Shown here: positions 1-64,000 of the stretch, in pieces
How the letters are laid out: each line of letters begins with the position of its first letter
Position numbering within the stretch: the first letter of the stretch is position 1
Assembly (NCBI GenBank): GCA_965238075.1
Contig: OZ250173.1
Span: 1,984,001 to 2,048,000 of the forward strand
DNA: 64,000 nt
DNA from: Candidatus Entotheonellaceae bacterium
Lineage (GTDB): Bacteria > Tectomicrobia > Entotheonellia > Entotheonellales > Entotheonellaceae
Reading direction: 5' to 3'
Notes under the pieces: model-generated
What the model was told of the DNA's origin: nothing
The model's input: only the letters and a program-made list of their open reading frames with translations
The model's database searches: none
Made by a program: the position numbers and the translations under genes

Positions 1-1034
1 AAGTGCGTTGTGCCGGGTCGCACCTTCACCGAGGTCCTGACGGTGGCTGTGAGCTCGCGGGGGATAGCGGGTTGGCCCAACAGCGTTCGGATGGCGGGCC
101 GTACGAAGGTTTCAAAACCGACAAAGGAACCCCAAGGCGAGCCGGGAAGGCCCATAATCAGTGTCTGCCGGTGGCGCGCAACGGTGACGCCGCGGCCCGG
201 ATTGGCGGCGACGCCGCGAAACAGGATGTCGGCCCCCGCTGCAGTCATGGCGTGCGCGGCAAAATCGTGCTGGCCGCGCCCCGAGGCGCCGAGAATGACG
301 ATGATGTCGTTATCCAGTCCGCGCCGTAACGCCTCCGTCAGACTGTCGAGGGCGTCTGGCACGATACCGAGATTGACGCTGGCGCAACCCAGCTCCTGAG
401 CTCGCAGTTCCAGGGCGTATAGGTTACTGCACCACTTCTTGGCCGGTTGCAACGCCGCTCCGGGCGGCAACAGCTCGTCGCCGGGTGCCACCAGGGCCAA
501 GCGCGGGCGCCGCGCGACATCGGCGCTGGCGAGACCGAGGGCTAACGCCGTACCGATTCGCTGCGGCGTCAGGCGCTCTCCGCGAGGTAGCACAACCGTG
601 CGGCGCCGAATCTCGTCGCCACGCCGCTGGACGTTCACCCACCTGCCAAGAGGCTGCCGGACGAACAAATCGCCACCCTCGACCTCACTCTCTTCCATTT
701 TCAAGACGGCGTCGGCGCCGGGCGGTATCGGCGCCCCGGTCATGATGGGCACCGCCTGGCGCGGCTTCAGCGGCTGCTCCAAATACTCTCCCGCAGTGAG
801 CGTTGCGCCCAGCGTCAGGCGCACGGGCCGCGCGGGGGTGGCCGCGCGGGCATCGCGGCTCCGCAGCGCGTAGCCATCCATCAGGGATTGATCAAACGGC
901 GGCATGTCGTGCGCCGCGGTCAGGGCGTGGCTTAACACGCGCTGATGGGTCGCCGTCAACGCCAATCGCTCTTCCTGCAGCGGTTGCGGCAGGTTGCGGA
1001 TAATAGTCTGCACGGCCTGCGTATAGCTGATCAT
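1..1034 (-). CDS. moeA: Molybdopterin molybdotransferase MoeA (gephyrin-like), partial; 3' end runs off the window
   Basis: Not in the ORF track. Manual minus-strand translation from ATG 1034: MISYTQAVQTII...HDMPPFDQSLMDGYALRS...AVPIMTGAPIPPGADAVLKME, the MoeA N-terminal motifs (PPFxxSxMDGYA, IMTGAPxPxGADAV). Confidence 0.93.
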   Translation of the reverse strand, partial: MISYTQAVQTIIRNLPQPLQEERLALTATHQRVLSHALTAAHDMPPFDQSLMDGYALRSRDARAATPARPVRLTLGATLTAGEYLEQPLKPRQAVPIMTGAPIPPGADAVLKMEESEVEGGDLFVRQPLGRWVNVQRRGDEIRRRTVVLPRGERLTPQRIGTALALGLASADVARRPRLALVAPGDELLPPGAALQPAKKWCSNLYALELRAQELGCASVNLGIVPDALDSLTEALRRGLDNDIIVILGASGRGQHDFAAHAMTAAGADILFRGVAANPGRGVTVARHRQTLIMGLPGSPWGSFVGFETFVRPAIRTLLGQPAIPRELTATVRTSVKVRPGTTH

Positions 1035-1248
1035 GGATGCTCACCTGCGAGGGTCATTGCCCGGGTTGGAACAAGGGATCTCACTATATCCAAGCGCCGC
1101 CGAGCCGGGCAAGCCGTCCGGTCTGGAATCAAACCCCGCCAAACGTTATAGTGGTACGTTCTTTGCTCACCTAATCGTTAACGGGAAAGACACGTGCCGC
1201 AGGGGCGTTGAGATATAACGCCGATGTTGGATGAAGGAGACGGCAGAT

Positions 1249-2130
1249 ATGGCCGAGACACAGTTTACCTTGAAGACGGGCTTGGCGGAGATGCTCAAAG
1301 GGGGCGTCATCATGGACGTCACCACTGCCGACCAGGCCAAGATTGCTGAAGATGCGGGTGCGGTAGCCGTCATGGCGTTGGAGCGCGTGCCGGCCGATAT
1401 CCGGGCACAGGGCGGTATCGCGCGCATGGCCGATCCGACGAAAATCCGCGAGATCATGGCGGTGGTGTCGATTCCCGTGATGGCCAAGGTGCGCATCGGG
1501 CACTTTGTGGAAGCCCAGATTCTGCAGGCGTTGGGCGTCGACTATGTCGACGAGAGCGAAGTGCTGACGCCGGCGGATGAAGCCCATCACATTGACAAAT
1601 TCGCGTTTCGCGTGCCCTTCGTCTGCGGGGCGCGCAATCTGGGTGAGGCGCTGCGCCGCATCGCCGAGGGCGCGGCCATGATCCGAACCAAGGGGGAGGC
1701 GGGCTCCGGCAACGTCGTCGAGGCCGTGCGCCACATGCGCGCCGTGCAGGGCGTCATGCGCAAACTGACGATCCTGGGCGATGAGGAACTGATGGCGGCC
1801 GCCAAGGAGCTCGAGGCCCCCTACGAGCTCGTCAAGATGGTGGCGCAGACCGGCAAGCTGCCGGTGCCGAACTTTGCCGCCGGTGGGGTGGCGACGCCCG
1901 CCGACGCCTCGCTCATGATGCAACTCGGCGCCGAGTCGGTCTTCGTGGGCTCGGGTATCTTCAAGTCCGGCGACCCGCCGCGCCGCGCCGACGCCATCGT
2001 GCAGGCGACCACGCACTACCTCGACGCTGACCTGCTGGCGCGCGTGTCCGAAGACCTCGGCGAGGCCATGGTGGGGATCGACATCAGCCGCTTGGACGAC
2101 AGCGAGTTGTTGCAGACGCGGGGCTGGTGA
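1249..2130 (+). CDS. pdxS: Pyridoxal 5'-phosphate synthase lyase subunit
   Basis: [28 protein letters not shown] and [12 protein letters not shown] motifs. AAGGAG RBS favours ATG 1249 over 1231. Confidence 0.97.
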
Positions 2131-2714
2131 TCGACATGGCGTGTGTCGGCCTTCTGGCCCTGCAAGGCGATTTCGCCGCACACGAAAAGATTCTTGCGGA
2201 ACTGGGGGTCGAGTCGAAACTCGTCAAGAAGCCCGCCGACCTCGCCGGCGTGCAAGGGCTCATCATTCCGGGCGGGGAAAGCACGACGCTGCTGAAACTC
2301 ATGACTCCGGTGGCGATGCGCCCTGCTCTTGAGCAATTCCATGCCCAAGGCCGACCCATCTTCGGAACCTGCGCGGGCCTCATCCTGCTGGCGCAGGAGA
2401 CCCTGCCGCCTCAAGAGAGTCTGGGATTCATTGATATTGTGGCGAGACGGAACGCCTACGGCAGGCAGATTGACAGCTTTGTGGCGCTGGGAACGCCGCT
2501 GGCGGACGACCTGAGCGCCGAACCCCTGGAGATGGTGTTCATTCGCGCTCCGAAGGTCGCCCGAGTCAGTCCCGGGGTGACGCCCTTGGCCGAGTGCCAA
2601 GGCGAGGTCGTCTTGGCTCGACAGGGTAGTGTCCTCGTATCGTCCTTCCACCCCGAGCTCACGCAAGACCGCCGCGTGCATCAATACTTCTTGCAGATGC
2701 TCGCGGCGGGATAA
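2127..2714 (+). CDS. pdxT: PLP synthase glutaminase subunit
   Basis: [32 protein letters not shown] and FHPE motifs; overlaps the pdxS stop. Confidence 0.96.
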
Positions 2715-2761
2715 AAGCGTAGCCGCCGACCTCGAAAGATGCCGGCGGGCCCACAGTGGAT

Positions 2762-4420
2762 TTAGTACATGCCACCCATGCCGCCCATGCCACCCATGCC
2801 GTCCATACCACCACCCGGCAGGGCGGGCGCTTTTTCTTTCTCGGGCAACTCGGTGATCAAGGCTTCCGTGGTCATCAACAGACCGGAAATACTGGCCGCA
2901 TTCTGCAAGGCCGTACGGGTCACTTTGGTCGGGTCGATGATGCCCTTGTCCAGCATGTCGCCATACGTATCGTTGCCGGCGTCGTAACCCTCGTTGTCCT
3001 TGAGGTCGCGGACCTTCTGCACGACAATCGAGCCTTCGGCGCCGGCGTTGGCAGCGATGTGCCGCAGCGGCTCTTCCAGGGCTCGCCGCACGATGCGGGC
3101 ACCCAGCCGTAGATCGCCTTCGAGCCCATCGGCAAGCGAATCGAGGGCCGGGATGGCGCGCAAGTAAACGACACCGCCGCCGGGCACAACGCCTTCCTCG
3201 ACCGCCGCGCGGGTGGCGTTCAGGGCGTCCTCGACGCGGGCCTTCTTCTCTTTCATTTCCGCTTCGGTAGCGGCGCCGACATTAATCACCGCCACGCCGC
3301 CGACCAGCTTCGCCAAGCGCTCCTGCAGTTTCTCGCGGTCGTAATCGGACGTGGTTTCCTCGATCTGGGTGCGAATCTGATTCACCCGACCCTCGATTTC
3401 GGAACCCGCACCGGAACCCTCGATGATAGTCGTGTTTTCCTTGTCAATAGTGATGCGCTTCGCCTGGCCGAGATCATTCAGGGTGATATTTTCCAGCTTG
3501 ATGCCCAGGTCTTCGGAAATCACGTTGCCGCCGGTGAGGACGGCGATGTCCTTGAGCATTTCCTTGCGCCGGTCGCCAAAGCCGGGGGCCTTGACCGCCG
3601 CGCCCTGCAGCGTACCGCGCAGCCGGTTCACCACCAGGGTGGCGAGGGCCTCGCCCTCAACGTCCTCGGCGATGACCAGGAAAGGACGGCTCATCTTGGC
3701 GATCTGCTCCAGGATGGGCAGGAGCTCGCGCATGTTGCTGATCTTCTTTTCGTGCAACAGGATATACGCGTTTTCGAGGTTCGTTTCCATGCGCTCGGCA
3801 TCGGTCACGAAATAGGGGGAGAGATAGCCGCGGTCAAACTGCATGCCCTCGACGATGTCCAGCGAGGTTTCCATGCTCTTGGCTTCTTCGACCGTGATGA
3901 CGCCGTCCTTGCCGACCTTCTCCATGGCCTCGGCAATCAGGTCGCCGATGGTCGGGTCGTTATTGGCCGAGATGGTGCCGATCTGCGCGATTTCTTTTTT
4001 GTCCTTGGTGGGGCGGCTGAGCTTCTTGATCTCTTCCACGACGGTCTCAACGCCGCGTTCGATGCCACGTTTCAGCTCCATCGGACTGGCGCCCGCGGTG
4101 ACGTTTTTGACGCCTTCGCGGAAGATCGCCTGAGCCAGTACCGTCGCGGTCGTGGTGCCATCGCCAGCCACGTCGCTGGTCTTGCTGGCCACCTCGCGCA
4201 GCATCTGTGCGCCCATGTTTTCAAAGGGATCTTGCAGCTCAATTTCCTTGGCAACCGTAACACCGTCCTTAGTGGACATCGGGGAACCGAATTTTTTGTC
4301 GATGACGACGTTGCGGCCTTTCGGCCCCAGCGTCGCCCTTACCGCTTCAGCCAACTGATCGACACCGCGCAGCACGGCGCTGCGCGCATCAGAACTGTAC
4401 AGAATCTGCTTGGCAGGCAT
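2762..4420 (-). CDS. groL: Chaperonin GroEL
   Basis: [25 protein letters not shown]-repeat tail; 552 aa. Confidence 0.99.
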
Positions 4421-4451
4421 AGAATCGAACCTCCTTGTTGGGTATCAGCAC

Positions 4452-4739
4452 CTATTCCAAAACGCCTAAGACATCGTCTTCACGAATGATCAAATACTCT
4501 TCACCGTCGAGTTTCACTTCCGTGCCGGCGTACTTGCCGAAGATGACCTTGTCACCCTCTTTGACATCCATGTCCTGCACCTTGCCATCGTCGGAGACGC
4601 GACCGGGACCCGCGGCCAGAACCTTGGCCTGCTGCGGTTTCTCCTTCGCGGTGTCCGGGATGATAATGCCGCCCTGGACCTCTTCTTCTTCGTCCAACCG
4701 CTGAACCAAAATGCGGTCGTGCAAGGGACGTAAGCTCAT
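4452..4739 (-). CDS. groS: Co-chaperonin GroES
   Basis: LRPLHDRILV, GGIIIPDTAKEKP; directly upstream of groEL. Confidence 0.99.
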   Translation of the reverse strand: MSLRPLHDRILVQRLDEEEEVQGGIIIPDTAKEKPQQAKVLAAGPGRVSDDGKVQDMDVKEGDKVIFGKYAGTEVKLDGEEYLIIREDDVLGVLE

Positions 4740-4807
4740 AGCCCTCTCCTTCCGTCTGATTGTCGTGATTACGTACGTGTCGCGCCTAGGCTAGGCGCTC
4801 CAGTGTA

Positions 4808-4834
4808 TTAGCACTCACATGTATTGAGTGCTAA
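4808..4834. promoter_or_regulatory. CIRCE element (HrcA operator)
   Basis: Exact TTAGCACTC-N9-GAGTGCTAA upstream of groES. A minus-strand TTGCAA-N17-TAGCTT promoter candidate lies just upstream of it. Confidence 0.97.
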
Positions 4835-4936
4835 TAAGCTATTAAATTCCTTTTGAGTTTGCAAGAGGGCGAGCATTTTTTGTGGTTCGACCCCATCCGG
4901 CTCGTGCTATGGTTGGGTGGTAAACCGTATCCGCGC

Positions 4937-5533
4937 ATGGCTGAGAACGCAGAACGTGTCATGAACCAGTTGGAAGGCAAGAAGACGGTTCTCGCGGTCA
5001 GCGGAGGCATCGCTGCCTTCAAGGCATTGGGGGTGTTGCGCCTGTTGAAGCAGCAGGGGGCTGACGTGTACGTCGTCATGACCGATCACGCCGCCGAGTT
5101 CATGAAGCCGGCCGGCTTCGCCATGCACTCCGGCCATCCGGTCAGCCTGGACCAGTTTGCGCCGGCGCACGGCTGGCAGATGGAGCATCTGGCCCTCGCG
5201 CAGGGCACGGACTTGGCCCTGGTGGCGCCGGCAACGGCCAACGCCATCGCCAAGCTCGCCACCGGCATCGCGGACGATTTGTTCAGCACGCTGTTCGTGG
5301 CCCTGGCGCAACGGGTTCCCACCTTCCTGGCGCCGGCGATGAATCCCCTTATGTACGGCAATGCCGTCGTGCAGGCGCACCTCGACACCCTGCGCCGGCG
5401 GGGCGTTCAGATCATCGCGCCGCGATATGGTCAACTGGCGAGTACAAAGGAAGGGGAGGGGGTCGGAAGGCTGGCAGAGCCCGAGGAGATCGTCGCCGAG
5501 ATGCTGGCTTATTTGCAGCGAGTCGATGCCTGA
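4937..5533 (+). CDS. Stand-alone HFCD-family flavoprotein (phosphopantothenoylcysteine decarboxylase, CoaC-like; no CoaB domain)
   Basis: SGGIAAFK, MEHLAL, APATANAIAKLATGIADDL, APAMN and GRLAEPEEI motifs; ends after about 200 aa. Confidence 0.85.
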   Translation: MAENAERVMNQLEGKKTVLAVSGGIAAFKALGVLRLLKQQGADVYVVMTDHAAEFMKPAGFAMHSGHPVSLDQFAPAHGWQMEHLALAQGTDLALVAPATANAIAKLATGIADDLFSTLFVALAQRVPTFLAPAMNPLMYGNAVVQAHLDTLRRRGVQIIAPRYGQLASTKEGEGVGRLAEPEEIVAEMLAYLQRVDA

Positions 5534-5555
5534 ACGGCGGTGGCGGCCTTGAGGG

Positions 5556-5834
5556 TTAAACTTCCTCGTCCAGCAACACTTCAACGTCGGCGCCTGAAAT
5601 CATCGTAATGGTGTCCCAGGGGCACTCTTTGGCGCAAATGGTACATCCCGTGCACACGTCCCAATCGACGATGACGACCTCGTGGGTGCCGTCGCCGGCG
5701 TAGGAGGGATCGGCAATTTTATCAATGCAATCGACCGGACAAAAATCAACGCACCACTCACAACCGGTGCAGCCATCGACATCAATCCAGGCTTTGGGCC
5801 GCGGTTTGCGCGCCCGCCTCGCTCGCTCCGCCAC
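5556..5834 (-). CDS. 2x[4Fe-4S] ferredoxin
   Basis: Two CxxCxxCxxxCP motifs (CTGCEWCVDFCP, CTGCTICAKECP). GTG 5834 follows a GGAGA RBS; the longer ORF-track start overlaps dtd. Confidence 0.88.
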   Translation of the reverse strand: MAERARRARKPRPKAWIDVDGCTGCEWCVDFCPVDCIDKIADPSYAGDGTHEVVIVDWDVCTGCTICAKECPWDTITMISGADVEVLLDEEV

Positions 5835-5972
5835 TACGTTTCTCCATGTATTGGGTCGGCTCTTGACGTTTACTGCTGAATCAAGCCATTCTAGCGGCCT
5901 CGCCGGGCCATTGCAACAGGCGCGGGAGGCGTTGGCAGCACGAGCGCGGCGCCCGCCGGAGCGGAGGGCGGC

Positions 5973-6425
5973 GTGATGCGGGCTGTGGTGCAACGGGTCT
6001 CGAAGGCCCGGGTCGACGTGGATGGCGAAACGGTGGGTGCCGTCGAGCAGGGCCTGCTGGTGCTCCTGGGCGTGCAAACGCCGGATACGGAACGGGACGC
6101 CGATTATCTGGCGGCGAAGGTCGTCACGCTGCGGATATTCAACGACGCGCAGGGCAAGATGAACCGCGACGTGCAGGACGTTCAGGGCGGCGTGCTGATC
6201 GTGTCGCAGTTCACCTTGTACGGCGACGCTCGCAAAGGCCGTCGCCCGTCGTTCGTTCAGGCGGCGCCCCCGGAACAGGCCGAGCATCTCTACGAATACT
6301 TCCTCGAAGCCACTGCCCGGCACGGCGTGCCCGTCGCGCACGGCGTTTTCGGCACGCACATGCAGGTGCACTTGGTCAACGACGGGCCGGTGACGCTACT
6401 CCTCGACAGCCCTGGTAGCGGCTGA
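5973..6425 (+). CDS. dtd: D-aminoacyl-tRNA deacylase
   Basis: [23 protein letters not shown] and NDGPVT motifs. Confidence 0.97.
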
Positions 6426-6429
6426 GCCA

Positions 6430-8250
6430 ATGGCAGAACGCATCGCACAAGGAAACGGGAGGGACCCCATGGACGCCAGTAGCATCCCACAGGTGTTTTT
6501 CGACCGTGCCGCCCAGCGCGGCGGTAAAACGGCCCACATGGTTAAGCGGGACGGGGCCTGGCAGGAGATTTCCTGGCAGGCGTTGCGGGACATCGTGCGC
6601 CACGTCGCCAGGGGCCTACTGACGCTCGACCTGCAGGCGGGCGACCGCGTCGCCATCCTGTCTGACAGCCGAGCGGAATGGGTGCAGTGCGACCTTGGCA
6701 TCATGGCCGCGGCGGGCATTACGGTGCCGATCTACGCCTCCTCAACGCCCGATCAGGCGGCCTATATTCTGCAAAACTCCGGTGCGACCGCGATGTTCGT
6801 CGACACGTCCGCGCAACTCGACAAGATAATAGCCGTGCGCGATCAGGTTCCGACCCTGAAAAACATCGTCATGACAACGGATGGCCCGTCGGGCGCCGAC
6901 GATTCCATCCTGACGCTTGCCGACCTGATTCAAAGAGGCCGTGACGCCGCCGACCAGGAAGCCGTTCTCGAGCAGCGCCTGCAAGGCCTGACGCCGGAGC
7001 ACGAGGCCACCTACGTATACACCTCGGGTACCACGGGGCCGCCCAAGGGGGTCGTGCAAACCCACGGCAACCACCTGTTCATGATGGAAAGTTGCGGCGC
7101 GATCACCGACCTGGGCGAGGGCGAGGTCAATCTGCTTTTCCTTCCCTTGGCGCATTCGTTCGCGCGCCTCGAATCCTTCCTCGGTTTCTACAAGGGCTGG
7201 ACCACCGCCTTCGCGGAAAGCATCGACGCGCTGTCGCAGAACATGCGTGAAGTCCGGCCCATGCTGGTGATGAGCGTGCCGCGGGTCTACGAAAAGGTCT
7301 ACGCCAGCGTGCAGGCCGGCGCTGCCGGGTCGGCCGTCAAGCGAGCCATTTTCAACTGGTGCGTGGGCGTCGGGCGGCAGGCCAGCCGTCTGCAGCAACA
7401 GGGCCAGCCGCTGCCGCTGGGCCTCAGCCTGAAAAGACACCTGGCGCACCGGCTGGTGTTCGGGAAACTCCACGAAGCGCTCGGGGGACGGTTGCGGTAC
7501 TTTGTGTCCGGCGGGGCGCCGCTGGCGCGGGAGATCGCCGAGTTCTTTCACGCCGCCGGCCTGCTCATCCTGGAAGGCTACGGGCTCACGGAGACCTGCC
7601 CGGCACTGACCGCCAATCGACACGACAACTACAAATTCGGCACCGTCGGCCTGCCGGTGCCGGGGGTGGAACTGCGCCTCAGCGACGACGGCGAGATCCT
7701 GGCGCGCGGACCGAACATTGCCAAGGGCTACTACCAACGGCCGGAAGCAACGGCGGAGGTGTTTCTTGATGATGGCTGGTTTGCTACCGGGGACATCGGC
7801 GAGATCGATGCGGAGGGGTTTCTGCGCATCACCGATCGCAAGAAGGACCTCCTGGTTACGGCTGGCGGCAAGAACGTGGCGCCGCAAAACATCGAGAATC
7901 TGCTCAAGGGCGATCCGCTCATCAGCCAGGCGATGGTCTATGGTGACCGCCGCCCCTTTCTGACCGCCGTGCTCACCCTCGACCCGGAGGCCGCGACGGC
8001 CTATGCCCGGGAGTTGGGCATCAGCGGCGACACGGTTGCCGAGTTGGCCGAAAACCCGCAAATCCGCACCCTGCTGGAGGGCCGTGTGGAACGGGTCAAC
8101 CGGCGCTTGGCGCCGTATGAGTCGATCAAGAAGTTTGTGATTGCGCGGGAGGATTTTACCGAGGCAAGCAACGAATTGACGCCGACGCTGAAGGTCAAAC
8201 GGCAGGTGGTGGCGCAGAAATACCAGGCTGAGCTCGATCAGCTCTACTGA
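6430..8250 (+). CDS. Long-chain fatty acid-CoA ligase (AMP-binding)
   Basis: YTSGTTGPPKG, EGYGLTET, GWFATGDIG and ELTPTLKVKR motifs. Confidence 0.92.
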   Translation: MAERIAQGNGRDPMDASSIPQVFFDRAAQRGGKTAHMVKRDGAWQEISWQALRDIVRHVARGLLTLDLQAGDRVAILSDSRAEWVQCDLGIMAAAGITVPIYASSTPDQAAYILQNSGATAMFVDTSAQLDKIIAVRDQVPTLKNIVMTTDGPSGADDSILTLADLIQRGRDAADQEAVLEQRLQGLTPEHEATYVYTSGTTGPPKGVVQTHGNHLFMMESCGAITDLGEGEVNLLFLPLAHSFARLESFLGFYKGWTTAFAESIDALSQNMREVRPMLVMSVPRVYEKVYASVQAGAAGSAVKRAIFNWCVGVGRQASRLQQQGQPLPLGLSLKRHLAHRLVFGKLHEALGGRLRYFVSGGAPLAREIAEFFHAAGLLILEGYGLTETCPALTANRHDNYKFGTVGLPVPGVELRLSDDGEILARGPNIAKGYYQRPEATAEVFLDDGWFATGDIGEIDAEGFLRITDRKKDLLVTAGGKNVAPQNIENLLKGDPLISQAMVYGDRRPFLTAVLTLDPEAATAYARELGISGDTVAELAENPQIRTLLEGRVERVNRRLAPYESIKKFVIAREDFTEASNELTPTLKVKRQVVAQKYQAELDQLY

Positions 8251-8274
8251 TTTCGGGGAGGTGTACGGAAAAAT

Positions 8275-8544
8275 CTAATGCTTGTCCAGTTCCAGCTCGT
8301 AGAGCTTCTGATACATCACGTCCCATTCCCGGCTGCCTTCCATGATCCTGCGCGTATAGGATGCCAGAGTCTGCCGGACGGCGAAGTCGACTTCCTCTTC
8401 GAGCCGGAGCGCTTCCTGTATGGCACCCACGATCTGCAGCCGCACGGTGTTGGAGGGCATGCGGAGCGTCACCTCCGGCATTTCCTCCAACCTCCGCACG
8501 ACAAGCTGCGAAAGATGATTGACTTTTTCCCTTGAGAGGCTCAT
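8275..8544 (-). CDS. DUF507-family protein
   Basis: MSLSREKVNHLS...EGSREWDVMYQKLYE resembles DUF507; tandem with a paralog. Confidence 0.7.
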   Translation of the reverse strand: MSLSREKVNHLSQLVVRRLEEMPEVTLRMPSNTVRLQIVGAIQEALRLEEEVDFAVRQTLASYTRRIMEGSREWDVMYQKLYELELDKH

Positions 8545-8575
8545 CGGTCTTCTTCCCCCGCTTTGAGCGGCCCGC

Positions 8576-8857
8576 CTACAAAATCAGCCCGCGGTCCCGC
8601 ACAAGTTGGCGTTTGACCATGGAAAACATGCGCGAGTAGTCGATGTTGCCGCGGTCCATCTCGTTGATGTGGTCCTCCAGGATGTCTCTTACCTCGTCGT
8701 TGAGGCGATCCTCAACCATAAGGTCGTTGACAATCAGCCGGCTCACTGCCTCGGTTACGGCACGCGGGTCCACCTCGAGCTCCAGCATGTCTTTCCGGGT
8801 CAACACGTCCGTGATGATCTTGGCGACGTGGTCGATCATTTTCCTGCCCAGTCGCAT
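8576..8857 (-). CDS. DUF507-family protein
   Basis: MRLGRKMIDH...EDRLNDEVRDIL...DYSRMFSMVKRQLVRDRGLIL; GGAGG RBS before ATG 8857. Confidence 0.75.
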   Translation of the reverse strand: MRLGRKMIDHVAKIITDVLTRKDMLELEVDPRAVTEAVSRLIVNDLMVEDRLNDEVRDILEDHINEMDRGNIDYSRMFSMVKRQLVRDRGLIL

Positions 8858-8949
8858 ACCCGGCCTCCTTCGCATATCCAGCAGATTCCAGGGAATGATA
8901 TGTTGCGGACAACGCAAGTTCAAGCGCGCACGCGGCGCCCCGCGGCTGC

Positions 8950-8978
8950 TTGCAAACCCTTTATGGATTGCCTACTAT
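8950..8978 (+). promoter_or_regulatory. Candidate sigma70 promoter
   Basis: TTGCAA-N17-TACTAT upstream of the 9086 ORF. Confidence 0.55.
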
Positions 8979-9085
8979 GCGGCCCAGTTCCGATTGGCGG
9001 CGTTTACGACGGGAGAGCACATGCTGGAGGTAAGCGATAAATCCGCCCTGAGACCACGGGCCCTGCCGCGGCGAGGTCATTGACG

Positions 9086-9427
9086 ATGACAATCGACGAT
9101 ACGGTCAACAGAATGGTCATGGTGATGATTTTTCGTCACGAGGGGCTGGAGGCGGCAGGCATCAAGGAGCGTAAGTTCTATGCCAAAGTGGTGGGGCGCG
9201 ACTCCATCGGTCTGTGGATCGAAAACCCCAAGCTGGAGACCACGCGCGTGCGCTACGACAACGGCCTTCTCATCCCGCCGGACCAACGCCAGCACGAGGA
9301 GCACCTCGCCTACGTGCTGATTCCCTGGGGCAACATCCGCTCCGTCGCCCACTTCCCGGCCCGCGAAGGCTTTGACAACACCGAGGACGAGGAAGCCAGC
9401 GCGCTGGGCAGCGGCATGTACCTGTAA
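9086..9427 (+). CDS. Hypothetical protein, possibly Sm/Hfq-like beta fold
   Basis: Good coding bias, GAGG RBS and its own promoter candidate. The fold is guessed from FYAKVVGRDSIGLWIE and VLIPWGNIRSV. Confidence 0.7.
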   Translation: MTIDDTVNRMVMVMIFRHEGLEAAGIKERKFYAKVVGRDSIGLWIENPKLETTRVRYDNGLLIPPDQRQHEEHLAYVLIPWGNIRSVAHFPAREGFDNTEDEEASALGSGMYL

Positions 9428-9448
9428 GTTCCGTCGCCGGCTGGCGTC

Positions 9449-9477
9449 CTGACAATGCCGGGGCGGTGTGCTACCAT
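9449..9477 (+). promoter_or_regulatory. Candidate sigma70 promoter (extended -10) for the putative selenoprotein
   Basis: CTGACA-N17-TACCAT with TG just upstream of the -10. Confidence 0.5.
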
Positions 9478-9540
9478 CGGCGCCTCTCATTCACACCATG
9501 CAAGGGCCGCACGGCCCGCAACGCAGCAAGGAGAACCTTC

Positions 9541-10206
9541 ATGAGCCAAGGCTACCACTTCACCATCTGGAGTTGTTACGTTTGACCATACGCCTGGCGA
9601 GCCGCGGAGTGGCTCGATCGCGTGAAAGACAAATTGGGCGAAAACCTGAAAATTACCTGGAAGTCGTTTCTGCTCGAGCAAGTCAACAGTCGCCGCGGAA
9701 TGGAATGGAAAGCCTGGGACGACCCCCGTTTCACCAGCCGCGACATCCCGCCGCATGAGGCCGTCAAGAGCATCCTGGCCGAGCAGGGCGAGGACGCTTT
9801 CAACCGTTTCCATATCGCCGTGTTCCGTGCGCACCACCAGCAGAAGCGGGACATTGCCAATCCCCTCGAACTGATGCAGTTGGCCCGCGAGGTCGATGTC
9901 GACCCCACCGTGTTGGCCGAGGACCTGCGCACCCGCAAGTACCGTGCTGCCGTCGGCGCCGACCATCAGGAATCGGACGAGCACGACATTTTCGGCGTGC
10001 CGACTATCCTCTTCGACGGTCACCAGCCCACCTTCATCAAACTCGATTCCGGGGCTTGGGAAGGACCGGACGACGTGGAGCTCTTCCACGCGCTGTACAA
10101 CATCGCCGCCCCGCGTCCGTACGTCATGGAAATCAAGAAACCCGCCTCGGCGACGGTCGCTGCCGCTTCGGAGGCGCGCCGCCGCGAGGACATGGGACGC
10201 GGCTAG
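9541..10206 (+). CDS. DsbA/FrnE-like thioredoxin-fold protein, probable selenoprotein (in-frame UGA 9583-9585)
   Basis: AAGGAG RBS then ATG 9541 gives MSQGYHFTIWSCYV*PYAWRAAEWLDRVK, in frame with the ORF-track ORF 9622-10206, which carries the IFGVPT cis-Pro motif. The UGA is at the redox Cys position. Confidence 0.8.
9588..9624 (+). promoter_or_regulatory. Candidate bacterial SECIS hairpin
   Basis: CGAGCCGC-GGA-GTGGCTCG upper stem (9598-9616) with a G-led loop starting 20 nt after the UGA; possible lower stem TACGC/GCGTG. Confidence 0.7.
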
Positions 10207-10625
10207 AGCCGGGTTAACACTGTCGGACTGTATCGTGTTCCAGTCCCGGGATGGAAATCGCCGACTCTCAGTACCAACGCATAGCGCCCTGTTTGCTGGT
10301 GCAACGTGGCAACGTCAACCTGTCGAATCTGCCAAGTGCTCGGCGCCAGCCTGTACGTCGTCGAGCATGGCTGCATGTGGCGGGGGTTGCCGGAGTGATC
10401 TGGCAATTGGCATGCCCATTTACACCTAGATGAGCCGCTGGTCGAAGAACGGGGCGCTGGATCGGGTCTTCGAGCACCTCCCAGCGAGAGAGAATCGCGC
10501 GCATCAAATTCGAGGCGGTTTCGATGGACAGCACCATCGTCAAGGTCCGTCCCGATAATACGGGCGCGCTAAAAAGCCCGCAGCCCATCGGAAAATCCCG
10601 GGGCGGTTGGACCACTAGAGTGAAT
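10204..10625 (+). mobile_element. IS5-family transposase remnant (frameshifted, internal stops, truncated)
   Basis: Pieces MEIADSQYQRIAPCL..., WRGLPE, MSRWSKNGALDRVFEHL and SMDSTIVKV...GALK..PQPIGKSRGGWTT; possible left end TAGAGCCGGGTTAACAC at about 10204. Confidence 0.85.
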
Positions 10626-10724
10626 TCACTTTGATACCAAGAGCCTTGGCAGAAGCGGTCATGGCAAAATGCCCTCGCAGGAACTCCAACTCCGAAAAAC
10701 TCGTTATCTCAAACGGGACGCACA

Positions 10725-10828
10725 TTAGAACAGTTCAAGATTGCGCAGCGGCATACCCAGAAGTCCTGAAAAGCGAGTGCATTTGTCTGGTTTGAATCGA
10801 GATTCCTTTCAATCTTGAACTGCTCTAA
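10725..10828. mobile_element. MITE-like element, 104 bp, with 19-bp terminal inverted repeats
   Basis: TTAGAACAGTTCAAGATTG (10725-10743) and CAATCTTGAACTGCTCTAA (10810-10828) match at 18/19 in inverted orientation; non-coding interior. Confidence 0.65.
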
Positions 10829-10848
10829 GTTCAGAGGTAAGGACCCTC

Positions 10849-11439
10849 ATGTCGCACGATTTGCGCATTAAAAATAGAACTGTAGTCAATGGGGGGGATG
10901 AGCGCGATCAGACCGACGAGTTGGTCCGCAAGCTCTGGAGCCGCCTGTCGATGGAGGCGCCGGCGATCCATGTCGCATCCCCTGAGCAAGTTCCCGGCAC
11001 TTACCACAAGCTCCTGGTCCACGACACTGGTATGACGGCCACTCTCGAGGCCCACTGGAGCGAACCGCTGGCTGTAGACCTGGTGGCGGATGACCTGATT
11101 GTCGAAGATCGCTCGCTCTACCGCTTCATCGCGCTGTACACCAAAGGCACCCGCCAAGTGGTGGAACTGGCCACCATCCGTATCGTGCTGGATGTTTTCC
11201 CGGCGCCGTTACGTCCGGAGTTTATCGAGGGCGTTCGCCCCTTCGGCGGCATCCTGACTGGCGCGGGCATCACTTTCCGCGCTAGGCCATCAGGTTTCTT
11301 CTGGATCAAAGCCGACGAATTCATCGCCCGGAAAGCCGGTATAGACGTCGGCATAACGCTCTACGGTCGGATGAACGAACTGCACGGCGAAGACGATGTC
11401 CTGCTGTGCGAGACCGTCGAGATGCTGCCGCGCGTCTGA
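10849..11439 (+). CDS. Chorismate pyruvate-lyase (UbiC)-like protein
   Basis: KLLVHDTGMTATLEAHW, PFGGIL, LYGR and ETVEMLP resemble the UbiC/UTRA fold; TAAGGA RBS. Confidence 0.6.
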   Translation: MSHDLRIKNRTVVNGGDERDQTDELVRKLWSRLSMEAPAIHVASPEQVPGTYHKLLVHDTGMTATLEAHWSEPLAVDLVADDLIVEDRSLYRFIALYTKGTRQVVELATIRIVLDVFPAPLRPEFIEGVRPFGGILTGAGITFRARPSGFFWIKADEFIARKAGIDVGITLYGRMNELHGEDDVLLCETVEMLPRV

Positions 11440-11590
11440 ACGCCCGCGAAAGTGCCCGTCAGCGCATCTCGAATGCTTATTCCGCTTTACGACTGCGGCG
11501 GTCAACCAGGGTGGTCTGGCCGAGGCGACGGCACCGTTCACTTCTAACCAGTGAGTGATACCGAGAGCAAGACGAGCAGAAAGGTCGATT

Positions 11591-11929
11591 GTGGCCGAAT
11601 CGCTGGAATCGTATTACCCCGTGGAAATTCAGCGCAACGACGGCGGCGCCCTGCGCATCCTGTGGAACGACGGGCGCGTCTGCTTCTATGGATACAGCAA
11701 TCTGCGCAAGGTCTGCCCCTGCGCCACCTGCGGCGAACTGCGCACCCAACAGCAGGAAGCCGCCAAAAACCCCTTCCAGACCGTGACCACCGTCACCACC
11801 CGCGACGTGCAGCCGGTGCACCTGAACACCGTGGGCCATTACGCCCTCGGCATCGAATGGGACGACGGCCACCGCACCGGCATCTACCCCTGGGCCATGC
11901 TGCGGGCACTCTGCGAGGACGACGATTAA
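11591..11929 (+). CDS. DUF971 / gamma-butyrobetaine hydroxylase N-terminal-like protein
   Basis: LRILWNDG, LRKVCPCATC, VGHYALGIEWDDGHRTGIYPWAMLR. Confidence 0.88.
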   Translation: MAESLESYYPVEIQRNDGGALRILWNDGRVCFYGYSNLRKVCPCATCGELRTQQQEAAKNPFQTVTTVTTRDVQPVHLNTVGHYALGIEWDDGHRTGIYPWAMLRALCEDDD

Positions 11930-11950
11930 ACCACCCCGTCCGTCCGGACC

Positions 11951-12403
11951 TCACAACGGCTTCTTACGCATCAAGCCCGCCCGGCGAATTCGCGCCACCA
12001 GCTCCTCGCGCTGGTTGGTCGCGCGGTGCTCGAAAAACACCACCCCGGCGTCCGGGCGCGACCGCGACTCCCGCTTGTCCATGATCTCCGTCTCGATGTA
12101 TAGCGTATCGCCGTGGAACACGGGCTTCGGGAATTCGATCTTATCGAACCCCAGATTGGCCACCGTCGTTCCCAGCGTCGTATCCCCCACCGAGAGCCCC
12201 ACGGCAATCCCCAGCGTCAATAGGCTGTTGACCAGCCGCTGCCCGAATTCCGTCTGACTGGCAAACGCCGCGTCCAGGTGCAGCGGCTGCGGGTTCATCG
12301 TCATGGTGGTGAACAGCACGTTGTCCGCTTCCGTAACCGTGCGCCCGGGCTGGTGCTTGAATATCTGGCCAACGGTAAATTCCTCGAAATACAATCCAGC
12401 CAT
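11951..12403 (-). CDS. MaoC-family dehydratase
   Basis: [27 protein letters not shown] and PVFHGDTL motifs. Confidence 0.92.
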
Positions 12404-12461
12404 CGCCAAGGGCCTCCTTCCGTCTGCTGGGTAGTGCCTCAGTGTTTGACATTACCGGCTC

Positions 12462-12504
12462 CTCCTTCCTCTCCCCAAGGCGGAAGAGGGTTGGGGTGAG
12501 GGGG
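12462..12504. repeat. Degenerate REP-like palindrome (CCCTCTCCC...GGGGTGAGGGG type)
   Basis: TCCTCTCCCCAAGGCGGAAGAGGGTTGGGGTGAGGGGG at the boundary of the R-M insert. Confidence 0.45.
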
Positions 12505-12608
12505 AAATCCAGTGAGACACTACCGCCTGATGGGTGTTATTACTGAACGAAAGCATGGTATCGGAACCCGATCCTGGATACCATTCATGGCGGAAGGGGG
12601 ATGATCTT

Positions 12609-15600
12609 GTGAATCGGAAAGCCATCTTTACCAGCTATTTCAAGAACCTTGCCGCCGTCGCGCGACAAGGCGACGCGCGTGAGGAGAGCTTCTACCCGGC
12701 CCTGGCGACGATGCTCAAAGGAGTCGCTGACGACAGCGGTCGGCAGCACGTGCACGTCACCACCCTGCCCAAGCCGACCGAGGGCGGCAATCCGGATTTC
12801 CGGCTGTGGAACGGCGCGGACCGTATCATCGGCTACATCGAGGCCAAGAGGCCGACCGAAGAGCGGCTGGACGACATCGAGAATTCCGAGCAGCTGAAAC
12901 GCTACCGATCGACCTTCCCGAATTTGCTGCTCACCAACTTTCTGGAATTTCGCCTGTACCGCAACGGGGTGCGGGAGCAGACGGTTCTGGCCGCCCGGCC
13001 GCTGGTGCTCAACCAACTGCGCACGGTGCCTCCGGTTGAACGGCCGGAAGAATTCTCAGTCCTCCTTGCGCGCTTCCTCGATTTTGCCCTGCCCAAGACG
13101 TTCACCGCCGAGTCCCTCGCCGTCGAGCTGGCCAAACGCACGCGCCTGCTCCGGGATGTCGTCCGAGACCAGTACAACGACGAAGCGGATGACCCCGGCA
13201 TGCTGCGCGGCTTCTTTGACGCCTTCCGGGAATACCTCATCGGCTCGCTGACGCCGGAGGCGTTCGCCGACCTGTTCGCGCAGACCATCACCTACGGTCT
13301 TTTCGCGGCTCGCATCCGCGCCGGGGACGGCTTCAATCGCCGCGCCGCTTTCGACAACATTCCCCACACTATCGGCGTCCTGCGTGACATGTTTCGCTTC
13401 ATTTCGCTGGGCGATCTGCCGGAATCGCTCGCCTGGTGCGTGGACGATCTCGCCGAGGTCCTGGCCGTGGCCGACGGCCCCGGCATCCTCGGTCGCTACT
13501 ACCGGGAGGGCAAGGGCAGCGACCCGATCGTGCATTTCTACGAGACATTTCTGGCGCAATACGACCCCGACGAGCGCGAGCGGCGCGGCGTCTACTACAC
13601 CCCCGAACCAGTCGTCGGCTACATTGTTCGCTCCCTGCACGGCATGCTCAAGACCACCTTCGGTCTGCGCGACGGCCTCGCCTCGGAGGGCGTGACGTTG
13701 CTCGATCCCGCAGCGGGCACCATGACCTTCGTGGCCCAGGCCGCCCAAGAGGCGGTTGCCGAGTTTGAAGCCAAGTACGGCAGCGGCGGCAAGGAAGACT
13801 TCATTCGCCAGCACATTCTCAAGAACTTCTACGCCTTGGAACTGATGATGGCCCCCTACGCGGTCGGCCACCTCAAGATGAGCTTCTTCCTGGAAGAACT
13901 CGGCCATCGCCTGGGCGACGATGAACGCATGCCGTTTTACCTCACCAACACCTTGGACTGGAAGGAGCTGGAGGAAAGCCGCTTGCCGGGCATTTCGGCC
14001 CTGGCCACCGAATCCCGCCTGGCGGGTGCGGTCAAGAAGGAGAAACCGATCCTGCTCATCCTCGGCAACCCGCCCTATTCAGGGCACTCCAGCAACAAGG
14101 GAGACTGGATACGCGGCCTGATTGACGATTACAAGCAGGTGGACGGCAAGCCCCTGGGCGAGAAAAACCCGAAGTGGCTGCAGGATGACTACGTCAAGTT
14201 CCTGCGCTACGCCCAGTGGAAAATCGAGCAGGCCGGACGCGGCGTTGTCGGCATGATCACCAACCACAGCTATCTCGATAACCCTACCTTCCGCGGCATG
14301 CGTCAAAGCCTGCTGCGTACCTTCGACGACCTCTACGTTCTCGACCTGCACGGCAGCGCGTTGAAGAAGGAAACCGGCCCAGACGGGAGCCCGGACCAGA
14401 ACGTCTTCGATATTCGTCAGGGGGTGGCCATTGCCTTCTTTGTAAAGCGGGGCGATTCAACGATGGACGGGCAGGACGGCCGGGACGCTAACGCCGTGGT
14501 TCATTACGCCGAGCGATTCGGAACCCGTGAGAGCAAATACGACTGGCTGCGCGCGCACGAGCGAGACAGCACCGATTGGCAGGCGCTGAATCCGGCGTCG
14601 CCGTACTACCTGTTCGTGCCGCGCGACGAGGCGCTCGAAGCCGCATACAGCCGGTTCATGCCGGTGCCCGAGGTATTCCCCGTGCACAGCGTCGGGATTG
14701 TGACGGCGCGCGACAGCCTGACGATTCGCTGGTCGGCGGATGAGGTGTGGAACACCGTGATCGTTTTTTCGCGGATGGAGCCGGAGTTGGCCCGGCAAGG
14801 GTATGAGCTTGGCAATGATGCGCGGGATTGGAAGGTGACGTTGGCGCAGCAGGATTTACGCGATTCGGGTCCTGTCCGCGAACGGGTGATGCCGATCCTG
14901 TACCGGCCCTTTGACGTGCGCCACACTTATTACACCGAGCGGTCGCGGGGGTTCATCTGCATGCCCCGTCCCGAGGTCGTGCGCCACATGCTGGCCGGGG
15001 AGAATCGGGCGCTGCATGTCTGTCGGCAAACGGTCAGCGAGACGTGGCAGCACTGCTTGGTTACGCGTGGCATTACGGATGATTGTTACGTGTCCAACAA
15101 GACTCGAGAGCGCGGATATACCCTACCTTTGTATCTCTATCCTACTGCCGACCGCGGTGACCTCTTTGCAAGACTTGAATCGTCCGCACGGCAGCCCAAT
15201 CTGAGTCCCAAACTGGTCGCGGTCCTGACGGCAGCGCATGGCCGAGCGCCCGCGCCCGAGGATATCTTCCACTACATCTACGCCATCCTGTATGCCCCAA
15301 CCTATCGCGCCACGTACGCCGAGTTCCTGCGCACCGACTTCCCGCGCATTCCGTTCACGACGGATCAAGACGTGTTCGCCCAACTCGCCGCCTTGGGTGC
15401 GCGACTGACCGCTCTTCACCTCCTTGACTCCCCCGAACTCGACACGCCGACCTGCCGCTTCGAGGGCGACGGCGATGCCGTGGTGGCCCGAACGAAGACG
15501 GGGGGCTTTCGCTATGATCCGGACGCCCAGCGCCTGCACATCAACAAAACCCAGTATTTCGGCCCCGTTCCGCCAGAGGCTCATGCTTACCGGATTGGTG

Positions 15601-15773
15601 GCTACCAGGTCTGTGACAAATGGCTGAAGGATCGTAAGGGCCGCCGCCTTGACCTCGATGACATCCGTACCTACTGTCGGATGGTGACGGCCATCGGGAT
15701 GACGCTCAGCATCCAGGAAGAGATTGATAGGTTGTATCCTGAGGCTGAGAAGGATATCGTGGCGATCTCATGA
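12609..15773 (+). CDS. Single-chain restriction-modification enzyme (Type IIG / Type ISP-like without helicase): PD-(D/E)xK nuclease, N6-adenine MTase, C-terminal specificity domain
   Basis: NPDF...IGYIEAK nuclease motif, GVYYTP, LLDPAAGTMTF (motif I), GNPPY (motif IV), DFPRIP and IGGYQVCDKWLKDRK C-terminal motifs. Start uncertain (12534-12609). Confidence 0.88.
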   Translation: MNRKAIFTSYFKNLAAVARQGDAREESFYPALATMLKGVADDSGRQHVHVTTLPKPTEGGNPDFRLWNGADRIIGYIEAKRPTEERLDDIENSEQLKRYRSTFPNLLLTNFLEFRLYRNGVREQTVLAARPLVLNQLRTVPPVERPEEFSVLLARFLDFALPKTFTAESLAVELAKRTRLLRDVVRDQYNDEADDPGMLRGFFDAFREYLIGSLTPEAFADLFAQTITYGLFAARIRAGDGFNRRAAFDNIPHTIGVLRDMFRFISLGDLPESLAWCVDDLAEVLAVADGPGILGRYYREGKGSDPIVHFYETFLAQYDPDERERRGVYYTPEPVVGYIVRSLHGMLKTTFGLRDGLASEGVTLLDPAAGTMTFVAQAAQEAVAEFEAKYGSGGKEDFIRQHILKNFYALELMMAPYAVGHLKMSFFLEELGHRLGDDERMPFYLTNTLDWKELEESRLPGISALATESRLAGAVKKEKPILLILGNPPYSGHSSNKGDWIRGLIDDYKQVDGKPLGEKNPKWLQDDYVKFLRYAQWKIEQAGRGVVGMITNHSYLDNPTFRGMRQSLLRTFDDLYVLDLHGSALKKETGPDGSPDQNVFDIRQGVAIAFFVKRGDSTMDGQDGRDANAVVHYAERFGTRESKYDWLRAHERDSTDWQALNPASPYYLFVPRDEALEAAYSRFMPVPEVFPVHSVGIVTARDSLTIRWSADEVWNTVIVFSRMEPELARQGYELGNDARDWKVTLAQQDLRDSGPVRERVMPILYRPFDVRHTYYTERSRGFICMPRPEVVRHMLAGENRALHVCRQTVSETWQHCLVTRGITDDCYVSNKTRERGYTLPLYLYPTADRGDLFARLESSARQPNLSPKLVAVLTAAHGRAPAPEDIFHYIYAILYAPTYRATYAEFLRTDFPRIPFTTDQDVFAQLAALGARLTALHLLDSPELDTPTCRFEGDGDAVVARTKTGGFRYDPDAQRLHINKTQYFGPVPPEAHAYRIGGYQVCDKWLKDRKGRRLDLDDIRTYCRMVTAIGMTLSIQEEIDRLYPEAEKDIVAIS

Positions 15774-15902
15774 GGGAAACCGGACACCAGTAGTCCGATC
15801 TGCTCCCGACTTTTGTGCACCTGTCGAATTGTTCTACAATGTATATATTTCAATGGCGCTGTTCGCCGAACGGTTTCAAATGTCCTGAAGGGAGACAGGA
15901 CG

Positions 15903-16568
15903 ATGGCAAGGCAACGTTTTGACATCGTGCTAGCTGCCATGGCAGCCGGTGGCGCAGGAACGCGATACGACCCGGTTCGTGTGCAAAAACTCTTCTTCCT
16001 GATCGATAGAGAAATCCCGGAATTCATTGACGGCCCCTGTTTTCATTTCGAGCCATATCATTACGGCCCTTTCGACAAAGCGGTCTATGAGGACCTCGAC
16101 AGGTTGGCCGAGCAGGGGAAGATAAACATCGACACAACCGGGCGGTATAACAGGTATTCATTGACCGATTCAGGGCATGCGAGAGGGGTAGCGGTTTTAA
16201 GGACACTCCCGGAACCGGCGGCTCGCTATATGGAAGACGCCGCCAAGTGGATACGTTTCGTTCCCTTCAAACATCTGTTATCGGCAATCTATCGCCAATA
16301 TCCTGACATGGCGGTCAACAGCATTATTCCGCAGGCCACGTCTGGCTATTCCCACGCATCCTTTCGCTTCGCCATGCCGTCATTCCTCTCAGGGATGGCG
16401 CGGACGCTCGACTTCATGGGAATCCTCGACGGTTATCAATCGGGCAGGAGTGACGAGCGACTTGACGCGTTGGCGATCTATCACGACTGGAGCGCGGTAG
16501 GGGACGATGTCGGGGCGGCTATGAACGCTCACCTTGTTCAAGGGGCGCCCCGTGAGCCGCAGACGTAA
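15903..16568 (+). CDS. Panacea/SocA (DUF4065)-like winged-helix protein with an extra C-terminal module
   Basis: VQKLFFLID...FEPYHYGPFDKAVYEDL pattern; C-terminal SFLSGMARTLD...ALAIYHDWSAVGDD. Confidence 0.6.
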   Translation: MARQRFDIVLAAMAAGGAGTRYDPVRVQKLFFLIDREIPEFIDGPCFHFEPYHYGPFDKAVYEDLDRLAEQGKINIDTTGRYNRYSLTDSGHARGVAVLRTLPEPAARYMEDAAKWIRFVPFKHLLSAIYRQYPDMAVNSIIPQATSGYSHASFRFAMPSFLSGMARTLDFMGILDGYQSGRSDERLDALAIYHDWSAVGDDVGAAMNAHLVQGAPREPQT

Positions 16569-17102
16569 CAGGCGTAGCAATTCACGACAAACGGCAGCTC
16601 CACCATATGATCAACAAGCACTGCGCAGGTCCACCCTACCCTCAGAAATCGACAAAGCCGTCAGACTCCAGGTACAAGAGACGCAGGTAGTCCAGCTAAC
16701 TTTGCGGGTCCGCTTCCCCTTCCAGAGCATCTTTCGGAATACGAGGGGATAGCTCCCGGGGCGGCTGAACGTATTATTCGGATGGCGGAATTACAGGCGA
16801 ATCATCGACGCGCCATGGAATCGAAAGTCTTAAATTCTGAGGTGCGCTTGGAGTCACGAGGCCAAATCTTCGGGTTTGTCATTGGAATGACTGCTCTCGT
16901 GGGCGGTATTGGTCTCATGGTTTTCGATAAATCCATAACGGGGGTGGCAACGAGCCTCTCCGCCCTTGCCACTTTGGTAGGTGTATTCGTCTGGTCGGAA
17001 CGTCAGAAGAGCCGCGAATTGAACGAGAAGGCCAATCGCCTAGCGTTCGGTGCTGAACCAACTACCCCTCCACAGTTGTCCGGCGGTCCCAATCGAGATT
17101 GA
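16552..17102 (+). pseudogene. DUF2335-family two-TM membrane protein, frameshifted near 16695
   Basis: The signature FAGPLPLPEHLSEYEGIAPGAAERIIRMAE (from 16701) is in frame with ORF 16782-17102, but that frame has no start after the TGA at 16608. The GTG 16552 start is in another frame. Confidence 0.7.
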
Positions 17103-17133
17103 GCGCGGTCGCGCGGTTTCGATTAAGCCCGAT

Positions 17134-17224
17134 GTAGGTCGGATCAGCGTAGCGTGATCCGACATTCCGCCGTGGCAAGCAGATGCGCTGCTGTCGGATT
17201 ACGCCTGCGGCTAATCCGCCCTAC
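17134..17224. repeat. GTAG-family REP doublet (REPIN-like, inverted pair)
   Basis: GTAGGTCGGATCAGCGTAGCGTGATCCGACA (17134-17164) and inverted TGTCGGATTACGCCTGCGGCTAATCCGCCCTAC (17192-17224), between convergent genes. Confidence 0.85.
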
Positions 17225-17241
17225 GGTCAATTCGACGCCAT

Positions 17242-18333
17242 TCAAGCCACCGCCCCCAGCACGTTATCGCTTGCTCGCCGGGCTTTGAGGCTTTCGTCAA
17301 GCGTGGGATCGTCCCCGATGCCCACCAGTGTCTTGCCAAAGTTGCCGCCCTCCAGCATGGCCCTGAACGCCGTGGGGGCTTGCCGCAGCCCCGGCCACAA
17401 ATCCTCTTTGTACTTGATACGCCCGTCCCGAACCCAGGCCGCCATGTCGGCAAGAAATGGATCCTGGTGCGTGGCCACGAAGTTCCCGACAACAAGCTGA
17501 TGCACCTCCACGTTTTGGCGCTGGAACGTAGCCTGCCCCTGGTTGCGCCACGCCGCATGCGGATCGTCAGAGGACGGGTTGCCGTACTGCGAGACCAGGC
17601 CGCAGAGACTGATGCGTGAACGCGGATTGAGCAGCGGCAGGACGGCTTCGAATACCTTGCCGCCAACGTTTTCGAAGTACGCGTCAACGCCGTCAGGGCA
17701 GGCCGCGGCCAGCGCTTCCGGCAAATCCGGACTTTTGTGCGACACACAGGCGTCGAAACCCAGGACCTCGGTAACGAAGGCGCACTTGTTCGGAGCGCCG
17801 GCGATTCCCACCACACGACACCCGCAAAGCTTGGCGATCTGGCCGGCGATCTGCCCGACCCCGCCGGAAGCCGCCGACACCACGACCGTCTCCCCGGCCT
17901 TGGGCGCACACTGGACGTACATGCCTGCGTAGGCCGTTAGGCCGAGCATGCCCAGCACGCCGACGGCTGTGGAGATGGGCGCCAGGGCAGGATCGATCTT
18001 GCGGGGAAGCATGTAGGTAAACACCGAAACACCCTCGCCCGTGAGGCCATAAGCCTGCCAGCCGTTCGTATTGAAGACGAAATCGCCCTCACGGTAGGTC
18101 GGCAGGTTGCTTTCGACCACCTGCGAAACGGTGCGCCCGTGACAGACCTCGCCGACGGCTTCCAGGCCGCTGCGCCGCCTGCCCCATTGATACGGGTCCA
18201 GCGACAGGTAGATCGTGCGCGTCAGCATCTGGTTGGCGCCGGGGCTGGGGATGGGTGTCTCAGTCAGCCTGAAGTCGTTGTCCACCGGCAGCCCGCCGGG
18301 CGGCGTGCGTGCGAGTAACCATTGGGTGTTCAT
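17242..18333 (-). CDS. NADP-dependent oxidoreductase (MDR superfamily, CurA/PTGR-like)
   Basis: YLSLDPY, LGMLGLTAY, SAASGGVG, YFENVGG and GNFGK motifs. Confidence 0.9.
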   Translation of the reverse strand: MNTQWLLARTPPGGLPVDNDFRLTETPIPSPGANQMLTRTIYLSLDPYQWGRRRSGLEAVGEVCHGRTVSQVVESNLPTYREGDFVFNTNGWQAYGLTGEGVSVFTYMLPRKIDPALAPISTAVGVLGMLGLTAYAGMYVQCAPKAGETVVVSAASGGVGQIAGQIAKLCGCRVVGIAGAPNKCAFVTEVLGFDACVSHKSPDLPEALAAACPDGVDAYFENVGGKVFEAVLPLLNPRSRISLCGLVSQYGNPSSDDPHAAWRNQGQATFQRQNVEVHQLVVGNFVATHQDPFLADMAAWVRDGRIKYKEDLWPGLRQAPTAFRAMLEGGNFGKTLVGIGDDPTLDESLKARRASDNVLGAVA

Positions 18334-18441
18334 CGGTGTTTTCCTTGCTCGAGAAGCGGGGGAGAAAATGGCATTGCCAGCAACGGGTGCAGCGGGCAGA
18401 CTGTTGCCGTGACGTTTCCGGGGTGTCGGACTGCCCCTGGC

Positions 18442-18466
18442 GGGCGGGTTGAAACCCCGCCCCTAC
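18442..18466 (-). repeat. GTAG-type REP, second subfamily
   Basis: Reverse complement reads GTAGGGGCGGGGTTTCAACCCGCCC: GTAG plus a GC hairpin. Confidence 0.65.
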
Positions 18467-18485
18467 CTACAGAGAGGATCGTGAC

Positions 18486-19838
18486 ATGACGGCATCCACG
18501 TCCGTTTACAGCTACGTCGCCGAAGAGGCGGCCTACCGGCAGCGCAACCCGCGCTCGGCGGCGCGGTTTGCCGAGGCGCAGCAGGTTTTGGCCGGGGGCA
18601 ATTCGCGTCTGACGGCCTTCTTCAAGCCGTTTCCCTTCTACGCTGAGCACGGCGAGGGCTGCGTGCTGCGGGACGCGGACGGCAACGAGCGCCTCGACTT
18701 CTACAACAACGCCACCTCGCTGATCCTTGGGCACCGGGATCCGCAGGTCACCGCGGCGCTGACGGCGCAGGCCGAAAAGGGCACCGCCTTCGCCAATCCG
18801 ACCGAGCCAGAGGTGGAGCTGGCCGGCCTGCTGACCGCGGCGCTGCCTTCGCTACAGCGGTTGCGCTTTACGAACAGCGGCACGGAGGGCGTGGCATTGG
18901 CGCTGCGAGCGGCGCGGGCGTTTACCGGCAAGTCGAAAATCGCCAAAACGGAGGGAGCCTATCACGGCACCAGTGACCACGCCAGCGTCAGCGTGACGCT
19001 CCGCGTGTCAGAGGCGGGAAGCGAAGAAGCGCCCCGCGCGGTGCCGAGCTCGCAGGGGCTGACGGCCAAGACGCTGGACGACGTGGTGATCATCCCATTC
19101 AACGATGCCGCGGCGGCCCGGCGCATCATCGAGCAACACGGTGACGACTTGGCCGCGGTGATCGTCGAGCCCGTCATGGCCGGCATCGGCTACGTGCCCG
19201 CCGAGGCGGCGTTCCTGGAAGCGTTGCGCGAGGCGTGCGACGGACAGCGGACCCTGCTCATCTTCGACGAGGTGCAAACGCTGCGCATGGCTCCCGGCGG
19301 CGCCCAGCAGTGGTACGACGTCGTGCCGGACATGAGCTGCCTCGGCAAAATCATCGGCGGCGGTATGCCGGTGGGGGCGTTCGGCGGCAGGACGGACATC
19401 ATGGCGGCCTTCGACGCCACCGAGGGCGCGCCCGCCATCCCGCACGGCGGCACCTTCAACGCCAATCCCATGACCATGCAGGCCGGCCTCGCCACCATGC
19501 GCCAACTCACCCCGGAGGTCTACGAGCAGATCAACGAGCGCGGCGAAACCCTGCGGCACCAGCTTGAGGAAATGGCGCGCAGCGCGGGCGTGCCGATTCG
19601 CATCAGCGGTATCGCGTCGTTCTTCGGCGTGCAATTAACGGACCGCCCCGTGACGACCTATCGCAGCGCCCAAGGCCAGGACGAGGCACTGCGCCAGAAG
19701 CTCTTTTTGCACCTGATGAATGAGGGGATTTACGTGAACAGCCGGCTGGTGGGCAACATCTCGACGCCCATGGGCCGCCATGAACTCGACAGCTTCACGG
19801 CAGCCTGGGAGAGCTTTCTTGCGAAAATCAGTGGGTAG
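18486..19838 (+). CDS. Class III PLP aminotransferase, glutamate-1-semialdehyde aminomutase-like
   Basis: FTNSGTE, AYHG, LIFDEV, GKIIGGGMPVGAFGG and HGGTFNANP motifs. Confidence 0.88.
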   Translation: MTASTSVYSYVAEEAAYRQRNPRSAARFAEAQQVLAGGNSRLTAFFKPFPFYAEHGEGCVLRDADGNERLDFYNNATSLILGHRDPQVTAALTAQAEKGTAFANPTEPEVELAGLLTAALPSLQRLRFTNSGTEGVALALRAARAFTGKSKIAKTEGAYHGTSDHASVSVTLRVSEAGSEEAPRAVPSSQGLTAKTLDDVVIIPFNDAAAARRIIEQHGDDLAAVIVEPVMAGIGYVPAEAAFLEALREACDGQRTLLIFDEVQTLRMAPGGAQQWYDVVPDMSCLGKIIGGGMPVGAFGGRTDIMAAFDATEGAPAIPHGGTFNANPMTMQAGLATMRQLTPEVYEQINERGETLRHQLEEMARSAGVPIRISGIASFFGVQLTDRPVTTYRSAQGQDEALRQKLFLHLMNEGIYVNSRLVGNISTPMGRHELDSFTAAWESFLAKISG

Positions 19839-19992
19839 TAGGCAGTGGTTAGTGAATAGTGAAAAGCAGAAGGCAATGCGGGCAAGATGCTGGGCTTTCA
19901 GGGTTTGCTAGCGCATGTTCGGTTCTGAGTGAACCACCATAGGCCGTTTGGTTCCGAACATGCTCTGGCTACTGACCCCTGACCCCTGGCCA

Positions 19993-20811
19993 CTAGCCGC
20001 TGGGCTTCTCGGCAATGTAAGCCACCTGCCCGAGCCGGCCGGAGGTAGAGAACTGCTGGCTCATCTGCAGGCGGTCGAGCCCTTCGAGATACCGCTCGGT
20101 ACCCCGGATGGCTTCGAACTCTTCGCGGCGCGCGGTGAACCCCTCGACGAGCCGGGTGTAAAAACGCGCGGCGTAGGCGGACGACACGTCCCGGACGGTC
20201 AGGCGGAGGCCCGCCGCCTCGAGCGCCTCGGCATAACTCCGGGGCGTTTCCAGTATGGGAAAATGCCATACCGTAAAGAAATGCTCCCGCCTCTCGGCGG
20301 GCAGCGGGCGCCGCTCCACGTGGTCAAAAATCGCCATGCGCCCGCCGGGTTTCAGGAGGGCGGCGCAGCGCTGGATCAGGGCGGCGCGCTGCGGGATGTG
20401 GCACCAGGTGTCGTAGGTGATCACGACGTCGAACGAGTCGGGCGGCAAGTCAATGGCCTGGATGTCGCCCAAGCGAAACTGCACCCGGTCGTCGAGGCCG
20501 GCTTCCTTCGCCTGCGCCACGGCCCGTTCGTGGCCGACGGCGGAGACGTCCACGCCGAGCACCTGGCAGCCGAGTTGCTCGGCGAAAAAGCACGCCGGGC
20601 CGCCGGTGCCGCTGCCCACGTCCAGAACCGACGTTCCGGCGCCAACCCCGGCGCGCCGCGCGAAGGTGAGCATTTCCCGCGGCAGCAGGGTGCATTCCTG
20701 ACCAATGAAGTCACCCCCGTATCCCAGCGCCGCCGATGACGCCGAGCCGCTGCGCAGCGCGTCGTAGAAACTCGCCGCCGCGGCGCCGGCCTCGCTTTGC
20801 GTCTTGTCCAT
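19993..20811 (-). CDS. Class I SAM-dependent methyltransferase
   Basis: VLDVGSGTGG, SFDVV and LLKPGGR motifs; GGAGGA RBS before ATG 20811. Confidence 0.85.
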   Translation of the reverse strand: MDKTQSEAGAAAASFYDALRSGSASSAALGYGGDFIGQECTLLPREMLTFARRAGVGAGTSVLDVGSGTGGPACFFAEQLGCQVLGVDVSAVGHERAVAQAKEAGLDDRVQFRLGDIQAIDLPPDSFDVVITYDTWCHIPQRAALIQRCAALLKPGGRMAIFDHVERRPLPAERREHFFTVWHFPILETPRSYAEALEAAGLRLTVRDVSSAYAARFYTRLVEGFTARREEFEAIRGTERYLEGLDRLQMSQQFSTSGRLGQVAYIAEKPSG

Positions 20812-20843
20812 TTGCTGTGTTCCTCCCACCGCCCGTGCCGATC

Positions 20844-21671
20844 TCACGCGAGCCAGCGTTTGCGGCGCCGATAGTGTTTGACGTCGCGGTAGCTGCGGCG
20901 CCCGGCGGTACTCAGTCCCAGATAAAACTCCTTCACGTCCTCATTGGTGCGCAGGGTCTCGGCGTCGCCGTCCAGAACGACTCTGCCGTTTTCAAGCACG
21001 TAGCCGTAATCGGCGACCCGCAGCGCCACCGTGGCGTTCTGCTCGGCGAGAAGAAAGCTGACGCCCTCTTCGCGGTTCAGCCGTGTCACGATGTCGAAAA
21101 TTTCCGCCACCAACTGGGGTGCCAGGCCCATGGACGGCTCGTCCAGCAGGATGAGCTTGGGGCGGGCCATCAGGGCGCGCCCGATAACCATCATCTGCTG
21201 CTCGCCGCCCGACACGTAGCCGGCCTTGGCGTGCCGCCGCTCGGCCAGCCGCGGGAAGTAGGTATACACCATGTCCATGTCCCGCTGCAGCGCCGGGCGC
21301 CCGGCGTGCCGCGTGTAGGCGCCGGCTAGCAGGTTCTCTTCGCAGGTGAGGTGCCCGAACGGGTGGCGCCCCTCCATCACCTGGATGATGCCCTGCCGAA
21401 CCAGGGTCGACGGATTGAGTCGGTCGATCCGCTGGCCCTGGTATTCGATGCTGCCCTTGGTGACTTCACCGCGCTCGACGCGCAACAGGTTGGAGATGGC
21501 TTTCAGCGTCGTCGTCTTGCCCGCCCCGTTGGCCCCGAGCAGGGTGACGATGCGCCCCTCCGGGACCTCCAGGGAGACGCCCTTGAGGACGAGGATGACG
21601 TGGTCGTAGATGACCTCGATGTTGTTGACGTTCAGGAGCGTCTGGCTCGACGCATTCGTGGCGGCAGTCAC
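20844..21671 (-). CDS. Branched-chain-type ABC transporter ATPase (LivF-like)
   Basis: GANGAGKTT, SGGEQQM, LLDEPSMGLAP. Confidence 0.93.
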   Translation of the reverse strand: MTAATNASSQTLLNVNNIEVIYDHVILVLKGVSLEVPEGRIVTLLGANGAGKTTTLKAISNLLRVERGEVTKGSIEYQGQRIDRLNPSTLVRQGIIQVMEGRHPFGHLTCEENLLAGAYTRHAGRPALQRDMDMVYTYFPRLAERRHAKAGYVSGGEQQMMVIGRALMARPKLILLDEPSMGLAPQLVAEIFDIVTRLNREEGVSFLLAEQNATVALRVADYGYVLENGRVVLDGDAETLRTNEDVKEFYLGLSTAGRRSYRDVKHYRRRKRWLA

Positions 21672-21683
21672 AAGCGCTCCACC

Positions 21684-23012
21684 TTACCCTTCCGCGGCGC
21701 AATCGCGCGGCGTGATGTTGTTTTCCTTGGCGTATTCTGCCGCCGCCTTCTCGATCTGCGGCCGTACCACCTCACGCATCGGGGTAATCCAGTCGCTCAC
21801 CTTGTCCCACGTACGGCCGTTCCATTGCTGGATGTATACGGGTCCATTACCTTCGTGATCCTCACAGGTGACCTTGATGGGTTTAGCAAAACCGGCCAAG
21901 CCGAGCTCGTTCAGGCGTGCTTTGGTCAGATCCAGGTTTTCCAGCCCCCAGCGTACCTGTTCGCCCGTCATCGGCTGGTTGCCAAAACGCCCCATGGCCG
22001 TGCGGATGGCCTCGGTGTCGTATACGGCGTTCATGATGCCGCGGTTGTATAGTACCTCACCGAAGTTTTTGCCGGCGGCTGCCGCCTGGTCGCCGCCGTA
22101 TATCTGCGACAGGATGGCCTCGTGCACCGGAAAGCCCGCTCCGGCGCCGTGGAAGTTGCCGGCCTTGTAGCCGATGGCGCCGTCACCCGCAGGTACGACG
22201 TCCGACTCGGTCCCCGACCACCACACGCCGATGAAGTGGTCCATCGGGTAGCGGATCGATGCGGCTTCCTTGATTGCCACCTGGTTCATGACGCCCCAGC
22301 CCCACATGAAAATCCAGTCCGGACGGTAGCGGCGCACCTGCAGCCAGGTGGATTTCTGTTCCTGACCCGGATGATCGACGGCAAGCAATTTGAGGTCGTA
22401 GCCGTATTTTTCGGCGAGAATCGTCAGCGTCGGGATCGGCTCCTTGCCGTACGGGCTGTTGTGGTACACCAGGGCGATTTTCTTGCCCTGCAGCGCCTCC
22501 ATGCCGCCTTCCTGCTGCCCGACGTATTTGACGAATGTGGATGCCTGGCTCCAGTACGTGGTGGGGAAATTGAAAATCCACTTGAAGATGCGCCCGTCAG
22601 CCGCCGCGGTGCGCCCGTAGCCCATCGAGTGGATGGGCAACTGGTCCACCGACGCCTTGGGGATGAGCTGGTAAGTGATGCCGGTGCTGTAGGGATTGAT
22701 CAGCGAGGCGCCCGTTGCGCCTCTGTTTTTCAGTCTTTCGTAGCACTCGACGCCCAGCTTGGTGTTGTACTTCGTCTCGCACTCTTCCCAGGTGATCTTG
22801 ACGCCGTTGATGCCGCCGTCGCGCGCGTTGAGTAGCTTGATGTAATCGACATAGCCGTTGGCCACCGGGATGCCGTTCGGCGCATAAGGCCCCGTGCGGT
22901 AAACGAAGAGCGGGATGAATTGCTCGTCCTGGCCCCACACCGGAGCCACCAGGAGCAACGCCGCCAATACCGCCGCCCCGGCCAGCACGCCGGGCGTTTT
23001 CGTACGTTTCAT
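21684..23012 (-). CDS. ABC transporter substrate-binding protein (Liv-type)
   Basis: Signal peptide, YRTGPYAPNG, RDGGINGVK; belongs to the Liv/acyl-CoA ligase operon. Confidence 0.9.
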   Translation of the reverse strand: MKRTKTPGVLAGAAVLAALLLVAPVWGQDEQFIPLFVYRTGPYAPNGIPVANGYVDYIKLLNARDGGINGVKITWEECETKYNTKLGVECYERLKNRGATGASLINPYSTGITYQLIPKASVDQLPIHSMGYGRTAAADGRIFKWIFNFPTTYWSQASTFVKYVGQQEGGMEALQGKKIALVYHNSPYGKEPIPTLTILAEKYGYDLKLLAVDHPGQEQKSTWLQVRRYRPDWIFMWGWGVMNQVAIKEAASIRYPMDHFIGVWWSGTESDVVPAGDGAIGYKAGNFHGAGAGFPVHEAILSQIYGGDQAAAAGKNFGEVLYNRGIMNAVYDTEAIRTAMGRFGNQPMTGEQVRWGLENLDLTKARLNELGLAGFAKPIKVTCEDHEGNGPVYIQQWNGRTWDKVSDWITPMREVVRPQIEKAAAEYAKENNITPRDCAAEG

Positions 23013-23144
23013 GACAAGTCTCCATCGAAAGGTTGCAAGTGATTGATTTATCGGCAGAACGCGCCGTTGTCGTCCTGGATAAGGCGGCGTCTATTGTAAA
23101 CGCGCCCGTTGCGCTAACGCAAATCAGCGAGTCGCTAAAAGCCT

Positions 23145-23178
23145 GCAGGTCGGATTAGCGCAGCGTAATCCGACATTC
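23145..23178 (+). repeat. REP copy of the 17134 family
   Basis: GCAGGTCGGATTAGCGCAGCGTAATCCGACATTC, at the edge of the TA insertion. Confidence 0.8.
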
Positions 23179-23257
23179 CACCCCTGACCACCCCTTTGAG
23201 GCATTGGGCAATCTGATCTATGATGGACTAGATTAAACTTTTCCAGGGAGTGCATCA

Positions 23258-23536
23258 ATGCCTAACACCAAACCCCACCGCGTCTGGACCGTCGCCGAAG
23301 CCAAGGCTCGCTTATCGGAAATTCTCCGGCTTGCGGAAACAGAGGGTCCCCAGTGCATCGGTGCGCGGAAACCCTTCATTGTAGTGCCTGCCCAAGTGTG
23401 GGCTGAGCGTGAGACGCCTCGCACACCGCTTGGCCGATGGCTGGTTGAAAACACGCCGCGTGGAACGAGCCTTGAAATCCCCAGTCGCCACGACCGAGGA
23501 CGCGAGATCCCGTTTATCAATGAAGCGGACGCATGA
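23258..23536 (+). CDS. Phd/prevent-host-death family antitoxin
   Basis: WTVAEAKARLSEIL..A..EGPQ; ATGA overlap with a PIN gene. Confidence 0.85.
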   Translation: MPNTKPHRVWTVAEAKARLSEILRLAETEGPQCIGARKPFIVVPAQVWAERETPRTPLGRWLVENTPRGTSLEIPSRHDRGREIPFINEADA

Positions 23537-23952
23537 GTGGTTATCTCCTGGATACCAACGTGGTTTCGGAGTTATCGAAACAGACCCCGCACCCAGGCAT
23601 TGTGGCGTTTCTGGATGCCGAGGATGACCTTTGGCTATCGGTCATCGTTCTCGAAGAGCTTGAATTGGGTGTGCGACTGCTCCCGGAGAGCCGCCGTCGC
23701 AGCCGATTGAGGGACTGGCTATCCCAACTGACGGTGGACTTTGCCGCACGTGTCTTGCCTATCGGGAGACGGGAAGCTGAGCAGGCCGCTGTGTTCCAGG
23801 CACGCGCGCGCCGGGATGGCAGGGTGCTGCACCTTGCCGACGCACTTATTGCGGGGACGGCCATTACTCACGATTTGGCTGTGGTAACCCGTAACGCCAG
23901 AGATTTTGACGGTTTGGACATTGGCGTGATAAACCCCTGGCAAACGCCATGA
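23533..23952 (+). CDS. vapC: VapC-family PIN toxin
   Basis: YLLDTNVVSEL, DALIAGTA, VTRNARDF. Confidence 0.92.
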   Translation: MSGYLLDTNVVSELSKQTPHPGIVAFLDAEDDLWLSVIVLEELELGVRLLPESRRRSRLRDWLSQLTVDFAARVLPIGRREAEQAAVFQARARRDGRVLHLADALIAGTAITHDLAVVTRNARDFDGLDIGVINPWQTP

Positions 23953-24002
23953 GCATCTCACCGAATACGACGTTGGGCAGGCCGCACAGGTCTGAGCAGC
24001 GA

Positions 24003-25079
24003 TCAATACGGGAACGGCCAGCGGCGCAGTTTTTCTTTGCCGATTTGCCACAGGCGGGCGAGGCCGCGGGGTTCAAGGATGAGGAAGGCAATGATGAAGC
24101 CGCCGAAGACGATGAACTCGATTTCCTTGGCGAGGTCGACAGGCATATCAAGGCCGACGAGGTGGGGCGCGTTGGTGAGGAAAATGGGCAGCATGGTAAT
24201 GAACGCCGCCCCGATGATGGAGCCGAGGATGCTGCCCAGGCCGCCGATGATGACCATGAAAAGCACCTCGAACGACACGTTGATGTCAAAGGCCAGGGTT
24301 TCGACGCTGCCGAGGTAGACGAATAGCATCAGGGCGCCGGCGATGCCGCAGTAGAACGAGCTGACGGCGAAGGCCGACAGCTTGGTCGTCAGGGGCCGGA
24401 TGCCGATGATCTCCGCCGCCACGTCCATGTCGCGGATGGCCATCCAGGTGCGGCCGATCTCACTACGCACCAGATTCTTGGCGATCAGGGCGAAGACCAC
24501 CACGAAGCTCAGCACCACCAGGTAGCGCACCGCGGCGGTGGCTTCGGGGCCGGTCACCATGATGCCCATAAGGGTTCGCGGCGGCGCGGTGATGGTGCCG
24601 GACGGGTTGTAGTTGTAGAACCAGGCGACGCGGTTGAACAGCCAGGTGAGGAAAAACTGCGCCGCCAGCGTTGTCACCGCCAGATACAGCCCCTTGATGC
24701 GCAGGCTCGGCAGCCCGAACACCAGGCCGACGCCGGCGGCCATGACGCCCGCAAACAGGAAGACGACCACCATATTCAGTTCCGGCATGGCGGTGGTCAA
24801 CTTGTAGGCGGTGTAGGCGCCAACCGCCATGAAGCCGCCGGTGCCGAGGGACAACTGACCGGTGTAGCCGGTGAGCAGATTGAGGCCGATGGCTGCCAAG
24901 GCATAGATCAGGAAGGGAATGAGCACGGCTTGCAGCCAGTACTCATTGGCCAGGGTCGGCACGACCCCGTACGCCGCCACCAGCACCAGCGCGACGCACC
25001 AGCGGTCCTGGGCAATCGGAAAGATGGCCTGATCGCGCCGGTACGACGTTTTGAACTGCCCGGTCTCACGATACAGCAT
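24003..25079 (-). CDS. Branched-chain-type ABC permease (LivM-like)
   Basis: MLYRETGQFKTSY, GLNLLTGYTGQLSLG, LRIKGLYLA, IIGGLGSILG; real start ATG 25079. Confidence 0.9.
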   Translation of the reverse strand: MLYRETGQFKTSYRRDQAIFPIAQDRWCVALVLVAAYGVVPTLANEYWLQAVLIPFLIYALAAIGLNLLTGYTGQLSLGTGGFMAVGAYTAYKLTTAMPELNMVVVFLFAGVMAAGVGLVFGLPSLRIKGLYLAVTTLAAQFFLTWLFNRVAWFYNYNPSGTITAPPRTLMGIMVTGPEATAAVRYLVVLSFVVVFALIAKNLVRSEIGRTWMAIRDMDVAAEIIGIRPLTTKLSAFAVSSFYCGIAGALMLFVYLGSVETLAFDINVSFEVLFMVIIGGLGSILGSIIGAAFITMLPIFLTNAPHLVGLDMPVDLAKEIEFIVFGGFIIAFLILEPRGLARLWQIGKEKLRRWPFPY

Positions 25080-25081
25080 GC

Positions 25082-26017
25082 TTATACCCTTTCGATGATT
25101 TCTTCCCCGAACAGCCCCTGCGGCCTGAAGAACAACACGACCATTGCCAGCACGTAGGCGAACCAGTTCTCGATGGCGCCGCCAAAGGCCGGACCCCAGT
25201 AGACCTCGCCGATTTTCTCCCCAACCCCGATGATGAGCCCGCCGACAATGGCGCCGGGGATGGACGTGATGCCACCCAGAATCAGCACCGGCAGGGCCTT
25301 TAACGCAATGAGCGACAGGCTGAACTGCACGCCGCTCTTCGATCCCCACATAATGCCCGCAACCAGGGCCACCAGACCTGCCACGGACCACACCGTGACC
25401 CAGATCGTCTGCAACGGAATGCCCACCGCGGTCGCCGCCTGATGGTCGTCCGCCACGGCGCGTAAAGCCCGCCCGATGGCGGTCTTCTGGGACAACACGG
25501 CCAGCAGGACCACCAGCACCGCGGCGGTCAACGCGGAAAACAACTCGAACTGGTTGAGCAGCATGCCGGCGAAATCGAAGGAATCGTCCGGGATGCCCAG
25601 GTCCAGGCGCTTGACGTTGCTGCCCCACAGCAGCTCGCCAAAGCCTTCGAGGAAGAACGACAGCCCGATGGTTGCCATCAGCAGCGTCAGCGGGTCCTGA
25701 TTGACCAGCGGCCGCAACACCAGCCGTTCGATGCCGTAGGCCAGCGCCACCATGACCGCGACGGTGACGGGCAGCGCGACCCAGACCGGCACGCCGCGCT
25801 CCATCTGCCCGACGAGCGTCAGGGCGGCGAACAGCACCATGATGCCCTGGGAAAAATTGAATACGCCGGAAGCCTTGAAGATGAGCACGAAGCCGAGCGC
25901 CACCATCGAATACATGACGCCCGTCATGAGCCCGCCGAGCACGACCTCGGCAAAGAAAATCGGAGCCGACAGGATCTCCGTAAATGGCGTCACAAACCAA
26001 ATGTCGAAGAAGCCCAT
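25082..26017 (-). CDS. Branched-chain-type ABC permease (LivH-like)
   Basis: YSMVALGFVLIFKASGVFNF, GRALRAVADD, FRPQGLFG. Confidence 0.9.
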   Translation of the reverse strand: MGFFDIWFVTPFTEILSAPIFFAEVVLGGLMTGVMYSMVALGFVLIFKASGVFNFSQGIMVLFAALTLVGQMERGVPVWVALPVTVAVMVALAYGIERLVLRPLVNQDPLTLLMATIGLSFFLEGFGELLWGSNVKRLDLGIPDDSFDFAGMLLNQFELFSALTAAVLVVLLAVLSQKTAIGRALRAVADDHQAATAVGIPLQTIWVTVWSVAGLVALVAGIMWGSKSGVQFSLSLIALKALPVLILGGITSIPGAIVGGLIIGVGEKIGEVYWGPAFGGAIENWFAYVLAMVVLFFRPQGLFGEEIIERV

Positions 26018-26051
26018 GTGAACGGAACCCTCGGAGAAATTTGCGTTGGCG

Positions 26052-26834
26052 TCAGGTGTGCGCCACACCCAGGTAGGCGTCGATGACGTCCGGGTTGGCG
26101 CGCACCTCGTCCGGCGATCCGTCGGCGATCTTGCGGCCGTAGTCGAGCACCACGACGCGGTCCGAGATGTCCATCACCACGCCCATGTCGTGCTCGATGA
26201 GCACGCAGGTAATGTCAAACTCGTCGCGAATGTCGAGGATGAAGCGGCACATGTCCTCCTTCTCCTCCACGTTCATGCCGGCCATGGGTTCATCGAGCAG
26301 CAGCAGGCGCGGTTCGGCGGCCAGCGCACGGCCCAATTCAACGCGTTTCTGCAAGCCGTATGGCAGGCGCCCGACCGGAGTCTTGCGAATGGCCTCGATC
26401 TCCAGAAAGTTGATTACCCGCTCGACGTACGCCCGCTGCGACTCCTCCTCACGCAGCGCCCGGCCCCAGTACAGCGCCTGGCTCAGCAGGCCGCTGCGCA
26501 TGTGCAGAACGCGGCCGGTCATGAGGTTGTCGAGGGTGCTCATGCCCTTGAACAACGCCACGTTCTGAAAGGTGCGCGCGATGCCCTGGCGGGCGACGTG
26601 ATAGGGACGCAGGTTGCGCGGGCGGGCCTGACCCATGAACACCAGACGGCCCTGCTGGGGGCGATAGACGCCGTTGATGACGTTAAGCAGCGAGGTCTTG
26701 CCGGCGCCGTTGGGACCGATGATGGCCAGGATTTCACCACCGTATACCTCGATGCTGACGTCGATCAGCGCTCGCACGGCATCGAAGGACAGGCTGACGC
26801 CTTCGACGCTTAACAGACTCTCTCGGTTGCCCAT
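26052..26834 (-). CDS. Branched-chain-type ABC ATPase (LivG-like)
   Basis: GPNGAGKTS, RTFQN, LPYGLQKRVE, LIEHDM. Confidence 0.93.
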   Translation of the reverse strand: MGNRESLLSVEGVSLSFDAVRALIDVSIEVYGGEILAIIGPNGAGKTSLLNVINGVYRPQQGRLVFMGQARPRNLRPYHVARQGIARTFQNVALFKGMSTLDNLMTGRVLHMRSGLLSQALYWGRALREEESQRAYVERVINFLEIEAIRKTPVGRLPYGLQKRVELGRALAAEPRLLLLDEPMAGMNVEEKEDMCRFILDIRDEFDITCVLIEHDMGVVMDISDRVVVLDYGRKIADGSPDEVRANPDVIDAYLGVAHT

Positions 26835-26837
26835 GTT

Positions 26838-28820
26838 TCAGTCCGCTCCCCCAACCGGCGTCAGGGGAGAGCCGGCCAGCGTTTCCGAGGGCTGTGGGGT
26901 GACGCTGCGGAGCCGCAGGTCCGCCTTCATCAAGCCGGTGCGGCCGTCTTCAAAAACCACCTGCGCCTCAATCGACACGGACTCATTGTCGCTATACAGC
27001 GCTTCGATGAGGTCGCCGTACTTGTCGGCGACGACGCGCCGTCGCACCTTGCGGGTGCGGGTCAGCTCGCCGTCGTCGGGGTCGAGTTCCTTGTGCAGCA
27101 CCAGAAAGCGCCGCATCTGGACGCCGGCCATTTGCGGCTCCTCGGCCAGACTGGCGTTGACGCGCTCGATCTCGCTCTGCACGAGATCGTAGACTTCCGA
27201 ACGCGCCGCCAGATCGGCGTAGCTGGTATAGACCAGGCCGCGGCGCTCGGCCCAGGTGCCGACCGCCTCCAGGTCGATGTTGATGAAGGCGCTGACGTAG
27301 GGCCGTTCCTGGCCGAAGGCGACGGCCTCTTTGATATAGGGGCTGAATTTCAGCTTGTTTTCGAGGTAGCGCGGTGCGAACAGCGTCTCCTGCCCGTCGG
27401 CGAGGTGGCTGACGTCGCGGGCGCGGTCGATGATCTTCAAGTGGCCCGCGTCGTCCAGGTAGCCGGCGTCGCCCGAATGCACCCAGCCGTCCTCCATCGC
27501 CTCAGCAGTGGCGTCGGGGTTCTTGTAATAGCCCATGAACACGCCCGGACTGCGGTACATGACCTCGCCGTCGGCGGCGATCTTGAGTTCCACGTCGGGC
27601 ATGACCGTACCGACGGTATCGGGCTTCACGTCGCCGTCCGGCTGCACGCAGACGAAGACACTGGCTTCCGTCATGCCGTAAAGCTGCTTGATGTTGATGC
27701 CGAGCGAGCGGTAGAAGGTGAAAATCTCGGAGCCGATGGCCTCGCCGGCGGTGTAGGCCAGGCGGATGCGGCTGAAGCCCAGGTTGTCCTTGAGCGGCCC
27801 GTAGACCAGCGCGTGGCCGAGACGGTACAGGAAGGCGTCAAAGGGGTTGACGGCCTCATTGGCGAGCTTGCGGGTGCCGACGCGCTGCGCTACCTGCAGG
27901 AAGAAGTGGCACACCTTGCGCTTGATCCAGGCGGCGTCCTCGAGGCGAATCATCACCGACGTCAGGATGTTTTCCCACATGCGCGGCGGTGCGAAGAAGT
28001 AGGTCGGGCCGATGTCGTGCAGGTCCGTGAGCACCGTGTCGCTGCTCTCCGGGCAATTGAGGGTGAAGCCGCCGCAATAGAACTGGCCGTATGAAAAGAT
28101 GTGGTCGCCGACCCACGCCATCGGCAGGTACGACAGGATTTCCTCGCTCTCCCCCAGCCCCTCGCGCTGCAGCGCGTTGCGGGAGGTGACGGCGATGTTG
28201 TCGTACGACAGCATGACGCCCTTCGGTTGCCCCGTGGTGCCGGAGGTGTAGAGAATGACCGCCAGGTCGCCGCCCTTGCCCAGGGCGACCTGTTCCTCGA
28301 AAAATCCGGGCTGCTGGGCGTCGAACTCGCGGCCCGCCGCCTGGATGGCCTCGAAGGCGAACAGGAACGGCTCGTTGTAGTGGCGCAGCCCGCGCGGGTC
28401 GTCATAAACGATCAGTTCGAGCTGCGGGCAGCGCGGCATGACGAGCAGCAGCTTGTCCACCTGCTCCTGGTCTTCGACGATGGCAAAGCGCGTTTCGGCG
28501 TGCTCCAGAACGAACTGCATCTCGTCGGCCACGGCGTCCTGGTACAGCGGCACCGGCACCCCGCCGACGCATTGCGTCGCCACCATGGCCCAGTATAGCT
28601 GCGGCCGGTTGTCGCCGATGATCGCCACCTTGTCGCCGCGTTGCAGACCCTTGGCGGCCAGCCCGCAAGCCAGTGCCCGCACCTCGTCGCGTATCTGTCC
28701 CCAACTGTATTCCAGCCAGATACCGAGGTCCTTCTCGCGCATGGCGGTACGCTCCGCATGGCGGCCGGCGCGGTCGAGGAGAAACTTGGGAAAGGTGTCG
28801 GGCGCACTGGGCTGTTGCAT
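26838..28820 (-). CDS. Long-chain acyl-CoA synthetase heading the Liv-type operon
   Basis: YTSGTTGQPKG, QLYGMTE, GWVHSGDAG, ELTRTRKVRR. Confidence 0.92.
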   Translation of the reverse strand: MQQPSAPDTFPKFLLDRAGRHAERTAMREKDLGIWLEYSWGQIRDEVRALACGLAAKGLQRGDKVAIIGDNRPQLYWAMVATQCVGGVPVPLYQDAVADEMQFVLEHAETRFAIVEDQEQVDKLLLVMPRCPQLELIVYDDPRGLRHYNEPFLFAFEAIQAAGREFDAQQPGFFEEQVALGKGGDLAVILYTSGTTGQPKGVMLSYDNIAVTSRNALQREGLGESEEILSYLPMAWVGDHIFSYGQFYCGGFTLNCPESSDTVLTDLHDIGPTYFFAPPRMWENILTSVMIRLEDAAWIKRKVCHFFLQVAQRVGTRKLANEAVNPFDAFLYRLGHALVYGPLKDNLGFSRIRLAYTAGEAIGSEIFTFYRSLGINIKQLYGMTEASVFVCVQPDGDVKPDTVGTVMPDVELKIAADGEVMYRSPGVFMGYYKNPDATAEAMEDGWVHSGDAGYLDDAGHLKIIDRARDVSHLADGQETLFAPRYLENKLKFSPYIKEAVAFGQERPYVSAFINIDLEAVGTWAERRGLVYTSYADLAARSEVYDLVQSEIERVNASLAEEPQMAGVQMRRFLVLHKELDPDDGELTRTRKVRRRVVADKYGDLIEALYSDNESVSIEAQVVFEDGRTGLMKADLRLRSVTPQPSETLAGSPLTPVGGAD

Positions 28821-28952
28821 GGGGTTCGTTCTCTATTCAACGGGTGAAGGTTGAGGGTCAAACGGATTCTAGGCCAGCAGGGGGTAAAGGGGAGACAGTC
28901 TGCCGCACGGCGAGTCAAATTGCAAATGGCGCGGTGGCGGGGCCAGCCGAAA

Positions 28953-29825
28953 TCAGGAGACCAGAAAGCGTTTGACGATCATCACCGGGAGGAGGGATTT
29001 GGCCGCCACGGCGTTGGAAATGCTGCCGATCATCAGGCGTTTGAGGCCGGTCATGCCGCGCGATCCCATGACGATGGCGTCGCACTGGCGGCTGCTGGCG
29101 GTTTCCAGAACAGCCTCGGTGACGTTGCCGTAGGCCAGATGGGCCTCGTACGTGACGCCCGCGGTGGCGGCGCGTGCCTCGGCATGGGCGAGGATGCCCT
29201 TGGCGCCGGAGTTGTCGTCGAAGGCGTCCTTGGAGGCGGAAGCGCGGCTGGCGTCAACGCACAGGATACAGACTTCCAGCCCGTTTTCCTGTGCCAGCTT
29301 GAGGGCATGATCCACGGCCATGTCCGACCACGGCGAGCCGCCGGTGGCTATCAAGAGGCGGCGCCACGTGGGCTGCCCGGACTTCACGGTGGGGGGATGC
29401 TTAATGACCAGAATGGGCTGTTCGCAGCGGGCGGTAACGGCATTCAGGGTGCGCCCGATCATGAGGCGTTTCCAGCCGGTGACGACACGCGAGCCGAGGA
29501 CGATGAGGTCGCACTGCTCCTCATGGGCCGTCTGCAGAATGGTTTCCGGCACGCTGCCCCATTTGGCGACCACGCTGTAGGACACCTTGGCGGCATCGGC
29601 TCTTGCCGAGGCCTGGGCAATCAGTTCGTGCCCCTGGCGCTCGATACTCTCCATGAGCAACTCGGAGGACGACATCACGTCGGGCATGGTGTAGGCCACC
29701 GGACTGGCCAGCACGGTGAGAATCGTCAAGTCGGTGCCCGCGGCGGCGACCAGGGAGATGGCGTAGCTCAGAGCGGCGTCCGACCACGGGCTTCCCCCGA
29801 TGGCCACCAGCACTTTTCTGTACAT
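28953..29825 (-). CDS. Tandem-domain universal stress protein
   Basis: Two Usp domains (KVLVAIGGSPWS...DLIVLGSR; LLIATGGSPWS...IVMGSRG...IGSIS). Confidence 0.9.
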   Translation of the reverse strand: MYRKVLVAIGGSPWSDAALSYAISLVAAAGTDLTILTVLASPVAYTMPDVMSSSELLMESIERQGHELIAQASARADAAKVSYSVVAKWGSVPETILQTAHEEQCDLIVLGSRVVTGWKRLMIGRTLNAVTARCEQPILVIKHPPTVKSGQPTWRRLLIATGGSPWSDMAVDHALKLAQENGLEVCILCVDASRASASKDAFDDNSGAKGILAHAEARAATAGVTYEAHLAYGNVTEAVLETASSRQCDAIVMGSRGMTGLKRLMIGSISNAVAAKSLLPVMIVKRFLVS

Positions 29826-29875
29826 GACAGCTTCCCTCCTGTCCTTGGCGGGAAATCGGTCAATCCCGATGCGTC

Positions 29876-30670
29876 TCAGCGGCCCTGGAACTGCGGGCGG
29901 CGCTTCTCGGTGAATGCCTGCACGCCTTCCTGGTAATCCTGACTGTTGAAGCAATCGGCGATGAGCGCGTCGAGCGCGGCCAGGTCGCGCTGTTCAGGCG
30001 GCTGCAGCAATTGGTCCACGCTGGCCTTGGCGGATCGCAGGGTGAGCGGAGCGTTGCGGGCCATGGTGAGGGCGTAGTCGCGGGTGAACGATTCCAACTC
30101 ATCCTTGGGGACGACCTGATTGACCAGTCCCATGCGCAGGGCGTCCTGGGCGCTGAAGTTGGTGCGCGCGGTGAAGAAGATTTCCTTGGTGTAGGCCGGC
30201 CCGATGAGCTTCATGAGCCGCTCCATGCCGTTGTAGTGGTAGCCTAGTCCCAGGCGGGCGGCGGGAATGCCGAAGCGGGCGTCGTCCGAGGCGATGCGCA
30301 CGTCGCAGCCGATGGCGATGCTGACGCCGCCGCCGATGCAGTAGCCGTGGATCATGGCCAGCAGCGGCTTGTCGAGCGTTTTCAGGCTTTCCTGGCCGCG
30401 CGCCGAGATACGTCCGTAGGCCGCCTCGTCGTCCATGTTGCGGCGCCGCTCCTTGAACTGCGAAATGTCCGCCCCGGCGACAAACGCCTTCTCACCGGCG
30501 CCGCGCAGGATGACCACCCGGATGGCGTCGTCCTCGGCCAGGTCCTTCACGTAATCCGGCATCAGCGCCCACATTTCCTGGCTCACGGCGTTGCGCTTTT
30601 CCGGCTGGTTGAAAATGATCCAGCCAATCGGCCCGTCCTTTTCCATTAGTAGCTTCTCGGCGTTGCTCAT
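29876..30670 (-). CDS. Enoyl-CoA hydratase/isomerase
   Basis: KRNA, AFVAGADISQF, GYCIGGG, DYQEG..AF.EKR.P.F.G. Confidence 0.93.
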   Translation of the reverse strand: MSNAEKLLMEKDGPIGWIIFNQPEKRNAVSQEMWALMPDYVKDLAEDDAIRVVILRGAGEKAFVAGADISQFKERRRNMDDEAAYGRISARGQESLKTLDKPLLAMIHGYCIGGGVSIAIGCDVRIASDDARFGIPAARLGLGYHYNGMERLMKLIGPAYTKEIFFTARTNFSAQDALRMGLVNQVVPKDELESFTRDYALTMARNAPLTLRSAKASVDQLLQPPEQRDLAALDALIADCFNSQDYQEGVQAFTEKRRPQFQGR

Positions 30671-30719
30671 GCCCGTTTTCTCCTGTTGTTGTGGCGGTTA
30701 AGTGTTTGGAAACGGGATG

Positions 30720-31232
30720 TTAGATGCCTCCCTTAAGCAGGGCCACGCCGATGGCAATGACAAATCCGGCGCACAGTCCGACCAGCCACTGACGTAACTG
30801 GCGCATGTCGGCGTGGGATTCGGTGCGCATTTCAACCAAGGTCTGCCTGATGTCCACCATGGTCCGATTCAAATCGTCAAAGCGTTTGTCCGCGGCCTCA
30901 AAGCGATGATTGATGCTCTCGTGGGTCAGATCGAAACGCTGATCGACTTGCTGCCGCGAGTCGTCAACTTGTTGCTGCATGCCGTCGAAGCGCTGGTTGA
31001 CTTGCTGCCGCATGTCGTCCAGGCGCTGGTCGACTTGTTGCTGCATGCCGTTGAATTGTTGCTGCATGCCGTCGAAACGCTGGTTGACTTGCTGCCGCAT
31101 GTCGTCCAGGCGCTGGTCGACTTGTTGCTGCATACCGTTGAATTGTTGCTGCATGCCGTCGAAACGCTGATCCATACGTATGGTGAACTCGGCAAACTGT
31201 TCGGCGCTGACAACTGCCAATGTTTCGGCCAT
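30720..31232 (-). CDS. Coiled-coil repeat protein with C-terminal membrane anchor
   Basis: QRFD/QRLD 7- and 11-residue repeats; hydrophobic tail WLVGLCAGFVIAIGVALL. Confidence 0.8.
   Translation of the reverse strand: MAETLAVVSAEQFAEFTIRMDQRFDGMQQQFNGMQQQVDQRLDDMRQQVNQRFDGMQQQFNGMQQQVDQRLDDMRQQVNQRFDGMQQQVDDSRQQVDQRFDLTHESINHRFEAADKRFDDLNRTMVDIRQTLVEMRTESHADMRQLRQWLVGLCAGFVIAIGVALLKGGI
30970..31170. repeat. Intragenic tandem repeat, about 87-bp unit, a little over 2 copies
   Basis: Encodes QRFDGMQQQFNGMQQQVDQRLDDMRQQVN (29 aa) twice plus a partial copy, near-identical at DNA level. Confidence 0.85.
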
Positions 31233-31627
31233 GCTTCTTCCCTCTGCCGGCTTTCTGGAAGCGGCCGGAATGAACCTCAATCCATCCGAATAGCTTCAGG
31301 CGCACGCCCATTCAGAGTCGTAAAAACGCGGGCGACTATACTACGCAATGTTTGCCGCTTCCAGCCGTAAAGATCACCGCCCAGGGCAAACGCATATGAT
31401 CCATTGTCATACGTCTGGTTCCAGCAGTTCCTCGAATTACCCCTTGGTATTCCGTCGAGGGGAGAAGGTTCGGCTGACGCGGATAACGCCATATGCGCTT
31501 ACCCTGGATCACCGCCCTTTTCCGGGATGAGTGAGAAGCCCTTGATGCGTTATGGTATCCGGCGCCGAAGTAAGGTATCGTTCGGAAATTCCACTATCAC
31601 CATCTTTCCCCAGGAGGACCCCCGCAC

Positions 31628-34231
31628 ATGCAATCCACAAGCCGCCGCCCCGTGACGAACGGCGACCTCGACCACGCTCCCAGGGCCAACGTGCACATCC
31701 TTGATAACGGCCTGCAAGTGGTGCTGCTTGAAGACCACAGCGCACCCGTCGTCGCCCTGCAGACGTGGGTGCGGTTCGGCAGCGCCGACGAGGACCCGGC
31801 CGTGGCAGGCATTGCACACGTCTTCGAGCACATGTTGTTCAAGGGCACGGACCGCTTTCCGAACGGGGAAATCGCCGCCCTCATCGAGGGCGCCGGCGGC
31901 TCGGTGAACGCCTGGACGAATTACGATGAAACGGTCTACCACGTCACCCTGTCCAGCCGTTTCTGGGAAACCGGCTTCGACGTGTTGAGCGACGCCGTTC
32001 TGCACTCCTTTTTCGATCCCACCGAACTGGAACGCGAAAAGGAAGTGGTGCTCGAGGAATTCCGCCGCAGCAAGGATAGCCCGGATCACGAAATTGCCGA
32101 GCGCCTCTTCGACCTCACCTTCACGACGCATCCCTACCGCCGTCCGATCATCGGTTTCGAGGAAACCGTGCGGCCCATCCAGCGCGATGACATGCTGCGC
32201 GTGTTCAACACTTGGTACGTGCCCAACAACATGATCTTCGTGGCCGTCGGTGATTTTGATTCCGACACCATGCTGCGCACCGTCGAGGACCGCTTCGGCG
32301 CCGTGCCGGCCACGGCATTGCCCGTCAGGCCGCGTGCCGACGAGCCTGCTCAGGCGCAGCCGCGCGTGCTGGCGTTCCCCTTTCGGGCCGAGTTGGCGCG
32401 CGTCGAAATCGCCCTGCCGTCGGTCGAGGCCACCGATCCGCAAGTGCCGGCGCTCGACCTGCTCAGCGACCTGCTGGGCTCGGGCTATAATTCCACCCTC
32501 TACACCGCCCTCAAGCGCCGCCGCCAGTTGGCCCACGACGTGTATGCCTTCAACTACACGCCGTGCGACCGCGGCGTTTTCCTGCTTGGCGCCACCTGCA
32601 TGACCGACGACGTGGCCGACGTGGTACAGGGGCTGATGCAGCCGGTGCGGCAACCCGCTTTGTCCATCTCCGAGCACGACTTGGCGGCGGCGAAAACGCG
32701 CATCGTTAGCCATTTCGTGCACGCCCGCGAAACGTACCAGGGCATCGCCAGCCAACTGGGGAGTCACATGCTGGTGTACGGCGACCCGAACTACGGCGAG
32801 CGCTACGTGGCTGCCATCGAATCGCTGAGCCACGACGACCTGCAGCAGGCGGCGACGACGTTTCTCGATCCGCAGCGCGCCAACCTCGCCCTGCTCATGC
32901 CCTCGGACGCCGACCTGCCGAGCGAGGACACCATGCTCGCCTGGACCCGGCAGGACGAGACGTCGCAGGCGCCCGCGCTGCCGCGCAGCACGGACAACAC
33001 CTCCGTCGTGTCCCTGCCGGGCGGCAGCACGCTGATCGTGCAGACCGACCGCAAGGCCCCGCTCGTTACCATCCGCACCCTGCTCCCCGGCGGGCAGCGC
33101 AGCGCCCCGCAGGGCAAGGAAGGCATCGTCCGCCTCCTCAGCGCCACGTGGGACCGCGGCACCAGCATGCGAAGCGCCTCCGAGATCGAACGCGAGCTCG
33201 ACCGCCTCGGCGCTACCCTGGGCGCCTCAAGCGACCGCGATTCCGTCCAGCTCGCCGCCCGCTTTCTGCGCGACACCTTCGCCGACGGGCTGGAGCTTTA
33301 CCTTGAGCTGTTGACCGAGCCCAGCTTTCCGGACGCCGAAGTGGCGCGCGAGCAGACCGATCAATTGCGCGACCTCGACACCCTGAAGGAAAACCGCTTC
33401 CAGTACGCAATGCAGCAGTTTCTGCGCAAATTCTACGGCTTCCATCCATACAATCACCTGTCCATCGGCACGCCCGAGGGCCTGTCCACAGTCTCGCGTG
33501 ATGATCTGGCCGCGTTCCACCAAAGCCTACTGCGCCCACAGGGCGCGGTGTACGTCGTCGTGGGCGACATCACCGCCGAAACGGTGCTGTCGCGCTGGCA
33601 TCAATTGGCGCCGGCGTCGCTTTCCGAACCCGCCGCTGCCGTGACAACCACGGTGCCGGAGGTGCCCACGTGGAGCGAGGCGGCGACCGAGGTGATCGAC
33701 GTGGAAGGCCAGCAGACGCATATCATCTGGGGCTTTCCCACCGTTACGGGCCGCGACCCCGACCGCTACACGCTGCACGTGCTCGACACCATCCTCGGCG
33801 GCATGGGCGGGCGCCTGTTCGTGGAATTGCGGGACAAGCGGGGCCTGGCCTACGCGGTCACCAGCTTCGACGCCTATCCGGTCGATCCCGGCTACCTGGC
33901 CTTCTACATCGGCTGCACGCCCGAGAAGGAAGGCGAGGCGCTCAGCGAATTCGAGCGCGTGGTGCAGGAGATTCAGAACGATGGGGTTACGTCGGAGGAG
34001 TTGGAGCGCGCCAAGACCTACATCGGCGGCGCGCTCGACATCAGCCTGCAAAGCACCAGCCAGCGCACCAGCATCTTCGGCCTCGGCATGCTCCACCAGG
34101 GCCAGTGGAACGCCTACCAGACGTACCTGGAGGCGGTGCAGAAGGTCAGCTTGGCCAACATTCAGGAGGCGGCTCGAACCTACCTGCAGCCATCGCGCTC
34201 GCTGCGCACCATCCTGCGCGCGCAGCGCTGA
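31628..34231 (+). CDS. M16 (pitrilysin) family zinc peptidase
   Basis: GIAHVFEHMLFKG (HxxEH), NAWT, RLFVELRDKRGLAY; four-domain length. Confidence 0.93.
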   Translation: MQSTSRRPVTNGDLDHAPRANVHILDNGLQVVLLEDHSAPVVALQTWVRFGSADEDPAVAGIAHVFEHMLFKGTDRFPNGEIAALIEGAGGSVNAWTNYDETVYHVTLSSRFWETGFDVLSDAVLHSFFDPTELEREKEVVLEEFRRSKDSPDHEIAERLFDLTFTTHPYRRPIIGFEETVRPIQRDDMLRVFNTWYVPNNMIFVAVGDFDSDTMLRTVEDRFGAVPATALPVRPRADEPAQAQPRVLAFPFRAELARVEIALPSVEATDPQVPALDLLSDLLGSGYNSTLYTALKRRRQLAHDVYAFNYTPCDRGVFLLGATCMTDDVADVVQGLMQPVRQPALSISEHDLAAAKTRIVSHFVHARETYQGIASQLGSHMLVYGDPNYGERYVAAIESLSHDDLQQAATTFLDPQRANLALLMPSDADLPSEDTMLAWTRQDETSQAPALPRSTDNTSVVSLPGGSTLIVQTDRKAPLVTIRTLLPGGQRSAPQGKEGIVRLLSATWDRGTSMRSASEIERELDRLGATLGASSDRDSVQLAARFLRDTFADGLELYLELLTEPSFPDAEVAREQTDQLRDLDTLKENRFQYAMQQFLRKFYGFHPYNHLSIGTPEGLSTVSRDDLAAFHQSLLRPQGAVYVVVGDITAETVLSRWHQLAPASLSEPAAAVTTTVPEVPTWSEAATEVIDVEGQQTHIIWGFPTVTGRDPDRYTLHVLDTILGGMGGRLFVELRDKRGLAYAVTSFDAYPVDPGYLAFYIGCTPEKEGEALSEFERVVQEIQNDGVTSEELERAKTYIGGALDISLQSTSQRTSIFGLGMLHQGQWNAYQTYLEAVQKVSLANIQEAARTYLQPSRSLRTILRAQR

Positions 34232-34240
34232 GCATGGATC

Positions 34241-34447
34241 GTGAATGACAGGGAATTTCTCAGGTGAGCCCGGCGATACGCCCGCAGGCATGGATTGCAT
34301 TTCGATTTTGCCCCCAGCCGCGGGAAGGGCAGTCACGGAGAGATCCGGCTTGGACCCTACCGGACTACCGTGCCTCGTGGCGAGATTCCTGCGGGTACTC
34401 TGGTTTCGATGCTGAAGGACTTGCATGTCGACAGGAGAGAGCTATAG
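34241..34447 (+). pseudogene. hicA: HicA-family toxin with a premature stop at codon 9
   Basis: Manual translation: MNDREFLR*ARRYARRHGLHFDFAPSRGKGSHGEIRLGPYRTTVPRGEIPAGTLVSMLKDLHVDRREL. GKGSH motif, TGA at 34265-34267, directly upstream of hicB. Confidence 0.85.
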
Positions 34448-34450
34448 ATC

Positions 34451-34936
34451 ATGCGCTACGCCTATCCGTGCAACATCGTCCGCGACAAGGAAGAGGAACG
34501 GCTAGGTAGAAGAGAAGCCTATACGGCAACCTTTCCCGACGTGTATGGGGCCAACACAGGCGGATGGTCCTGGAAAGAGGCCGTGGAGATGGCCAAGGAT
34601 TGTCTGGGGGTCGCCCTGGGCATGCACGTTAAGGCCCGCGAAGACATACCCGCTCCCAGTCCCCTCAAAGAGGGCCAAGTGTTGATCTCCGTAGCGCCCA
34701 TTGTTGCAGCGAAGCTGGCTCTCTATACAGCGATGCGGGAACAGGGCGTCACCAACGTCGCCCTTGCCGAGCGGCTGGGCCTGCAAGAAAACGCAGTCCG
34801 TCGGCTTCTCGACCCTGGGCATCAATCTCCCATGACGGCGGTCGAAAAGGCCCTCGAAGTCGTTGGGCGCTCCCTGATGGTGGAAAATAGGGTCGCCGTC
34901 CAGTATTCCGAAGTCCCTGCCACTCTGGCCCCGTGA
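34451..34936 (+). CDS. hicB: HicB-family antitoxin with C-terminal HTH
   Basis: TFPDVYGANTGG..WKEAVEMAKDCL, IPAPS, KLALYTAMREQGV..LAERLG. Confidence 0.9.
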   Translation: MRYAYPCNIVRDKEEERLGRREAYTATFPDVYGANTGGWSWKEAVEMAKDCLGVALGMHVKAREDIPAPSPLKEGQVLISVAPIVAAKLALYTAMREQGVTNVALAERLGLQENAVRRLLDPGHQSPMTAVEKALEVVGRSLMVENRVAVQYSEVPATLAP

Positions 34937-34954
34937 GTTCATCACCCGTCCCTG

Positions 34955-36796
34955 TCATGCCTCGTCATCCAACCCCGCCACCAAGCTGGCGTACGTCATG
35001 TCGTACAGACGCGCGTAAGGCCCGTGGCGCCGGACCAGTTCTTCGTGCGTGCCGCTTTCCAGCAGCCGTCCGTTTTCCAGGACGATAATGCGGTCTGCCT
35101 GCTTCACGGTCGAGAGGCGGTGGGCGATGATGAACGTGGTGCGCCCGCGCAGCAGCGTCTTGAGGCCCGCCTGCACCAGCCGCTCGGCTTCGACGTCGAT
35201 GCTGGCGGTGGCCTCGTCGAGGATGAGGATACGCGGGTCGGCGAGCAGGGCGCGCACGAAGCTGACGAGTTGACGCTGGCCGTGGCTCAGCAGGCTGCCG
35301 CGCTCGCGCACCTCGGTATCGTAGCCGTGCTCAAGCCGCATGATGCTGTCGTGCACGCCGAGGGCGCGGGCCGCTGCCTCCACTGCGGCGTCGCTGGCGT
35401 CAGGGTTGGCGTAGCGCAGGTTGTCGCGCACCGTGCCGCTGAACAGAAAAGGCTCCTGCAGGACGATGGCGACCTGCCGCCGCAGGTCGGCCTGCGATAG
35501 CCGCCGCAAGTCGGTGCCATCGATGAGAATGGCGCCCTCGGTCACGTCGTAAAACCGCGTGAGCAGGTTGATCAGCGTCGTCTTGCCCGCCCCCGTATGC
35601 CCGACGATGGCCAGATTTTGCCCCGCCGGCACCGCCAGCGAGAAATCTTCCAGAACCGGCACGCCGGGCTGGTAGTGGAACGACACCCGCCGAAACTCTA
35701 CCTCACCCCGCATTCGCGGCAGCCGCACCGGCGGTGCGCCCTCAAGAACGTGCCGCGGCGTCTCCAGCACCTCGAAAATGCGCTCCCCCGAAGCCATGGC
35801 CATTTGCAGCGAGTTCCAGCGAAAGCTGAGGTCACGCAGCGGCTCGAAAAAGCGATACATGTAGAGCACGAAGGCGACCAGGGCGCCGGCGCTGAGATCG
35901 CCGTCCATCACCAGCGGCGCGCCGCAGACAACGACCACGGCAATGGCCAGGGTGGTCATCATTTCGATGGCCGGGAAAAACAGGGCGGACAGGTGCGCGG
36001 CCTTCAGCGTCGCGTCCAGATGGTCCGCGTTCAGGCGTTCGAAGCGCCGCAAGTTGATCGTCTCGCTGCACAGGCTCTGGATGACGCGCACGCTGGAGAT
36101 GTTTTCCTGCAGGCTGGCGTTGACGCGCGCCAGCGCCCGCCGCACCACCTGGAAGACGCGCCGCGAATGGGTGCGCCAGTATGCGGTGACGATCAGCACC
36201 AGCGGCACCACCGCGCTGGTCAGCAGCGCCAGGTAGGGGTGCATGGTGAACAGGACGATCAGGATGCCCACCAGGGTCAGCGCGTCGCTGAGGATACTGA
36301 GGATGCCGCTGGTGAAGAGGTCTTGCAGGGTGCCCACGTCGTTTTGCACGCGCGACATCAAGCGGCCCACGGATTGGCGGTCGTGAAACGCCACGTCGAG
36401 CCGCATGAGATGCCGGAACAGCGCCTGCCGCAGGTTCAGCAGGACGCGCTGCGCGGCGCGCATGAGCAGCAGCGTCTGTCCGTATTGCAGGCCCCAGCCG
36501 GCCAGCGTGTTGCCGAGGTAGAGCAGCACGATGACGGTGAGGGCGTGCAGGTCGCCTTGTGCGATGGGGCCGTCGAGGGCGAGCTTGATGAGGTAGGGGC
36601 CGAGCAGCTGGCTGGCGGCGACCCCGGCCATGCAGACCGCCGCGACGATCAGAACCGTTGTGTGCGGCACCGCGAACGGCCACAGGCGGCGCATGACGCG
36701 GGCGTCGTACACCCTGCCGAAGCGTTTTTCCTCCACGAGATCGCGGTGGCCGTTGCTCGGTGCCGCGTCCGGGTTGCGGGGGGTTGAGACCTTCAT
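34955..36796 (-). CDS. ABC exporter permease/ATPase (heterodimer partner)
   Basis: TM domain plus GHTGAGKTT, LSHGQRQL, LDEATAS, IAHRLST. Confidence 0.93.
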   Translation of the reverse strand: MKVSTPRNPDAAPSNGHRDLVEEKRFGRVYDARVMRRLWPFAVPHTTVLIVAAVCMAGVAASQLLGPYLIKLALDGPIAQGDLHALTVIVLLYLGNTLAGWGLQYGQTLLLMRAAQRVLLNLRQALFRHLMRLDVAFHDRQSVGRLMSRVQNDVGTLQDLFTSGILSILSDALTLVGILIVLFTMHPYLALLTSAVVPLVLIVTAYWRTHSRRVFQVVRRALARVNASLQENISSVRVIQSLCSETINLRRFERLNADHLDATLKAAHLSALFFPAIEMMTTLAIAVVVVCGAPLVMDGDLSAGALVAFVLYMYRFFEPLRDLSFRWNSLQMAMASGERIFEVLETPRHVLEGAPPVRLPRMRGEVEFRRVSFHYQPGVPVLEDFSLAVPAGQNLAIVGHTGAGKTTLINLLTRFYDVTEGAILIDGTDLRRLSQADLRRQVAIVLQEPFLFSGTVRDNLRYANPDASDAAVEAAARALGVHDSIMRLEHGYDTEVRERGSLLSHGQRQLVSFVRALLADPRILILDEATASIDVEAERLVQAGLKTLLRGRTTFIIAHRLSTVKQADRIIVLENGRLLESGTHEELVRRHGPYARLYDMTYASLVAGLDDEA

Positions 36797-38571
36797 ACGT
36801 GCGACCGCTCGGCGGCAACGGGCGAAACCGGTGGCGCAACCCGTTCGTCCGGGTCGCGCGATTGTTGTTTGTGCACGGTCTGATACAGCCCCGGCTCGTC
36901 CAGCAGTTCGTCGTGCGTGCCGCGCTGCACGATGCGCCCGCCGGACAGCACCAGAATCAGGTCGGCGTGCCGCAGGGTGTACAGGCGATGGGCGATGACC
37001 ATGGTGGTTCGCCCCATCATCAGCGACCGCAGGGCGCGTTGGATGAGGAATTCCGTCTCCACGTCCACGCTCGACGTGGCGTCATCGAGGATCAGCAGCC
37101 GCGGGTCGCGCACGAAGGCGCGGGCGATGGCGATGCGCTGCCGCTGGCCGCCCGACAGCGTCACGCCGCGCTCGCCGACCCAGGTGTCGTAGCCGTGCGG
37201 GGATTTCATGATGAAGTCGTGGGCATGCGCCGCTTTGGCCGCCGCCACGATGGCCTCCAGGCCGATGTCGGGACGCCCGTAGGCGATGTTGTCGCGGATG
37301 GTGTTGGAGAACAGCCAAGTGTCTTGCATGACGATGCCGATGTGCCGCCGCAGAGCGTCCAATTGCAGGTCCCGGACATCGATGCCGTCCAGGCTGACGA
37401 CACCGCCGGTGGGGTCGTAAAAACGCGGGATCAGTTGCGCCAGGGTGCTTTTGCCGCTGCCGGTGCTGCCCAGCAGCGCCACCGTTTGCCCCGGCTCGGC
37501 GGTGAAGCTGATGTCGTGCAGAACCGGCAGATGGCGGTCATAGTGGAAGCTGACGTGCTCGAAACGCAGTGCCCCGCGCACCTGCGGCAGAGTCCGTGCG
37601 CGTGGGGATTCGCGCACCTCGGAAACGGCGTCCAGCACCTCGAACAGGCGCCGGCCGCCGGCCTGACAGCGCGACGCCATGCCGGCAAGCCAGCTCAGGC
37701 GCCGCAGCGGGTGGCCCAATTGCACCAGATAACTGGTGGCCGCCACCAGGGTGCCGAGGCTCATGCCGCCCAGGATGACCTCCCGGCCGCCGACGTACAG
37801 CGTCAGCCCCAGCCCCACCGCCAGCAGAAGCGTCAACAACGGCAGGCTCAGCGCCTGGGCGTGCGTCACCCGCATATGCGCCTTGTACAGGTCGCCGGCC
37901 ACCTCCGAAAAGGATTCCTCTTGCGACCGTTCGCGCCCGAACGCCTTGACCACCCGGATACCCGTCAGACTCTCCTGCCAAGCCACCGACAGGCGGGCCG
38001 TGTGCGCCTGCACGATCTCCTGCAGCGGCCGCAACCAGCGGCCCATGGCGACCGACACCGCCAGAATCACCGCAAAGCCGCCGACGGCCAGCACCGCCAG
38101 GCGCCAATCAAGCCAGACCAGCGCCGCCGTTGTTCCCAGGCCGGTCAACAGGACGCTGAAGACCATCGGCAAGCCGAAATGGAAGAAGTGGCGCACCGCC
38201 TCCACGTCCGCCGCGGCGCGCGACATCAGATCGCCGGTCTGCGCCCGGTCGTGGTAGGCGAAGCTCAGCCGCTGCAACTTGTCATACAGCAGGTTGCGCA
38301 GCCGGTAGGCGAGGCGCTGGGCCAGGAACGCCACCAGGTAGTTCTGCCCGTACACCGCGGCGCCGCGCAGCGCGGTGACGCCGACCAGCAAGGCGCCGGC
38401 CACGTACACGAAGCCGGGGTTGTCCGGGTCCAGCCCGTCATCGAGGACGCTCTTGAGGATCAGCGGGACGGCGAGGTGCAGCAGCACCGCCGCTACCGTG
38501 CAGGCCAGCGCCCCGGCGAGGCGAAGGCGGGAATCGGCGTAGAGCGCACAGAGACGGGTAAAGCCACGCAT
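36793..38571 (-). CDS. ABC exporter permease/ATPase (heterodimer partner, degenerate Walker B)
   Basis: GSTGSGKST, LSGGQRQR, ILDDATSSVD. Confidence 0.93.
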   Translation of the reverse strand: MRGFTRLCALYADSRLRLAGALACTVAAVLLHLAVPLILKSVLDDGLDPDNPGFVYVAGALLVGVTALRGAAVYGQNYLVAFLAQRLAYRLRNLLYDKLQRLSFAYHDRAQTGDLMSRAAADVEAVRHFFHFGLPMVFSVLLTGLGTTAALVWLDWRLAVLAVGGFAVILAVSVAMGRWLRPLQEIVQAHTARLSVAWQESLTGIRVVKAFGRERSQEESFSEVAGDLYKAHMRVTHAQALSLPLLTLLLAVGLGLTLYVGGREVILGGMSLGTLVAATSYLVQLGHPLRRLSWLAGMASRCQAGGRRLFEVLDAVSEVRESPRARTLPQVRGALRFEHVSFHYDRHLPVLHDISFTAEPGQTVALLGSTGSGKSTLAQLIPRFYDPTGGVVSLDGIDVRDLQLDALRRHIGIVMQDTWLFSNTIRDNIAYGRPDIGLEAIVAAAKAAHAHDFIMKSPHGYDTWVGERGVTLSGGQRQRIAIARAFVRDPRLLILDDATSSVDVETEFLIQRALRSLMMGRTTMVIAHRLYTLRHADLILVLSGGRIVQRGTHDELLDEPGLYQTVHKQQSRDPDERVAPPVSPVAAERSHV

Positions 38572-38764
38572 CCTCTAGTCCTCGCAGAGGCGAAAGGTAG
38601 GTCAAGGTGGGCTGGGCTCGCAGGCTGCAAACAGGCATTCCGAACGAGGTTTTGAATCGACACTATAGAGGCTGAATCGTGTTAAAGTCCAGTTGTCAGC
38701 CATCCGCAGCCGCCGGGCTGCCAGCCGTTTGCGACGCATCGAACTTCACAAAGGGAGCACCAAG

Positions 38765-39862
38765 ATGAAAGCTGCTATCTTCCGCCGAGCCCACGAGCCG
38801 CTCCAGATCGAATCGGTTGCGGTCGACAAACCGCGCGACCGCGAAGTCCTGGTGCGCACCGCCGCCACCGGCGTCTGCCACAGCGATTTGCACTACGTTG
38901 ACGGCGACCTGCCGCCGCGCGACCACCCCATGGTCATGGGTCACGAGGGCTCCGGCGTGGTTGAGGCTGTCGGCAGCGCCGTCACGACCGTTAAACCCGG
39001 CGACCACGTGGTGGCCTGCCTGTCCGGCTTCTGCGGCGCCTGCCCGCAGTGCCTGAGTGGGCATCCCAACGTGTGCGCCACCGGCTACGTGAGCCGCTCG
39101 TCCGACACGCCGCCGCGCCTCAGCCTCGACGGCGAGCCCTTGATTCCCTTTGCCAGCGTCGGCAGCTACGCCGAGCAGATGCTGTTGCACGAGAACTCGC
39201 TAGTCAAAATCGACCGTGACATCCCCCTGGACCGCGCCGCGCTAGTCGGCTGCGGTGTGCTCACCGGCGTTGGCGCGGCGCTGCGCACCTCGGGCCTGCA
39301 GGCCGGCCAGACGGTTGCCGTGTTCGGCTGCGGCGGTGTCGGCCTGTCGATCATCCAGGGTGCCCGCATCGGCGGCGCCAGCCGCATCATCGGTATCGAC
39401 AAGTTTCCCGCCAAGCTGGAGCGGGCGCATAGCCTCGGCGCCACTGACGTGATTGATTCCAACAAGGGGGACGCCGTTGCCCAGCTGCGTGAGCTGACGG
39501 GCGGGCAGGGCGTCGATCACGCCTTCGAGGCCGTCGGCTTGCCCGTCCTGGTCCGGCAGGCGGTTGAATCCCTCGCCATACGCGGCACGGCGACCATCGT
39601 CGGGGTGCCGCCCGACGGTTCCGAGCTGTCGTTCCCCTTCAGCGCTATCCGGCCCGAGTGCAAGGTGCAGACCTCGCGCATGGGTTCCAACCAGTTCCGA
39701 ACCGACATCCCGCGCTACCTGGAGTTTTACCGCCAGGGGCGCCTCAATCTCGACGACATGGTGAGCAAACGGGGCCGTCTGGAGGACATCAACGAAGCCT
39801 TCCGGGCCATGAAGGCGGGCGAGGTGGCGCGCAGCGTGTTGACCTTCGACGGGGCGTGTTGA
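38765..39862 (+). CDS. Zn-dependent alcohol dehydrogenase
   Basis: CHSDLH, GHEGSG, CxxCxxC structural-Zn cluster, GCGGVG. Confidence 0.93.
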   Translation: MKAAIFRRAHEPLQIESVAVDKPRDREVLVRTAATGVCHSDLHYVDGDLPPRDHPMVMGHEGSGVVEAVGSAVTTVKPGDHVVACLSGFCGACPQCLSGHPNVCATGYVSRSSDTPPRLSLDGEPLIPFASVGSYAEQMLLHENSLVKIDRDIPLDRAALVGCGVLTGVGAALRTSGLQAGQTVAVFGCGGVGLSIIQGARIGGASRIIGIDKFPAKLERAHSLGATDVIDSNKGDAVAQLRELTGGQGVDHAFEAVGLPVLVRQAVESLAIRGTATIVGVPPDGSELSFPFSAIRPECKVQTSRMGSNQFRTDIPRYLEFYRQGRLNLDDMVSKRGRLEDINEAFRAMKAGEVARSVLTFDGAC

Positions 39863-39954
39863 CATGCGGGGTCGTATGGTTTAGAACCACACCTTCATAC
39901 CCCCAATCCAACAATCCAACGCGGAAAAACACGCACCTACATGAGGAGTCTATC

Positions 39955-41163
39955 TTGGCGTACGAAGCACAAATCGAAGCCGGCAAGGCGCACTTCGGCC
40001 GGGTCATGGCTGAGCAACTCGAGCGGGTGGAACGCCTCAAGCAGCAGCCCGACTGGCTTGACTTCAACGCGATCAGCCCCATTGTCATCGGCATTCTGGG
40101 CGGTGACGGCATTGGTCCGACCATCGCGGAAGAGTCGAAAAAGGTCCTGGAATACCTGTTGCGCGGTCAAGTGGCGAGCGGCAAGGTGGTTTTCCGCATT
40201 ATCGACGGCCTGACTATCGAAAACCGCGCCGCGCACATGCAGTCCATCCCCGACGACGTGCTGGCTGAGATCAAGGACTGCCACGTGACGCTGAAAGGCC
40301 CGACCCACACCCCGGAGCAGGGCGACGGCTGGCCGAACCTCGAAAGCGCCAACGTCGGCATGCGCAAGGTCCTCGACCTGTTCGCCAACGTGCGCCCCGT
40401 GCGGGTGCCCGCCCAAGGTATTGACTGGATATTTTTCCGCGAGAACACCGAGGACATGTACGCCGTCGGCAGCCAGGGGGTGAACGTCACGGACGATCTG
40501 GCGATCGACTTCCGCGTCATCACCTCACAGGGCTCCGAGCGCATCATCGACGCTGCTTTCGCGCACGCCAAGCGCACCGGTAAGGATTCGGTGACCATCG
40601 TCACCAAGGCCAACATCGTCAAGACGACCGACGGCAAGTTCCTCGACATCGCCCGCAAGGTGGCGGAGAACTACCCGGGCATTTCGTGGGAGGGGTGGTA
40701 CATCGACATCATGACCGCGGCGCTCATCAACCCGGCGCGCCAGAAGCAGTTCCAGGTGCTCGCCCTGCCCAACCTGTACGGCGACATCCTGACGGACGAG
40801 GCGGCCCAGATTCAGGGCGGTGTCGGCACCGCCGGCAGCGCCAACCTGGGCAAGGTGTACGCCATGTTCGAGGCCATCCACGGCAGCGCCCCGCGCATGG
40901 TGCAGGAAGGCCGCGCGCAGTACGCCGATCCCAGCTCGATGGTGCGGGCCGGCGCCATGCTGATGGAGCACATCGGCTTCCAGGAATCCGGCGCCCGGCT
41001 GCACAAGGCCCTGGACATTTGCGGCCAGTACGAACGCACCGTGGCCATGACGGGCCGCAGCACCGGCGTCACCAGCGGCGAATATGGCCAGTACCTGATG
41101 GAAACCGTGGAGGATTCCGGCATGGAAGCCAAGTGGGAATCCTTCGTCAACGCCGCGGGCTAG
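39955..41163 (+). CDS. Isocitrate/isopropylmalate dehydrogenase family protein
   Basis: GDGIGP, LKGP, LDLFANVRP, RENTED, NLYGDILTD, FEAIHGSAP; TTG start after GAGGAG. Confidence 0.88.
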   Translation: MAYEAQIEAGKAHFGRVMAEQLERVERLKQQPDWLDFNAISPIVIGILGGDGIGPTIAEESKKVLEYLLRGQVASGKVVFRIIDGLTIENRAAHMQSIPDDVLAEIKDCHVTLKGPTHTPEQGDGWPNLESANVGMRKVLDLFANVRPVRVPAQGIDWIFFRENTEDMYAVGSQGVNVTDDLAIDFRVITSQGSERIIDAAFAHAKRTGKDSVTIVTKANIVKTTDGKFLDIARKVAENYPGISWEGWYIDIMTAALINPARQKQFQVLALPNLYGDILTDEAAQIQGGVGTAGSANLGKVYAMFEAIHGSAPRMVQEGRAQYADPSSMVRAGAMLMEHIGFQESGARLHKALDICGQYERTVAMTGRSTGVTSGEYGQYLMETVEDSGMEAKWESFVNAAG

Positions 41164-41193
41164 CAAGCTTTGTCCCGCCCACCCCGCCGGCGC

Positions 41194-41952
41194 ATGCGCT
41201 TCCGGCCTTGCATTGATTTGCACAACGGCGTCGTCAAGCAGATCGTCGGCGCCTCCTTGCAAGACGGCGCGGACCCGCAGACCAACTTCGCAACCGATCA
41301 ACCCGCCGCCTATTTCGCCGACCGCTACCGCCAGGACGGCCTGCACGGCGGTCACGTCATCATGCTCGGGCCGGGCAACGAAACCGCCGCTGCCGCCGCC
41401 GTGACCGCCTTTCCCGGCGGCCTGCAGGTGGGCGGCGGCATCAACCCGCAAGATGCCGCAGCGTGGCTACAACGCGGTGCCGCCGGTGTCATCGTCACCT
41501 CCTACGTGTTTCAAAACGGCAAGCTGCGCCGCGACCGGCTGCAGGACATGGTCGACGCCGTCGGCGCCTCCCGCCTCATCCTCGATCTCAGTTGCCGCAA
41601 GATAGACGGTCGCTACGTCGCCATGGCCGACCGCTGGCAGATCGCCACCGACCTGGAAATCAACGCTTCCACGCTGGCCGAATTGGCCCCAAGCTGCTAC
41701 GAGTTTCTCATCCACGCCACCGCCGTGGAGGGCCGCCAGGCCGGTATCGACGCCGAGCTTGTGGCGCTGCTCGGGCGCATCGCGCCGGTGCCGGTCACGT
41801 ATGCCGGGGGCATTCGCAGCATGGCGGACGTCGAGCAGATTCGGGAGTCCGGTCAGGACAAGCTGGATTTCACGGTGGGCAGCGCCCTCGACCTGTTCGG
41901 CGGCACCGGGCTGCGCTACGCGGACCTGGTGGCTCTCAATCAGGGAAGGTGA
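41194..41952 (+). CDS. hisA: ProFAR isomerase, eukaryotic His6-type
   Basis: MRFRPCIDLHNGVVKQIVG, GGHVIMLG, LQVGGGI, LDLSCRK, EFLIHA, TVGSALDLFGG. Confidence 0.9.
   Translation: MRFRPCIDLHNGVVKQIVGASLQDGADPQTNFATDQPAAYFADRYRQDGLHGGHVIMLGPGNETAAAAAVTAFPGGLQVGGGINPQDAAAWLQRGAAGVIVTSYVFQNGKLRRDRLQDMVDAVGASRLILDLSCRKIDGRYVAMADRWQIATDLEINASTLAELAPSCYEFLIHATAVEGRQAGIDAELVALLGRIAPVPVTYAGGIRSMADVEQIRESGQDKLDFTVGSALDLFGGTGLRYADLVALNQGR
41734..41939 (+). repeat. Direct repeat copy 1 (hisA 3' end), left boundary of the island
   Basis: 206 bp; 11 mismatches to 45711-45916 by manual alignment. Confidence 0.95.
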
Positions 41953-42238
41953 GCGACAACAGGGAAGAGCGTACGGTTCTGGTTAAACCGTTCTGTCCTT
42001 TCGCATCAGTTGGTAAAACGTGAGGTTGCAACTCACTTCTGTGCCCCCCTTCTTTCCATCCATCGTTTCCTGCATCAACCCTGGGCATTCACCGTCACCA
42101 GATAAACTGACGTAACCGCCTTGCACTCGTGGTTGAACTCCGCGCAGATGGCATGGCGATCTCCACATGGGTTCAGCAGTCAATAGAATTGACAATGTCA
42201 CATATTTTTTCAGAAAATTTGACACCAGGAGGTTCCAG

Positions 42239-42808
42239 ATGAATGATGGCCCACACAGAAGCTTGCCGATGTCCCGCAAATGGAAGCGGTTTGCAGAACG
42301 CATCTATAACGAAGCGTTTGGTCCTGAACAGGCATACGAGGCGCTCTTGACGGCGCGGTCAGAGGATTGGTGTCAACAAATTCCCAGAAGCCTGGTTAAC
42401 AGAGTTCAGAACGTCCTGTCCGACGGTCAAACTGAGCTCTTCTGCAACCAGATTATTGAGAAACTTGATTCACTTCGGCAAGAAGTGGCTGGATACCGAC
42501 TCGCTGGTGTGTTGCTGGACTACGTTTGCCAGACCCTAGGGAGAGGAGTCCCAGGCGAGAATGCATTGTTGGAGGCGGCTCGTCTGCTCCTTACAGACCG
42601 CTTGGCGCGACGTGCACGTCAAGTCGAAGAACATTACTACAGCGAAGCTACCTGCAATCGCGCCACCGATGTCAGGCGGCGAATCGAAGATGCAATTGGC
42701 GGCCTGAATCTTGCGGCGACGGCTCGTGACCTTCTTGGCATCGTCGAAAATGAGCCTCCCCGAGTTTTCGCGAAACAGACAGGCCTTGACGATGGGGTGC
42801 TCCTCTGA
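42239..42808 (+). CDS. Hypothetical helical protein, first gene of the QueC-like operon
   Basis: AGGAGG RBS before ATG 42239 (MNDGPHRSLPM); TGATG overlap with the next gene. Confidence 0.8.
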   Translation: MNDGPHRSLPMSRKWKRFAERIYNEAFGPEQAYEALLTARSEDWCQQIPRSLVNRVQNVLSDGQTELFCNQIIEKLDSLRQEVAGYRLAGVLLDYVCQTLGRGVPGENALLEAARLLLTDRLARRARQVEEHYYSEATCNRATDVRRRIEDAIGGLNLAATARDLLGIVENEPPRVFAKQTGLDDGVLL

Positions 42809-43931
42809 TGGGGAATGCAGAAGCATCGAACTTAGCGTTGTCACAGTATTGCGTCGATGTCGTGGAATTTGGAACCCCCGCCCCTCGTCATTGGATTCGA
42901 TGCGAAATCGGCAAGGACCTCCTATTTGATACGGATAGGCTCCAAACCTATTGCCTCACGAAATGGGATGAACGGCTGTACGATCTGCTGGTCGTTGCCG
43001 CGTCCGTGCAGTTTTGCGACCGAACGAAGGCACGGCCTTCGACCGGGTGGGGCCGAAATTTTGTAGTACGGATTAAGGACCTATTGGGGATTCCTCGCTC
43101 CCCTTCGCTTCCGTCCCTTTTCAGGTTCGGTTTGAGAGTAAACGTTCTGTTGAAACCAGCGCACGGTCCCGAGGCTTCAAGTTTGCAGTGCTAAGTGGTA
43201 TCGCAGCTTATCTGTCAGGAGCCAAAATGGTCATTATGCCCGAGAGTGGGCAGGGCGCCTTGGGACCGAGTCTCGTGCCGGTTGGCCAAGCGTACGAGGA
43301 CTATCGGAATCACCCCTTATTCACTGATCGTATGACGGTCTTTCTCTCAGCCCTTCTCGGTCATGAGGTTTGCTTTACGTATCCTCGCCTTTGGCACACC
43401 AAAGCGGAGACGCTCGCTGAATTCGTGACCAAGTGCCCAGACGGCCCAAATTGGGCTCAAACTCGCTCTTGCTGGCAGAATCAAAGGCACGTTTCCGTAT
43501 CCGGCACGATGCGACAGTGCGGCATCTGCGCGGCGTGTATGCTCCGGCGTATGAGCGCCCACGCAGCAGGTCTCACGGAGTGCAGACAATCCTATGTCTG
43601 GGAGGATTTGACTGTGGCTCGATACGAAGACGGTGCCGCCGCTTCGTATGGAAACAGGGAGCCGAGGGGCGCAATGCATGAATACGCAATTGCCGGAACG
43701 CTTCATCTCGATCACTTGGCGAGCGTTCTGCAATCCTCGGCAAACCAAGCCGGTCTTTCTCGACAAGTTTTTCTGTTGAGCCGTTCCCGGGGACTCACTG
43801 AAGAGAAAGTTCGAGCAAAACTGCACCGGCTAATCAGGCAACACGCAAAGGAGTGGAGAGGTTTTGTCGACTCCCTGGGGCCTAAGTCGTTTGTAACCCA
43901 GTGGATTGGGAGGGGAGAGGGGCATGTCTGA
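42808..43931 (+). pseudogene. QueC (7-cyano-7-deazaguanine synthase)-like protein of the QatC/Cap9 type, broken near 43075
   Basis: N-part YDLLVVAASVQFCDR...GWGRNF (frame of 42808). C-part ETSARSRGFKF...HPLF...TKAE...TRSCW...QCGICAACMLRRMS (frame of 43188, open from 43077). No PP-loop SGGxDS-like motif in either piece. Confidence 0.8.
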
Positions 43932-45096
43932 GGAGGGGTTGAATCCCATTGAGATTGGTAGGCGTCTGCGGATTGCGCGTGAAACGGCCGACATGACGCA
44001 GGCACATGCAGCCGCCAGTATCAACGTGGCGCGCACGACGCTGGTGGCCATGGAGAAAGGACAGCGCGCCGTTCGCACCGCTGAACTTCTGCCGTTGGCC
44101 AAGTTGTACGAGACGTCGGTCAACGCGTTGCTGCGCCGTGAGTCCGTTTATGTTGACCTTGTGCCTCGTTTTCGGAAACTGCCCGCGTGCAAGGAAGAGT
44201 CATCCGACGAAGCAGCCAGAGTGCTGGAAGCCCTTGTGCAGGCCGAAGTGGAACTGGAAAACCTGCTCGGTGTCATTCGTCCCCGGAACTACCCTCCACA
44301 ACGACCTCTCATGCCGGGCGATGTGCGGACTCAGGCCGAAAATGACGCGACCGAACTCCGCCACAAGCTCGGCCTGGGCTTGGCGCCGGTGCATGACGTG
44401 ACGAGTCTCTTGGAACTCGACCTTGGCATTCGCGTTTATATCCGGCGGCTTGACGCCCGTGTATCGGGATTGTTCGCCTATGATGAGCAGGTTGGCGCGT
44501 GCATATTGCTGAATGCCAATCACCCACGCGAACGCCGAGCACAAAGCGCGGCGCATGAACTGGGGCATTTTGTTTCAAGCCGCCAAGCACCCGAAGTGCT
44601 GTATGGCGACGGCCGAGAAAACTCGCGCGAGGAACGGTACGCCATTGCGTTCGCACGAGCCTTTCTGACGCCGGCACGGACGGTTATGCAGAGATTCCGG
44701 GACGTAACGCAAGGGGCGTCCCACCTGACGCGGCGTCACGTCATTCTACTTGCGCACGCCTTTGGCGTATCGCGTGAAGCCATGGTCCGGCGGTTCGAAG
44801 AACTCAGTCTGACCAAATCGGGGACCTGGGATTGGTTTGAGGGGAATGGCGGCATCACGAACGAACAGGCGAAGCAGGTGCTCGGGGATACGGCGGTTGT
44901 GGACCCGATTGATGCGAAGAGTCCAACGACGCTTCGTCTAAGCCTGTTGGCTGCTGAGGCATGGCGACAAGAACTGCTCGGCGAGGGGCAGCTTGCCCGC
45001 CTGTTGCGTCTGGATCGAGTTCAGTTGCGCGAAATTCTGGATGGGGTGGAGGTAGAAGGAGGCGACACGGATGGAGCGCCAAAGCTGCCTCACTGA
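43924..45096 (+). CDS. XRE-HTH fused to an ImmA/IrrE-family metallopeptidase
   Basis: IGRRLRIARE..MTQ..AA..ART..MEKGQR HTH; LLNANHPRERRAQSAAHELGH (HExxH); FGVSREAMVRR. Confidence 0.92.
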   Translation: MSEEGLNPIEIGRRLRIARETADMTQAHAAASINVARTTLVAMEKGQRAVRTAELLPLAKLYETSVNALLRRESVYVDLVPRFRKLPACKEESSDEAARVLEALVQAEVELENLLGVIRPRNYPPQRPLMPGDVRTQAENDATELRHKLGLGLAPVHDVTSLLELDLGIRVYIRRLDARVSGLFAYDEQVGACILLNANHPRERRAQSAAHELGHFVSSRQAPEVLYGDGRENSREERYAIAFARAFLTPARTVMQRFRDVTQGASHLTRRHVILLAHAFGVSREAMVRRFEELSLTKSGTWDWFEGNGGITNEQAKQVLGDTAVVDPIDAKSPTTLRLSLLAAEAWRQELLGEGQLARLLRLDRVQLREILDGVEVEGGDTDGAPKLPH

Positions 45097-45682
45097 TCGG
45101 ACGGTCCCCGTTGTCGCCGATACAAGCGTGTTGATCAATCTGAATGCCACGAAGTATGCCGAAACCATTCTGGATGCCTTGCCCAATCCATTCCTTGTTG
45201 TATCAGAGGTCATTCTGGAGCTCAAAAGCGGCGTGCAAGCCGGCCGGGACGACGCTGCCGCGGTCGACGCATGGCATGCGTCGGGACAAGTACAATTCGT
45301 GCAGCTTGGCGTCACTGGGATGAAGCATTTTGCCAGCCTCGTCTCCGGCTCCGTTGCTCAAACACTTGACGACGGGGAAGCCGCAACGATTGCCTATGCG
45401 CTTGAGCTGAAACCCCACGCCGTCCCCCTCTTGGACGAGCGCAAAGCGAACCGGATATGTGCGGCGCGTTTCGTCGGTCTCGTAACGGGAAGCACCGTTG
45501 ATCTTTTGGCTCACGACGATGTCTGGGCAGCCCTTGGGTGTGTCCCTCTTGCCGACGCGATTTTCAACGCGCTCCACGACGGCCGCATGCGAGTTCTGCC
45601 ACATCATTTGAAATGGGTCGTTGACCTGATAGGTCCGGAGCGCGCGAGGCAGTGCAGGTCTCTGCCGAGATCAGTCCGTTAG
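45071..45682 (+). CDS. PIN-domain protein (DUF3368-like)
   Basis: VVADTSVLINL, V..E, LDDGEAATIAYA and LLDERKA acidic PIN residues; overlaps the IrrE gene. Confidence 0.8.
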   Translation: MERQSCLTDRTVPVVADTSVLINLNATKYAETILDALPNPFLVVSEVILELKSGVQAGRDDAAAVDAWHASGQVQFVQLGVTGMKHFASLVSGSVAQTLDDGEAATIAYALELKPHAVPLLDERKANRICAARFVGLVTGSTVDLLAHDDVWAALGCVPLADAIFNALHDGRMRVLPHHLKWVVDLIGPERARQCRSLPRSVR

Positions 45683-45710
45683 CGAAAGTGACCGCGACCA
45701 GGGGAGGGGA

Positions 45711-45929
45711 CGCCAGGCGGGCATCGACGCCGAGCTCGTGGCGCTGCCCGGGCGCATTGCGCCGCTGCCGGTCACGTACGCCGGGGGCATTCGCAGCATG
45801 GCGGACGTCGAGCAGATTCGGGAGTCCGGTCAGGACAAGCTGGATTTCACGGTGGGAAGCGCCCTCGACCTCTTCGGCGGCACCGGGCTGCGCTACGTGG
45901 ACTTGGTGGCTCTCAACCGGCGAAGCTGA
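45711..45929 (+). pseudogene. Duplicated hisA 3' fragment (direct repeat copy 2), right boundary of the island
   Basis: RQAGIDAELVALPGRIAPLPVTYAGGIRSMADVEQIRESGQDKLDFTVGSALDLFGG; no 5' part. Confidence 0.92.
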
Positions 45930-46057
45930 GCATCGGTTTGTCCTGGTTTCAGACACTTGCACGCCCTGCAGAAACGCGCTTCAATGCGCGCCGATTTGTG
46001 CGAGGCGGATCATGGAGCGGCAAGACCCGGGCACCGGAACGGGTCAGGGAGAATTCC

Positions 46058-47602
46058 ATGACGAGACGAAGATTGCCCATTGGCCTGCAGACCTTTCGCA
46101 CGCTGCGCGAGGAGGACTACTACTACGTTGACAAGACCGCCTATATGGGGCGATTGGTGGACGAGGGCACGCACTACTTTCTGTCGCGCCCGCGGCGCTT
46201 CGGCAAAAGCCTGTTGCTGGACACGCTGAAGGAACTGTTCGAAGGCAGCGAGACGCTGTTCGCAGGGTTGGATATCCACCGTCGCTGGGATTGGTCGGTG
46301 CGTCACCCGGTGGTACGCCTCGACTTCAGCGGCGGCGATTACCAGGACCCGGACGGGTTGCGCCGGAACGTGATGGCGCAACTGGACGGCGTCGAGCGTT
46401 GGGCGCAGGTGACGGCGGAGGGTTCGGGTCCCGAGCGGTTTGGTTTCCTGTTGGAAGCGCTGCACCGCAAGACGAGTCGGCGGGTGGTGGTGCTGATCGA
46501 CGAGTACGACAAGCCGATCCTGGATGCACTGGGGTCGCCGGAACTGGCGCGGGCCAACCGCGACTATCTGCGCAGCCTGTACGCGAACATCAAGTTTGCG
46601 GACGCGCACGTCCGCTTCACCTTCCTCACGGGCGTCAGCAAGTTCTCCAAGGTCAACCTGTTCTCCGGCCTCAACAACCTCAAGGACATCACCCTGGACC
46701 GGCGCTACTCGGCGGTCTGCGGCTACACGGAAGCGGATTTGGACACCGTGTTCGCGCCCGAACTCCCCGGCCTGGACCGGGAGCGGATCCGCGACTGGTA
46801 CAACGGCTACTGCTGGCGCGGCGCGGAGAAGGTGTACAACCCCTACGACGTCTTGTTGTTGTTCGACAGCCGCGAGTTCGCCGCCCACTGGTTCGAGACC
46901 GCGACGCCAACGTTCCTGGTGGAGACCCTGTTCCAGCGCCGGGTCACCACGGTGTCGCTCGGCGAGACGGTGAGCACCGCAGAGTTGCTGTCGGCCTTCG
47001 ACGTGGACCACATCGGCACCGAGGCGCTGCTGTTCCAGACCGGCTACCTGACTATCGTGTCGGAAGAAAATGTGGGCGGCAGGGCGCTGTATCGGCTCGG
47101 CTATCCGAACCGTGAGGTGCGTCAGAGCCTGAATGAACATCTGCTGCACCATCTGGTGCAGGATACGGCGCGGCAGACCGCCAACAGCGTCCGCTTGTAC
47201 CGCCTGCTGGAGGCGAACGACTTCGCGGCGATGCAGGCGTTGTTTCAGGCGTTTTTTGCGAGCATTCCGTACGAGTGGTATACGAACAACGACATCGCGC
47301 ATTACGAGGGCTACTACGCGAGCGTGTTCTATTCGTACTTTGCGGCGCTGGGGTTCGAGATCGTGGTGGAAGACAGCAGCAACCACGGTCGTCTGGACAT
47401 GGCGGTGCGAACGGGCGGTCACGTCTATCTGTTCGAGTTCAAGGTGGTGGAGTTGGCGCCTGAGGGAGCGGCGCTGGCGCAGCTCAAGGAGCGGGGCTAC
47501 GCGGAGAAGTATCGCGGTCGGGGAGAACCGGTCCATCTGATCGGGGTGGAGTTCAGCCGTGAGACTCGCACCGTGACGGCGTTCGAGGTGGCGGATGGCT
47601 GA
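46058..47602 (+). CDS. AAA-ATPase-like protein with C-terminal PD-(D/E)xK nuclease domain
   Basis: LPIGLQTF..YYVDKT, SRPRRFGKS (Walker A), VLIDEYDKP, WYNGY, GRLDM..LFEFK. Confidence 0.9.
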   Translation: MTRRRLPIGLQTFRTLREEDYYYVDKTAYMGRLVDEGTHYFLSRPRRFGKSLLLDTLKELFEGSETLFAGLDIHRRWDWSVRHPVVRLDFSGGDYQDPDGLRRNVMAQLDGVERWAQVTAEGSGPERFGFLLEALHRKTSRRVVVLIDEYDKPILDALGSPELARANRDYLRSLYANIKFADAHVRFTFLTGVSKFSKVNLFSGLNNLKDITLDRRYSAVCGYTEADLDTVFAPELPGLDRERIRDWYNGYCWRGAEKVYNPYDVLLLFDSREFAAHWFETATPTFLVETLFQRRVTTVSLGETVSTAELLSAFDVDHIGTEALLFQTGYLTIVSEENVGGRALYRLGYPNREVRQSLNEHLLHHLVQDTARQTANSVRLYRLLEANDFAAMQALFQAFFASIPYEWYTNNDIAHYEGYYASVFYSYFAALGFEIVVEDSSNHGRLDMAVRTGGHVYLFEFKVVELAPEGAALAQLKERGYAEKYRGRGEPVHLIGVEFSRETRTVTAFEVADG

Positions 47603-47814
47603 CGGCGCTGCGCGTCATGCGGTGCTTGGGTGGCTTCGATACCCGCGAGACCGGAGATTCGTCGGGCAAGACGATAACGGGCCTGGAGTTGACCGACACC
47701 GAGACGCCGGGGACAGCGTGAGCCACCCGTTCATGCTGTTGGCGCCGGGTGGGAAGTGACGGAGCGCTGTGCAAAAGTCGATTGGAGATGTGGACTACGC
47801 CAGAAATCTCTACC

Positions 47815-48402
47815 TTACGGCCATGCGCGCATCGCCTTTTTCACCATAGCGACCAAGACATCGCGCTGCACGCCATTGCGCGCCAGAACCGAGAGCAAGA
47901 TGACCTGCCCTTGTAGGAACCGAGCTAACAAATCGGTATCCTCATCTGGCCCCAATTGGCCTTCGACCCTGGCGCGTTGTAACCGTCCCTGGACGGCCCC
48001 CAGGATACGCAAATATAGTTGCCTGACTCGTTCTCCGACCTTGGAGCTGAGTACAGCGCTTTCCTGCACGGTATTCATTAACATGCAGCTGTGCGCGTCG
48101 TCCGGTTTCGTGACGCTATCTGCCATCCTGAGCAAGTGAGCCTCAACGGCGCGACGTGCGTCCGGTTCATCTTCTAACATTTCCGCACAGTCTGTGTAGG
48201 CGAGTGCCATGTAACGATCCAGCGCCAGCAAAAAAAGCGATTCCTTGTCGCCGAACGCAGCATAGAGCCCCGTTCGACCAACCCCGGTTGCTGCGGTCAA
48301 ATCGGTAATCGAAGTCGCCTGGAAACCGCGCTCCCAAAACACTCGGAGTGCCTTGGCTAGCGCCTCTTCCGTATCGAATTCGCGCGGTCGGCCTCTCACC
48401 AT
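47815..48402 (-). CDS. TetR/AcrR-family regulator
   Basis: RGRPREFD..AL.VFWERGF.ATS..DL...LYAAFGDKESLF. Confidence 0.93.
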   Translation of the reverse strand: MVRGRPREFDTEEALAKALRVFWERGFQATSITDLTAATGVGRTGLYAAFGDKESLFLLALDRYMALAYTDCAEMLEDEPDARRAVEAHLLRMADSVTKPDDAHSCMLMNTVQESAVLSSKVGERVRQLYLRILGAVQGRLQRARVEGQLGPDEDTDLLARFLQGQVILLSVLARNGVQRDVLVAMVKKAMRAWP

Positions 48403-48473
48403 CACCACCAACCCAATCTGGATACGTTGAGAAATTAGGACGATTAATCCTTGACTTTAGATCGCCAGGCACT

Positions 48474-48499
48474 AATTATGTACTGATCGGTACGTAATT
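48474..48499. promoter_or_regulatory. Palindromic operator, probably for the adjacent TetR
   Basis: AATTATGTAC-TGATCG-GTACGTAATT in the divergent intergenic region, just downstream of TTGACT (48451). Confidence 0.7.
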
Positions 48500-48632
48500 G
48501 CTGAGGTAACGGCCGCGGCATGGCTGAAAGCAAGAAAATTGATCGTCGCGCCGCGAACTGCCAGTGACCGCTTAGAGAGCAAAACGATGCGGACCGCAGG
48601 CCGCTCCATAAGCCCATACAGGAGGTACAAAC

Positions 48633-49646
48633 ATGAAGCACCGCTTCCTGCCGTTGCCGAACCAAGATTTAGCGGCAGCGGCGAAGGTTTTTTCCCGCAC
48701 ATTATTGGGCCAAATAATCGCGAAAGTCATTAGTCGCAGAGTCGGGCATGCCCGGGTTATGTCACGGATGACAAGTATCCTGGCCATTGTCAGCACGATT
48801 TTTTGTATCACGCAGAGTGCATCCGCCGAAGGACTGGAAACTCGGATTTTCAATGCGACGGCGGAGGAATGGAATACCACCTCAGTGCTCATCATGGGCG
48901 ACACAGAAATGATCGTCGTCTGCGGGCAGAGCATGAAATCGTCCGCTGAACGGTTGGCAAGAGAGATCCGGGCCACTGGTCTCAAGTTGAAGGCGGTGTT
49001 CTTAACCCATGCACATCTCGACCATTCACAAGGTGCTTCGGTTATTTTGAAGCATTTCCCGGAAGCAAAGTTCATCGCAACGCCCGACGTGGCCGCGCGG
49101 CAACGCGCGCGCATACCCACAGACGACGCGTTTTCACGCCTGATTCTCGGTCCCAGGGCCGCCGTGCCGTCTGTCCCTGCGGAGGATTATGAAGGGTCTA
49201 CACTTGAGATTGACGGTGAGATCGTTGAACTCTGGACCGGATTGTATGGAGACGCCGCCACCGCTCCCCCTGACGAACCCCATACGGCCCTTTATATTCC
49301 GTCCCTCCATACGCTGATCCCAAGCGATATCGTCTACAACAACGCGCACGTCAGCATGGGCGGCACGACACCGGAAAGCCGCGCGAAATGGGTGGCGCAA
49401 TTCGAAGATTGGCTGGAACGGGACTTCAATCTCGTCGTCCCGGGACACCAGCCTGCCGGATCGGAGCTGACTGCAAGGGGGGCGTTGACACATACGCGCG
49501 CCTACGTGATCGCTTACGGTGAGGAAGTTGAGCGCGCTGCCACCGCCGATGAACTTGTCGCTGCGATGATCCGCAGGTTTCCTCACATCAAGCATGAGAT
49601 AGCTCTCCGTCTTTCCGCACGCATCGATTTCAGAGGAGGTCAATGA
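48633..49646 (+). CDS. Metallo-beta-lactamase-fold hydrolase, probably exported
   Basis: THAHLDH (HxHxDH), SDIVYN..H, VVPGH; signal-like ILAIVSTIFCITQSASA. Confidence 0.85.
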   Translation: MKHRFLPLPNQDLAAAAKVFSRTLLGQIIAKVISRRVGHARVMSRMTSILAIVSTIFCITQSASAEGLETRIFNATAEEWNTTSVLIMGDTEMIVVCGQSMKSSAERLAREIRATGLKLKAVFLTHAHLDHSQGASVILKHFPEAKFIATPDVAARQRARIPTDDAFSRLILGPRAAVPSVPAEDYEGSTLEIDGEIVELWTGLYGDAATAPPDEPHTALYIPSLHTLIPSDIVYNNAHVSMGGTTPESRAKWVAQFEDWLERDFNLVVPGHQPAGSELTARGALTHTRAYVIAYGEEVERAATADELVAAMIRRFPHIKHEIALRLSARIDFRGGQ

Positions 49647-50500
49647 TGGGCCATAAACAACGTCCAAGTTTAGCAGAAGCGCGTCCAGCGCAGAACCCTC
49701 AAGAACGTGAGGGATGTGAACCCAAGCAGCGCTGTGATCACCCCGCCCAAGACCGATCCGAGGGAAAGCGGCTTGATCGCCGTCGATTCATGCGTTCAGT
49801 GGTCGGCGTCTCGGGTGCCGCCCTTGCGGCAGGCGCCCTGACGACACGCGGCGGCCCGCTAGGGGCCTCCGAGGCTCATGCGGCGTCCGACGGCTCGCTA
49901 AGGCAGCGAACGGCCGTCGTGATCATCGATCCCTACAATGATTTCCTCTCTCACAATGGCGCAGCGTGGCCAGTCGTCGGCGCAGTGGTGCGGGCCGTCG
50001 GGGTCGTGGATAACCTGAAAAAGCTTCTGGTCGGTGCCCGCTCCACGGGAACCCAGGTCGTGTATGCGCCGCACCGAAGATACCGGAAAGGTGACTACGC
50101 CAATTGGAAATTCCGCAATTGGTCGCACAAGGGAATCATGAATTACAAGATGTTTGCCCATGGCACGCCGCGCGGCGAATTTCTGGACGGGTTGAAGGCT
50201 GAACCCGGTGACATGGTCGCGTTGGAGCACTGGAGCGCGAGTGGATTCGCCAACACCGATCTCAATCAGATCCTGCGGCAACACGGGATTGACCACGTCG
50301 CGTTGGCTGGCATGTTGACCAATACATGCGTGGAGGCCACCGGCCGTGAGGCTGTTGAGCTGGGCTACCATGTAACGATGATAAAGGATGCCGTCGGCTG
50401 CATGTCGCAGAAGGAGCAAACCGCAGCCGTCGAACTTAGCTATCCGCGGTTTGCCCACGCAATCCTTTCGACCGACGAGTTCCTTGCGACCTTGGGTTGA
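49643..50500 (+). CDS. Isochorismatase-family cysteine hydrolase with twin-arginine signal-like N-terminus
   Basis: IDPYNDF, SGFANTDL, GMLTNTCVEATGR; DRRRFM + hydrophobic stretch + AHA. Confidence 0.85.
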   Translation: MMGHKQRPSLAEARPAQNPQEREGCEPKQRCDHPAQDRSEGKRLDRRRFMRSVVGVSGAALAAGALTTRGGPLGASEAHAASDGSLRQRTAVVIIDPYNDFLSHNGAAWPVVGAVVRAVGVVDNLKKLLVGARSTGTQVVYAPHRRYRKGDYANWKFRNWSHKGIMNYKMFAHGTPRGEFLDGLKAEPGDMVALEHWSASGFANTDLNQILRQHGIDHVALAGMLTNTCVEATGREAVELGYHVTMIKDAVGCMSQKEQTAAVELSYPRFAHAILSTDEFLATLG

Positions 50501-50584
50501 GGCAATTCTCGTGCTCGGCTTCCCGCAATCGGGGGAATACACCTTAACGCCCTGGTCGATTTTCCGGCGCCACCTCACTGAGCG

Positions 50585-51406
50585 TCAACGACCGGGGTTA
50601 CTCGTCAACTGCACACACAGGTCATCCAGTACCCGTTGCGCCATGGGTGGCGTGTCTGCGGTCAGATGGGCGAGAAATTCACGGTTTCCCTTGGGACCCG
50701 ACAGGGGAGAAGGGATGGCGGCGCGCAGCGCCAGCTTGCACGCTTGCGCCGCTGTCAAAACCGCCTGCAAAACCTGCCGGTGCTGACCCGCATCGCGCAC
50801 CACGCCGCCTTTTCCGACCTCGCCTTTTCCGACTTCGAATTGCGGTTTGATGAGCAGTATCGCTTCGGCTTGTGGGGTCAGCAGGGGAACGAGGGCGGGG
50901 AGCAGCAGGCGCAGCGAAATGAACGAGGCGTCCACCGTCAGGAAGCTCATGCGTTCCGGGAAGTCATGGGGCGTCAGGTAGCGGGCGTTGGTGCGCTCGC
51001 GCACGACGACGCGCGGGTCGTTGCGCAGCCGCCAGTGCAACTGGCCGTAGCCGACGTCCACGGCGTAGACACACCGGGCGCCGGCTTGCAGGAGGCAGTC
51101 GGTAAAGCCGCCCGTGGAGGCGCCGACGTCGAGGGCGATGGCATCCTGCACCCGGCAATCAAACGCCTCAAGACCTGCCGCCAATTTCTCGCCGCCGCGG
51201 CTGACGTACGGACTCGGATCTCCTAGTAACTTCACGTCCGCCTGGGCGGCCACCCGCGCCCCGCATTGCGTCAGGCACTGGCCGTCCACGGCGATTTTGC
51301 CCGCCAGGATCAGCGCCTGGGCCTGGGCGCGGCTGGGCGCCAACTGTCGTTGCCAGACCAGGATGTCGAGTCGTTCCCGTTCGGCGGCCATGCGCTCTCT
51401 GCTCAA
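50585..51406 (-). CDS. tlyA: TlyA-family rRNA (cytidine-2'-O)-methyltransferase
   Basis: S4-like RLD, YVSRGGEKL, DVGASTGGFTDCLLQ, KPQFE, GNREF. Confidence 0.95.
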   Translation of the reverse strand: MSRERMAAERERLDILVWQRQLAPSRAQAQALILAGKIAVDGQCLTQCGARVAAQADVKLLGDPSPYVSRGGEKLAAGLEAFDCRVQDAIALDVGASTGGFTDCLLQAGARCVYAVDVGYGQLHWRLRNDPRVVVRERTNARYLTPHDFPERMSFLTVDASFISLRLLLPALVPLLTPQAEAILLIKPQFEVGKGEVGKGGVVRDAGQHRQVLQAVLTAAQACKLALRAAIPSPLSGPKGNREFLAHLTADTPPMAQRVLDDLCVQLTSNPGR

Positions 51407-52296
51407 GCCTTTCGGGTTACGATGAAACGGGCCAGTTGCCGTAGCCGCTCGGCGCTGGCGTCAAACTCGCTGAGCGCCGTGAGCGCCTCGTCCAGCAACG
51501 CCGCGGCATACTGGCGCGAGGCTTCTACCCCGAGCAGCGCCGGGTAGGTCGCCTTGCCGTGCTTGTCGTCCTGCCCGGCCTGCTTGCCCAGCGCGGCGCT
51601 GTCGCCTTCTACGTCCAGGACGTCGTCGGCGATCTGGAACGCCAGTCCGATGGCCTGTCCGTAGCGTTTTAGCGCCTCCAATTGCGTCGTCGAACCGCCG
51701 CCGAGCAAGCCGCCGATGGTGACGGCCGCGCCGATCAGGGCAGCGGTCTTGCGGCGGTGGATGTATTCGAGCACGTCGAGCGGCACCTCCCGACCTTCCG
51801 AGGCCATGTCCACCACTTGCCCCCCCACCATGCCGGACCAGCCTGCCGCGCGCGCCAGGCAGTGCGTGGCTTCCAGCAACACGGCGGGCGCAAATCGGCT
51901 CGTCAGGTCGGGTCCGGCCATGACTTCGAACGCGTAGGTCAGCAGGGCGTCGCCGGCGAGGATGGCCACCGCTTCGCCGAAAACTTTGTGGCTGGTGAGC
52001 TGGCCGCGCCGGTAATTATCGTCGTCCATGGCGGGCAGGTCGTCGTGGATGAGCGAATAGGTGTGCACGAATTCCAGGGCGCAGGCGGCGGGGAGCACCG
52101 CCTCGCCGTCGCCGCCGACCGCCTCGGTGGCTGCCAGCAGCAGGACGGGGCGCACACGCTTGCCACCGGCGAACACGCTGTAGCGCATCGCCTCGGACAG
52201 CACCGGCGGGTCGGCGTCAGGGGCGGGGAGATGGTGATCGAGAGCGGCCTCAAGACGTTGTTGCTGCGCTTGCAGATACGCCTCCAGGGGTTGCAT
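51403..52296 (-). CDS. ispA: Farnesyl/geranylgeranyl diphosphate synthase
   Basis: GGKRVRP, SLIHDDLPAMDDD..RRG, FQIADDVLD. Confidence 0.93.
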   Translation of the reverse strand: MQPLEAYLQAQQQRLEAALDHHLPAPDADPPVLSEAMRYSVFAGGKRVRPVLLLAATEAVGGDGEAVLPAACALEFVHTYSLIHDDLPAMDDDNYRRGQLTSHKVFGEAVAILAGDALLTYAFEVMAGPDLTSRFAPAVLLEATHCLARAAGWSGMVGGQVVDMASEGREVPLDVLEYIHRRKTAALIGAAVTIGGLLGGGSTTQLEALKRYGQAIGLAFQIADDVLDVEGDSAALGKQAGQDDKHGKATYPALLGVEASRQYAAALLDEALTALSEFDASAERLRQLARFIVTRKA

Positions 52297-52306
52297 CAAG
52301 CCTCCG

Positions 52307-52573
52307 TTAAAAGGGAATTTCCTCCTGACCGTTGCTACCCCCGCTCTCTTCTTGAATCGCGAAGGGTTCTGGGGTCAGGGTGCCGTCGTCGTTGGCCTGC
52401 AGGATGTCGATGCGCTTTTCAGCCCGCTGCAACTGCTGCGTGCAGTGGCGGTACATCGACACCCCTTCCTCGTAAAACTGCACGGATTTCTCTAGATCGA
52501 GATCGTCAGTTTCCAGCGCCTCGACGATTTCCTCAAGGCGCTTCAGTGCCTGCTCGAAGGTCAGATCGGCCAA
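52307..52573 (-). CDS. xseB: Exodeoxyribonuclease VII small subunit
   Basis: TFEQALKRLEEIV..LE...LEKSV..YEEG. Confidence 0.95.
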   Translation of the reverse strand: MADLTFEQALKRLEEIVEALETDDLDLEKSVQFYEEGVSMYRHCTQQLQRAEKRIDILQANDDGTLTPEPFAIQEESGGSNGQEEIPF

Positions 52574-52578
52574 TTTCG

Positions 52579-53979
52579 TTACCCTTCCCCAACCCCTTCC
52601 TCTAGCGGAGGGGCTTCTTTTTCTCGGACATCGTCAACCGTGCAGGCGAGTTGTCCGTCGTGCAGAACAAGTTCCACGTGCTGCCCTGGTTGCACGGGCG
52701 CGGCACGGGTGATGAGCTGTTGCGTGGCGGCGTCGCGGCAAATGCCGTAACCGCGCGCCAGAATGGCCAGGGGGCTGAGGGAATGCAGCTTGCCGCCGAG
52801 GCCGCGCAGCGTTTGATCGCGCAGGTTGAGGCGGGATCGGGTGGCCGTCTCGAGGCGGCGGCGTTGGATGTCCAGATACGCGTGCTGCCGCTGCCAGCGC
52901 CAGCGCGGGTTCGACCTGCCCAGGGCTTTGGCGGCGGTTTCCAGGCGCCGGGTGCGGTCCTGCATGTCGTTCAGCCAGGCTTTGTCGAGTTGCAGCATCA
53001 GGTCGTCGACCTGCTGCTGCCGCGCTTGCACGAAGCGGTGCGGGGCGCGGAACGGGCGCGTCGATGACAGGTGCTCCAGGGCGGTGGCCGAGCGCATGAG
53101 GGTATGCTGCACAACGGTGTGCATGCGCGCCAGCAGCGCCCCGGCTTGCTGGCTCAGTTCTTCGGCGCTCTTGACCACCAGCTCGGCCGCTGCCGAGGGC
53201 GTGGAGGCGCGCAGGTCGGCAACGAAATCGGCGATGGTGGTATCGGTCTCGTGCCCGACCGCCGAGATGATCGGAATTTCCGAGCCGGCTATCGCCCAGG
53301 CCACGGCTTCTTCGTTGAACGCCCACAGGTCTTCCAAAGAGCCGCCGCCGCGGCCCACGATCAGCACGTCGAGGGGCGGTTCGAAGGCGTTCAGCGCCGC
53401 AATGGCCCGCACGATTTCCCCGGCGGCTTCCTTGCCTTGCACCCGTACCGGATAGAGAAACAGGTGAACGTTCGCGGACCGTCGGTGCGCGACCTGGATG
53501 ACGTCGCGGATGGCGGCGCCGGTAGGCGAGGTGACGATGCCGATGCGCTGCGGCATTACGGGCAGGGGCAGCTTGCGGTCTTCGTCGAACAGCCCTTCCT
53601 GGAACAGCCGCTCCTTGAGTTGCTCGAAGGCGATCTGCAGCGCGCCGATGCCCTTCGGCTCGATCCCTTCGGCGATTAACTGGTAGTCGCCACGCGGCTC
53701 GTAGACGCTCAGGCGCCCGCGTGCGATCACCTGCATGCCCGCCTCCGGCGTGAATGGCAACTGCCGCACCGACGAGCGAAACATGACCGTGCGCAGTTGG
53801 CTTTTGGCGTCTTTGAGCGTGAAATAGGCGTGGCCGCTTTGCACCAGGCGCAGGTTGGATATCTCGCCCTCGATCCACACCAAGGGGTAGGAATCCTCCA
53901 GAATCTCTTTGATTTCCTGGGTGATCTGGCTGACCGTCAAGACGCGGCCAAAGGGGGATTCAAACGGCGGCGACTGCAA
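52579..53979 (-). CDS. xseA: Exodeoxyribonuclease VII large subunit
   Basis: GEISN, SGHAYFTLKD, TSPTGAA, RGGGSLEDLWAFN, VGHETD, TPSAAAE. Start approximate. Confidence 0.96.
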   Translation of the reverse strand: MQSPPFESPFGRVLTVSQITQEIKEILEDSYPLVWIEGEISNLRLVQSGHAYFTLKDAKSQLRTVMFRSSVRQLPFTPEAGMQVIARGRLSVYEPRGDYQLIAEGIEPKGIGALQIAFEQLKERLFQEGLFDEDRKLPLPVMPQRIGIVTSPTGAAIRDVIQVAHRRSANVHLFLYPVRVQGKEAAGEIVRAIAALNAFEPPLDVLIVGRGGGSLEDLWAFNEEAVAWAIAGSEIPIISAVGHETDTTIADFVADLRASTPSAAAELVVKSAEELSQQAGALLARMHTVVQHTLMRSATALEHLSSTRPFRAPHRFVQARQQQVDDLMLQLDKAWLNDMQDRTRRLETAAKALGRSNPRWRWQRQHAYLDIQRRRLETATRSRLNLRDQTLRGLGGKLHSLSPLAILARGYGICRDAATQQLITRAAPVQPGQHVELVLHDGQLACTVDDVREKEAPPLEEGVGEG

Positions 53980-54234
53980 GGCCAAACCTCGCTTTTTCTG
54001 GGTATGTTGAGCGTTTTGGGAGGCAGCATTGTACAACAAAAGGCGGTCATTGCAACGCGCCCAGCGGGGCTCTGAAAGATGCGACGCCTCTGAATGGCTG
54101 CCTTGCTTTCACCAAGGGGCTCCAGCAAGATAGGTCCAGCAAAGCAGGCTCGGAGGGCCGAGTCTCGCAGTACACGATATGGCACGCGGCCGACCCGTGC
54201 CGCCGCATGATTTCCACCACATCCTCAGTCTGCC

Positions 54235-55389
54235 ATGCCTATGACCGCCCCATTCCACCCCGCATCCGGGGACGTCCTGTACCGCAGCGCCTTGTTCGAG
54301 GCGCGCCGCTTCGGCCGTTACCTGGCGGTCGAGTTGCTGGCGCCGCATCGCGTGATAAGCACCTCCGCGGTTGGCGGCGGGCAACGGGACGACGTCCGCT
54401 TCCTAGTGAACCACCAGAGTTGCGAAGGGCAGGGCGATCAGGAGCGCTACGACCTGGTCGCGCGCATGGGACTGGACGCCTATCACCATACCGTGTGCGG
54501 GGAGATCGGGATCGACCCCGACCGCACCGCCCTGATGGGCACCGCCGCGAACATGGCCTACGCCGTCCACCGGTCGGCGGCGTTCGAGGACCTGCGAGTC
54601 GACGCTTTCACGACCGCCGGCGTCTCGGGCAACGCCGCACGGGCGGGCGATCCCGCTGCCTGGGTGGAAACCGACGACGGTTGGCGCAAGGTGTCGCCCT
54701 ACGCCGGGACGATCAACACGATCCTGCTGCTCGCCTGCTCGCTCACGCCGTCCGCCCACGCCCGCGCCAGCATCACGATGACCGAGGCGAAATCGGCCGC
54801 GCTGGCGGAACTGGCCGTTCCCAGCCGGTACTCGCCGGTCATTGCCACTGGAACCGGTACGGACCAGTTCTGCCTCGCCGCGCCGCTTGATCCGTCACGC
54901 AAGCCGAAGGATTCGACCAGTCCGCACGTCAAGCTGGGGGAGATCATCGGGGTCGCGGTCAAGGAGTCTGTCAAGGAAGCACTGTGCTGGCAGAACGGGC
55001 TGGAACCTTCCCGGACGCGCGATCTGTTTCACGCGCTGGGCCGCTTCGGCCTCACCCCGGCGCGGGCGGCCGAGCGTCTGGCGGCGTTGTTGCCCGAACG
55101 GCGCTACGGCCTGCTGGAGAAGAACTGGAACGCCGTCTTCCACGATCCGGGCAGCGCGGCGGCGGCCCATGCTTTTGCCGCGGTGCTCGATCGCGTGGCG
55201 TTCGGCACGCTCCCGCCGGGTCTGGCAAATGAGGTGCTGCGTCAGCAGGCGGCCTGCCTGGCCTGCTCGCTTGCGGCCAAGCCGGAATCCTGGCCGGCGT
55301 TCCGGGCTGAACTCGCCTTGGCATCCGACGATCCGGTCGAGTTGGTTCTGCGGGCGATCGCCCTCGGCTGGAACGCCAAGTGGTCCTGA
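54235..55389 (+). CDS. cbiZ: Adenosylcobinamide amidohydrolase CbiZ-like, with C-terminal extension
   Basis: MGTAANM, TTAGVSGNA..AGD, GTINTILL, TEAKSAAL, ATGTGTDQ; next to cbiB. Confidence 0.85.
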   Translation: MPMTAPFHPASGDVLYRSALFEARRFGRYLAVELLAPHRVISTSAVGGGQRDDVRFLVNHQSCEGQGDQERYDLVARMGLDAYHHTVCGEIGIDPDRTALMGTAANMAYAVHRSAAFEDLRVDAFTTAGVSGNAARAGDPAAWVETDDGWRKVSPYAGTINTILLLACSLTPSAHARASITMTEAKSAALAELAVPSRYSPVIATGTGTDQFCLAAPLDPSRKPKDSTSPHVKLGEIIGVAVKESVKEALCWQNGLEPSRTRDLFHALGRFGLTPARAAERLAALLPERRYGLLEKNWNAVFHDPGSAAAAHAFAAVLDRVAFGTLPPGLANEVLRQQAACLACSLAAKPESWPAFRAELALASDDPVELVLRAIALGWNAKWS

Positions 55390-56348
55390 GCAGCCTGGCG
55401 CCGCGCGCCGACCTGTTGGCGGTGGCGGTCGTGCTGGACCTGCTGCTGGGCGATCCGGTCTACCGCTGGCACCCGGTTCGGCTGATCGGCGGCTCGCTGA
55501 GGTGGATTGAAGTGCGCCTGCGCGCGGCGGGCGCCGATGGGTTCCTTGGTGGTTGCGTTCTGTTCATCGTTTTGGCGCTCGTCTGGGGTGGGAGCACAGT
55601 GGCCTTGCTCGCCGGCGTGGCCCGGCTGCACCCCGTGGCGGGTTCGGTGGTGCATCTCTTCCTGCTCTACAGCCTGCTGGCGCTCCGTGACTTGCTGAAG
55701 CACGTGGGAGCCATCGATGCCGCCGCGGCAACCGGCGATCTTGCCGCCGCCCGGAAGGCAGCCGGCCGGCTCGTTGGCCGCGACACCGATCGCATGGACG
55801 CCGCCGCTTGCCGGCGGAGCGGCATTGAAAGCCTGGCCGAGAATCTGGTTGACGGGTTCGTCTCGCCGATCTTCTGGTATTGCCTGGCCGGCATGCCCGG
55901 GATCGTGGTGTTCAAGACGGTCAGCACGATGGATTCGATGGTCGGCTACAAGACCGCGCGCTATCTCGCGTTCGGCTGGTGCGGTGCGCGTCTCGACGAC
56001 CTGATGAACCTGATTCCGGCACGACTCACGTGGTTGCTGATTGCGTGCGCCGCGGTGTTGACGCCCGGCAGTTCCGGCCGCGGGGCACTCCATATCGGGT
56101 GGCGGCAGCACGCCATTGTGCCGGGGCCGAACGCCGGCTGGAGCGAGGCGGCGCTCGCCGGTGCGATCCGTCGCCGGCTGGCAGGGCCAATCTGGCTGGG
56201 CGGCCGGCGGGTAACCGACGTTTGGATCGGTGATCCGGCCGCTGCCGCTGCCGGAACGAGTGCGGACTGTCGGCAGGCGCGACGGACGGTGCTGGTGACC
56301 GTCGCCTTGGTCGTTGGCGCGGCAATCGTCTTGCTGGCTGCGGCGTAG
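55380..56348 (+). CDS. cbiB: Adenosylcobinamide-phosphate synthase CbiB/CobD
   Basis: LDLLLGDP..HPV, LVGRDT, ESLAEN..DG, MDSMVGYK, ARLDD..N.IPAR, PNAGWSEAA. Confidence 0.93.
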   Translation: MVLSSLAPRADLLAVAVVLDLLLGDPVYRWHPVRLIGGSLRWIEVRLRAAGADGFLGGCVLFIVLALVWGGSTVALLAGVARLHPVAGSVVHLFLLYSLLALRDLLKHVGAIDAAAATGDLAAARKAAGRLVGRDTDRMDAAACRRSGIESLAENLVDGFVSPIFWYCLAGMPGIVVFKTVSTMDSMVGYKTARYLAFGWCGARLDDLMNLIPARLTWLLIACAAVLTPGSSGRGALHIGWRQHAIVPGPNAGWSEAALAGAIRRRLAGPIWLGGRRVTDVWIGDPAAAAAGTSADCRQARRTVLVTVALVVGAAIVLLAAA

Positions 56349-56389
56349 CGGCCTGGGGGGTTATCTGCATTGGCAAACAGGGAGGAAAC

Positions 56390-57013
56390 ATGACTGGAGC
56401 CAACGGCGGCACACATGAGGAGCGCGCCCACAAGGAACGCATGAAGGTGATGCAGGCAGAGCAACGTAGGAAGCGCGCCGCGGCCACGAATCCCGGGCAC
56501 GGGCTCGTGCTGGTGTACACCGGCGACGGCAAGGGCAAGTCGAGTTCGGCCTTCGGCGTGATGGCGCGGGCGCTCGGCTGGGGACAGACGATCGGCGTCG
56601 TGCAGTTCATCAAGGGCAATTGGGTGACCGGCGAGCGCCAGTTTTTCGAGCGTTTCCCGGATCAGGTGGCTTGGCACACCATGGGCGAAGGCTTTACCTG
56701 GGATACTCAGGACCGCACCCGTGACACCGCCGTTGCCGAGGCTGCATTCGCCAAGGCATGCGAGATGCTGGCGGGAGGCGAATACGACCTCGTCGTTCTC
56801 GACGAGATCAACGTGGTGCTGCATTATGACTACTTGTCTTCCAGCGCCGTGCTCGACGGGCTGCAAGCCCGCGCGCCGCGCACCAGCGTCATCCTCACCG
56901 GCCGCGACGCCAAGTCCGAGATCGCCGACTACGCCGACCTCGTGAGCGAGATGCGCGAGGTGAAGCACCCGTTTGCATCCGGCATCAAGGCGCAGCGCGG
57001 CCTCGACTTCTGA
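56390..57013 (+). CDS. cobO: Cob(I)alamin adenosyltransferase (CobO/BtuR)
   Basis: TGDGKGKSS, VQFIKG, GEGFTW, VLDEI, ILTGR, KHPF. Confidence 0.95.
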   Translation: MTGANGGTHEERAHKERMKVMQAEQRRKRAAATNPGHGLVLVYTGDGKGKSSSAFGVMARALGWGQTIGVVQFIKGNWVTGERQFFERFPDQVAWHTMGEGFTWDTQDRTRDTAVAEAAFAKACEMLAGGEYDLVVLDEINVVLHYDYLSSSAVLDGLQARAPRTSVILTGRDAKSEIADYADLVSEMREVKHPFASGIKAQRGLDF

Positions 57014-57062
57014 TCTTGCCGGTGGATCTTGAATGCCCGTCGCGGCACCGAGACGGCCCGCA

Positions 57063-57092
57063 TTGACACACACACCGACCTGCCGTTAACAT
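57063..57092 (+). promoter_or_regulatory. Candidate sigma70 promoter for the riboswitch-btu transcript
   Basis: TTGACA-N18-TAACAT directly 5' of the riboswitch. Confidence 0.6.
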
Positions 57093-57104
57093 ACCGCCAC
57101 ACTG

Positions 57105-57280
57105 AGAAAGCCGGGTCGTATCGCAGCGCCCGCTGCGATCAGGGAAGATGGTGCGAAGCCATCGCTGTCCCGCAACTGTAAGCGGAACGAAATCTGCAAC
57201 AGCCACTGAGGCAGCCGCCTCGGGAAGGCGCAGAGAGTAGGTTGCAAGCCGCAAGCCAGGAAACCTGCCCGGACTTTTTC
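57105..57280 (+). ncRNA. Cobalamin riboswitch
   Basis: AGGGAA..GGTGCGAAGCC, CCCGCAACTGTAA, GCCACTG, GGGAAGGC and B12 box AAGCCAGGAAACCTGCC, upstream of a btuB-like gene. Confidence 0.95.
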
Positions 57281-57478
57281 ACTGGAGAAACCTTTCGAGG
57301 GAGAGGGTGCCAGTGAAGGTAGTACGTCCCAACCGTCCAGGTTGTTCTTCTCACACCTTCCACGTGTCAGCGACCTGTTTTCGTTTGCCACGCGCTCGGC
57401 ATCTCCTTTCCTCCCGACGCGAGCCGGCGGTTTGCCCCGCCCGGTGCGCCACCTGACAAGTTATGGAGGAGGGGATCA

Positions 57479-59374
57479 ATGCACCGCAACATTTCAAGCT
57501 TCATCGCTGTTTGCCTATTCGTGGTCCTGGGACTGCGAGCGTCCGCCGCCTGGGCGCAGCAGGACGAGGACCCTTTCCGGCTCGATCCGCTGATTATTAC
57601 CGCTACCCGCTCGGCGGAGCGGCTGAGCCGGACGACGCGCTCGGTGACCGTGATCAGCGCCGAGGACATCGCCGCGCAGGGCGCCGAGACGGTCGCGGAC
57701 GTGCTGCGCAGCGTTCCCGGTCTGGAGGTGGTGCGCCAAGGTTCGTTAGGCGGCGTAACGAGTATCTTTGCGCGCGGCGCCGAGTCCGACCATACCGTGA
57801 CGCTCATCGATGGGGTCAAGGTGAACCTCGGCGGCGGGCAGTTTGATATGGCCGACTTGTCGGTGGACAACATCGAACGCATCGAGGTGGTGCGCGGGCC
57901 AACCAGCACGCTGTATGGCAGCGGCGCCATCGGCGGGGTCATTCACATCATCACCAGGCGCGGCCGCGGACCTCTGAGCGCCAGCGTGAGCGCCTCGGTG
58001 GGCAGTTTCAACACCCACACGCAACGGGCCGCCGTGAGCGTAGGAGAATCTTGGGGTGGCCTGTCGCTTTCGGCCAGCCGCCTCAACTCCGAAGGGCATC
58101 TGGCCTTCAACAACGACTATGATAACGCCAACCTGGCCCTGCGCGCTGACCTGTATCCGAACGAGCGCACCGACGTGAGCCTCATGCTGCGGCATACCGA
58201 CAGCGAGTTCCACTTTCCCACGGACAGCGAGGGGCGCGTGCGTTTTCACAATCAATTCAGCACCACACACGAAACCGCCCTGGGCTTGCGGGGCACGCGC
58301 GCTTTGCTTCCCTGGTGGACCACCAGTGTGCAAGTTGGCTTCCATAACCGAAATTACCGCCTGCAAGACGAGTCGGGCACCGCTTACCCCTATGCCGAGG
58401 AACGCCTGGCCCTGGATTGGCATTCCGTGCTGATGCTCGGCCTGGGAGAGCTGACCTTGGGCGCCGCGTACGACGACGAGGACGATACCGAAAACAACTA
58501 CGGTCGGCACAACGCCGCGGGCTACGCCCAGTTACGCATGAAGTCTATGGAACCCATGGTGTTGATTGGCGGTTTGCGTGTCGAGGGTCATAGCGAGTTT
58601 GGCACCGAGTTGACCTATCAGTTTTCCGCGGCTTACTTCCTGCCCGGCGGCACCAAGCTGCGGGCGGCGCTCGGCAGCGGTTTCAAGGCGCCCACTCTGT
58701 TCGAGAACCTCTCGACCCTTCCCGGCGCCCTTGGCAACCCGAACCTCGACCCGGAGCGTAGCACGACGTGGGAATTGGGCGTCGAACACAAACTGTGGGC
58801 TGACCGGCTGCGGTTCGAGGGCACTTTTTTTTCCAGCCGCTTCAAGGATTTGATCGACTGGGGCCCGGCGCCGCAGGGGCAACCCAACTACTTCAACATC
58901 CAGGAAGCCGAGGCGCACGGGTTGGAACTTTCCGCGACCGTCACACCGCTGCCGGCCTGGACTTTCGGCGCCGCCTATACATGGTTGCGCAGCGAGGTCA
59001 CCGATGCCGGCTTCAGCACGAGTGCCACCGTCGCCTTTGTCGAAGGGGAAAGCCTGTTGCGCCGGCCCGAGCATAAGGTGCACGCGTTTGGCAGCTACGC
59101 GCAGGGGCGCTTCAATGGCCGGCTGGACCTGCACCACATCGGGGTGCGTAACGACCGCCACTATCCCGGTTGGCCGCAGCCGACGAGAGCCGTCGACAAC
59201 CGGTCGTACACCAAGGTGAACGTGGTTCTGGGCTACAAGCTTATCGCAGGGGAGCGACGCACGCTGGAGCTGTTCGGGCGTGTGGAAAATCTCTTTGACG
59301 AGGATTACTACGAGGTGTACGGCTTTGCAACGCCCGGCTTTGCGGCGTTCGGCGGTATCAGGATGACGCTATAG
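57479..59374 (+). CDS. btuB: TonB-dependent cobalamin receptor (BtuB-like)
   Basis: Signal peptide, TonB box IIITATR, IERIEVVRGP.S.LYG..AIGGVI plug, VENLFDEDY; under the B12 riboswitch. Confidence 0.88.
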   Translation: MHRNISSFIAVCLFVVLGLRASAAWAQQDEDPFRLDPLIITATRSAERLSRTTRSVTVISAEDIAAQGAETVADVLRSVPGLEVVRQGSLGGVTSIFARGAESDHTVTLIDGVKVNLGGGQFDMADLSVDNIERIEVVRGPTSTLYGSGAIGGVIHIITRRGRGPLSASVSASVGSFNTHTQRAAVSVGESWGGLSLSASRLNSEGHLAFNNDYDNANLALRADLYPNERTDVSLMLRHTDSEFHFPTDSEGRVRFHNQFSTTHETALGLRGTRALLPWWTTSVQVGFHNRNYRLQDESGTAYPYAEERLALDWHSVLMLGLGELTLGAAYDDEDDTENNYGRHNAAGYAQLRMKSMEPMVLIGGLRVEGHSEFGTELTYQFSAAYFLPGGTKLRAALGSGFKAPTLFENLSTLPGALGNPNLDPERSTTWELGVEHKLWADRLRFEGTFFSSRFKDLIDWGPAPQGQPNYFNIQEAEAHGLELSATVTPLPAWTFGAAYTWLRSEVTDAGFSTSATVAFVEGESLLRRPEHKVHAFGSYAQGRFNGRLDLHHIGVRNDRHYPGWPQPTRAVDNRSYTKVNVVLGYKLIAGERRTLELFGRVENLFDEDYYEVYGFATPGFAAFGGIRMTL

Positions 59375-59399
59375 GGCGTAACCCCAAGGAGGGCGAAGG

Positions 59400-60395
59400 A
59401 TGGCCAGGCGAATCGCCGGACGCGCAGCAGCAGCGGTTGTGCCAGCGATGTTGATCGCGCTTGGTGTCGTTGCGTTCGTGGCGACCGGCGGCGCGACACG
59501 TTTGTCGCTGCTAGGCGCGCGGCCCTTTCATGCCACGCAGGTTGTCGGTCAGGACTTCCCCAAGCGGCTGATTGACCCGTCCGGAACGCCGCAGATGCTT
59601 GCCGGGCCGCCGCGCCGCATCCTGTCAGCGGTGCTGGCCAGCGATGAGATCCTCACCGCCCTGGTGCCGCCCGAGCGTCTGGCTGGGGTGACGTATCTGG
59701 TCGACGAGCCGGGCGTGTCCGACGTCGCTAAGCTGTTGCCGCCGGGTTTGCCGCGCATCCATGCCGAGGCTGAAACGATACTGGCCCTGCGGCCCGACCT
59801 GGTGGTGCTGGCCAGTTACACGCGGGCCACCGCGGTGCGCCTGCTGGTGGCGGCGGGCGTTCCGGTGATGCGCTTTCAATGGTACCGCTCGTTTGTCGAC
59901 ATTATGAACTCAATCCGCATGCTGGCTGCCGCGGTGGGGGCGGACGACAACGGCGCGCGGCTCGTCGACGACATGCGGCAGCGCATCGCCGAGGTGGAAG
60001 GACGGACGCAGGGCTTGGCGCGGCCGCGCGTGCTGTATTACGGCGGCGGCGGCTACTCGGCCGGTGAGGACACCCTCATCGACGCCATGATCACCCTGTC
60101 CGGCGGGCACAACGTGGCGCGGGACGTGGGTCTTCAGGGCCAGGGGCGGTTGCCCCTGGAGATTGTCGTCAGCCTGCAGCCGGAGGTGATCCTGGTTTCG
60201 GAGCGGGAGCCGGGGGCGGGTGGCGACCGCGCCGCGGCGTTTCTGCACCACCCGGTCTGGGCTGACGTGCCGGCCGTCCAGGACGGGCGCGTCCATGGCA
60301 TCAAGGGCGCTTGGCTCAGTTCGGTATCCCACTATTCGGTAAAGGCGCTCGAAGCCATCGCGCGGGTGCTGCATCCCGAGGCGTTTTCTCTGTGA
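59400..60395 (+). CDS. Cobalamin/iron-chelate ABC substrate-binding protein (BtuF-like)
   Basis: PRRILS, ETILALRPDLV, PAVQDGRV. Confidence 0.85.
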   Translation: MARRIAGRAAAAVVPAMLIALGVVAFVATGGATRLSLLGARPFHATQVVGQDFPKRLIDPSGTPQMLAGPPRRILSAVLASDEILTALVPPERLAGVTYLVDEPGVSDVAKLLPPGLPRIHAEAETILALRPDLVVLASYTRATAVRLLVAAGVPVMRFQWYRSFVDIMNSIRMLAAAVGADDNGARLVDDMRQRIAEVEGRTQGLARPRVLYYGGGGYSAGEDTLIDAMITLSGGHNVARDVGLQGQGRLPLEIVVSLQPEVILVSEREPGAGGDRAAAFLHHPVWADVPAVQDGRVHGIKGAWLSSVSHYSVKALEAIARVLHPEAFSL

Positions 60396-61426
60396 GAAGA
60401 CGGCAGCGAGTCCTGGCGTGCACGCTTGCCGGGCTGGGGCTTGTCGCCGCCGTGGCGGCGGGAACGACGTACGGCGCGGTGTCGATTCCCTGGCGTCACC
60501 TTGTCGGCATCCTGGCGCACGCCGCCGGGGTGCCGGTGACGTCGGACTGGCCGATGTGGGAGACCACCGTGCTGCTGCACCTTCGCCTGCCGCGCGTGCT
60601 GGTGGGCCTGTGCGTGGGTGGCGGCCTGGCCCTGTGTGGCGCCGCCTTGCAAGCCCTGTTCCGCAACCCCCTGGCGGATCCCGGGGTGTTGGGGGTGTCG
60701 TCCGGGGCCGCCTTGGGCGCGGTCATCGCCCTTTATCTCGGCCTGGCCGCCCACTCCGTCTGGCCCCTGCCCATCCTGGCGTGCAGCTCGGCCGGCCTCA
60801 CCGCCTTCGTCGTCTACGGCATCGCTACCCGGCGCGGTCAAACCCCGATTGGCACCCTGTTGCTGGCGGGCGTCGCGGTCGGCAGTCTGAACGTCGCCTT
60901 GACGTCGTTTGTGCTGTCGCTGTCCCTGGCCAACTACGACATCGGCCGCCAACTCATCCTGTGGCTGCTGGGCGGCCTGGACGGGCGTACCTGGGAGCAC
61001 GTCAAGCTCGTGGCCCCCGTCACCCTGCTCGCCGCTGGCGTGATCATCGCCTATGCCCGCGACTTGGACGTGCTCTTGCTGGGCGACGTGCACGCCGCCT
61101 CAGTTGGCGTGGACGTGGTGCAGGTGCGCCGGGTGCTGATTATCGCCACCTCACTGGTCACCGGCGTTGCGGTTGCCGTTTCCGGCGTCATCGGCTTTGT
61201 CGGTCTGATCATTCCCCACATCCTACGCCGCCTGATCGGGCCGCACCATCAATGGCTGCTGCCCCTCGCCCTGGTTGTCGGCGCCGCCTTCCTGGTATTC
61301 GCCGATTGCCTGGCGCGCGCCCTGATTGCCCCCGAAGAACTGCGGCTCGGCGTTCTCACCGCCCTCATCGGTGCGCCGTTCTTTCTCTTCCTGCTGCTGC
61401 GGCACCGCCGCGAAGGTCTGCTGTAA
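60392..61426 (+). CDS. FecCD/BtuC-family permease
   Basis: LRLPRV, LFRNPLADP..LGVSSGA, GVIGFVGLIIPH, GAPFF; GTGA overlap start. Confidence 0.9.
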   Translation: MRRRQRVLACTLAGLGLVAAVAAGTTYGAVSIPWRHLVGILAHAAGVPVTSDWPMWETTVLLHLRLPRVLVGLCVGGGLALCGAALQALFRNPLADPGVLGVSSGAALGAVIALYLGLAAHSVWPLPILACSSAGLTAFVVYGIATRRGQTPIGTLLLAGVAVGSLNVALTSFVLSLSLANYDIGRQLILWLLGGLDGRTWEHVKLVAPVTLLAAGVIIAYARDLDVLLLGDVHAASVGVDVVQVRRVLIIATSLVTGVAVAVSGVIGFVGLIIPHILRRLIGPHHQWLLPLALVVGAAFLVFADCLARALIAPEELRLGVLTALIGAPFFLFLLLRHRREGLL

Positions 61427-62235
61427 TGTCGGCGCTGCTTGAGGTGCGTGACCTGACCTTCGCATACCAGGACCGCGCGGTGCTCTCTAACGTGACCTTT
61501 TCCGTCGGCGCCGGGGAGGTGGTCGGCCTCGTCGGCCCGAACGGCAGCGGCAAGTCGACCCTGTTGCGTCTGGCCCTGGGCCTGCTGACGTCGGATCAGG
61601 GTGAGTTACGCGTCGTCGGCACTCCCATCGCGGCGTTGTCGAGAAAGGCCCTGGCGCGCCACGCGGCGTTTGTACCGCAGGACACAGTGATGGAGATTGC
61701 CTTCTCGGTCCGGGACGTTGTGGCCATGGGGCGGCACCCGCATCTGGGGCGTTTCCAGCCCGAGACGCCGGCGGATGGGGCGGCGATCCAATGGGCGCTC
61801 GAGGCCACGTCAACCCAGGCGCTGGCCGAACGCACCCTGCAGGAACTCTCCGGCGGTGAACGCCAGCGGGTGATTCTGGCGCGAGCGCTGGCCCAGCAAG
61901 CCACCATCCTGCTGCTGGACGAGCCGACGGCAAACCTGGACGTGGCGCACCAGTTGGAAATGCTTATGCTGGTACGCGCCGTGGTTCAGGAAAGGCGGTG
62001 CGCCCTGATTGCAATTCACGACCTCGCCCTGGCGGCGCGCTTCTGCGACCGCATCGTCATGCTGTCGGAGGGGGCCGTGGTGGCACTGGGCACGCCGCGG
62101 GAGGTCATCACCGAGGCTCATTTGGCGCGCTATTTCCGCATCCAGGCCAAGGTACGCTGGGAGCCGGAACTGGGCGGCCTGCTGGTGCTACCGCGCGCGC
62201 CGTTGCCGGAGCGGGGAGTCCCGCAACAGTCGTGA
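61426..62235 (+). CDS. Cobalamin/iron-chelate ABC ATPase (BtuD-like)
   Basis: GPNGSGKST, LSGGERQRV, LLDEPTANLD, HDL; TAATG overlap start at 61426. Confidence 0.92.
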   Translation: MSALLEVRDLTFAYQDRAVLSNVTFSVGAGEVVGLVGPNGSGKSTLLRLALGLLTSDQGELRVVGTPIAALSRKALARHAAFVPQDTVMEIAFSVRDVVAMGRHPHLGRFQPETPADGAAIQWALEATSTQALAERTLQELSGGERQRVILARALAQQATILLLDEPTANLDVAHQLEMLMLVRAVVQERRCALIAIHDLALAARFCDRIVMLSEGAVVALGTPREVITEAHLARYFRIQAKVRWEPELGGLLVLPRAPLPERGVPQQS

Positions 62236-62270
62236 TACAATCCCCCGAATCCTATGGCTGTGGGGGGCCT

Positions 62271-62729
62271 ATGCGGAAGATATGGACCTGGATCAGAGAC
62301 AACGCAGGACCCATCATGGTAACCGTCGCCATCCTCGGCGGATTCGCCGGAATCATGCAATTCAGCGTCGTCAGACCCATCCACCAACGCTTCGACGCCC
62401 AGGACAAGTACATCAACCAGCGCTTTGATGCTCAGGACAAACGCATCGATGACCTCAGAGCGGACATGAACCAGCGCTTCGACGACCAGAATAAGTACTT
62501 CAACCAACGCATCGACGACCAAAACAGGTACATCAACCAACGCTTCGATGCAATAGACCAGCGTTTCGACGCCGTGGACCAGCGCTTTGACGCTCAAGAC
62601 AGGCGCATCGAGGAACTCGCCAAAGATATCTCCGAACTCCGCAAGCTCAGCGACCGCGTCTCCCGAAACGAAACACGAATCGACGCCCTCACGGAGCAGT
62701 TGCAGACCGCCGACGCGCCCTCGCCCTAA
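62271..62729 (+). CDS. Coiled-coil repeat protein with N-terminal membrane anchor
   Basis: IMVTVAILGGFAGIMQF TM, then QRFDAQDKYIN / QRFDAID 11- and 7-residue repeats. Confidence 0.8.
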   Translation: MRKIWTWIRDNAGPIMVTVAILGGFAGIMQFSVVRPIHQRFDAQDKYINQRFDAQDKRIDDLRADMNQRFDDQNKYFNQRIDDQNRYINQRFDAIDQRFDAVDQRFDAQDRRIEELAKDISELRKLSDRVSRNETRIDALTEQLQTADAPSP

Positions 62730-62759
62730 GCTGGACACAAGCCCACCTGACGCCGACCG

Positions 62760-62985
62760 ATCCTGACGGAGTATCTGCGTACGAAGAAGCCCAGGCGATG
62801 GCAGCCTTCTCCGTGCCACCCTGAACGATATCCCACGGGCGCAGAACATGGGTCTGTTGCCGAGTGATATCGGCATGCCCCGCGAGGGGCTTTACAAGGG
62901 CGCTGCCTAAAAACGGCAACCCCATCTTCGCCACGGTCATGCGGACCACACGGGCGTTGGGCATGCAGTTATGGATTCACGGTGT
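62760..62985 (+). pseudogene. Degraded addiction-module antidote (HI1420-like HTH antitoxin) remnant
   Basis: Frameshifted pieces TEYLRT / DGSLLRATLNDIPRAQNM...GMPREGLYK / ALPKNGNPIFATVMRTTRALGMQL. Confidence 0.65.
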
Positions 62986-63203
62986 AGAGATTTTCGTAGG
63001 AGGCGGTATCTGCTCAAGTATGGCGCCATTATCTGGATGACCTGCGACCGTTCCTGGGACCCTTTTGCAAAGACTGGAAAACTGGGAGCGGACTCGGCAC
63101 GGAAGGCAGGGCTGATCCATCAGCGAGGCTAGCGATCCATGGCACTTATGGCGGAACAGCGGCTCCCATTCAAGGCGATTCTGAGCCATCTTAGAGGTAG
63201 TAG

Positions 63204-64000
63204 ATGCCATTTTTCAGCAAAGACATCACCGATCTCTCACGACCGACGATCTCTCAGAGCTTCTCACGGATGGCGCGGTTGAGAACGTGCGCCCGGAGTT
63301 CAAAAGTCAACCTCCCGGTCCGGACGAAACGCTGAAGAAACTCAGCGGGTTTGCAAATACCTTCGGCGGTTATCTCATTGTGGGCGCTTCAGCATCCAGC
63401 TCCGATGCCCGTCTGACGGGCTATCCAGGTGTAGACCCGCAGCGGAATTACCGTCAAACCATCATCCAACGATGTCATGAGGGTATCTGGCCGCCGATTG
63501 AGGTGTTCGTATCCGATGGCATCTCGGCCCCAAGTGACACCAACAAAGCCTGCTACGTCGTCTATGTTTCGGAGAGTTGGGAGGCGCCTCATTTCCTTAC
63601 AAAGCGAAAGGGCGCCTGGATTCGTACTGACGAGTTCAGTCAGCGCTTCGAGACTCGACTTGTAACGTTCGAGGAGATTCAGCATCTTACAAATCGACGC
63701 AGGCTCGCCGTCGAACGTTATGAGCGCCTGTACAGCCGGGCAGTAGGCCGATTTGAATCCTTGGCAGCGCGTGAATACTCGGACCATCAAAGGACAACAG
63801 GTTCAATGGGGGCAACACTGTGTCTCAGCCTTTGTCCCCAGTTCCCAACACGCCCATTGATTGGGGAACACCAACTCTTGGAAATCATACGATCGGAAAG
63901 GATCCCTTGGCGGAACACCACCTTCCCTTTGGGTACGGAAATCATCACTCAACAGGAGAGCGTTCTTGTTCCGCAGCCAACAATGGATTTCTCCTTGGTG
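63204..64000 (+). pseudogene. Schlafen/AlbA_2-domain protein, frameshifted at about 63236, partial (runs off the window)
   Basis: GAGG RBS and ATG 63204 give MPFFSKDITDL; the reading continues in another frame as TTDDLSELLTDGAVENVRPEFK...LSGFANTFGGYLIVG, open to 64000. Not in the ORF track. Confidence 0.75.

Follow-up and report, generated by a model that had tools for sequence, protein, structure and literature searches.

A DsbA-like gene with a conserved in-frame UGA in Candidatus Entotheonellaceae very probably encodes a selenoprotein with a CxxUP motif

A reading frame with a lone in-frame UGA near its 5' end lies on the plus strand of the window, by which we mean the whole 64,000-nucleotide stretch of DNA analysed here (Table 1). 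Direct reading gives an ATG start at 9541, the TGA as codon 15 (9583-9585) and a TAG stop at 10204-10206, with the TGA and the table-11 open reading frame at 9622-10206 in one frame. The original prediction had described this arrangement of an AAGGAG motif, an ATG and a codon-15 TGA continuing into a 194-residue frame, and each element was found where it had been placed. Translated with TGA as U, the protein begins MSQGYHFTIWSCYVUPYAWRAAEWL. An AGGAG-type motif also lies upstream of the start in orthologous loci, and one sigma-70-like site was found against a mean of 0.3 in shuffles of the region.

TGA serves as a normal terminator in this DNA. It closes 23 of the 37 Pfam-supported reading frames in the window, so the genetic code has not been reassigned. 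A crude screen of the window for other in-frame TGA candidates, using GC3 on both sides, returned only antisense frames or adjacent same-frame genes; one such candidate, at 1-873, was translated and proved to be an off-frame artefact rich in Arg, Ser and Pro.

Table 1. Features of the locus, in coordinates of the window
Feature	Coordinates	Strand	Remarks
Candidate sigma-70-like promoter, CTGACA-17-TACCAT, TG before the -10 hexamer	9449..9477	+	consensus match only
Shine-Dalgarno motif AAGGAG	9528..9533	+	direct reading; 7-nt spacer to ATG 9541
Predicted full selenoprotein coding sequence, 221 codons	9541..10206	+	cytoplasmic DsbA-like thioredoxin-fold protein; motif W-S-C12-Y-V-U15-P-Y-A-W
UGA codon 15, probably read as selenocysteine	9583..9585	+	TGA in 12/12 loci, Cys in six full-length homologues
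Putative SECIS element	9589..9624	+	upper stem 9598-9605/9609-9616, loop GGA 9606-9608, weaker lower stem 9589-9593/9620-9624
Table-11 open reading frame, 194 aa, truncated form	9622..10206	+	without strand beta1 and active site
Insertion of ~1.37 kb, holding orf196 (10849-11439)	10201..11575	.	splits the selenoprotein gene from its usual DUF971 neighbour
DUF971 / GBBH-like_N gene, 112 aa, GTG start	11591..11929	+	PF06155, 6.6e-23; conserved downstream neighbour

Codon 15 is TGA in the related genome loci and Cys in full-length metagenomic homologues. We compared 13 related genome loci, one of which ends at a contig edge and was excluded from the TGA count. The other 12, intact at the 5' end, all carry TGA at the same codon, at protein identities of 66-97%, and the peptide around it is conserved (TIW[SN]CYV before, PYAWRA[AT]EWL after). 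Both sides of the TGA are under purifying selection. Six of six full-length metagenomic homologues have Cys at this position, and such Cys forms arose at least twice within the clade. Position 15 is the sole invariant column among 56 aligned family members. Homologues bearing either Cys or TGA at this codon, which had been proposed as a check on selenocysteine (Sec), thus both exist.

A hairpin of the bacterial SECIS type follows the UGA. Its arms, CGAGCCGC (9598-9605) and GTGGCTCG (9609-9616), enclose a GGA loop (9606-9608) whose first G lies 20 nt from the UGA, as the prediction of a G-led hairpin at this distance had it. The bSECIS criteria set out in section 5 of PMC13188914 are an apical loop of 3-9 nt, an upper stem of 4-16 bp, a G in the first two loop positions, a distance of 16-37 nt from the UGA and a minimum free energy (MFE) of -7.5 kcal/mol or lower. 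The hairpin agrees with that published model on every count, with a 3-nt loop, an 8-bp stem, G at loop positions 1 and 2 and 20-nt spacing. It forms the core of the MFE fold at this site and lies within the MFE fold of six of six orthologues, whose hairpins range from -16.8 to -22.9 kcal/mol.

The best nucleotide-conserved 19-nt stretch of the gene is the hairpin, synonymous sites included. Degenerate codons for conserved residues are invariant in three of four cases within the hairpin versus 4 of 91 elsewhere (Fisher one-sided p = 0.001). The upper stem is fully (100%) paired in 11 distinct sequences; its only two substitutions, both in L007 and both one-sided, change A-U to G-U and G-U to A-U and keep the pairing. 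Double-sided compensatory changes are absent from all base pairs of the hairpin and the control by shuffling was uninformative (500/500), so the structure rests on conservation and not on covariation.

Taken alone, the hairpin counts as weak evidence. Of 1762 TGA triplets in the window, 65 (3.7%) precede some 8-bp hairpin whose loop opens with G and lies at 16-37 nt, and fold z-scores are modest, at about -1.2 to -2.4 (-1.39 for 68 nt, -2.42 for 45 nt). Rfam gave no family at the site, whether the whole window was scanned at gathering thresholds or 9480-9760 at E <= 10. The joint conservation of TGA and hairpin across genomes puts the hairpin beyond chance. Elsewhere in the window, the only Rfam match is a cobalamin riboswitch.

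The full-length protein is predicted to adopt a DsbA fold. The Pfam DSBA domain (PF01323) matches residues 9-185, across the TGA, at 56.9 bits against a gathering threshold of 25.6. The Rv2466c-like family PF22234 matches at 28.0 bits against a cut-off of 27, with its CPWC absent, and no NCBIfam model covers the protein (sole hit VdcD, 12.9 bits versus a cut-off of 30). An AF2 model (pLDDT 95.3, pTM 0.89) shows beta1 at 5-11, alpha1 at 16-35, beta2, a helical insert at 45-147 and then beta3-beta4-alpha; its Foldseek matches are DsbA-fold proteins. Because alpha1 spans 16-35, residue 15 is the helix N-cap in the model, which is the site of the attacking Cys in thioredoxin-fold oxidoreductases. 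In this fold Sec15 faces the conserved G152-V-P154 loop. The modelled chain opens directly with strand beta1, so no signal peptide, a mark of classical DsbA, is evident on inspection.

The active-site motif departs from that of the wider family. FrnE-type proteins and canonical periplasmic DsbA have CPxC, both of its cysteines lying in the first turn of alpha1; here the motif reads U-P-Y-A, and the sole other Cys in the protein is Cys12. Three residues before position 15, 47 of 49 distant relatives have Asp, and Cys is confined to seven near-clade sequences of the 56-row alignment; Cys occupies this site in the window and in all 12 intact loci. At +3 the residue is Ala here and Cys in 11 of the 49 distant relatives. 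The site had been flagged as unusual on both of these grounds, and the alignment agrees. Proteins with DxxCP[YFW], the Cys version of the D-type motif, are distant relatives at 22-37% identity. Some distant relatives are fused to dephospho-CoA kinase.

DsbA-like selenoproteins exist, as the original prediction stated, and two forms are already catalogued. Form 1, with a UxxC motif, is listed in Table 3 of the Sargasso Sea selenoproteome (PMC1088965). The present protein resembles it in its DSBA-like domain, in Sec at the N-terminal redox-motif position and in a bSECIS directly downstream; unlike form 1, which retains a resolving Cys at +3, it has Ala at +3 (UPYA) and its second Cys at -3. Form 2, with a DxxUP motif in PF01323, appears in Table 1 of a 2026 prokaryotic selenoprotein catalogue (PMC13188914), which cites Peng et al. 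2016 and labels it a crotonase-family protein. The likeness here lies in the same Pfam domain, Sec-Pro at the first-Cys position of CPxC and no requirement for Cys at +3, but position -3 is Cys here (CxxUP) and Asp in form 2, so that, by these motif descriptions, the two are set apart. DsbA-like selenoproteins with Sec at this position are therefore known, and the new part is the CxxUP motif. Entotheonella is absent from five supplementary files of Peng et al. 2016, and deep-Sep (PMC12013277) does not mention DsbA. A search of the searchable literature found no selenoproteome description for Entotheonella/Tectimicrobiota.

The closest solved structure is a Cys protein. DR_2335 of Deinococcus radiodurans (PDB 7DK9; C24S mutant 7DKA) ranks first both by structure (TM 0.76-0.79) and, among solved structures, by sequence (E = 2.6e-7), at about 21-23% identity. 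It is a single-Cys, cytoplasmic DsbA-like protein that shares CPYAWR. Its motif DFLCPYAWRG aligns to CYVUPYAWRA, with C24 opposite U15; it has Cys at the active site and Asp at -3, whereas here the active site has Sec and a second Cys lies at -3. The available text of PMC8945050 and PMC6300522 gives no functional data for DR_2335. The next-best structural neighbours, the mycothiol-dependent reductase Rv2466c (PF22234) and the D. radiodurans cytoplasmic disulfide reductase FrnE, are likewise cytoplasmic DsbA-fold proteins but have CPWC, which is absent here, as is the C-terminal CxxxxC tail described for FrnE (PMC8945050). Kappa-class glutathione transferases and 2-hydroxychromene-2-carboxylate isomerases also combine a DsbA-like fold with one catalytic residue placed at the helix N-cap, and three of them (3rpp, 1r4w, 3fz5) are structural neighbours at TM ~0.6 and ~14% identity. 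In these enzymes the catalytic residue is Ser. One public homologue (P0101) is annotated as a 2-hydroxychromene-2-carboxylate isomerase / Kappa-class glutathione transferase.

Public homologues have mostly been deposited without the active site. Among the matches listed, 114 of 120 homologue clusters start after the TGA, and 78 of the 120 start at the equivalent of residues 26-32. The expectation that standard gene callers would truncate this gene is borne out: if the UGA is read as Sec, they cut off the active site.

Gene order ties the putative selenoprotein gene to a DUF971 gene, its same-strand downstream neighbour in 13 of 13 loci. The DUF971 protein carries an invariant CPCATC...H...C. 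The insertion between the two genes in the window is present in L003 and absent from L001, L002, L004 and L005, and its orf196 has no Pfam family. IS-element remnants suspected at 10250-10560 drew no Pfam match in support. MaoC hydratase genes are often found nearby. Complex prediction between natural Cys-form homologues and the DUF971 protein scored 0.00 against a mark of 0.32, a 'no answer' that speaks neither for nor against binding, and a literature search found nothing linking DUF971 with selenoproteins.

Genes of the Sec machinery, selA and selB, lie near the gene in a close relative. The 64-kb window itself holds no selA, selB or selD among its 54 profile-scanned reading frames or by tblastn, and no tRNA; neither ARAGORN nor Rfam detected a tRNA(Sec) in the window or the related loci, and none of the 13 loci showed selC or selD, nor did the 277,481 bases covered in all. 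In L005, whose orthologue is 93% identical, adjoining selA and selB lie ~5.4 kb upstream of the gene. Its selA matches TIGR00474 at 597.7 bits (cut-off 267.9), and its selB matches TIGR00475 at 358.4 bits (cut-off 242.25) and includes SelB winged-helix domains. An AhpD-like gene beside L005 selB was considered as a second selenoprotein; its motif is CPYC, and TGA is absent from it. A literature statement on Sec machinery also exists for Entotheonella. The proposed check for Sec genes came back empty in the window and found selA and selB in the relative.

The comparative evidence argues strongly that 9541-10206 is a single gene whose product is a cytoplasmic DsbA-like selenoprotein of 221 residues, a reading we regard as very probable. 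TGA in 12 of 12 loci, Cys in six homologues and a conserved bSECIS all support the proposal that this UGA encodes Sec. A lone in-frame stop near the 5' end could, if seen in one sequence, resemble a fresh nonsense mutation in a DsbA-like gene that once carried Cys, or a sequencing error; the same TGA recurs in all 12 independent assemblies, at protein identities as low as 66%, with purifying selection on both sides and a conserved hairpin 3' of it, so that a pseudogene or error here is scarcely credible. It is also highly improbable that the UGA simply terminates a 14-codon leader peptide, with a 194-residue protein starting at GTG 9622 and the hairpin serving a regulatory or coupling role. 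That account matches the table-11 annotation and the deposited form of the 78 of 120 clusters noted above, among the matches listed, and it fits the position of GTG 9622, the start used by gene callers, inside the lower stem of the hairpin. Yet its product would lack strand beta1 and the family's only invariant residue, the Pfam domain and PDB alignments cross the TGA, and GTG 9622 has no evident Shine-Dalgarno motif ahead of it. The 14 codons before the TGA are moreover the N-terminus of the family, conserved in frame and contiguous in the Cys forms.

Recoding could in principle be genuine and SECIS-directed while the residue is not Sec, with Cys supplied by a tRNA(Sec)-like tRNA(Cys) or an amino acid by near-cognate read-through. 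Delivery of Cys by such a tRNA has been reported for some bacteria. The natural Cys forms, having arisen at least twice in the clade, indicate that Cys is functionally tolerated, and the failure to see selC and selD in the 13 loci points the same way. Against this stand the adjoining selA and selB of L005, since selA is needed only for Sec-tRNA(Sec) synthesis, and the retention of TGA in 12 of 12 genomes even though mutating one base, to TGT or TGC, would yield Cys with no need of the machinery. We consider a non-Sec residue very improbable.

If the UGA is read as Sec, the hairpin would recruit SelB carrying Sec-tRNA(Sec), and at 9583-9585 selenocysteine would be inserted instead of termination; this decoding step is drawn from comparative evidence. 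Since Sec15 sits at the helix N-cap and is the family's sole universally conserved residue, we interpret the protein as a thiol/selenol oxidoreductase. It is likely that its selenolate attacks a disulfide or another oxidised sulfur substrate. Cys12 is a candidate resolving residue that might form an intramolecular selenenylsulfide with Sec15, a role that is plausible though somewhat doubtful. Synteny tentatively suggests the DUF971 protein as the most likely functional partner or client.

A more speculative and rather unlikely scenario would see the redox centre as rebuilt. Here the catalytic Cys would have become Sec and a partner Cys would have been recruited at -3 in place of Asp, giving a CxxU selenenylsulfide one helical turn off the canonical CxxC. 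Such a centre may target the metal- or cluster-binding cysteines of the DUF971 protein, or may serve CoA-linked thiol chemistry, as hinted by the dephospho-CoA kinase fusions, the MaoC hydratase neighbours and the crotonase-family label of the DxxUP form.

The CxxUP protein would add a third motif type to the DsbA-like selenoproteins, beside UxxC and DxxUP. Functional or structural inference from the N-truncated public entries misses the active site. Sec at the single invariant residue of the widespread DR_2335-type subfamily would identify it as the redox nucleophile. Nature supplies both Sec and Cys forms, interconverted at least twice in the clade, and the switch from Asp to Cys at -3, as ready-made variants bearing on the contributions of Sec and of the -3 Cys. 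The gene, together with the selA and selB of a sister genome, lends independent support to Sec use in uncultivated Entotheonella/Tectimicrobiota, a lineage studied for its natural products.

The read-through gene encodes a DsbA-like thioredoxin-fold protein with an in-frame TGA in its active-site region. The promoter, AAGGAG ribosome-binding site, start codon, 14 sense codons and TGA leading in frame into the table-11 ORF all lie where the original prediction placed them. With the TGA read as U, the N-terminus is MSQGYHFTIWSCYVUPYAWRAAEWL, and C12 and U15 are the only sulfur/selenium residues of the protein. The Pfam DSBA-like thioredoxin domain PF01323 spans residues 9-185, across codon 15 (E = 3.1e-15, 56.9 bits against a cut-off of 25.6).

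Coordinates of the selenoprotein gene, its surroundings and the sel genes of the related contig L005
Feature	Position	Strand	Details
Sigma-70-like site CTGACA-17-TACCAT	9449-9477	+	only site found; shuffles expect 0.3
Shine-Dalgarno AAGGAG	9528-9533	+	direct reading; 7-nt spacer to ATG 9541
Selenoprotein CDS	9541-10206	+	ATG 9541, TAG stop 10204-10206, 221 residues with TGA read as U
In-frame TGA	9583-9585	+	codon 15, after 14 sense codons
Lower 5-bp stem	9589-9593 with 9620-9624	+	paired in 94.5% of cells
Hairpin CGAGCCGC / GGA / GTGGCTCG	9598-9616	+	inverted repeat; UGA to first loop G, 20 nt
Table-11 ORF	9622-10206	+	in frame with TGA 9583-9585
Insertion, 1.37 kb	10201-11575		splits selenoprotein/DUF971 pair; in window and L003, absent from L001, L002, L004 and L005
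196-residue ORF in insertion	10849-11439		no Pfam family
selA	L005:1170-2654		TIGR00474 equivalog, 597.7 bits against cut-off 267.9
selB	L005:2651-4558		TIGR00475 equivalog, 358.4 bits against cut-off 242.25; SelB winged-helix domains 2 and 3

Neither a changed genetic code nor a damaged gene accounts for the TGA. The code is not reassigned, since 23 of the window's 37 ORFs with Pfam support use TGA as their ordinary stop. Scanning species-representative genomes yielded 13 orthologous loci (L001-L013), mostly from Candidatus Entotheonella or Tectimicrobiota MAGs; L013 begins at residue 16, at a contig end, leaving 12 that cover the site. All 12 have TGA at exactly codon 15, between conserved peptides (TIW[SN]CYV before, PYAWRA[AT]EWL after), and downstream of it the ORFs share 66% to 97% protein identity with that of the window. 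A pseudogene or sequencing error cannot explain a TGA kept with conserved flanks in 12/12 loci at identities down to 66%. Four of the 13 loci carry other submitter labels: L006, L011 and L012 (Gammaproteobacteria, Proteobacteria and Acidobacteriota) and one 'uncultured bacterium'. The selenoproteins of the three named loci nest inside the Entotheonella/Tectimicrobiota clade, which points to mis-binned or mis-labelled records or else to a gene pair passed on by horizontal transfer.

Protein databases hold this family largely in truncated form. In a collection of 5.8 billion proteins the search found 127 relatives; the counts below cover the 120 that were listed. Only six of the 120 listed clusters reach across the Sec site, each with Cys at it (TVWSCYVCPYAWR); homologues with Cys or TGA at this codon, which the original prediction called for, exist in both forms. 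Another 78 of the 120 start at positions matching residues 26-32, in most cases with a GTG or ATG just past the hairpin, 36 start later, and none of those listed starts at residues 9-15. With 114 of the 120 listed clusters beginning after the TGA, gene callers cut off the N-terminus as anticipated. In a quick maximum-likelihood tree (100 sequences; the 194 of 265 alignment columns with 30% or more of the rows filled), the six Cys forms branch at two or more separate places among TGA-verified sequences. Parsimony counts three Sec/Cys changes, and supported branches force at least two. More than one Sec/Cys interconversion has therefore taken place in this clade.

A conserved hairpin follows the UGA. 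Bacterial SECIS elements are modelled with an apical loop of 3-9 nt carrying G in its first two positions, an upper stem of 4-16 bp, a distance of 16-37 nt from the UGA and an MFE of at most -7.5 kcal/mol (PMC13188914). The predicted SECIS-like hairpin lies in its expected place and agrees with these four published constraints, with a GGA loop, an 8-bp stem, 20-nt spacing and an MFE of -16.8 to -22.9 kcal/mol. Taken from this one sequence, in a GC-rich window, the evidence is not strong: z-scores of the fold are -1.39 (68 nt) and -2.42 (45 nt), and an 8-bp hairpin whose 3-9 nt loop begins with G lies 16-37 nt after 65 of the window's 1762 TGA triplets (3.7%).

The comparative evidence is decisive. 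All six orthologues folded have the 8-bp hairpin in their MFE structure. Over 13 sequences (11 distinct), pairing reaches 100% of cells in the upper stem and 94.5% in the lower one; sliding the partners by 1-3 columns leaves just 17.5-46.9%. Upper-stem substitutions number only two, both in L007, and both retain pairing (A-U to G-U, G-U to A-U). We aligned codons of nine sequences, the window and L005-L012, leaving out the cut L013 and the near-copies of the window (L001-L004). Among 95 degenerate codons with an invariant amino acid, seven are invariant as codons: three of four in the hairpin (codons 20-25) versus four of 91 elsewhere (Fisher one-sided p = 0.001). The hairpin also carries the gene's best-conserved 19-nt windows (17/19 invariant columns), and the longest invariant run is CGGAGTGGCTCG. 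Since no base pair is changed on both sides in the 13 sequences and the shuffle control was uninformative (500/500), support for the hairpin comes from conservation, not covariation. No Rfam family matches it. RGAEWL replaces RAAEWL in 4 of 8 Cys-form N-termini, and that Ala is changed in 0 of 13 TGA forms, which would fit a relaxed RNA constraint after loss of the TGA.

The Sec position is the most constrained residue of the family. A profile search of 1.84 billion representatives found 831 relatives (177 at E <= 1e-10), and from the best 150 of these 831 we compared the 67 that reach the N-terminus. The resulting family alignment has 56 rows (49 distant full-length relatives and seven near ones; fragments and fusions were left out), and the Sec position is its only invariant column; the following Pro16 is present in 53/56. 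Three residues upstream, position 12 is Asp in 47 of the 49 distant relatives and Cys in all seven near ones, while position 18, the canonical resolving Cys, is Cys in just 11 of the 49 and Ala in the window protein, bearing out the unusual site first noticed.

An AlphaFold2 model built from the same alignment is confident (pLDDT 95.3, pTM 0.89) and runs from beta1 (5-11) through a loop (12-15) into alpha1 (16-35), with a helical insert (45-147) and beta3 (from 155) further on. Residue 15 is thus the N-cap residue of alpha1, where thioredoxin-fold enzymes carry their attacking Cys. G152-x-P154 is nearly invariant directly before beta3, and P154 is presumably the cis-proline loop. The nearest solved structures are, in order, DR2335 (7DK9, 7DKA; TM 0.76-0.79), Rv2466c, FrnE, kappa-class GST and a putative HCCA isomerase. 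In DR2335 of Deinococcus radiodurans the motif YFDFLCPYAWRG aligns with WSCYVUPYAWRA, and C24, mutated in 7DKA, aligns with U15. According to the available text of two reviews, DR_2335 is a DsbA-like protein that is predicted to be cytoplasmic, has one conserved Cys and lacks experimental data (PMC8945050, PMC6300522). By inspection, the window protein begins directly at beta1, without a hydrophobic stretch at its N-terminus, and should therefore be cytoplasmic.

Part of the Sec machinery is encoded near the orthologue in a sister genome. The window yielded no tRNA, no SelA, SelB or SelD domain among 54 ORFs scanned, and no tblastn match to the E. coli proteins. Extending tblastn with E. coli SelA, SelB and SelD to the window plus 13 loci (277,481 bases together) located selA and selB in L005, an uncultured Entotheonella contig syntenic with the window whose orthologue is 93% identical. 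The pair ends ~5.4 kb upstream of the DsbA-like gene, where the window and L001-L003 have cpn60 and cpn10. The sel genes sought by the original prediction were thus recovered in part, as selA and selB in a relative; selC and selD were seen in neither the window nor the 13 loci. SelA and SelB homologues are mentioned in an Entotheonella gene cluster in the available text of a 2025 report (PMC12858407). Beside selB, L005:4584-5195 encodes an AhpD-like 'peroxidase-related' protein (TIGR01926) with CPYC rather than Sec.

Codon 15 is very probably decoded as Sec, as originally proposed: a continuous conserved frame runs through a conserved UGA followed by a conserved hairpin fitting the bacterial model, Cys and Sec alternate at the family's only invariant residue, and a sister genome has selA and selB. 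The main gap is that the genome's own sel genes are unseen, the view being of a 64-kb window. Insertion at the UGA would be SelB-dependent. The selenolate at the helix N-cap is likely to be the nucleophile attacking an oxidised sulfur substrate; more tentatively, judging from sequence, Cys12 might resolve through a selenenylsulfide with U15, with re-reduction by thioredoxin or a low-molecular-weight thiol as a candidate step.

The gene has one constant neighbour. A DUF971/GBBH-like_N gene (PF06155, E = 6.6e-23) comes next on the same strand in 13/13 loci, its product having invariant CPCATC, H94 and C108. This conserved neighbourhood suggests, as a hypothesis, that the DUF971 protein is a partner or client of the selenoprotein. 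Further out, L006-L013 have nothing else in common with the window beyond a convergent MaoC hydratase gene in some of them; over all 13 loci, that gene is found nearby in nine. The insertion between the pair starts inside the selenoprotein gene, in its final codons; the gene has 221 codons in the window and 220 in L001. An extra C-terminal CPCPQC, duplicating the internal CPCATC pattern, occurs on the DUF971 neighbour only in L006:10753-11097 and L007:10708-11055. In three of three long matches tested (P0144, P0146 and P0195, distant relatives of ~415 residues), dephospho-CoA kinase (CoaE) is fused with a DxxCP DsbA-like domain, perhaps hinting at CoA-thiol chemistry for the subfamily.

Other loci in the window were recorded alongside. 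A cobalamin riboswitch (RF00174, 57096-57286, + strand, 110 bits) precedes genes at 57479-62235 for a TonB-dependent receptor, a periplasmic binding protein and an ABC ATPase; 57096-62235 looks like an ordinary B12-uptake operon, with a CbiZ gene nearby (54235-55389). Beside the MaoC gene, a Type ISP restriction-modification enzyme gene (12534-15773, + strand; Type_ISP_C and N6_Mtase) has the look of a variable defence insertion: L002, L004 and L005 have it, and L001 and L003 gave no match. Adjacent minus-strand ORFs at 8275-8544 and 8576-8923 match DUF507 profile positions 95-179 and 1-93 of 182; both are kept in L001-L005, and they represent a split gene or, alternatively, two genes in a conserved arrangement. 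PIN-domain (23533-23952), HicB-like antitoxin (34451-34936) and IrrE-like HTH plus Peptidase_M78 (43906-45096) genes are scattered toxin-antitoxin or regulator types unrelated to the selenoprotein.

The protein extends a known group. In the available text of earlier reports, DsbA-like selenoproteins were first described from the Sargasso Sea (nine sequences, UxxC; PMC1088965) and are known from several bacteria (PMC1794560) and from 41 organisms (Peng et al. 2016, whose supplements do not include Entotheonella). PF01323 occurs just twice in the available text of a 2026 catalogue, as form 1 (UxxC) and as form 2 (DxxUP) (PMC13188914). The window protein fails the form 1 motif outright. It shares with form 2 the Sec position and the next Pro, and its distant Cys relatives carry DxxCP, but Cys replaces Asp to give CxxUP. 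No NCBIfam model recognises it, and in the accessible literature our search found no link of selenoproteins to Tectomicrobia or to DUF971. The selenoprotein gene is real and systematically mis-annotated, and CxxUP is a new motif variant among known DsbA-like selenoproteins: to a selenoprotein specialist, a useful addition rather than a surprise.

Follow-up and report, generated by a model that had tools for sequence, protein, structure and literature searches.

In the CapH/CapP, ImmR/ImmA and DdrO/IrrE switches, an M78 peptidase is coupled to the HTH repressor of a defence or mobile-element operon, and the trigger is DNA damage or single-stranded DNA. Other described systems also bear on the locus that we consider here. 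Operons that join an HTH-DUF955 (COG2856) gene to a PIN-like gene have been reported as toxin-antitoxin-like, three-component modules (PMC5499597), and the ImmA-domain antitoxin of Rosmer is reported to be associated with PIN-like domains (node D25; PMC10440598). In QatABCD, the QatBC complex and a conserved N-terminal motif of QatB are described as needed for defence (PMC13279940). In type IV CBASS, where Cap9 deazaguanylates the N-terminus of the CD-NTase, a QueC-family enzyme is accompanied by a partner with a conserved N-terminal peptide as its presumed acceptor site (bioRxiv 10.1101/2025.04.06.647259).

Here, we compare these systems with a locus in a window of 64,000 nucleotides, this being the whole stretch of DNA analysed. 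Between positions 42239 and 45682, the list of open reading frames and the sequence itself give four co-oriented genes on the forward strand (g1, 42239-42808; g2, with its stop at 43931; g3, to 45096; and g4, 45071-45682), and stops and starts overlap at all three junctions (g1/g2, g2/g3 and g3/g4). An earlier note, made from the sequence alone, had described this arrangement, a GC content lower than that of the flanks, and bracketing by a duplicated hisA end, and all of this held. The GC content is 0.50-0.60 in the insert against 0.65-0.69 in the left flank and 0.62-0.64 in the right, and a repeat search returned a direct repeat of 225 nt, 93% identical. The left copy (41730-41954, forward strand) is the 3′ end of a hisA-like gene at 41170-41952 (Pfam His_biosynth PF00977, 1e-23), the right copy (45707-45931, forward strand) is an orphan hisA 3′ fragment, and the two form the borders of the insert. 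By blastn, a syntenic locus, L045, has the same hisA-repeat arrangement as the window.

The window locus is a broken copy of a recurring cassette. From 189 relatives of g2 in one-genome-per-species contigs, we kept 80 loci, and g1, g2 and g3 are present in 80/80 and g4 in 76/80, with a constant gene order; the four loci lacking g4 (L008, L024, L029 and L066) all break off at contig ends. Recurrence of the genes in one and the same order in these related loci places the arrangement far beyond chance, and the cassette is found across many bacterial phyla. A reciprocal view comes from 401 sampled alphaproteobacterial genomes, in which all six strong g2 matches had a strong g4 match on their contig, about 1.2 kb further downstream, and the one further strong g4 match sat at a contig start. 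There was no fifth conserved gene among the 80 loci, the largest flank cluster occurring in 13/80. The flank clusters comprised Fic/DUF4172, DUF6088, HipA, AbiEi/AbiEii, integrases, serine recombinases, MmeI, type I S, type ISP, UvrD and ArdC. Thirty-five plasmid records carry the cassette, and in 24 the coverage is 80% or more; it was not found in phage records, and none of 79 candidate stretches in IMG/VR contigs was confirmed. The cassette is often dispensable because decay is seen not only in the window copy but in at least five further loci (L052, L060, L067, L075 and L078).

The first gene (g1, 42239-42808, forward strand) encodes an all-helical protein of 189 aa, and its TGA has one base in common with the g2 ATG at 42808. 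An ATG at 42167 was rejected as its start; because that codon lies upstream of the conserved promoter, 42239 is the true one. The AF2 model has a pLDDT of 85, and no sequence match was found in Pfam, PADLOC, NCBIfam or the PDB. The family, with 975 representatives at 50% identity, begins MSDGPH(R/K)SLPM, or more broadly M-S/T-D-G-P-[H/Y/F], with M1, D3, G4, P5 and L9 invariant and [MV]S[DE][GD]P present in 132 of 150 representatives; the window protein departs from this with MNDGPH. The conservation acts at the protein level, since synonymous variation is free and all synonymous codons are used, and the N-terminal peptide is under strong selection.

The earlier note took g1 for a QatB-like substrate of the QueC-like enzyme. 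This stands as no more than an analogy: g1 lies directly upstream of g2 and overlaps it, is all-helical, has a conserved N-terminal peptide and is predicted to bind g2, so that we regard it as an analogue of QatB by position and, on prediction, by function. Homology is another matter, as it was looked for and not found. The NCBIfam QatB model (NF041924) gave no match to g1 of the window or of L045 at E up to 0.1, nor did QatB in PADLOC match g1; hhalign of the g1 profile against QatB returned a probability of 0.3%, with a QatB profile of two sequences only, and tblastn with two QatB proteins matched 0/80 loci. The fetched genuine QatB sequences start MGTS, not MSDGPH, and g1 is without the Gly2 acceptor that QatB and CD-NTases have in common.

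The second gene had been described as a single gene, and this was not borne out, since in the window g2 is a pseudogene. Alignment with intact relatives and blastn against L045 divide it into a 5′ fragment in frame 1 (42808-43070, residues 1 to about 88), whose open frame then continues, no longer in register, until the stop at 43194, a scar (43071-43099) of 29 nt where L045 has 309 nt, and a 3′ fragment in frame 3 (about 43100 to 43931), all on the forward strand. Because 309 nt have been replaced by 29, a net deletion of 280 nt relative to L045, the frame is shifted and the PP-loop (S-x-G-L-D-S) is lost; measured on intact relatives, residues ~89-190 (about 100 codons) are gone, including the PP-loop-like PFSDGLDS. 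The 3′ fragment retains ESGQG, HP, P(x)4TK, the four zinc cysteines and the C-terminal helical extension, and the zinc motif reported earlier (SCW...CGICAACMLRR) is indeed there. It matches QatC in NCBIfam (6e-9, 35.2 bits) and PADLOC (2e-6) and is 77% identical to P0001.

What the intact gene looks like is clear from the relatives, which match the PADLOC QatC model at 5e-30 to 1e-38, the QatC crystal chains 9vlk (4e-29) and 9zee (1e-25), and the NCBIfam QatC model (NF041925) with 117.3 (L045), 141.6 (L001) and 118.8 (L074) bits, below its equivalog cut-off of 280. At about 460 aa the family is built like QatC, with extensions at both ends (the C-terminal one helical), a PP-loop core and a zinc site of four cysteines (CGxCxxC..RR). 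The PP-loop, S-[D/N/E]-G-L-D-S, aligns to SGGLDS of 9vlk and is a variant of SGGxDS rather than the strict motif; in it, G153 and S156 are invariant and S151 nearly so. D59 and, at the zinc site, C315, C331, G332, C334, C337, R340 and R341 are likewise invariant. The QatC signature motifs listed in section 7 of PMC13329287 (D..R..W.R, DxWxxxF, RxRxxxF, HP and P(x)4TK) have their counterparts in D71..R76..W81.R83, D115.W117, R213/R215..F219, H262-P263 and P286....T291-K292. On this sequence evidence, g2 is a sister family of QatC.

Structure prediction of the complex, another of the checks suggested earlier, supports binding of g1 to g2. The ipSAE was 0.89 in all three runs against 0.00 for the best of three controls, a mark reached by 116/157 solved complexes and 2/215 mismatched pairs, with the proviso that our run used custom alignments and included ATP and Zn, unlike the tool's calibration, and that solved QatBC structures may help the score. 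Contact agreement between runs was at least 69% and partner pLDDT at least 76. The predicted interface involves residues 4-12 and 15 of g1 and residues 76-84, 114-117, 250-257, 316, 334-335 and 384-416 of g2, so that the N-terminal peptide of g1 would lie on g2. On the g2 side, the use of loop 250-257 and of the C-terminal region 384-416 is similar to that of the loop and basic patch which PMC13279940 describes for QatC.

The third gene (g3, 43924-45096, forward strand) most likely starts at the ATG 43924, after a GGAGG-like site; the open reading frame list gives a TTG at 43906. Its product is RmrA-like, with an Xre-type HTH, an M78 (ImmA/IrrE, COG2856) peptidase and a C-terminal domain. Pfam (Peptidase_M78, PF06114, 7e-18; HTH_31, 9e-9; also HTH_3) and a HELGH motif bear out the HTH and HExxH recognized earlier; across 58 sequences, H217, E218 and H221 are conserved to 95% or more. 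In PADLOC it matches RmrA (2.8e-26) and capP (4e-13), and we presume that it acts as repressor, antitoxin and sensor.

The fourth gene (g4, 45071-45682, forward strand) encodes 203 aa with a PIN fold and a C-terminal helical extension. The AF2 model has a pLDDT of 94, and Foldseek pairs it with VapC and other PIN chains (probability 1.00, TM score on the target 0.55-0.70, E from 3e-3). The acidic residues noted before are D17, E50, D101 and D122, invariant across 38 aligned relatives. There was no match to RmrT, Pfam PIN (PF01850) or DUF4411 (PF14367) models at E up to 0.01, and the sole family match is to the PADLOC candidate family PDC-S70 (1.9e-9). We presume that g4 is the nuclease toxin and effector.

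Upstream of g1, a promoter scan (score 10/12) and the aligned upstream regions of the loci define a promoter and operator at 42189-42232 on the forward strand, the one conserved element of this kind that was found. The palindrome TGACAATGTCA (42190-42200) overlaps the -35 box TTGACA (42189-42194); a -10-like GAAAAT ends at 42218, and behind it come a half-site, TGACA (42220-42224), and the Shine-Dalgarno sequence AGGAGG (42227-42232). An exact copy of the palindrome TGACAnTGTCA overlaps the -35 box in 68/80 loci, at a distance of 46-52 nt before the ATG of g1. Across the 1.1 Mb of all loci there is only one other occurrence, and the window has no second copy.

Set against the described systems, the cassette matches neither Qat nor CBASS, as the earlier note had claimed. 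Two partial QatA queries found QatA in 0/80 loci, and PF07693 (KAP NTPase) and PF01026 (TatD) were absent from the 13 flank-cluster representatives scanned, TatD also being absent from the conserved genes; the cassette is thus without QatA and, by Pfam scan, without TatD (QatD), and has an HTH-M78 peptidase and a PIN nuclease as its other two genes. No CD-NTase or Cap model in PADLOC matched g1 to g4 except for capP/capH-like matches on g3, and the cassette lacks CD-NTase, Cap10 and Cap11. Unlike Cap9, of about 185 aa, its QueC-family enzyme is of the longer, remodelled QatC type, and the candidate acceptor in g1 is Ser/Thr2 or Gly4 rather than Gly2. The PIN-like g4 follows and overlaps g3, as DUF4411, COG2405 and PIN_14/20/26 are reported to do in HTH-DUF955 operons (PMC5499597). 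With RosmerTA, g3 has in common the fused Xre HTH and M78 peptidase with HExxH, but among the 80 loci the g3-g4 pair is always behind g1-g2 under one promoter and never alone, and g4 matches PDC-S70 in place of RmrT. In CapH/CapP, ImmR/ImmA and DdrO/IrrE, the likeness ends where g3 fuses HTH and peptidase in a single polypeptide.

PADLOC-DB v2 and NCBIfam hold no g1 model and no system with such a gene make-up, and full-text literature searches returned no description of the four-gene cassette; within these sources the earlier claim of novelty holds, and the cassette looks like an uncatalogued anti-phage system. The findings that the earlier note had set against itself, and that computation can address (genes that do not recur together, a g2 that groups with housekeeping QueC, a system already catalogued), did not appear.

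Our best reading is that of a Qat-type defence variant, in which a QatBC-like core is wired to a Rosmer-like protease/PIN toxin-antitoxin module. The cassette is self-contained and horizontally mobile and is most likely an anti-phage system of the abortive-infection type, with a decayed copy in the window. In the working that we infer for an intact copy, g3, as the sole DNA-binding protein of the cassette, would sit on the palindrome over the -35 box and on the half-site near the transcription start, keeping the operon nearly silent. The g1 and g2 proteins are predicted to pair in a QatB-QatC-like heterodimer, with the invariant g1 peptide on g2. By analogy with Cap9 and QatC, g2, a QatC-lineage ATP pyrophosphatase with a PP-loop, would adenylate the carboxylate of 7-carboxy-7-deazaguanine and join this base to the N-terminus of g1. 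The other two proteins would act as a Rosmer-like pair of HTH-M78 peptidase antitoxin/regulator and PIN nuclease toxin: infection would switch the g3 peptidase on, repression and neutralization would be lifted, and the nuclease would cut nucleic acid. The window copy is unable to work in this way because its g2 is dead, and only its g3-g4 half can still function because g2 has lost the PP-loop.

The link between the two halves rests on obligate co-occurrence and overlapping reading frames, and it is here that the strongest rival must be weighed. A self-sufficient QatBC-like defence pair may travel with a separate Rosmer-like HTH-M78/PIN pair that stabilizes the island, with no signalling between them. 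QatBC alone is reported to be sufficient for baseline defence (PMC13434339, PMC13279940), HTH-DUF955 and PIN-like pairs are described as stand-alone operons (PMC5499597), and both the window and L075 have an intact g3-g4 beside a dead g2. We nevertheless think this unlikely: in our samples the co-occurrence is obligate both ways (76/76 loci with room for g4, and 6/6 resolvable contexts among the 401 genomes), all three junctions overlap, and the only conserved promoter/operator lies upstream of g1. It is more doubtful still that the cassette has no part in defence and is a mobile-element addiction or regulatory module, with an ImmR/ImmA-like switch and a PIN toxin for element maintenance and g1 tagged for, for example, stress signalling. 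Integrase and serine recombinase clusters do neighbour some loci (8/80 and 6/80), plasmids carry the cassette, the window insertion has a duplicated target end, and ImmA-type peptidases are reported to regulate mobile-element induction (PMC10440598); against this, the flanks hold mostly defence and toxin-antitoxin genes and not one kind of element, no recombinase belongs to the conserved unit, and the closest characterized families, QatC and RmrA, both act in anti-phage systems. That g2 is an ordinary queuosine-pathway QueC with unrelated neighbours can be set aside, despite its public annotation as 7-cyano-7-deazaguanine synthase and a PF06508 match that is weak (19.8-20.6 bits, under the cut-off of 22), given 13-17 bits to TIGR00364 (cut-off 150.3) against 117-142 bits to QatC in intact relatives, the QatC-type length, extensions and motifs, and the strict four-gene synteny.

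Returning to the Qat-type defence variant, we offer a tentative extension, possible but on balance doubtful: that the N-terminal tag placed on g1 by g2 is the switch of a protease-gated toxin, in either of two versions. In one, already suggested by the earlier note, the M78 peptidase would first trim M-S-D from g1 and expose Gly4 as a candidate acceptor, which fits the invariant D3-G4-P5 and the confident model contacts that start at g1 residue 4. In the other, tagged g1 would be the ligand or substrate that activates the peptidase, so that the PIN nuclease is freed and the operon de-repressed. If this is true, conjugation of a nucleobase to a protein would be a signalling step in the control of an effector of the toxin-antitoxin type, a tag-controlled toxin logic undescribed for Qat or CBASS.

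The cassette occupies a 3.75-kb insert that has a hisA-like gene (41170-41952; Pfam His_biosynth, 1e-23) on its left and, on its right, an orphan copy of the last 225 nt of that gene. The two copies of this repeat (41730-41954 and 45707-45931) are 93% identical, and the GC content of the insert is 0.50-0.60 versus 0.65-0.69 in the left flank and 0.62-0.64 in the right. Within the insert lie four reading frames, all co-oriented and with overlapping ends: g1, the candidate QatB analogue (42239-42808); g2, which is QatC-like (42808 to 43931); g3, an HTH and M78 peptidase protein (ATG 43924 to 45096, with TTG 43906 as the start in the ORF listing); and g4, a PIN-fold protein (45071-45682). The earlier note had described a four-gene operon here, and its coordinates and description hold. 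What does not stand is an intact g2: the 5′ part lies in frame 1 and the 3′ part in frame 3, and alignment to intact relatives shows a gap of about 100 residues, which takes in the PP-loop-like PFSDGLDS. An alternative g1 start at ATG 42167 (“MG...”) was rejected, since the conserved promoter comes after it. In all 80 relatives g1 starts at the methionine of MSDGPH, with a Shine-Dalgarno site before it.

The genes of the proposed defence operon co-occur elsewhere. When the 3′ part of g2 was used as the query, 368 proteins were found at E ≤0.001, with 53-77% identity to the query among the matches listed (120 of 368). A search with an alignment of six near-full-length g2-family proteins, taking one genome per species, gave 189 encoded g2 relatives among species-representative genomes, and 80 loci were retained. 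By tblastn with the window proteins, g1, both parts of g2, and g3 were each present in 80/80 loci and g4 in 76/80, with gene order and strand identical in all; the g4-less loci (L008, L024, L029, and L066) end at or just past g3. In most loci g2 is a single open frame of ~450-475 aa and its start is overlapped by the g1 stop, while at least five copies (L052, L060, L067, L075, and L078) are decayed like that in the window. Record titles place the hosts in Acidobacteriota, Alpha- and Gammaproteobacteria (including Burkholderiales), Verrucomicrobiia, Spirochaetia, Chloroflexota, Flavobacteriaceae, Binatia, Syntrophorhabdus, and others.

As a reverse check, the g4 profile and then the g2 profile were run against 401 alphaproteobacterial genomes. 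Six (G001, G089, G116, G121, G167, and G273) have strong g2 matches (2e-140 or better), and on the contig of each a strong g4 match follows ~1.2 kb downstream. One more strong g4 match, in G376, is at a contig start; a weak one in G051 (1e-9) has no g2 match, and five more genomes have weak QatC-like matches only (1e-13 to 1e-20), without g4. The cassette is carried by about 6-7 of the 401 genomes sampled.

There is no fifth conserved gene, the biggest cluster among 781 flank ORFs being present in 13/80 loci. The flank representatives scanned include Fic/DUF4172, DUF6088, HipA, AbiEii, AbiEi, tyrosine integrase, serine recombinase, UvrD helicase, MmeI-type and type ISP restriction-modification proteins, a type I specificity subunit, and ArdC, and this make-up is that of defence islands and mobile elements. 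Plasmids also carry the cassette (35 records, 24 at ≥80% coverage). One plasmid copy adjoins AbiE and AbiJ genes; its annotations read, in order, hypothetical, 7-cyano-7-deazaguanine synthase, XRE family regulator, and hypothetical. As to a phage origin, there was no match in 50,697 phage records, and 0/79 candidate stretches were confirmed in IMG/VR contigs.

Intact g2 relatives match the PADLOC QatC model at 5e-30 to 1e-38 over their length and reach 117-142 bits on the NCBIfam QatC model, under its 280-bit equivalog cut-off. The family profile finds the QatC crystal chains 9vlk (4e-29) and 9zee (1e-25). The family retains the residues aligned to QatC D63 and to the QatC PP-loop serines, together with four cysteines (CGxCxxC..RR) and the motifs that PMC13329287 gives for the QatC cluster; its PP-loop reads S-[D/N/E]-G-L-D-S, compared with SGGxDS in QatC. 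A housekeeping QueC can be dismissed, with 13-17 bits on those models against a cut-off of 150.3. Because of the matches to QatC models and structures, the kept motifs, and the failed QueC models, g2 is, judged by sequence, a member of a sister family of QatC, distinct both from QatC itself and from QueC. In public records members of the family (P0021, P0038, and others, as well as the plasmid matches H1-H15) are labelled 7-cyano-7-deazaguanine synthase (QueC). As members fail the QueC models, this label is a systematic mis-annotation.

For g1, there was no match in Pfam, PADLOC, NCBIfam (including the QatB model NF041924), or PDB sequences. It is itself a large family: a profile search of 1.84 billion representatives gave 975 relatives (representatives at 50% identity) at E ≤0.001, 356 of them reaching 1e-30 or better, and those among the matches listed (150 of 975) are 178-277 aa, mostly ~185-195 aa. 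As reference we took two genuine QatB genes, both beginning MGTS and flanked by qatA and qatC. Profile-profile comparison of g1 with these two sequences gave a probability of 0.3%, and tblastn of genuine QatB and QatA sequences found 0/80 loci; the neighbouring QatC sequences, in the same tblastn, match 59/80 and 80/80 loci at ~30% identity. Because the model, profile-profile, and tblastn searches are all empty, g1 is no detectable homologue of QatB. In the AlphaFold2 (AF2) model of g1 (pLDDT 85) all structured parts are helices, and residues 171-189 form a disordered tail. Foldseek against the PDB gave no match at E ≤0.001 (best 0.1), and no QatB chain was among the best 50 rows of VIA-align; neither result bears on whether g1 shares the QatB fold. 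The best Z in the wide VIA-align search (7.8) is within the noise quoted for helical proteins, and the best ESM Atlas look-alike, at 0.81 (DUF3849 clusters), is under the lead level.

What g1 does have is a conserved beginning. Across 71 sequences, otherwise 26-57% identical, M1, D3, G4, P5, and L9 are invariant and S2, S8, M11, and W15 nearly so. All synonymous forms are used for the codons of these conserved residues, which argues for selection on the peptide rather than on the DNA. Among 150 representatives, 132 have [MV]S[DE][GD]P, 124 of these at residue 1, and the remainder comprise 5 with MTDGPH, 10 gene calls from the internal Met11, and 3 other variants, so residue 2 is Ser or Thr. 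The Asn2 of the window copy is found in none of the 80 loci nor the 150 representatives.

Structure prediction suggests what this N-terminus may contact. We modelled g1 (residues 2-189) with g2 (467 aa), both from L045, the syntenic locus in a relative of the window's genome, using family alignments and including ATP and Zn. The ipSAE was 0.89 in 3/3 runs versus 0.00 for the best of three controls; this mark is reached by 116/157 solved complexes and 2/215 mismatched pairs, in a calibration whose alignments and ligands differ from those used here, and solved QatBC complexes may have informed the prediction. Contact agreement between runs was at least 69% and partner pLDDT at least 76. The predicted interface involves g1 residues 4-12 and 15 and, on g2, the D..R..W.R region (76-84), the GDxW region (114-117), the loop 250-257, residues 316 and 334-335 beside the Zn cysteines, and the C-terminal helices (384-416). 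These predictions support binding of g1 to g2. By a conserved extreme N-terminus and predicted binding to g2, g1 would share the defining behaviour of QatB. The idea of g1 as a QatB-like substrate of the QueC-type enzyme holds by analogy, through a conserved N-terminus and a predicted partner.

Two further features of g1 can be recorded. Codons 2 and 8, the conserved serines, are AGC or AGT only, never TCN, in 80/80 loci. The disordered C-terminal tail (window ~42782-42805) ends in all loci in a conserved G-L-D-D-G-V-x-L and lies outside the predicted g1-g2 interface; more than one synonymous codon occurs for each of its G, L, and D, and from a bias to GGA/GGG GTG it seems that the Shine-Dalgarno site of g2 accounts for some of this conservation.

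The other two genes belong to more familiar types. g3 has Pfam HTH_3/HTH_31 and Peptidase_M78 domains, matches PADLOC RmrA (2.8e-26) and capP (4e-13), and weakly matches the NCBIfam “spr1629 family repressor/antitoxin.” Its HExxH (H217, E218, and H221) is at least 95% conserved in 58 sequences, and none of the other three proteins is as well conserved (most loci have g3 at 57-76% identity to the window copy, L045 at 92%). g4 has no Pfam match at E ≤0.01, a PADLOC match to PDC-S70 (1.9e-9), and invariant D17, E50, D101, and D122. Its AF2 model (pLDDT 94) matches VapC and other PIN chains (probability 1.00; TM by target 0.55-0.70; E from 3e-3), and since its profile found 0 matches among PDB sequences at E ≤10, the PIN assignment rests on this predicted fold.

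Upstream of g1, nearly all loci have a TTGACA -35 box that overlaps, by its final five bases, the start of the palindrome TGACAnTGTCA, followed by an AT-rich spacer with a TAnAAT-like -10 and a second TGACA adjoining the Shine-Dalgarno site. The exact palindrome stands 46-52 nt before the g1 ATG in 68/80 loci, with near-matching variants in the other 12, and elsewhere occurs once in 1.1 Mb of locus DNA; in the whole window it occurs once, at 42190. The TGACA half-site is within the last 30 nt before g1 in 73/80 loci, and a consensus scan of the promoter-like 42189-42218 gave 10/12. With g3 as the sole DNA-binding protein in the cassette, we infer that it auto-represses the operon. In five loci (L014, L016, L029, L047, and L067) the promoter is preceded by another, longer palindrome (TGTCAAGTTTT.TTGCAA.AAAAC.TGACA), which has the same TGACA/TGTCA ends and stands ~10-45 nt before the main operator.

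The copy in the window's genome is a decaying remnant. L045, from a MAG labelled Candidatus Entotheonella, has flanks 95-97% identical to the window and the same insertion and repeats, so the insertion predates the split of the two lineages. Where L045 has 309 nt of g2 the window has 29 (43071-43099), a net loss of 280 nt plus a frameshift, and this deletion is specific to the window's lineage. The window's g3 and g4 are intact, with g3 departing from its family at Q132 and F297 (both positions ≥95% conserved). Decay in place does not account for everything: DNA identity to L045 is only 65-80% over 41890-42930 (intergenic DNA, g1, and 5′ g2), compared with 90-97% in the flanks and 82-98% in the remainder of the cassette, and protein identity is 57% for g1 and 92% for g3. 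This divergence exceeds what decay in place would give and suggests that alleles were exchanged or that g1 has changed unusually fast.

Immediately beyond the right repeat, a 554-aa protein (45938-47602) combines AAA-ATPase_like (PF09820, 2e-60) with PDDEXK_9 (PF08011, 1e-23); L045 has it at 95% identity but none of the other 79 loci does, which places it outside the cassette. About 1 kb (48632-49631) is present in the window and missing from L045; it coincides with an ORF (48633-49646, 337 aa) whose HAHLDH stretch is, by eye, reminiscent of metallo-beta-lactamase-fold hydrolases.

The only other match to the g2 profile in this genome is weaker (5.6e-15) and falls on another QatC-like gene (574 aa), beyond the window, which is part of a second QatB/QatC-like pair on the minus strand (G000:C1 about 2207126-2209638; L084 7126-9629). 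The 574-aa protein matches PADLOC QatC at 1.6e-48 and has, by eye only and without Pfam support, a PD-(D/E)xK-like motif at its C-terminus; before it is a ~260-aa protein starting MG, without a family match. Neither QatA nor QatD was found beside the pair, and ~0.9 kb downstream is a VapBC-type pair made up of a 77-aa ORF and a PIN protein (PF01850, 6e-18).

As a working model, the operon would be held silent by g3; the QatBC-like pair would tag, or stand ready to tag, the g1 N-terminus in an ATP-dependent manner; and a Rosmer-like peptidase/PIN pair would form the effector arm. Each half, taken alone, is supported by the literature as cited here. Qat defence has QatBC as its minimal unit, and the N-terminal glycine motif of QatB is essential (PMC13279940, PMC13376578), and Cap9 attaches 7-amido-7-deazaguanine to Gly2 of a CD-NTase (bioRxiv 10.1101/2025.04.06.647259). 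Operons of HTH-DUF955 and PIN-like genes are predicted three-component toxin-antitoxin modules (PMC5499597), the Rosmer antitoxin is an ImmA-domain protein associated with PIN-like toxins (PMC10440598), and Rosmer protects against phages (bioRxiv 10.1101/2022.05.11.491447).

In full-text literature (QatC/QueC/deazaguanine, QatB/QatBC, Rosmer, and annotation words) there was no description of the four-gene set. A survey of qat clusters reports seven forms, each a combination of qatA-D (PMC13434339), and a PF06508 family survey reports two anti-phage branches, QatC and Cap9, with qatA and qatD in ~34% of QatC-cluster neighbourhoods (PMC13329287). In the portion of its Supplementary Table S2 cited here, KAP_NTPase and TatD are given for the QatC cluster, without a PF06114 (M78) entry. 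Intact g2-family members score under the PF06508 gathering cut-off, so this survey may have missed most of them. A term search of the accessible text of the QatBC structure paper PMC13639016 gave no passage on a peptidase or alternative contexts. We rate the cassette as a putative combination of the QueC-family protein-tagging kind of defence with a known toxin-antitoxin/defence module.

How QatC-type enzymes act on QatB, and by what route this leads to immunity, is left open in the 2026 QatBC structure papers, in the part of PMC13279940 cited here. The cassette would be a second, compact setting for this chemistry, and a widespread one (975 g1 representatives, 189 species-representative relatives, and about 6-7/401 alphaproteobacterial genomes). 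It differs from Qat in its acceptor peptide, with Ser/Thr2 or Gly4 as the candidate residue, and in its downstream parts, which are of well-understood types (repressor, peptidase, and PIN nuclease), and its read-outs (cleavage, de-repression, and toxicity) are easy to assay. Since public records call the enzyme “7-cyano-7-deazaguanine synthase,” recognition of the cassette would also correct a systematic mis-annotation.
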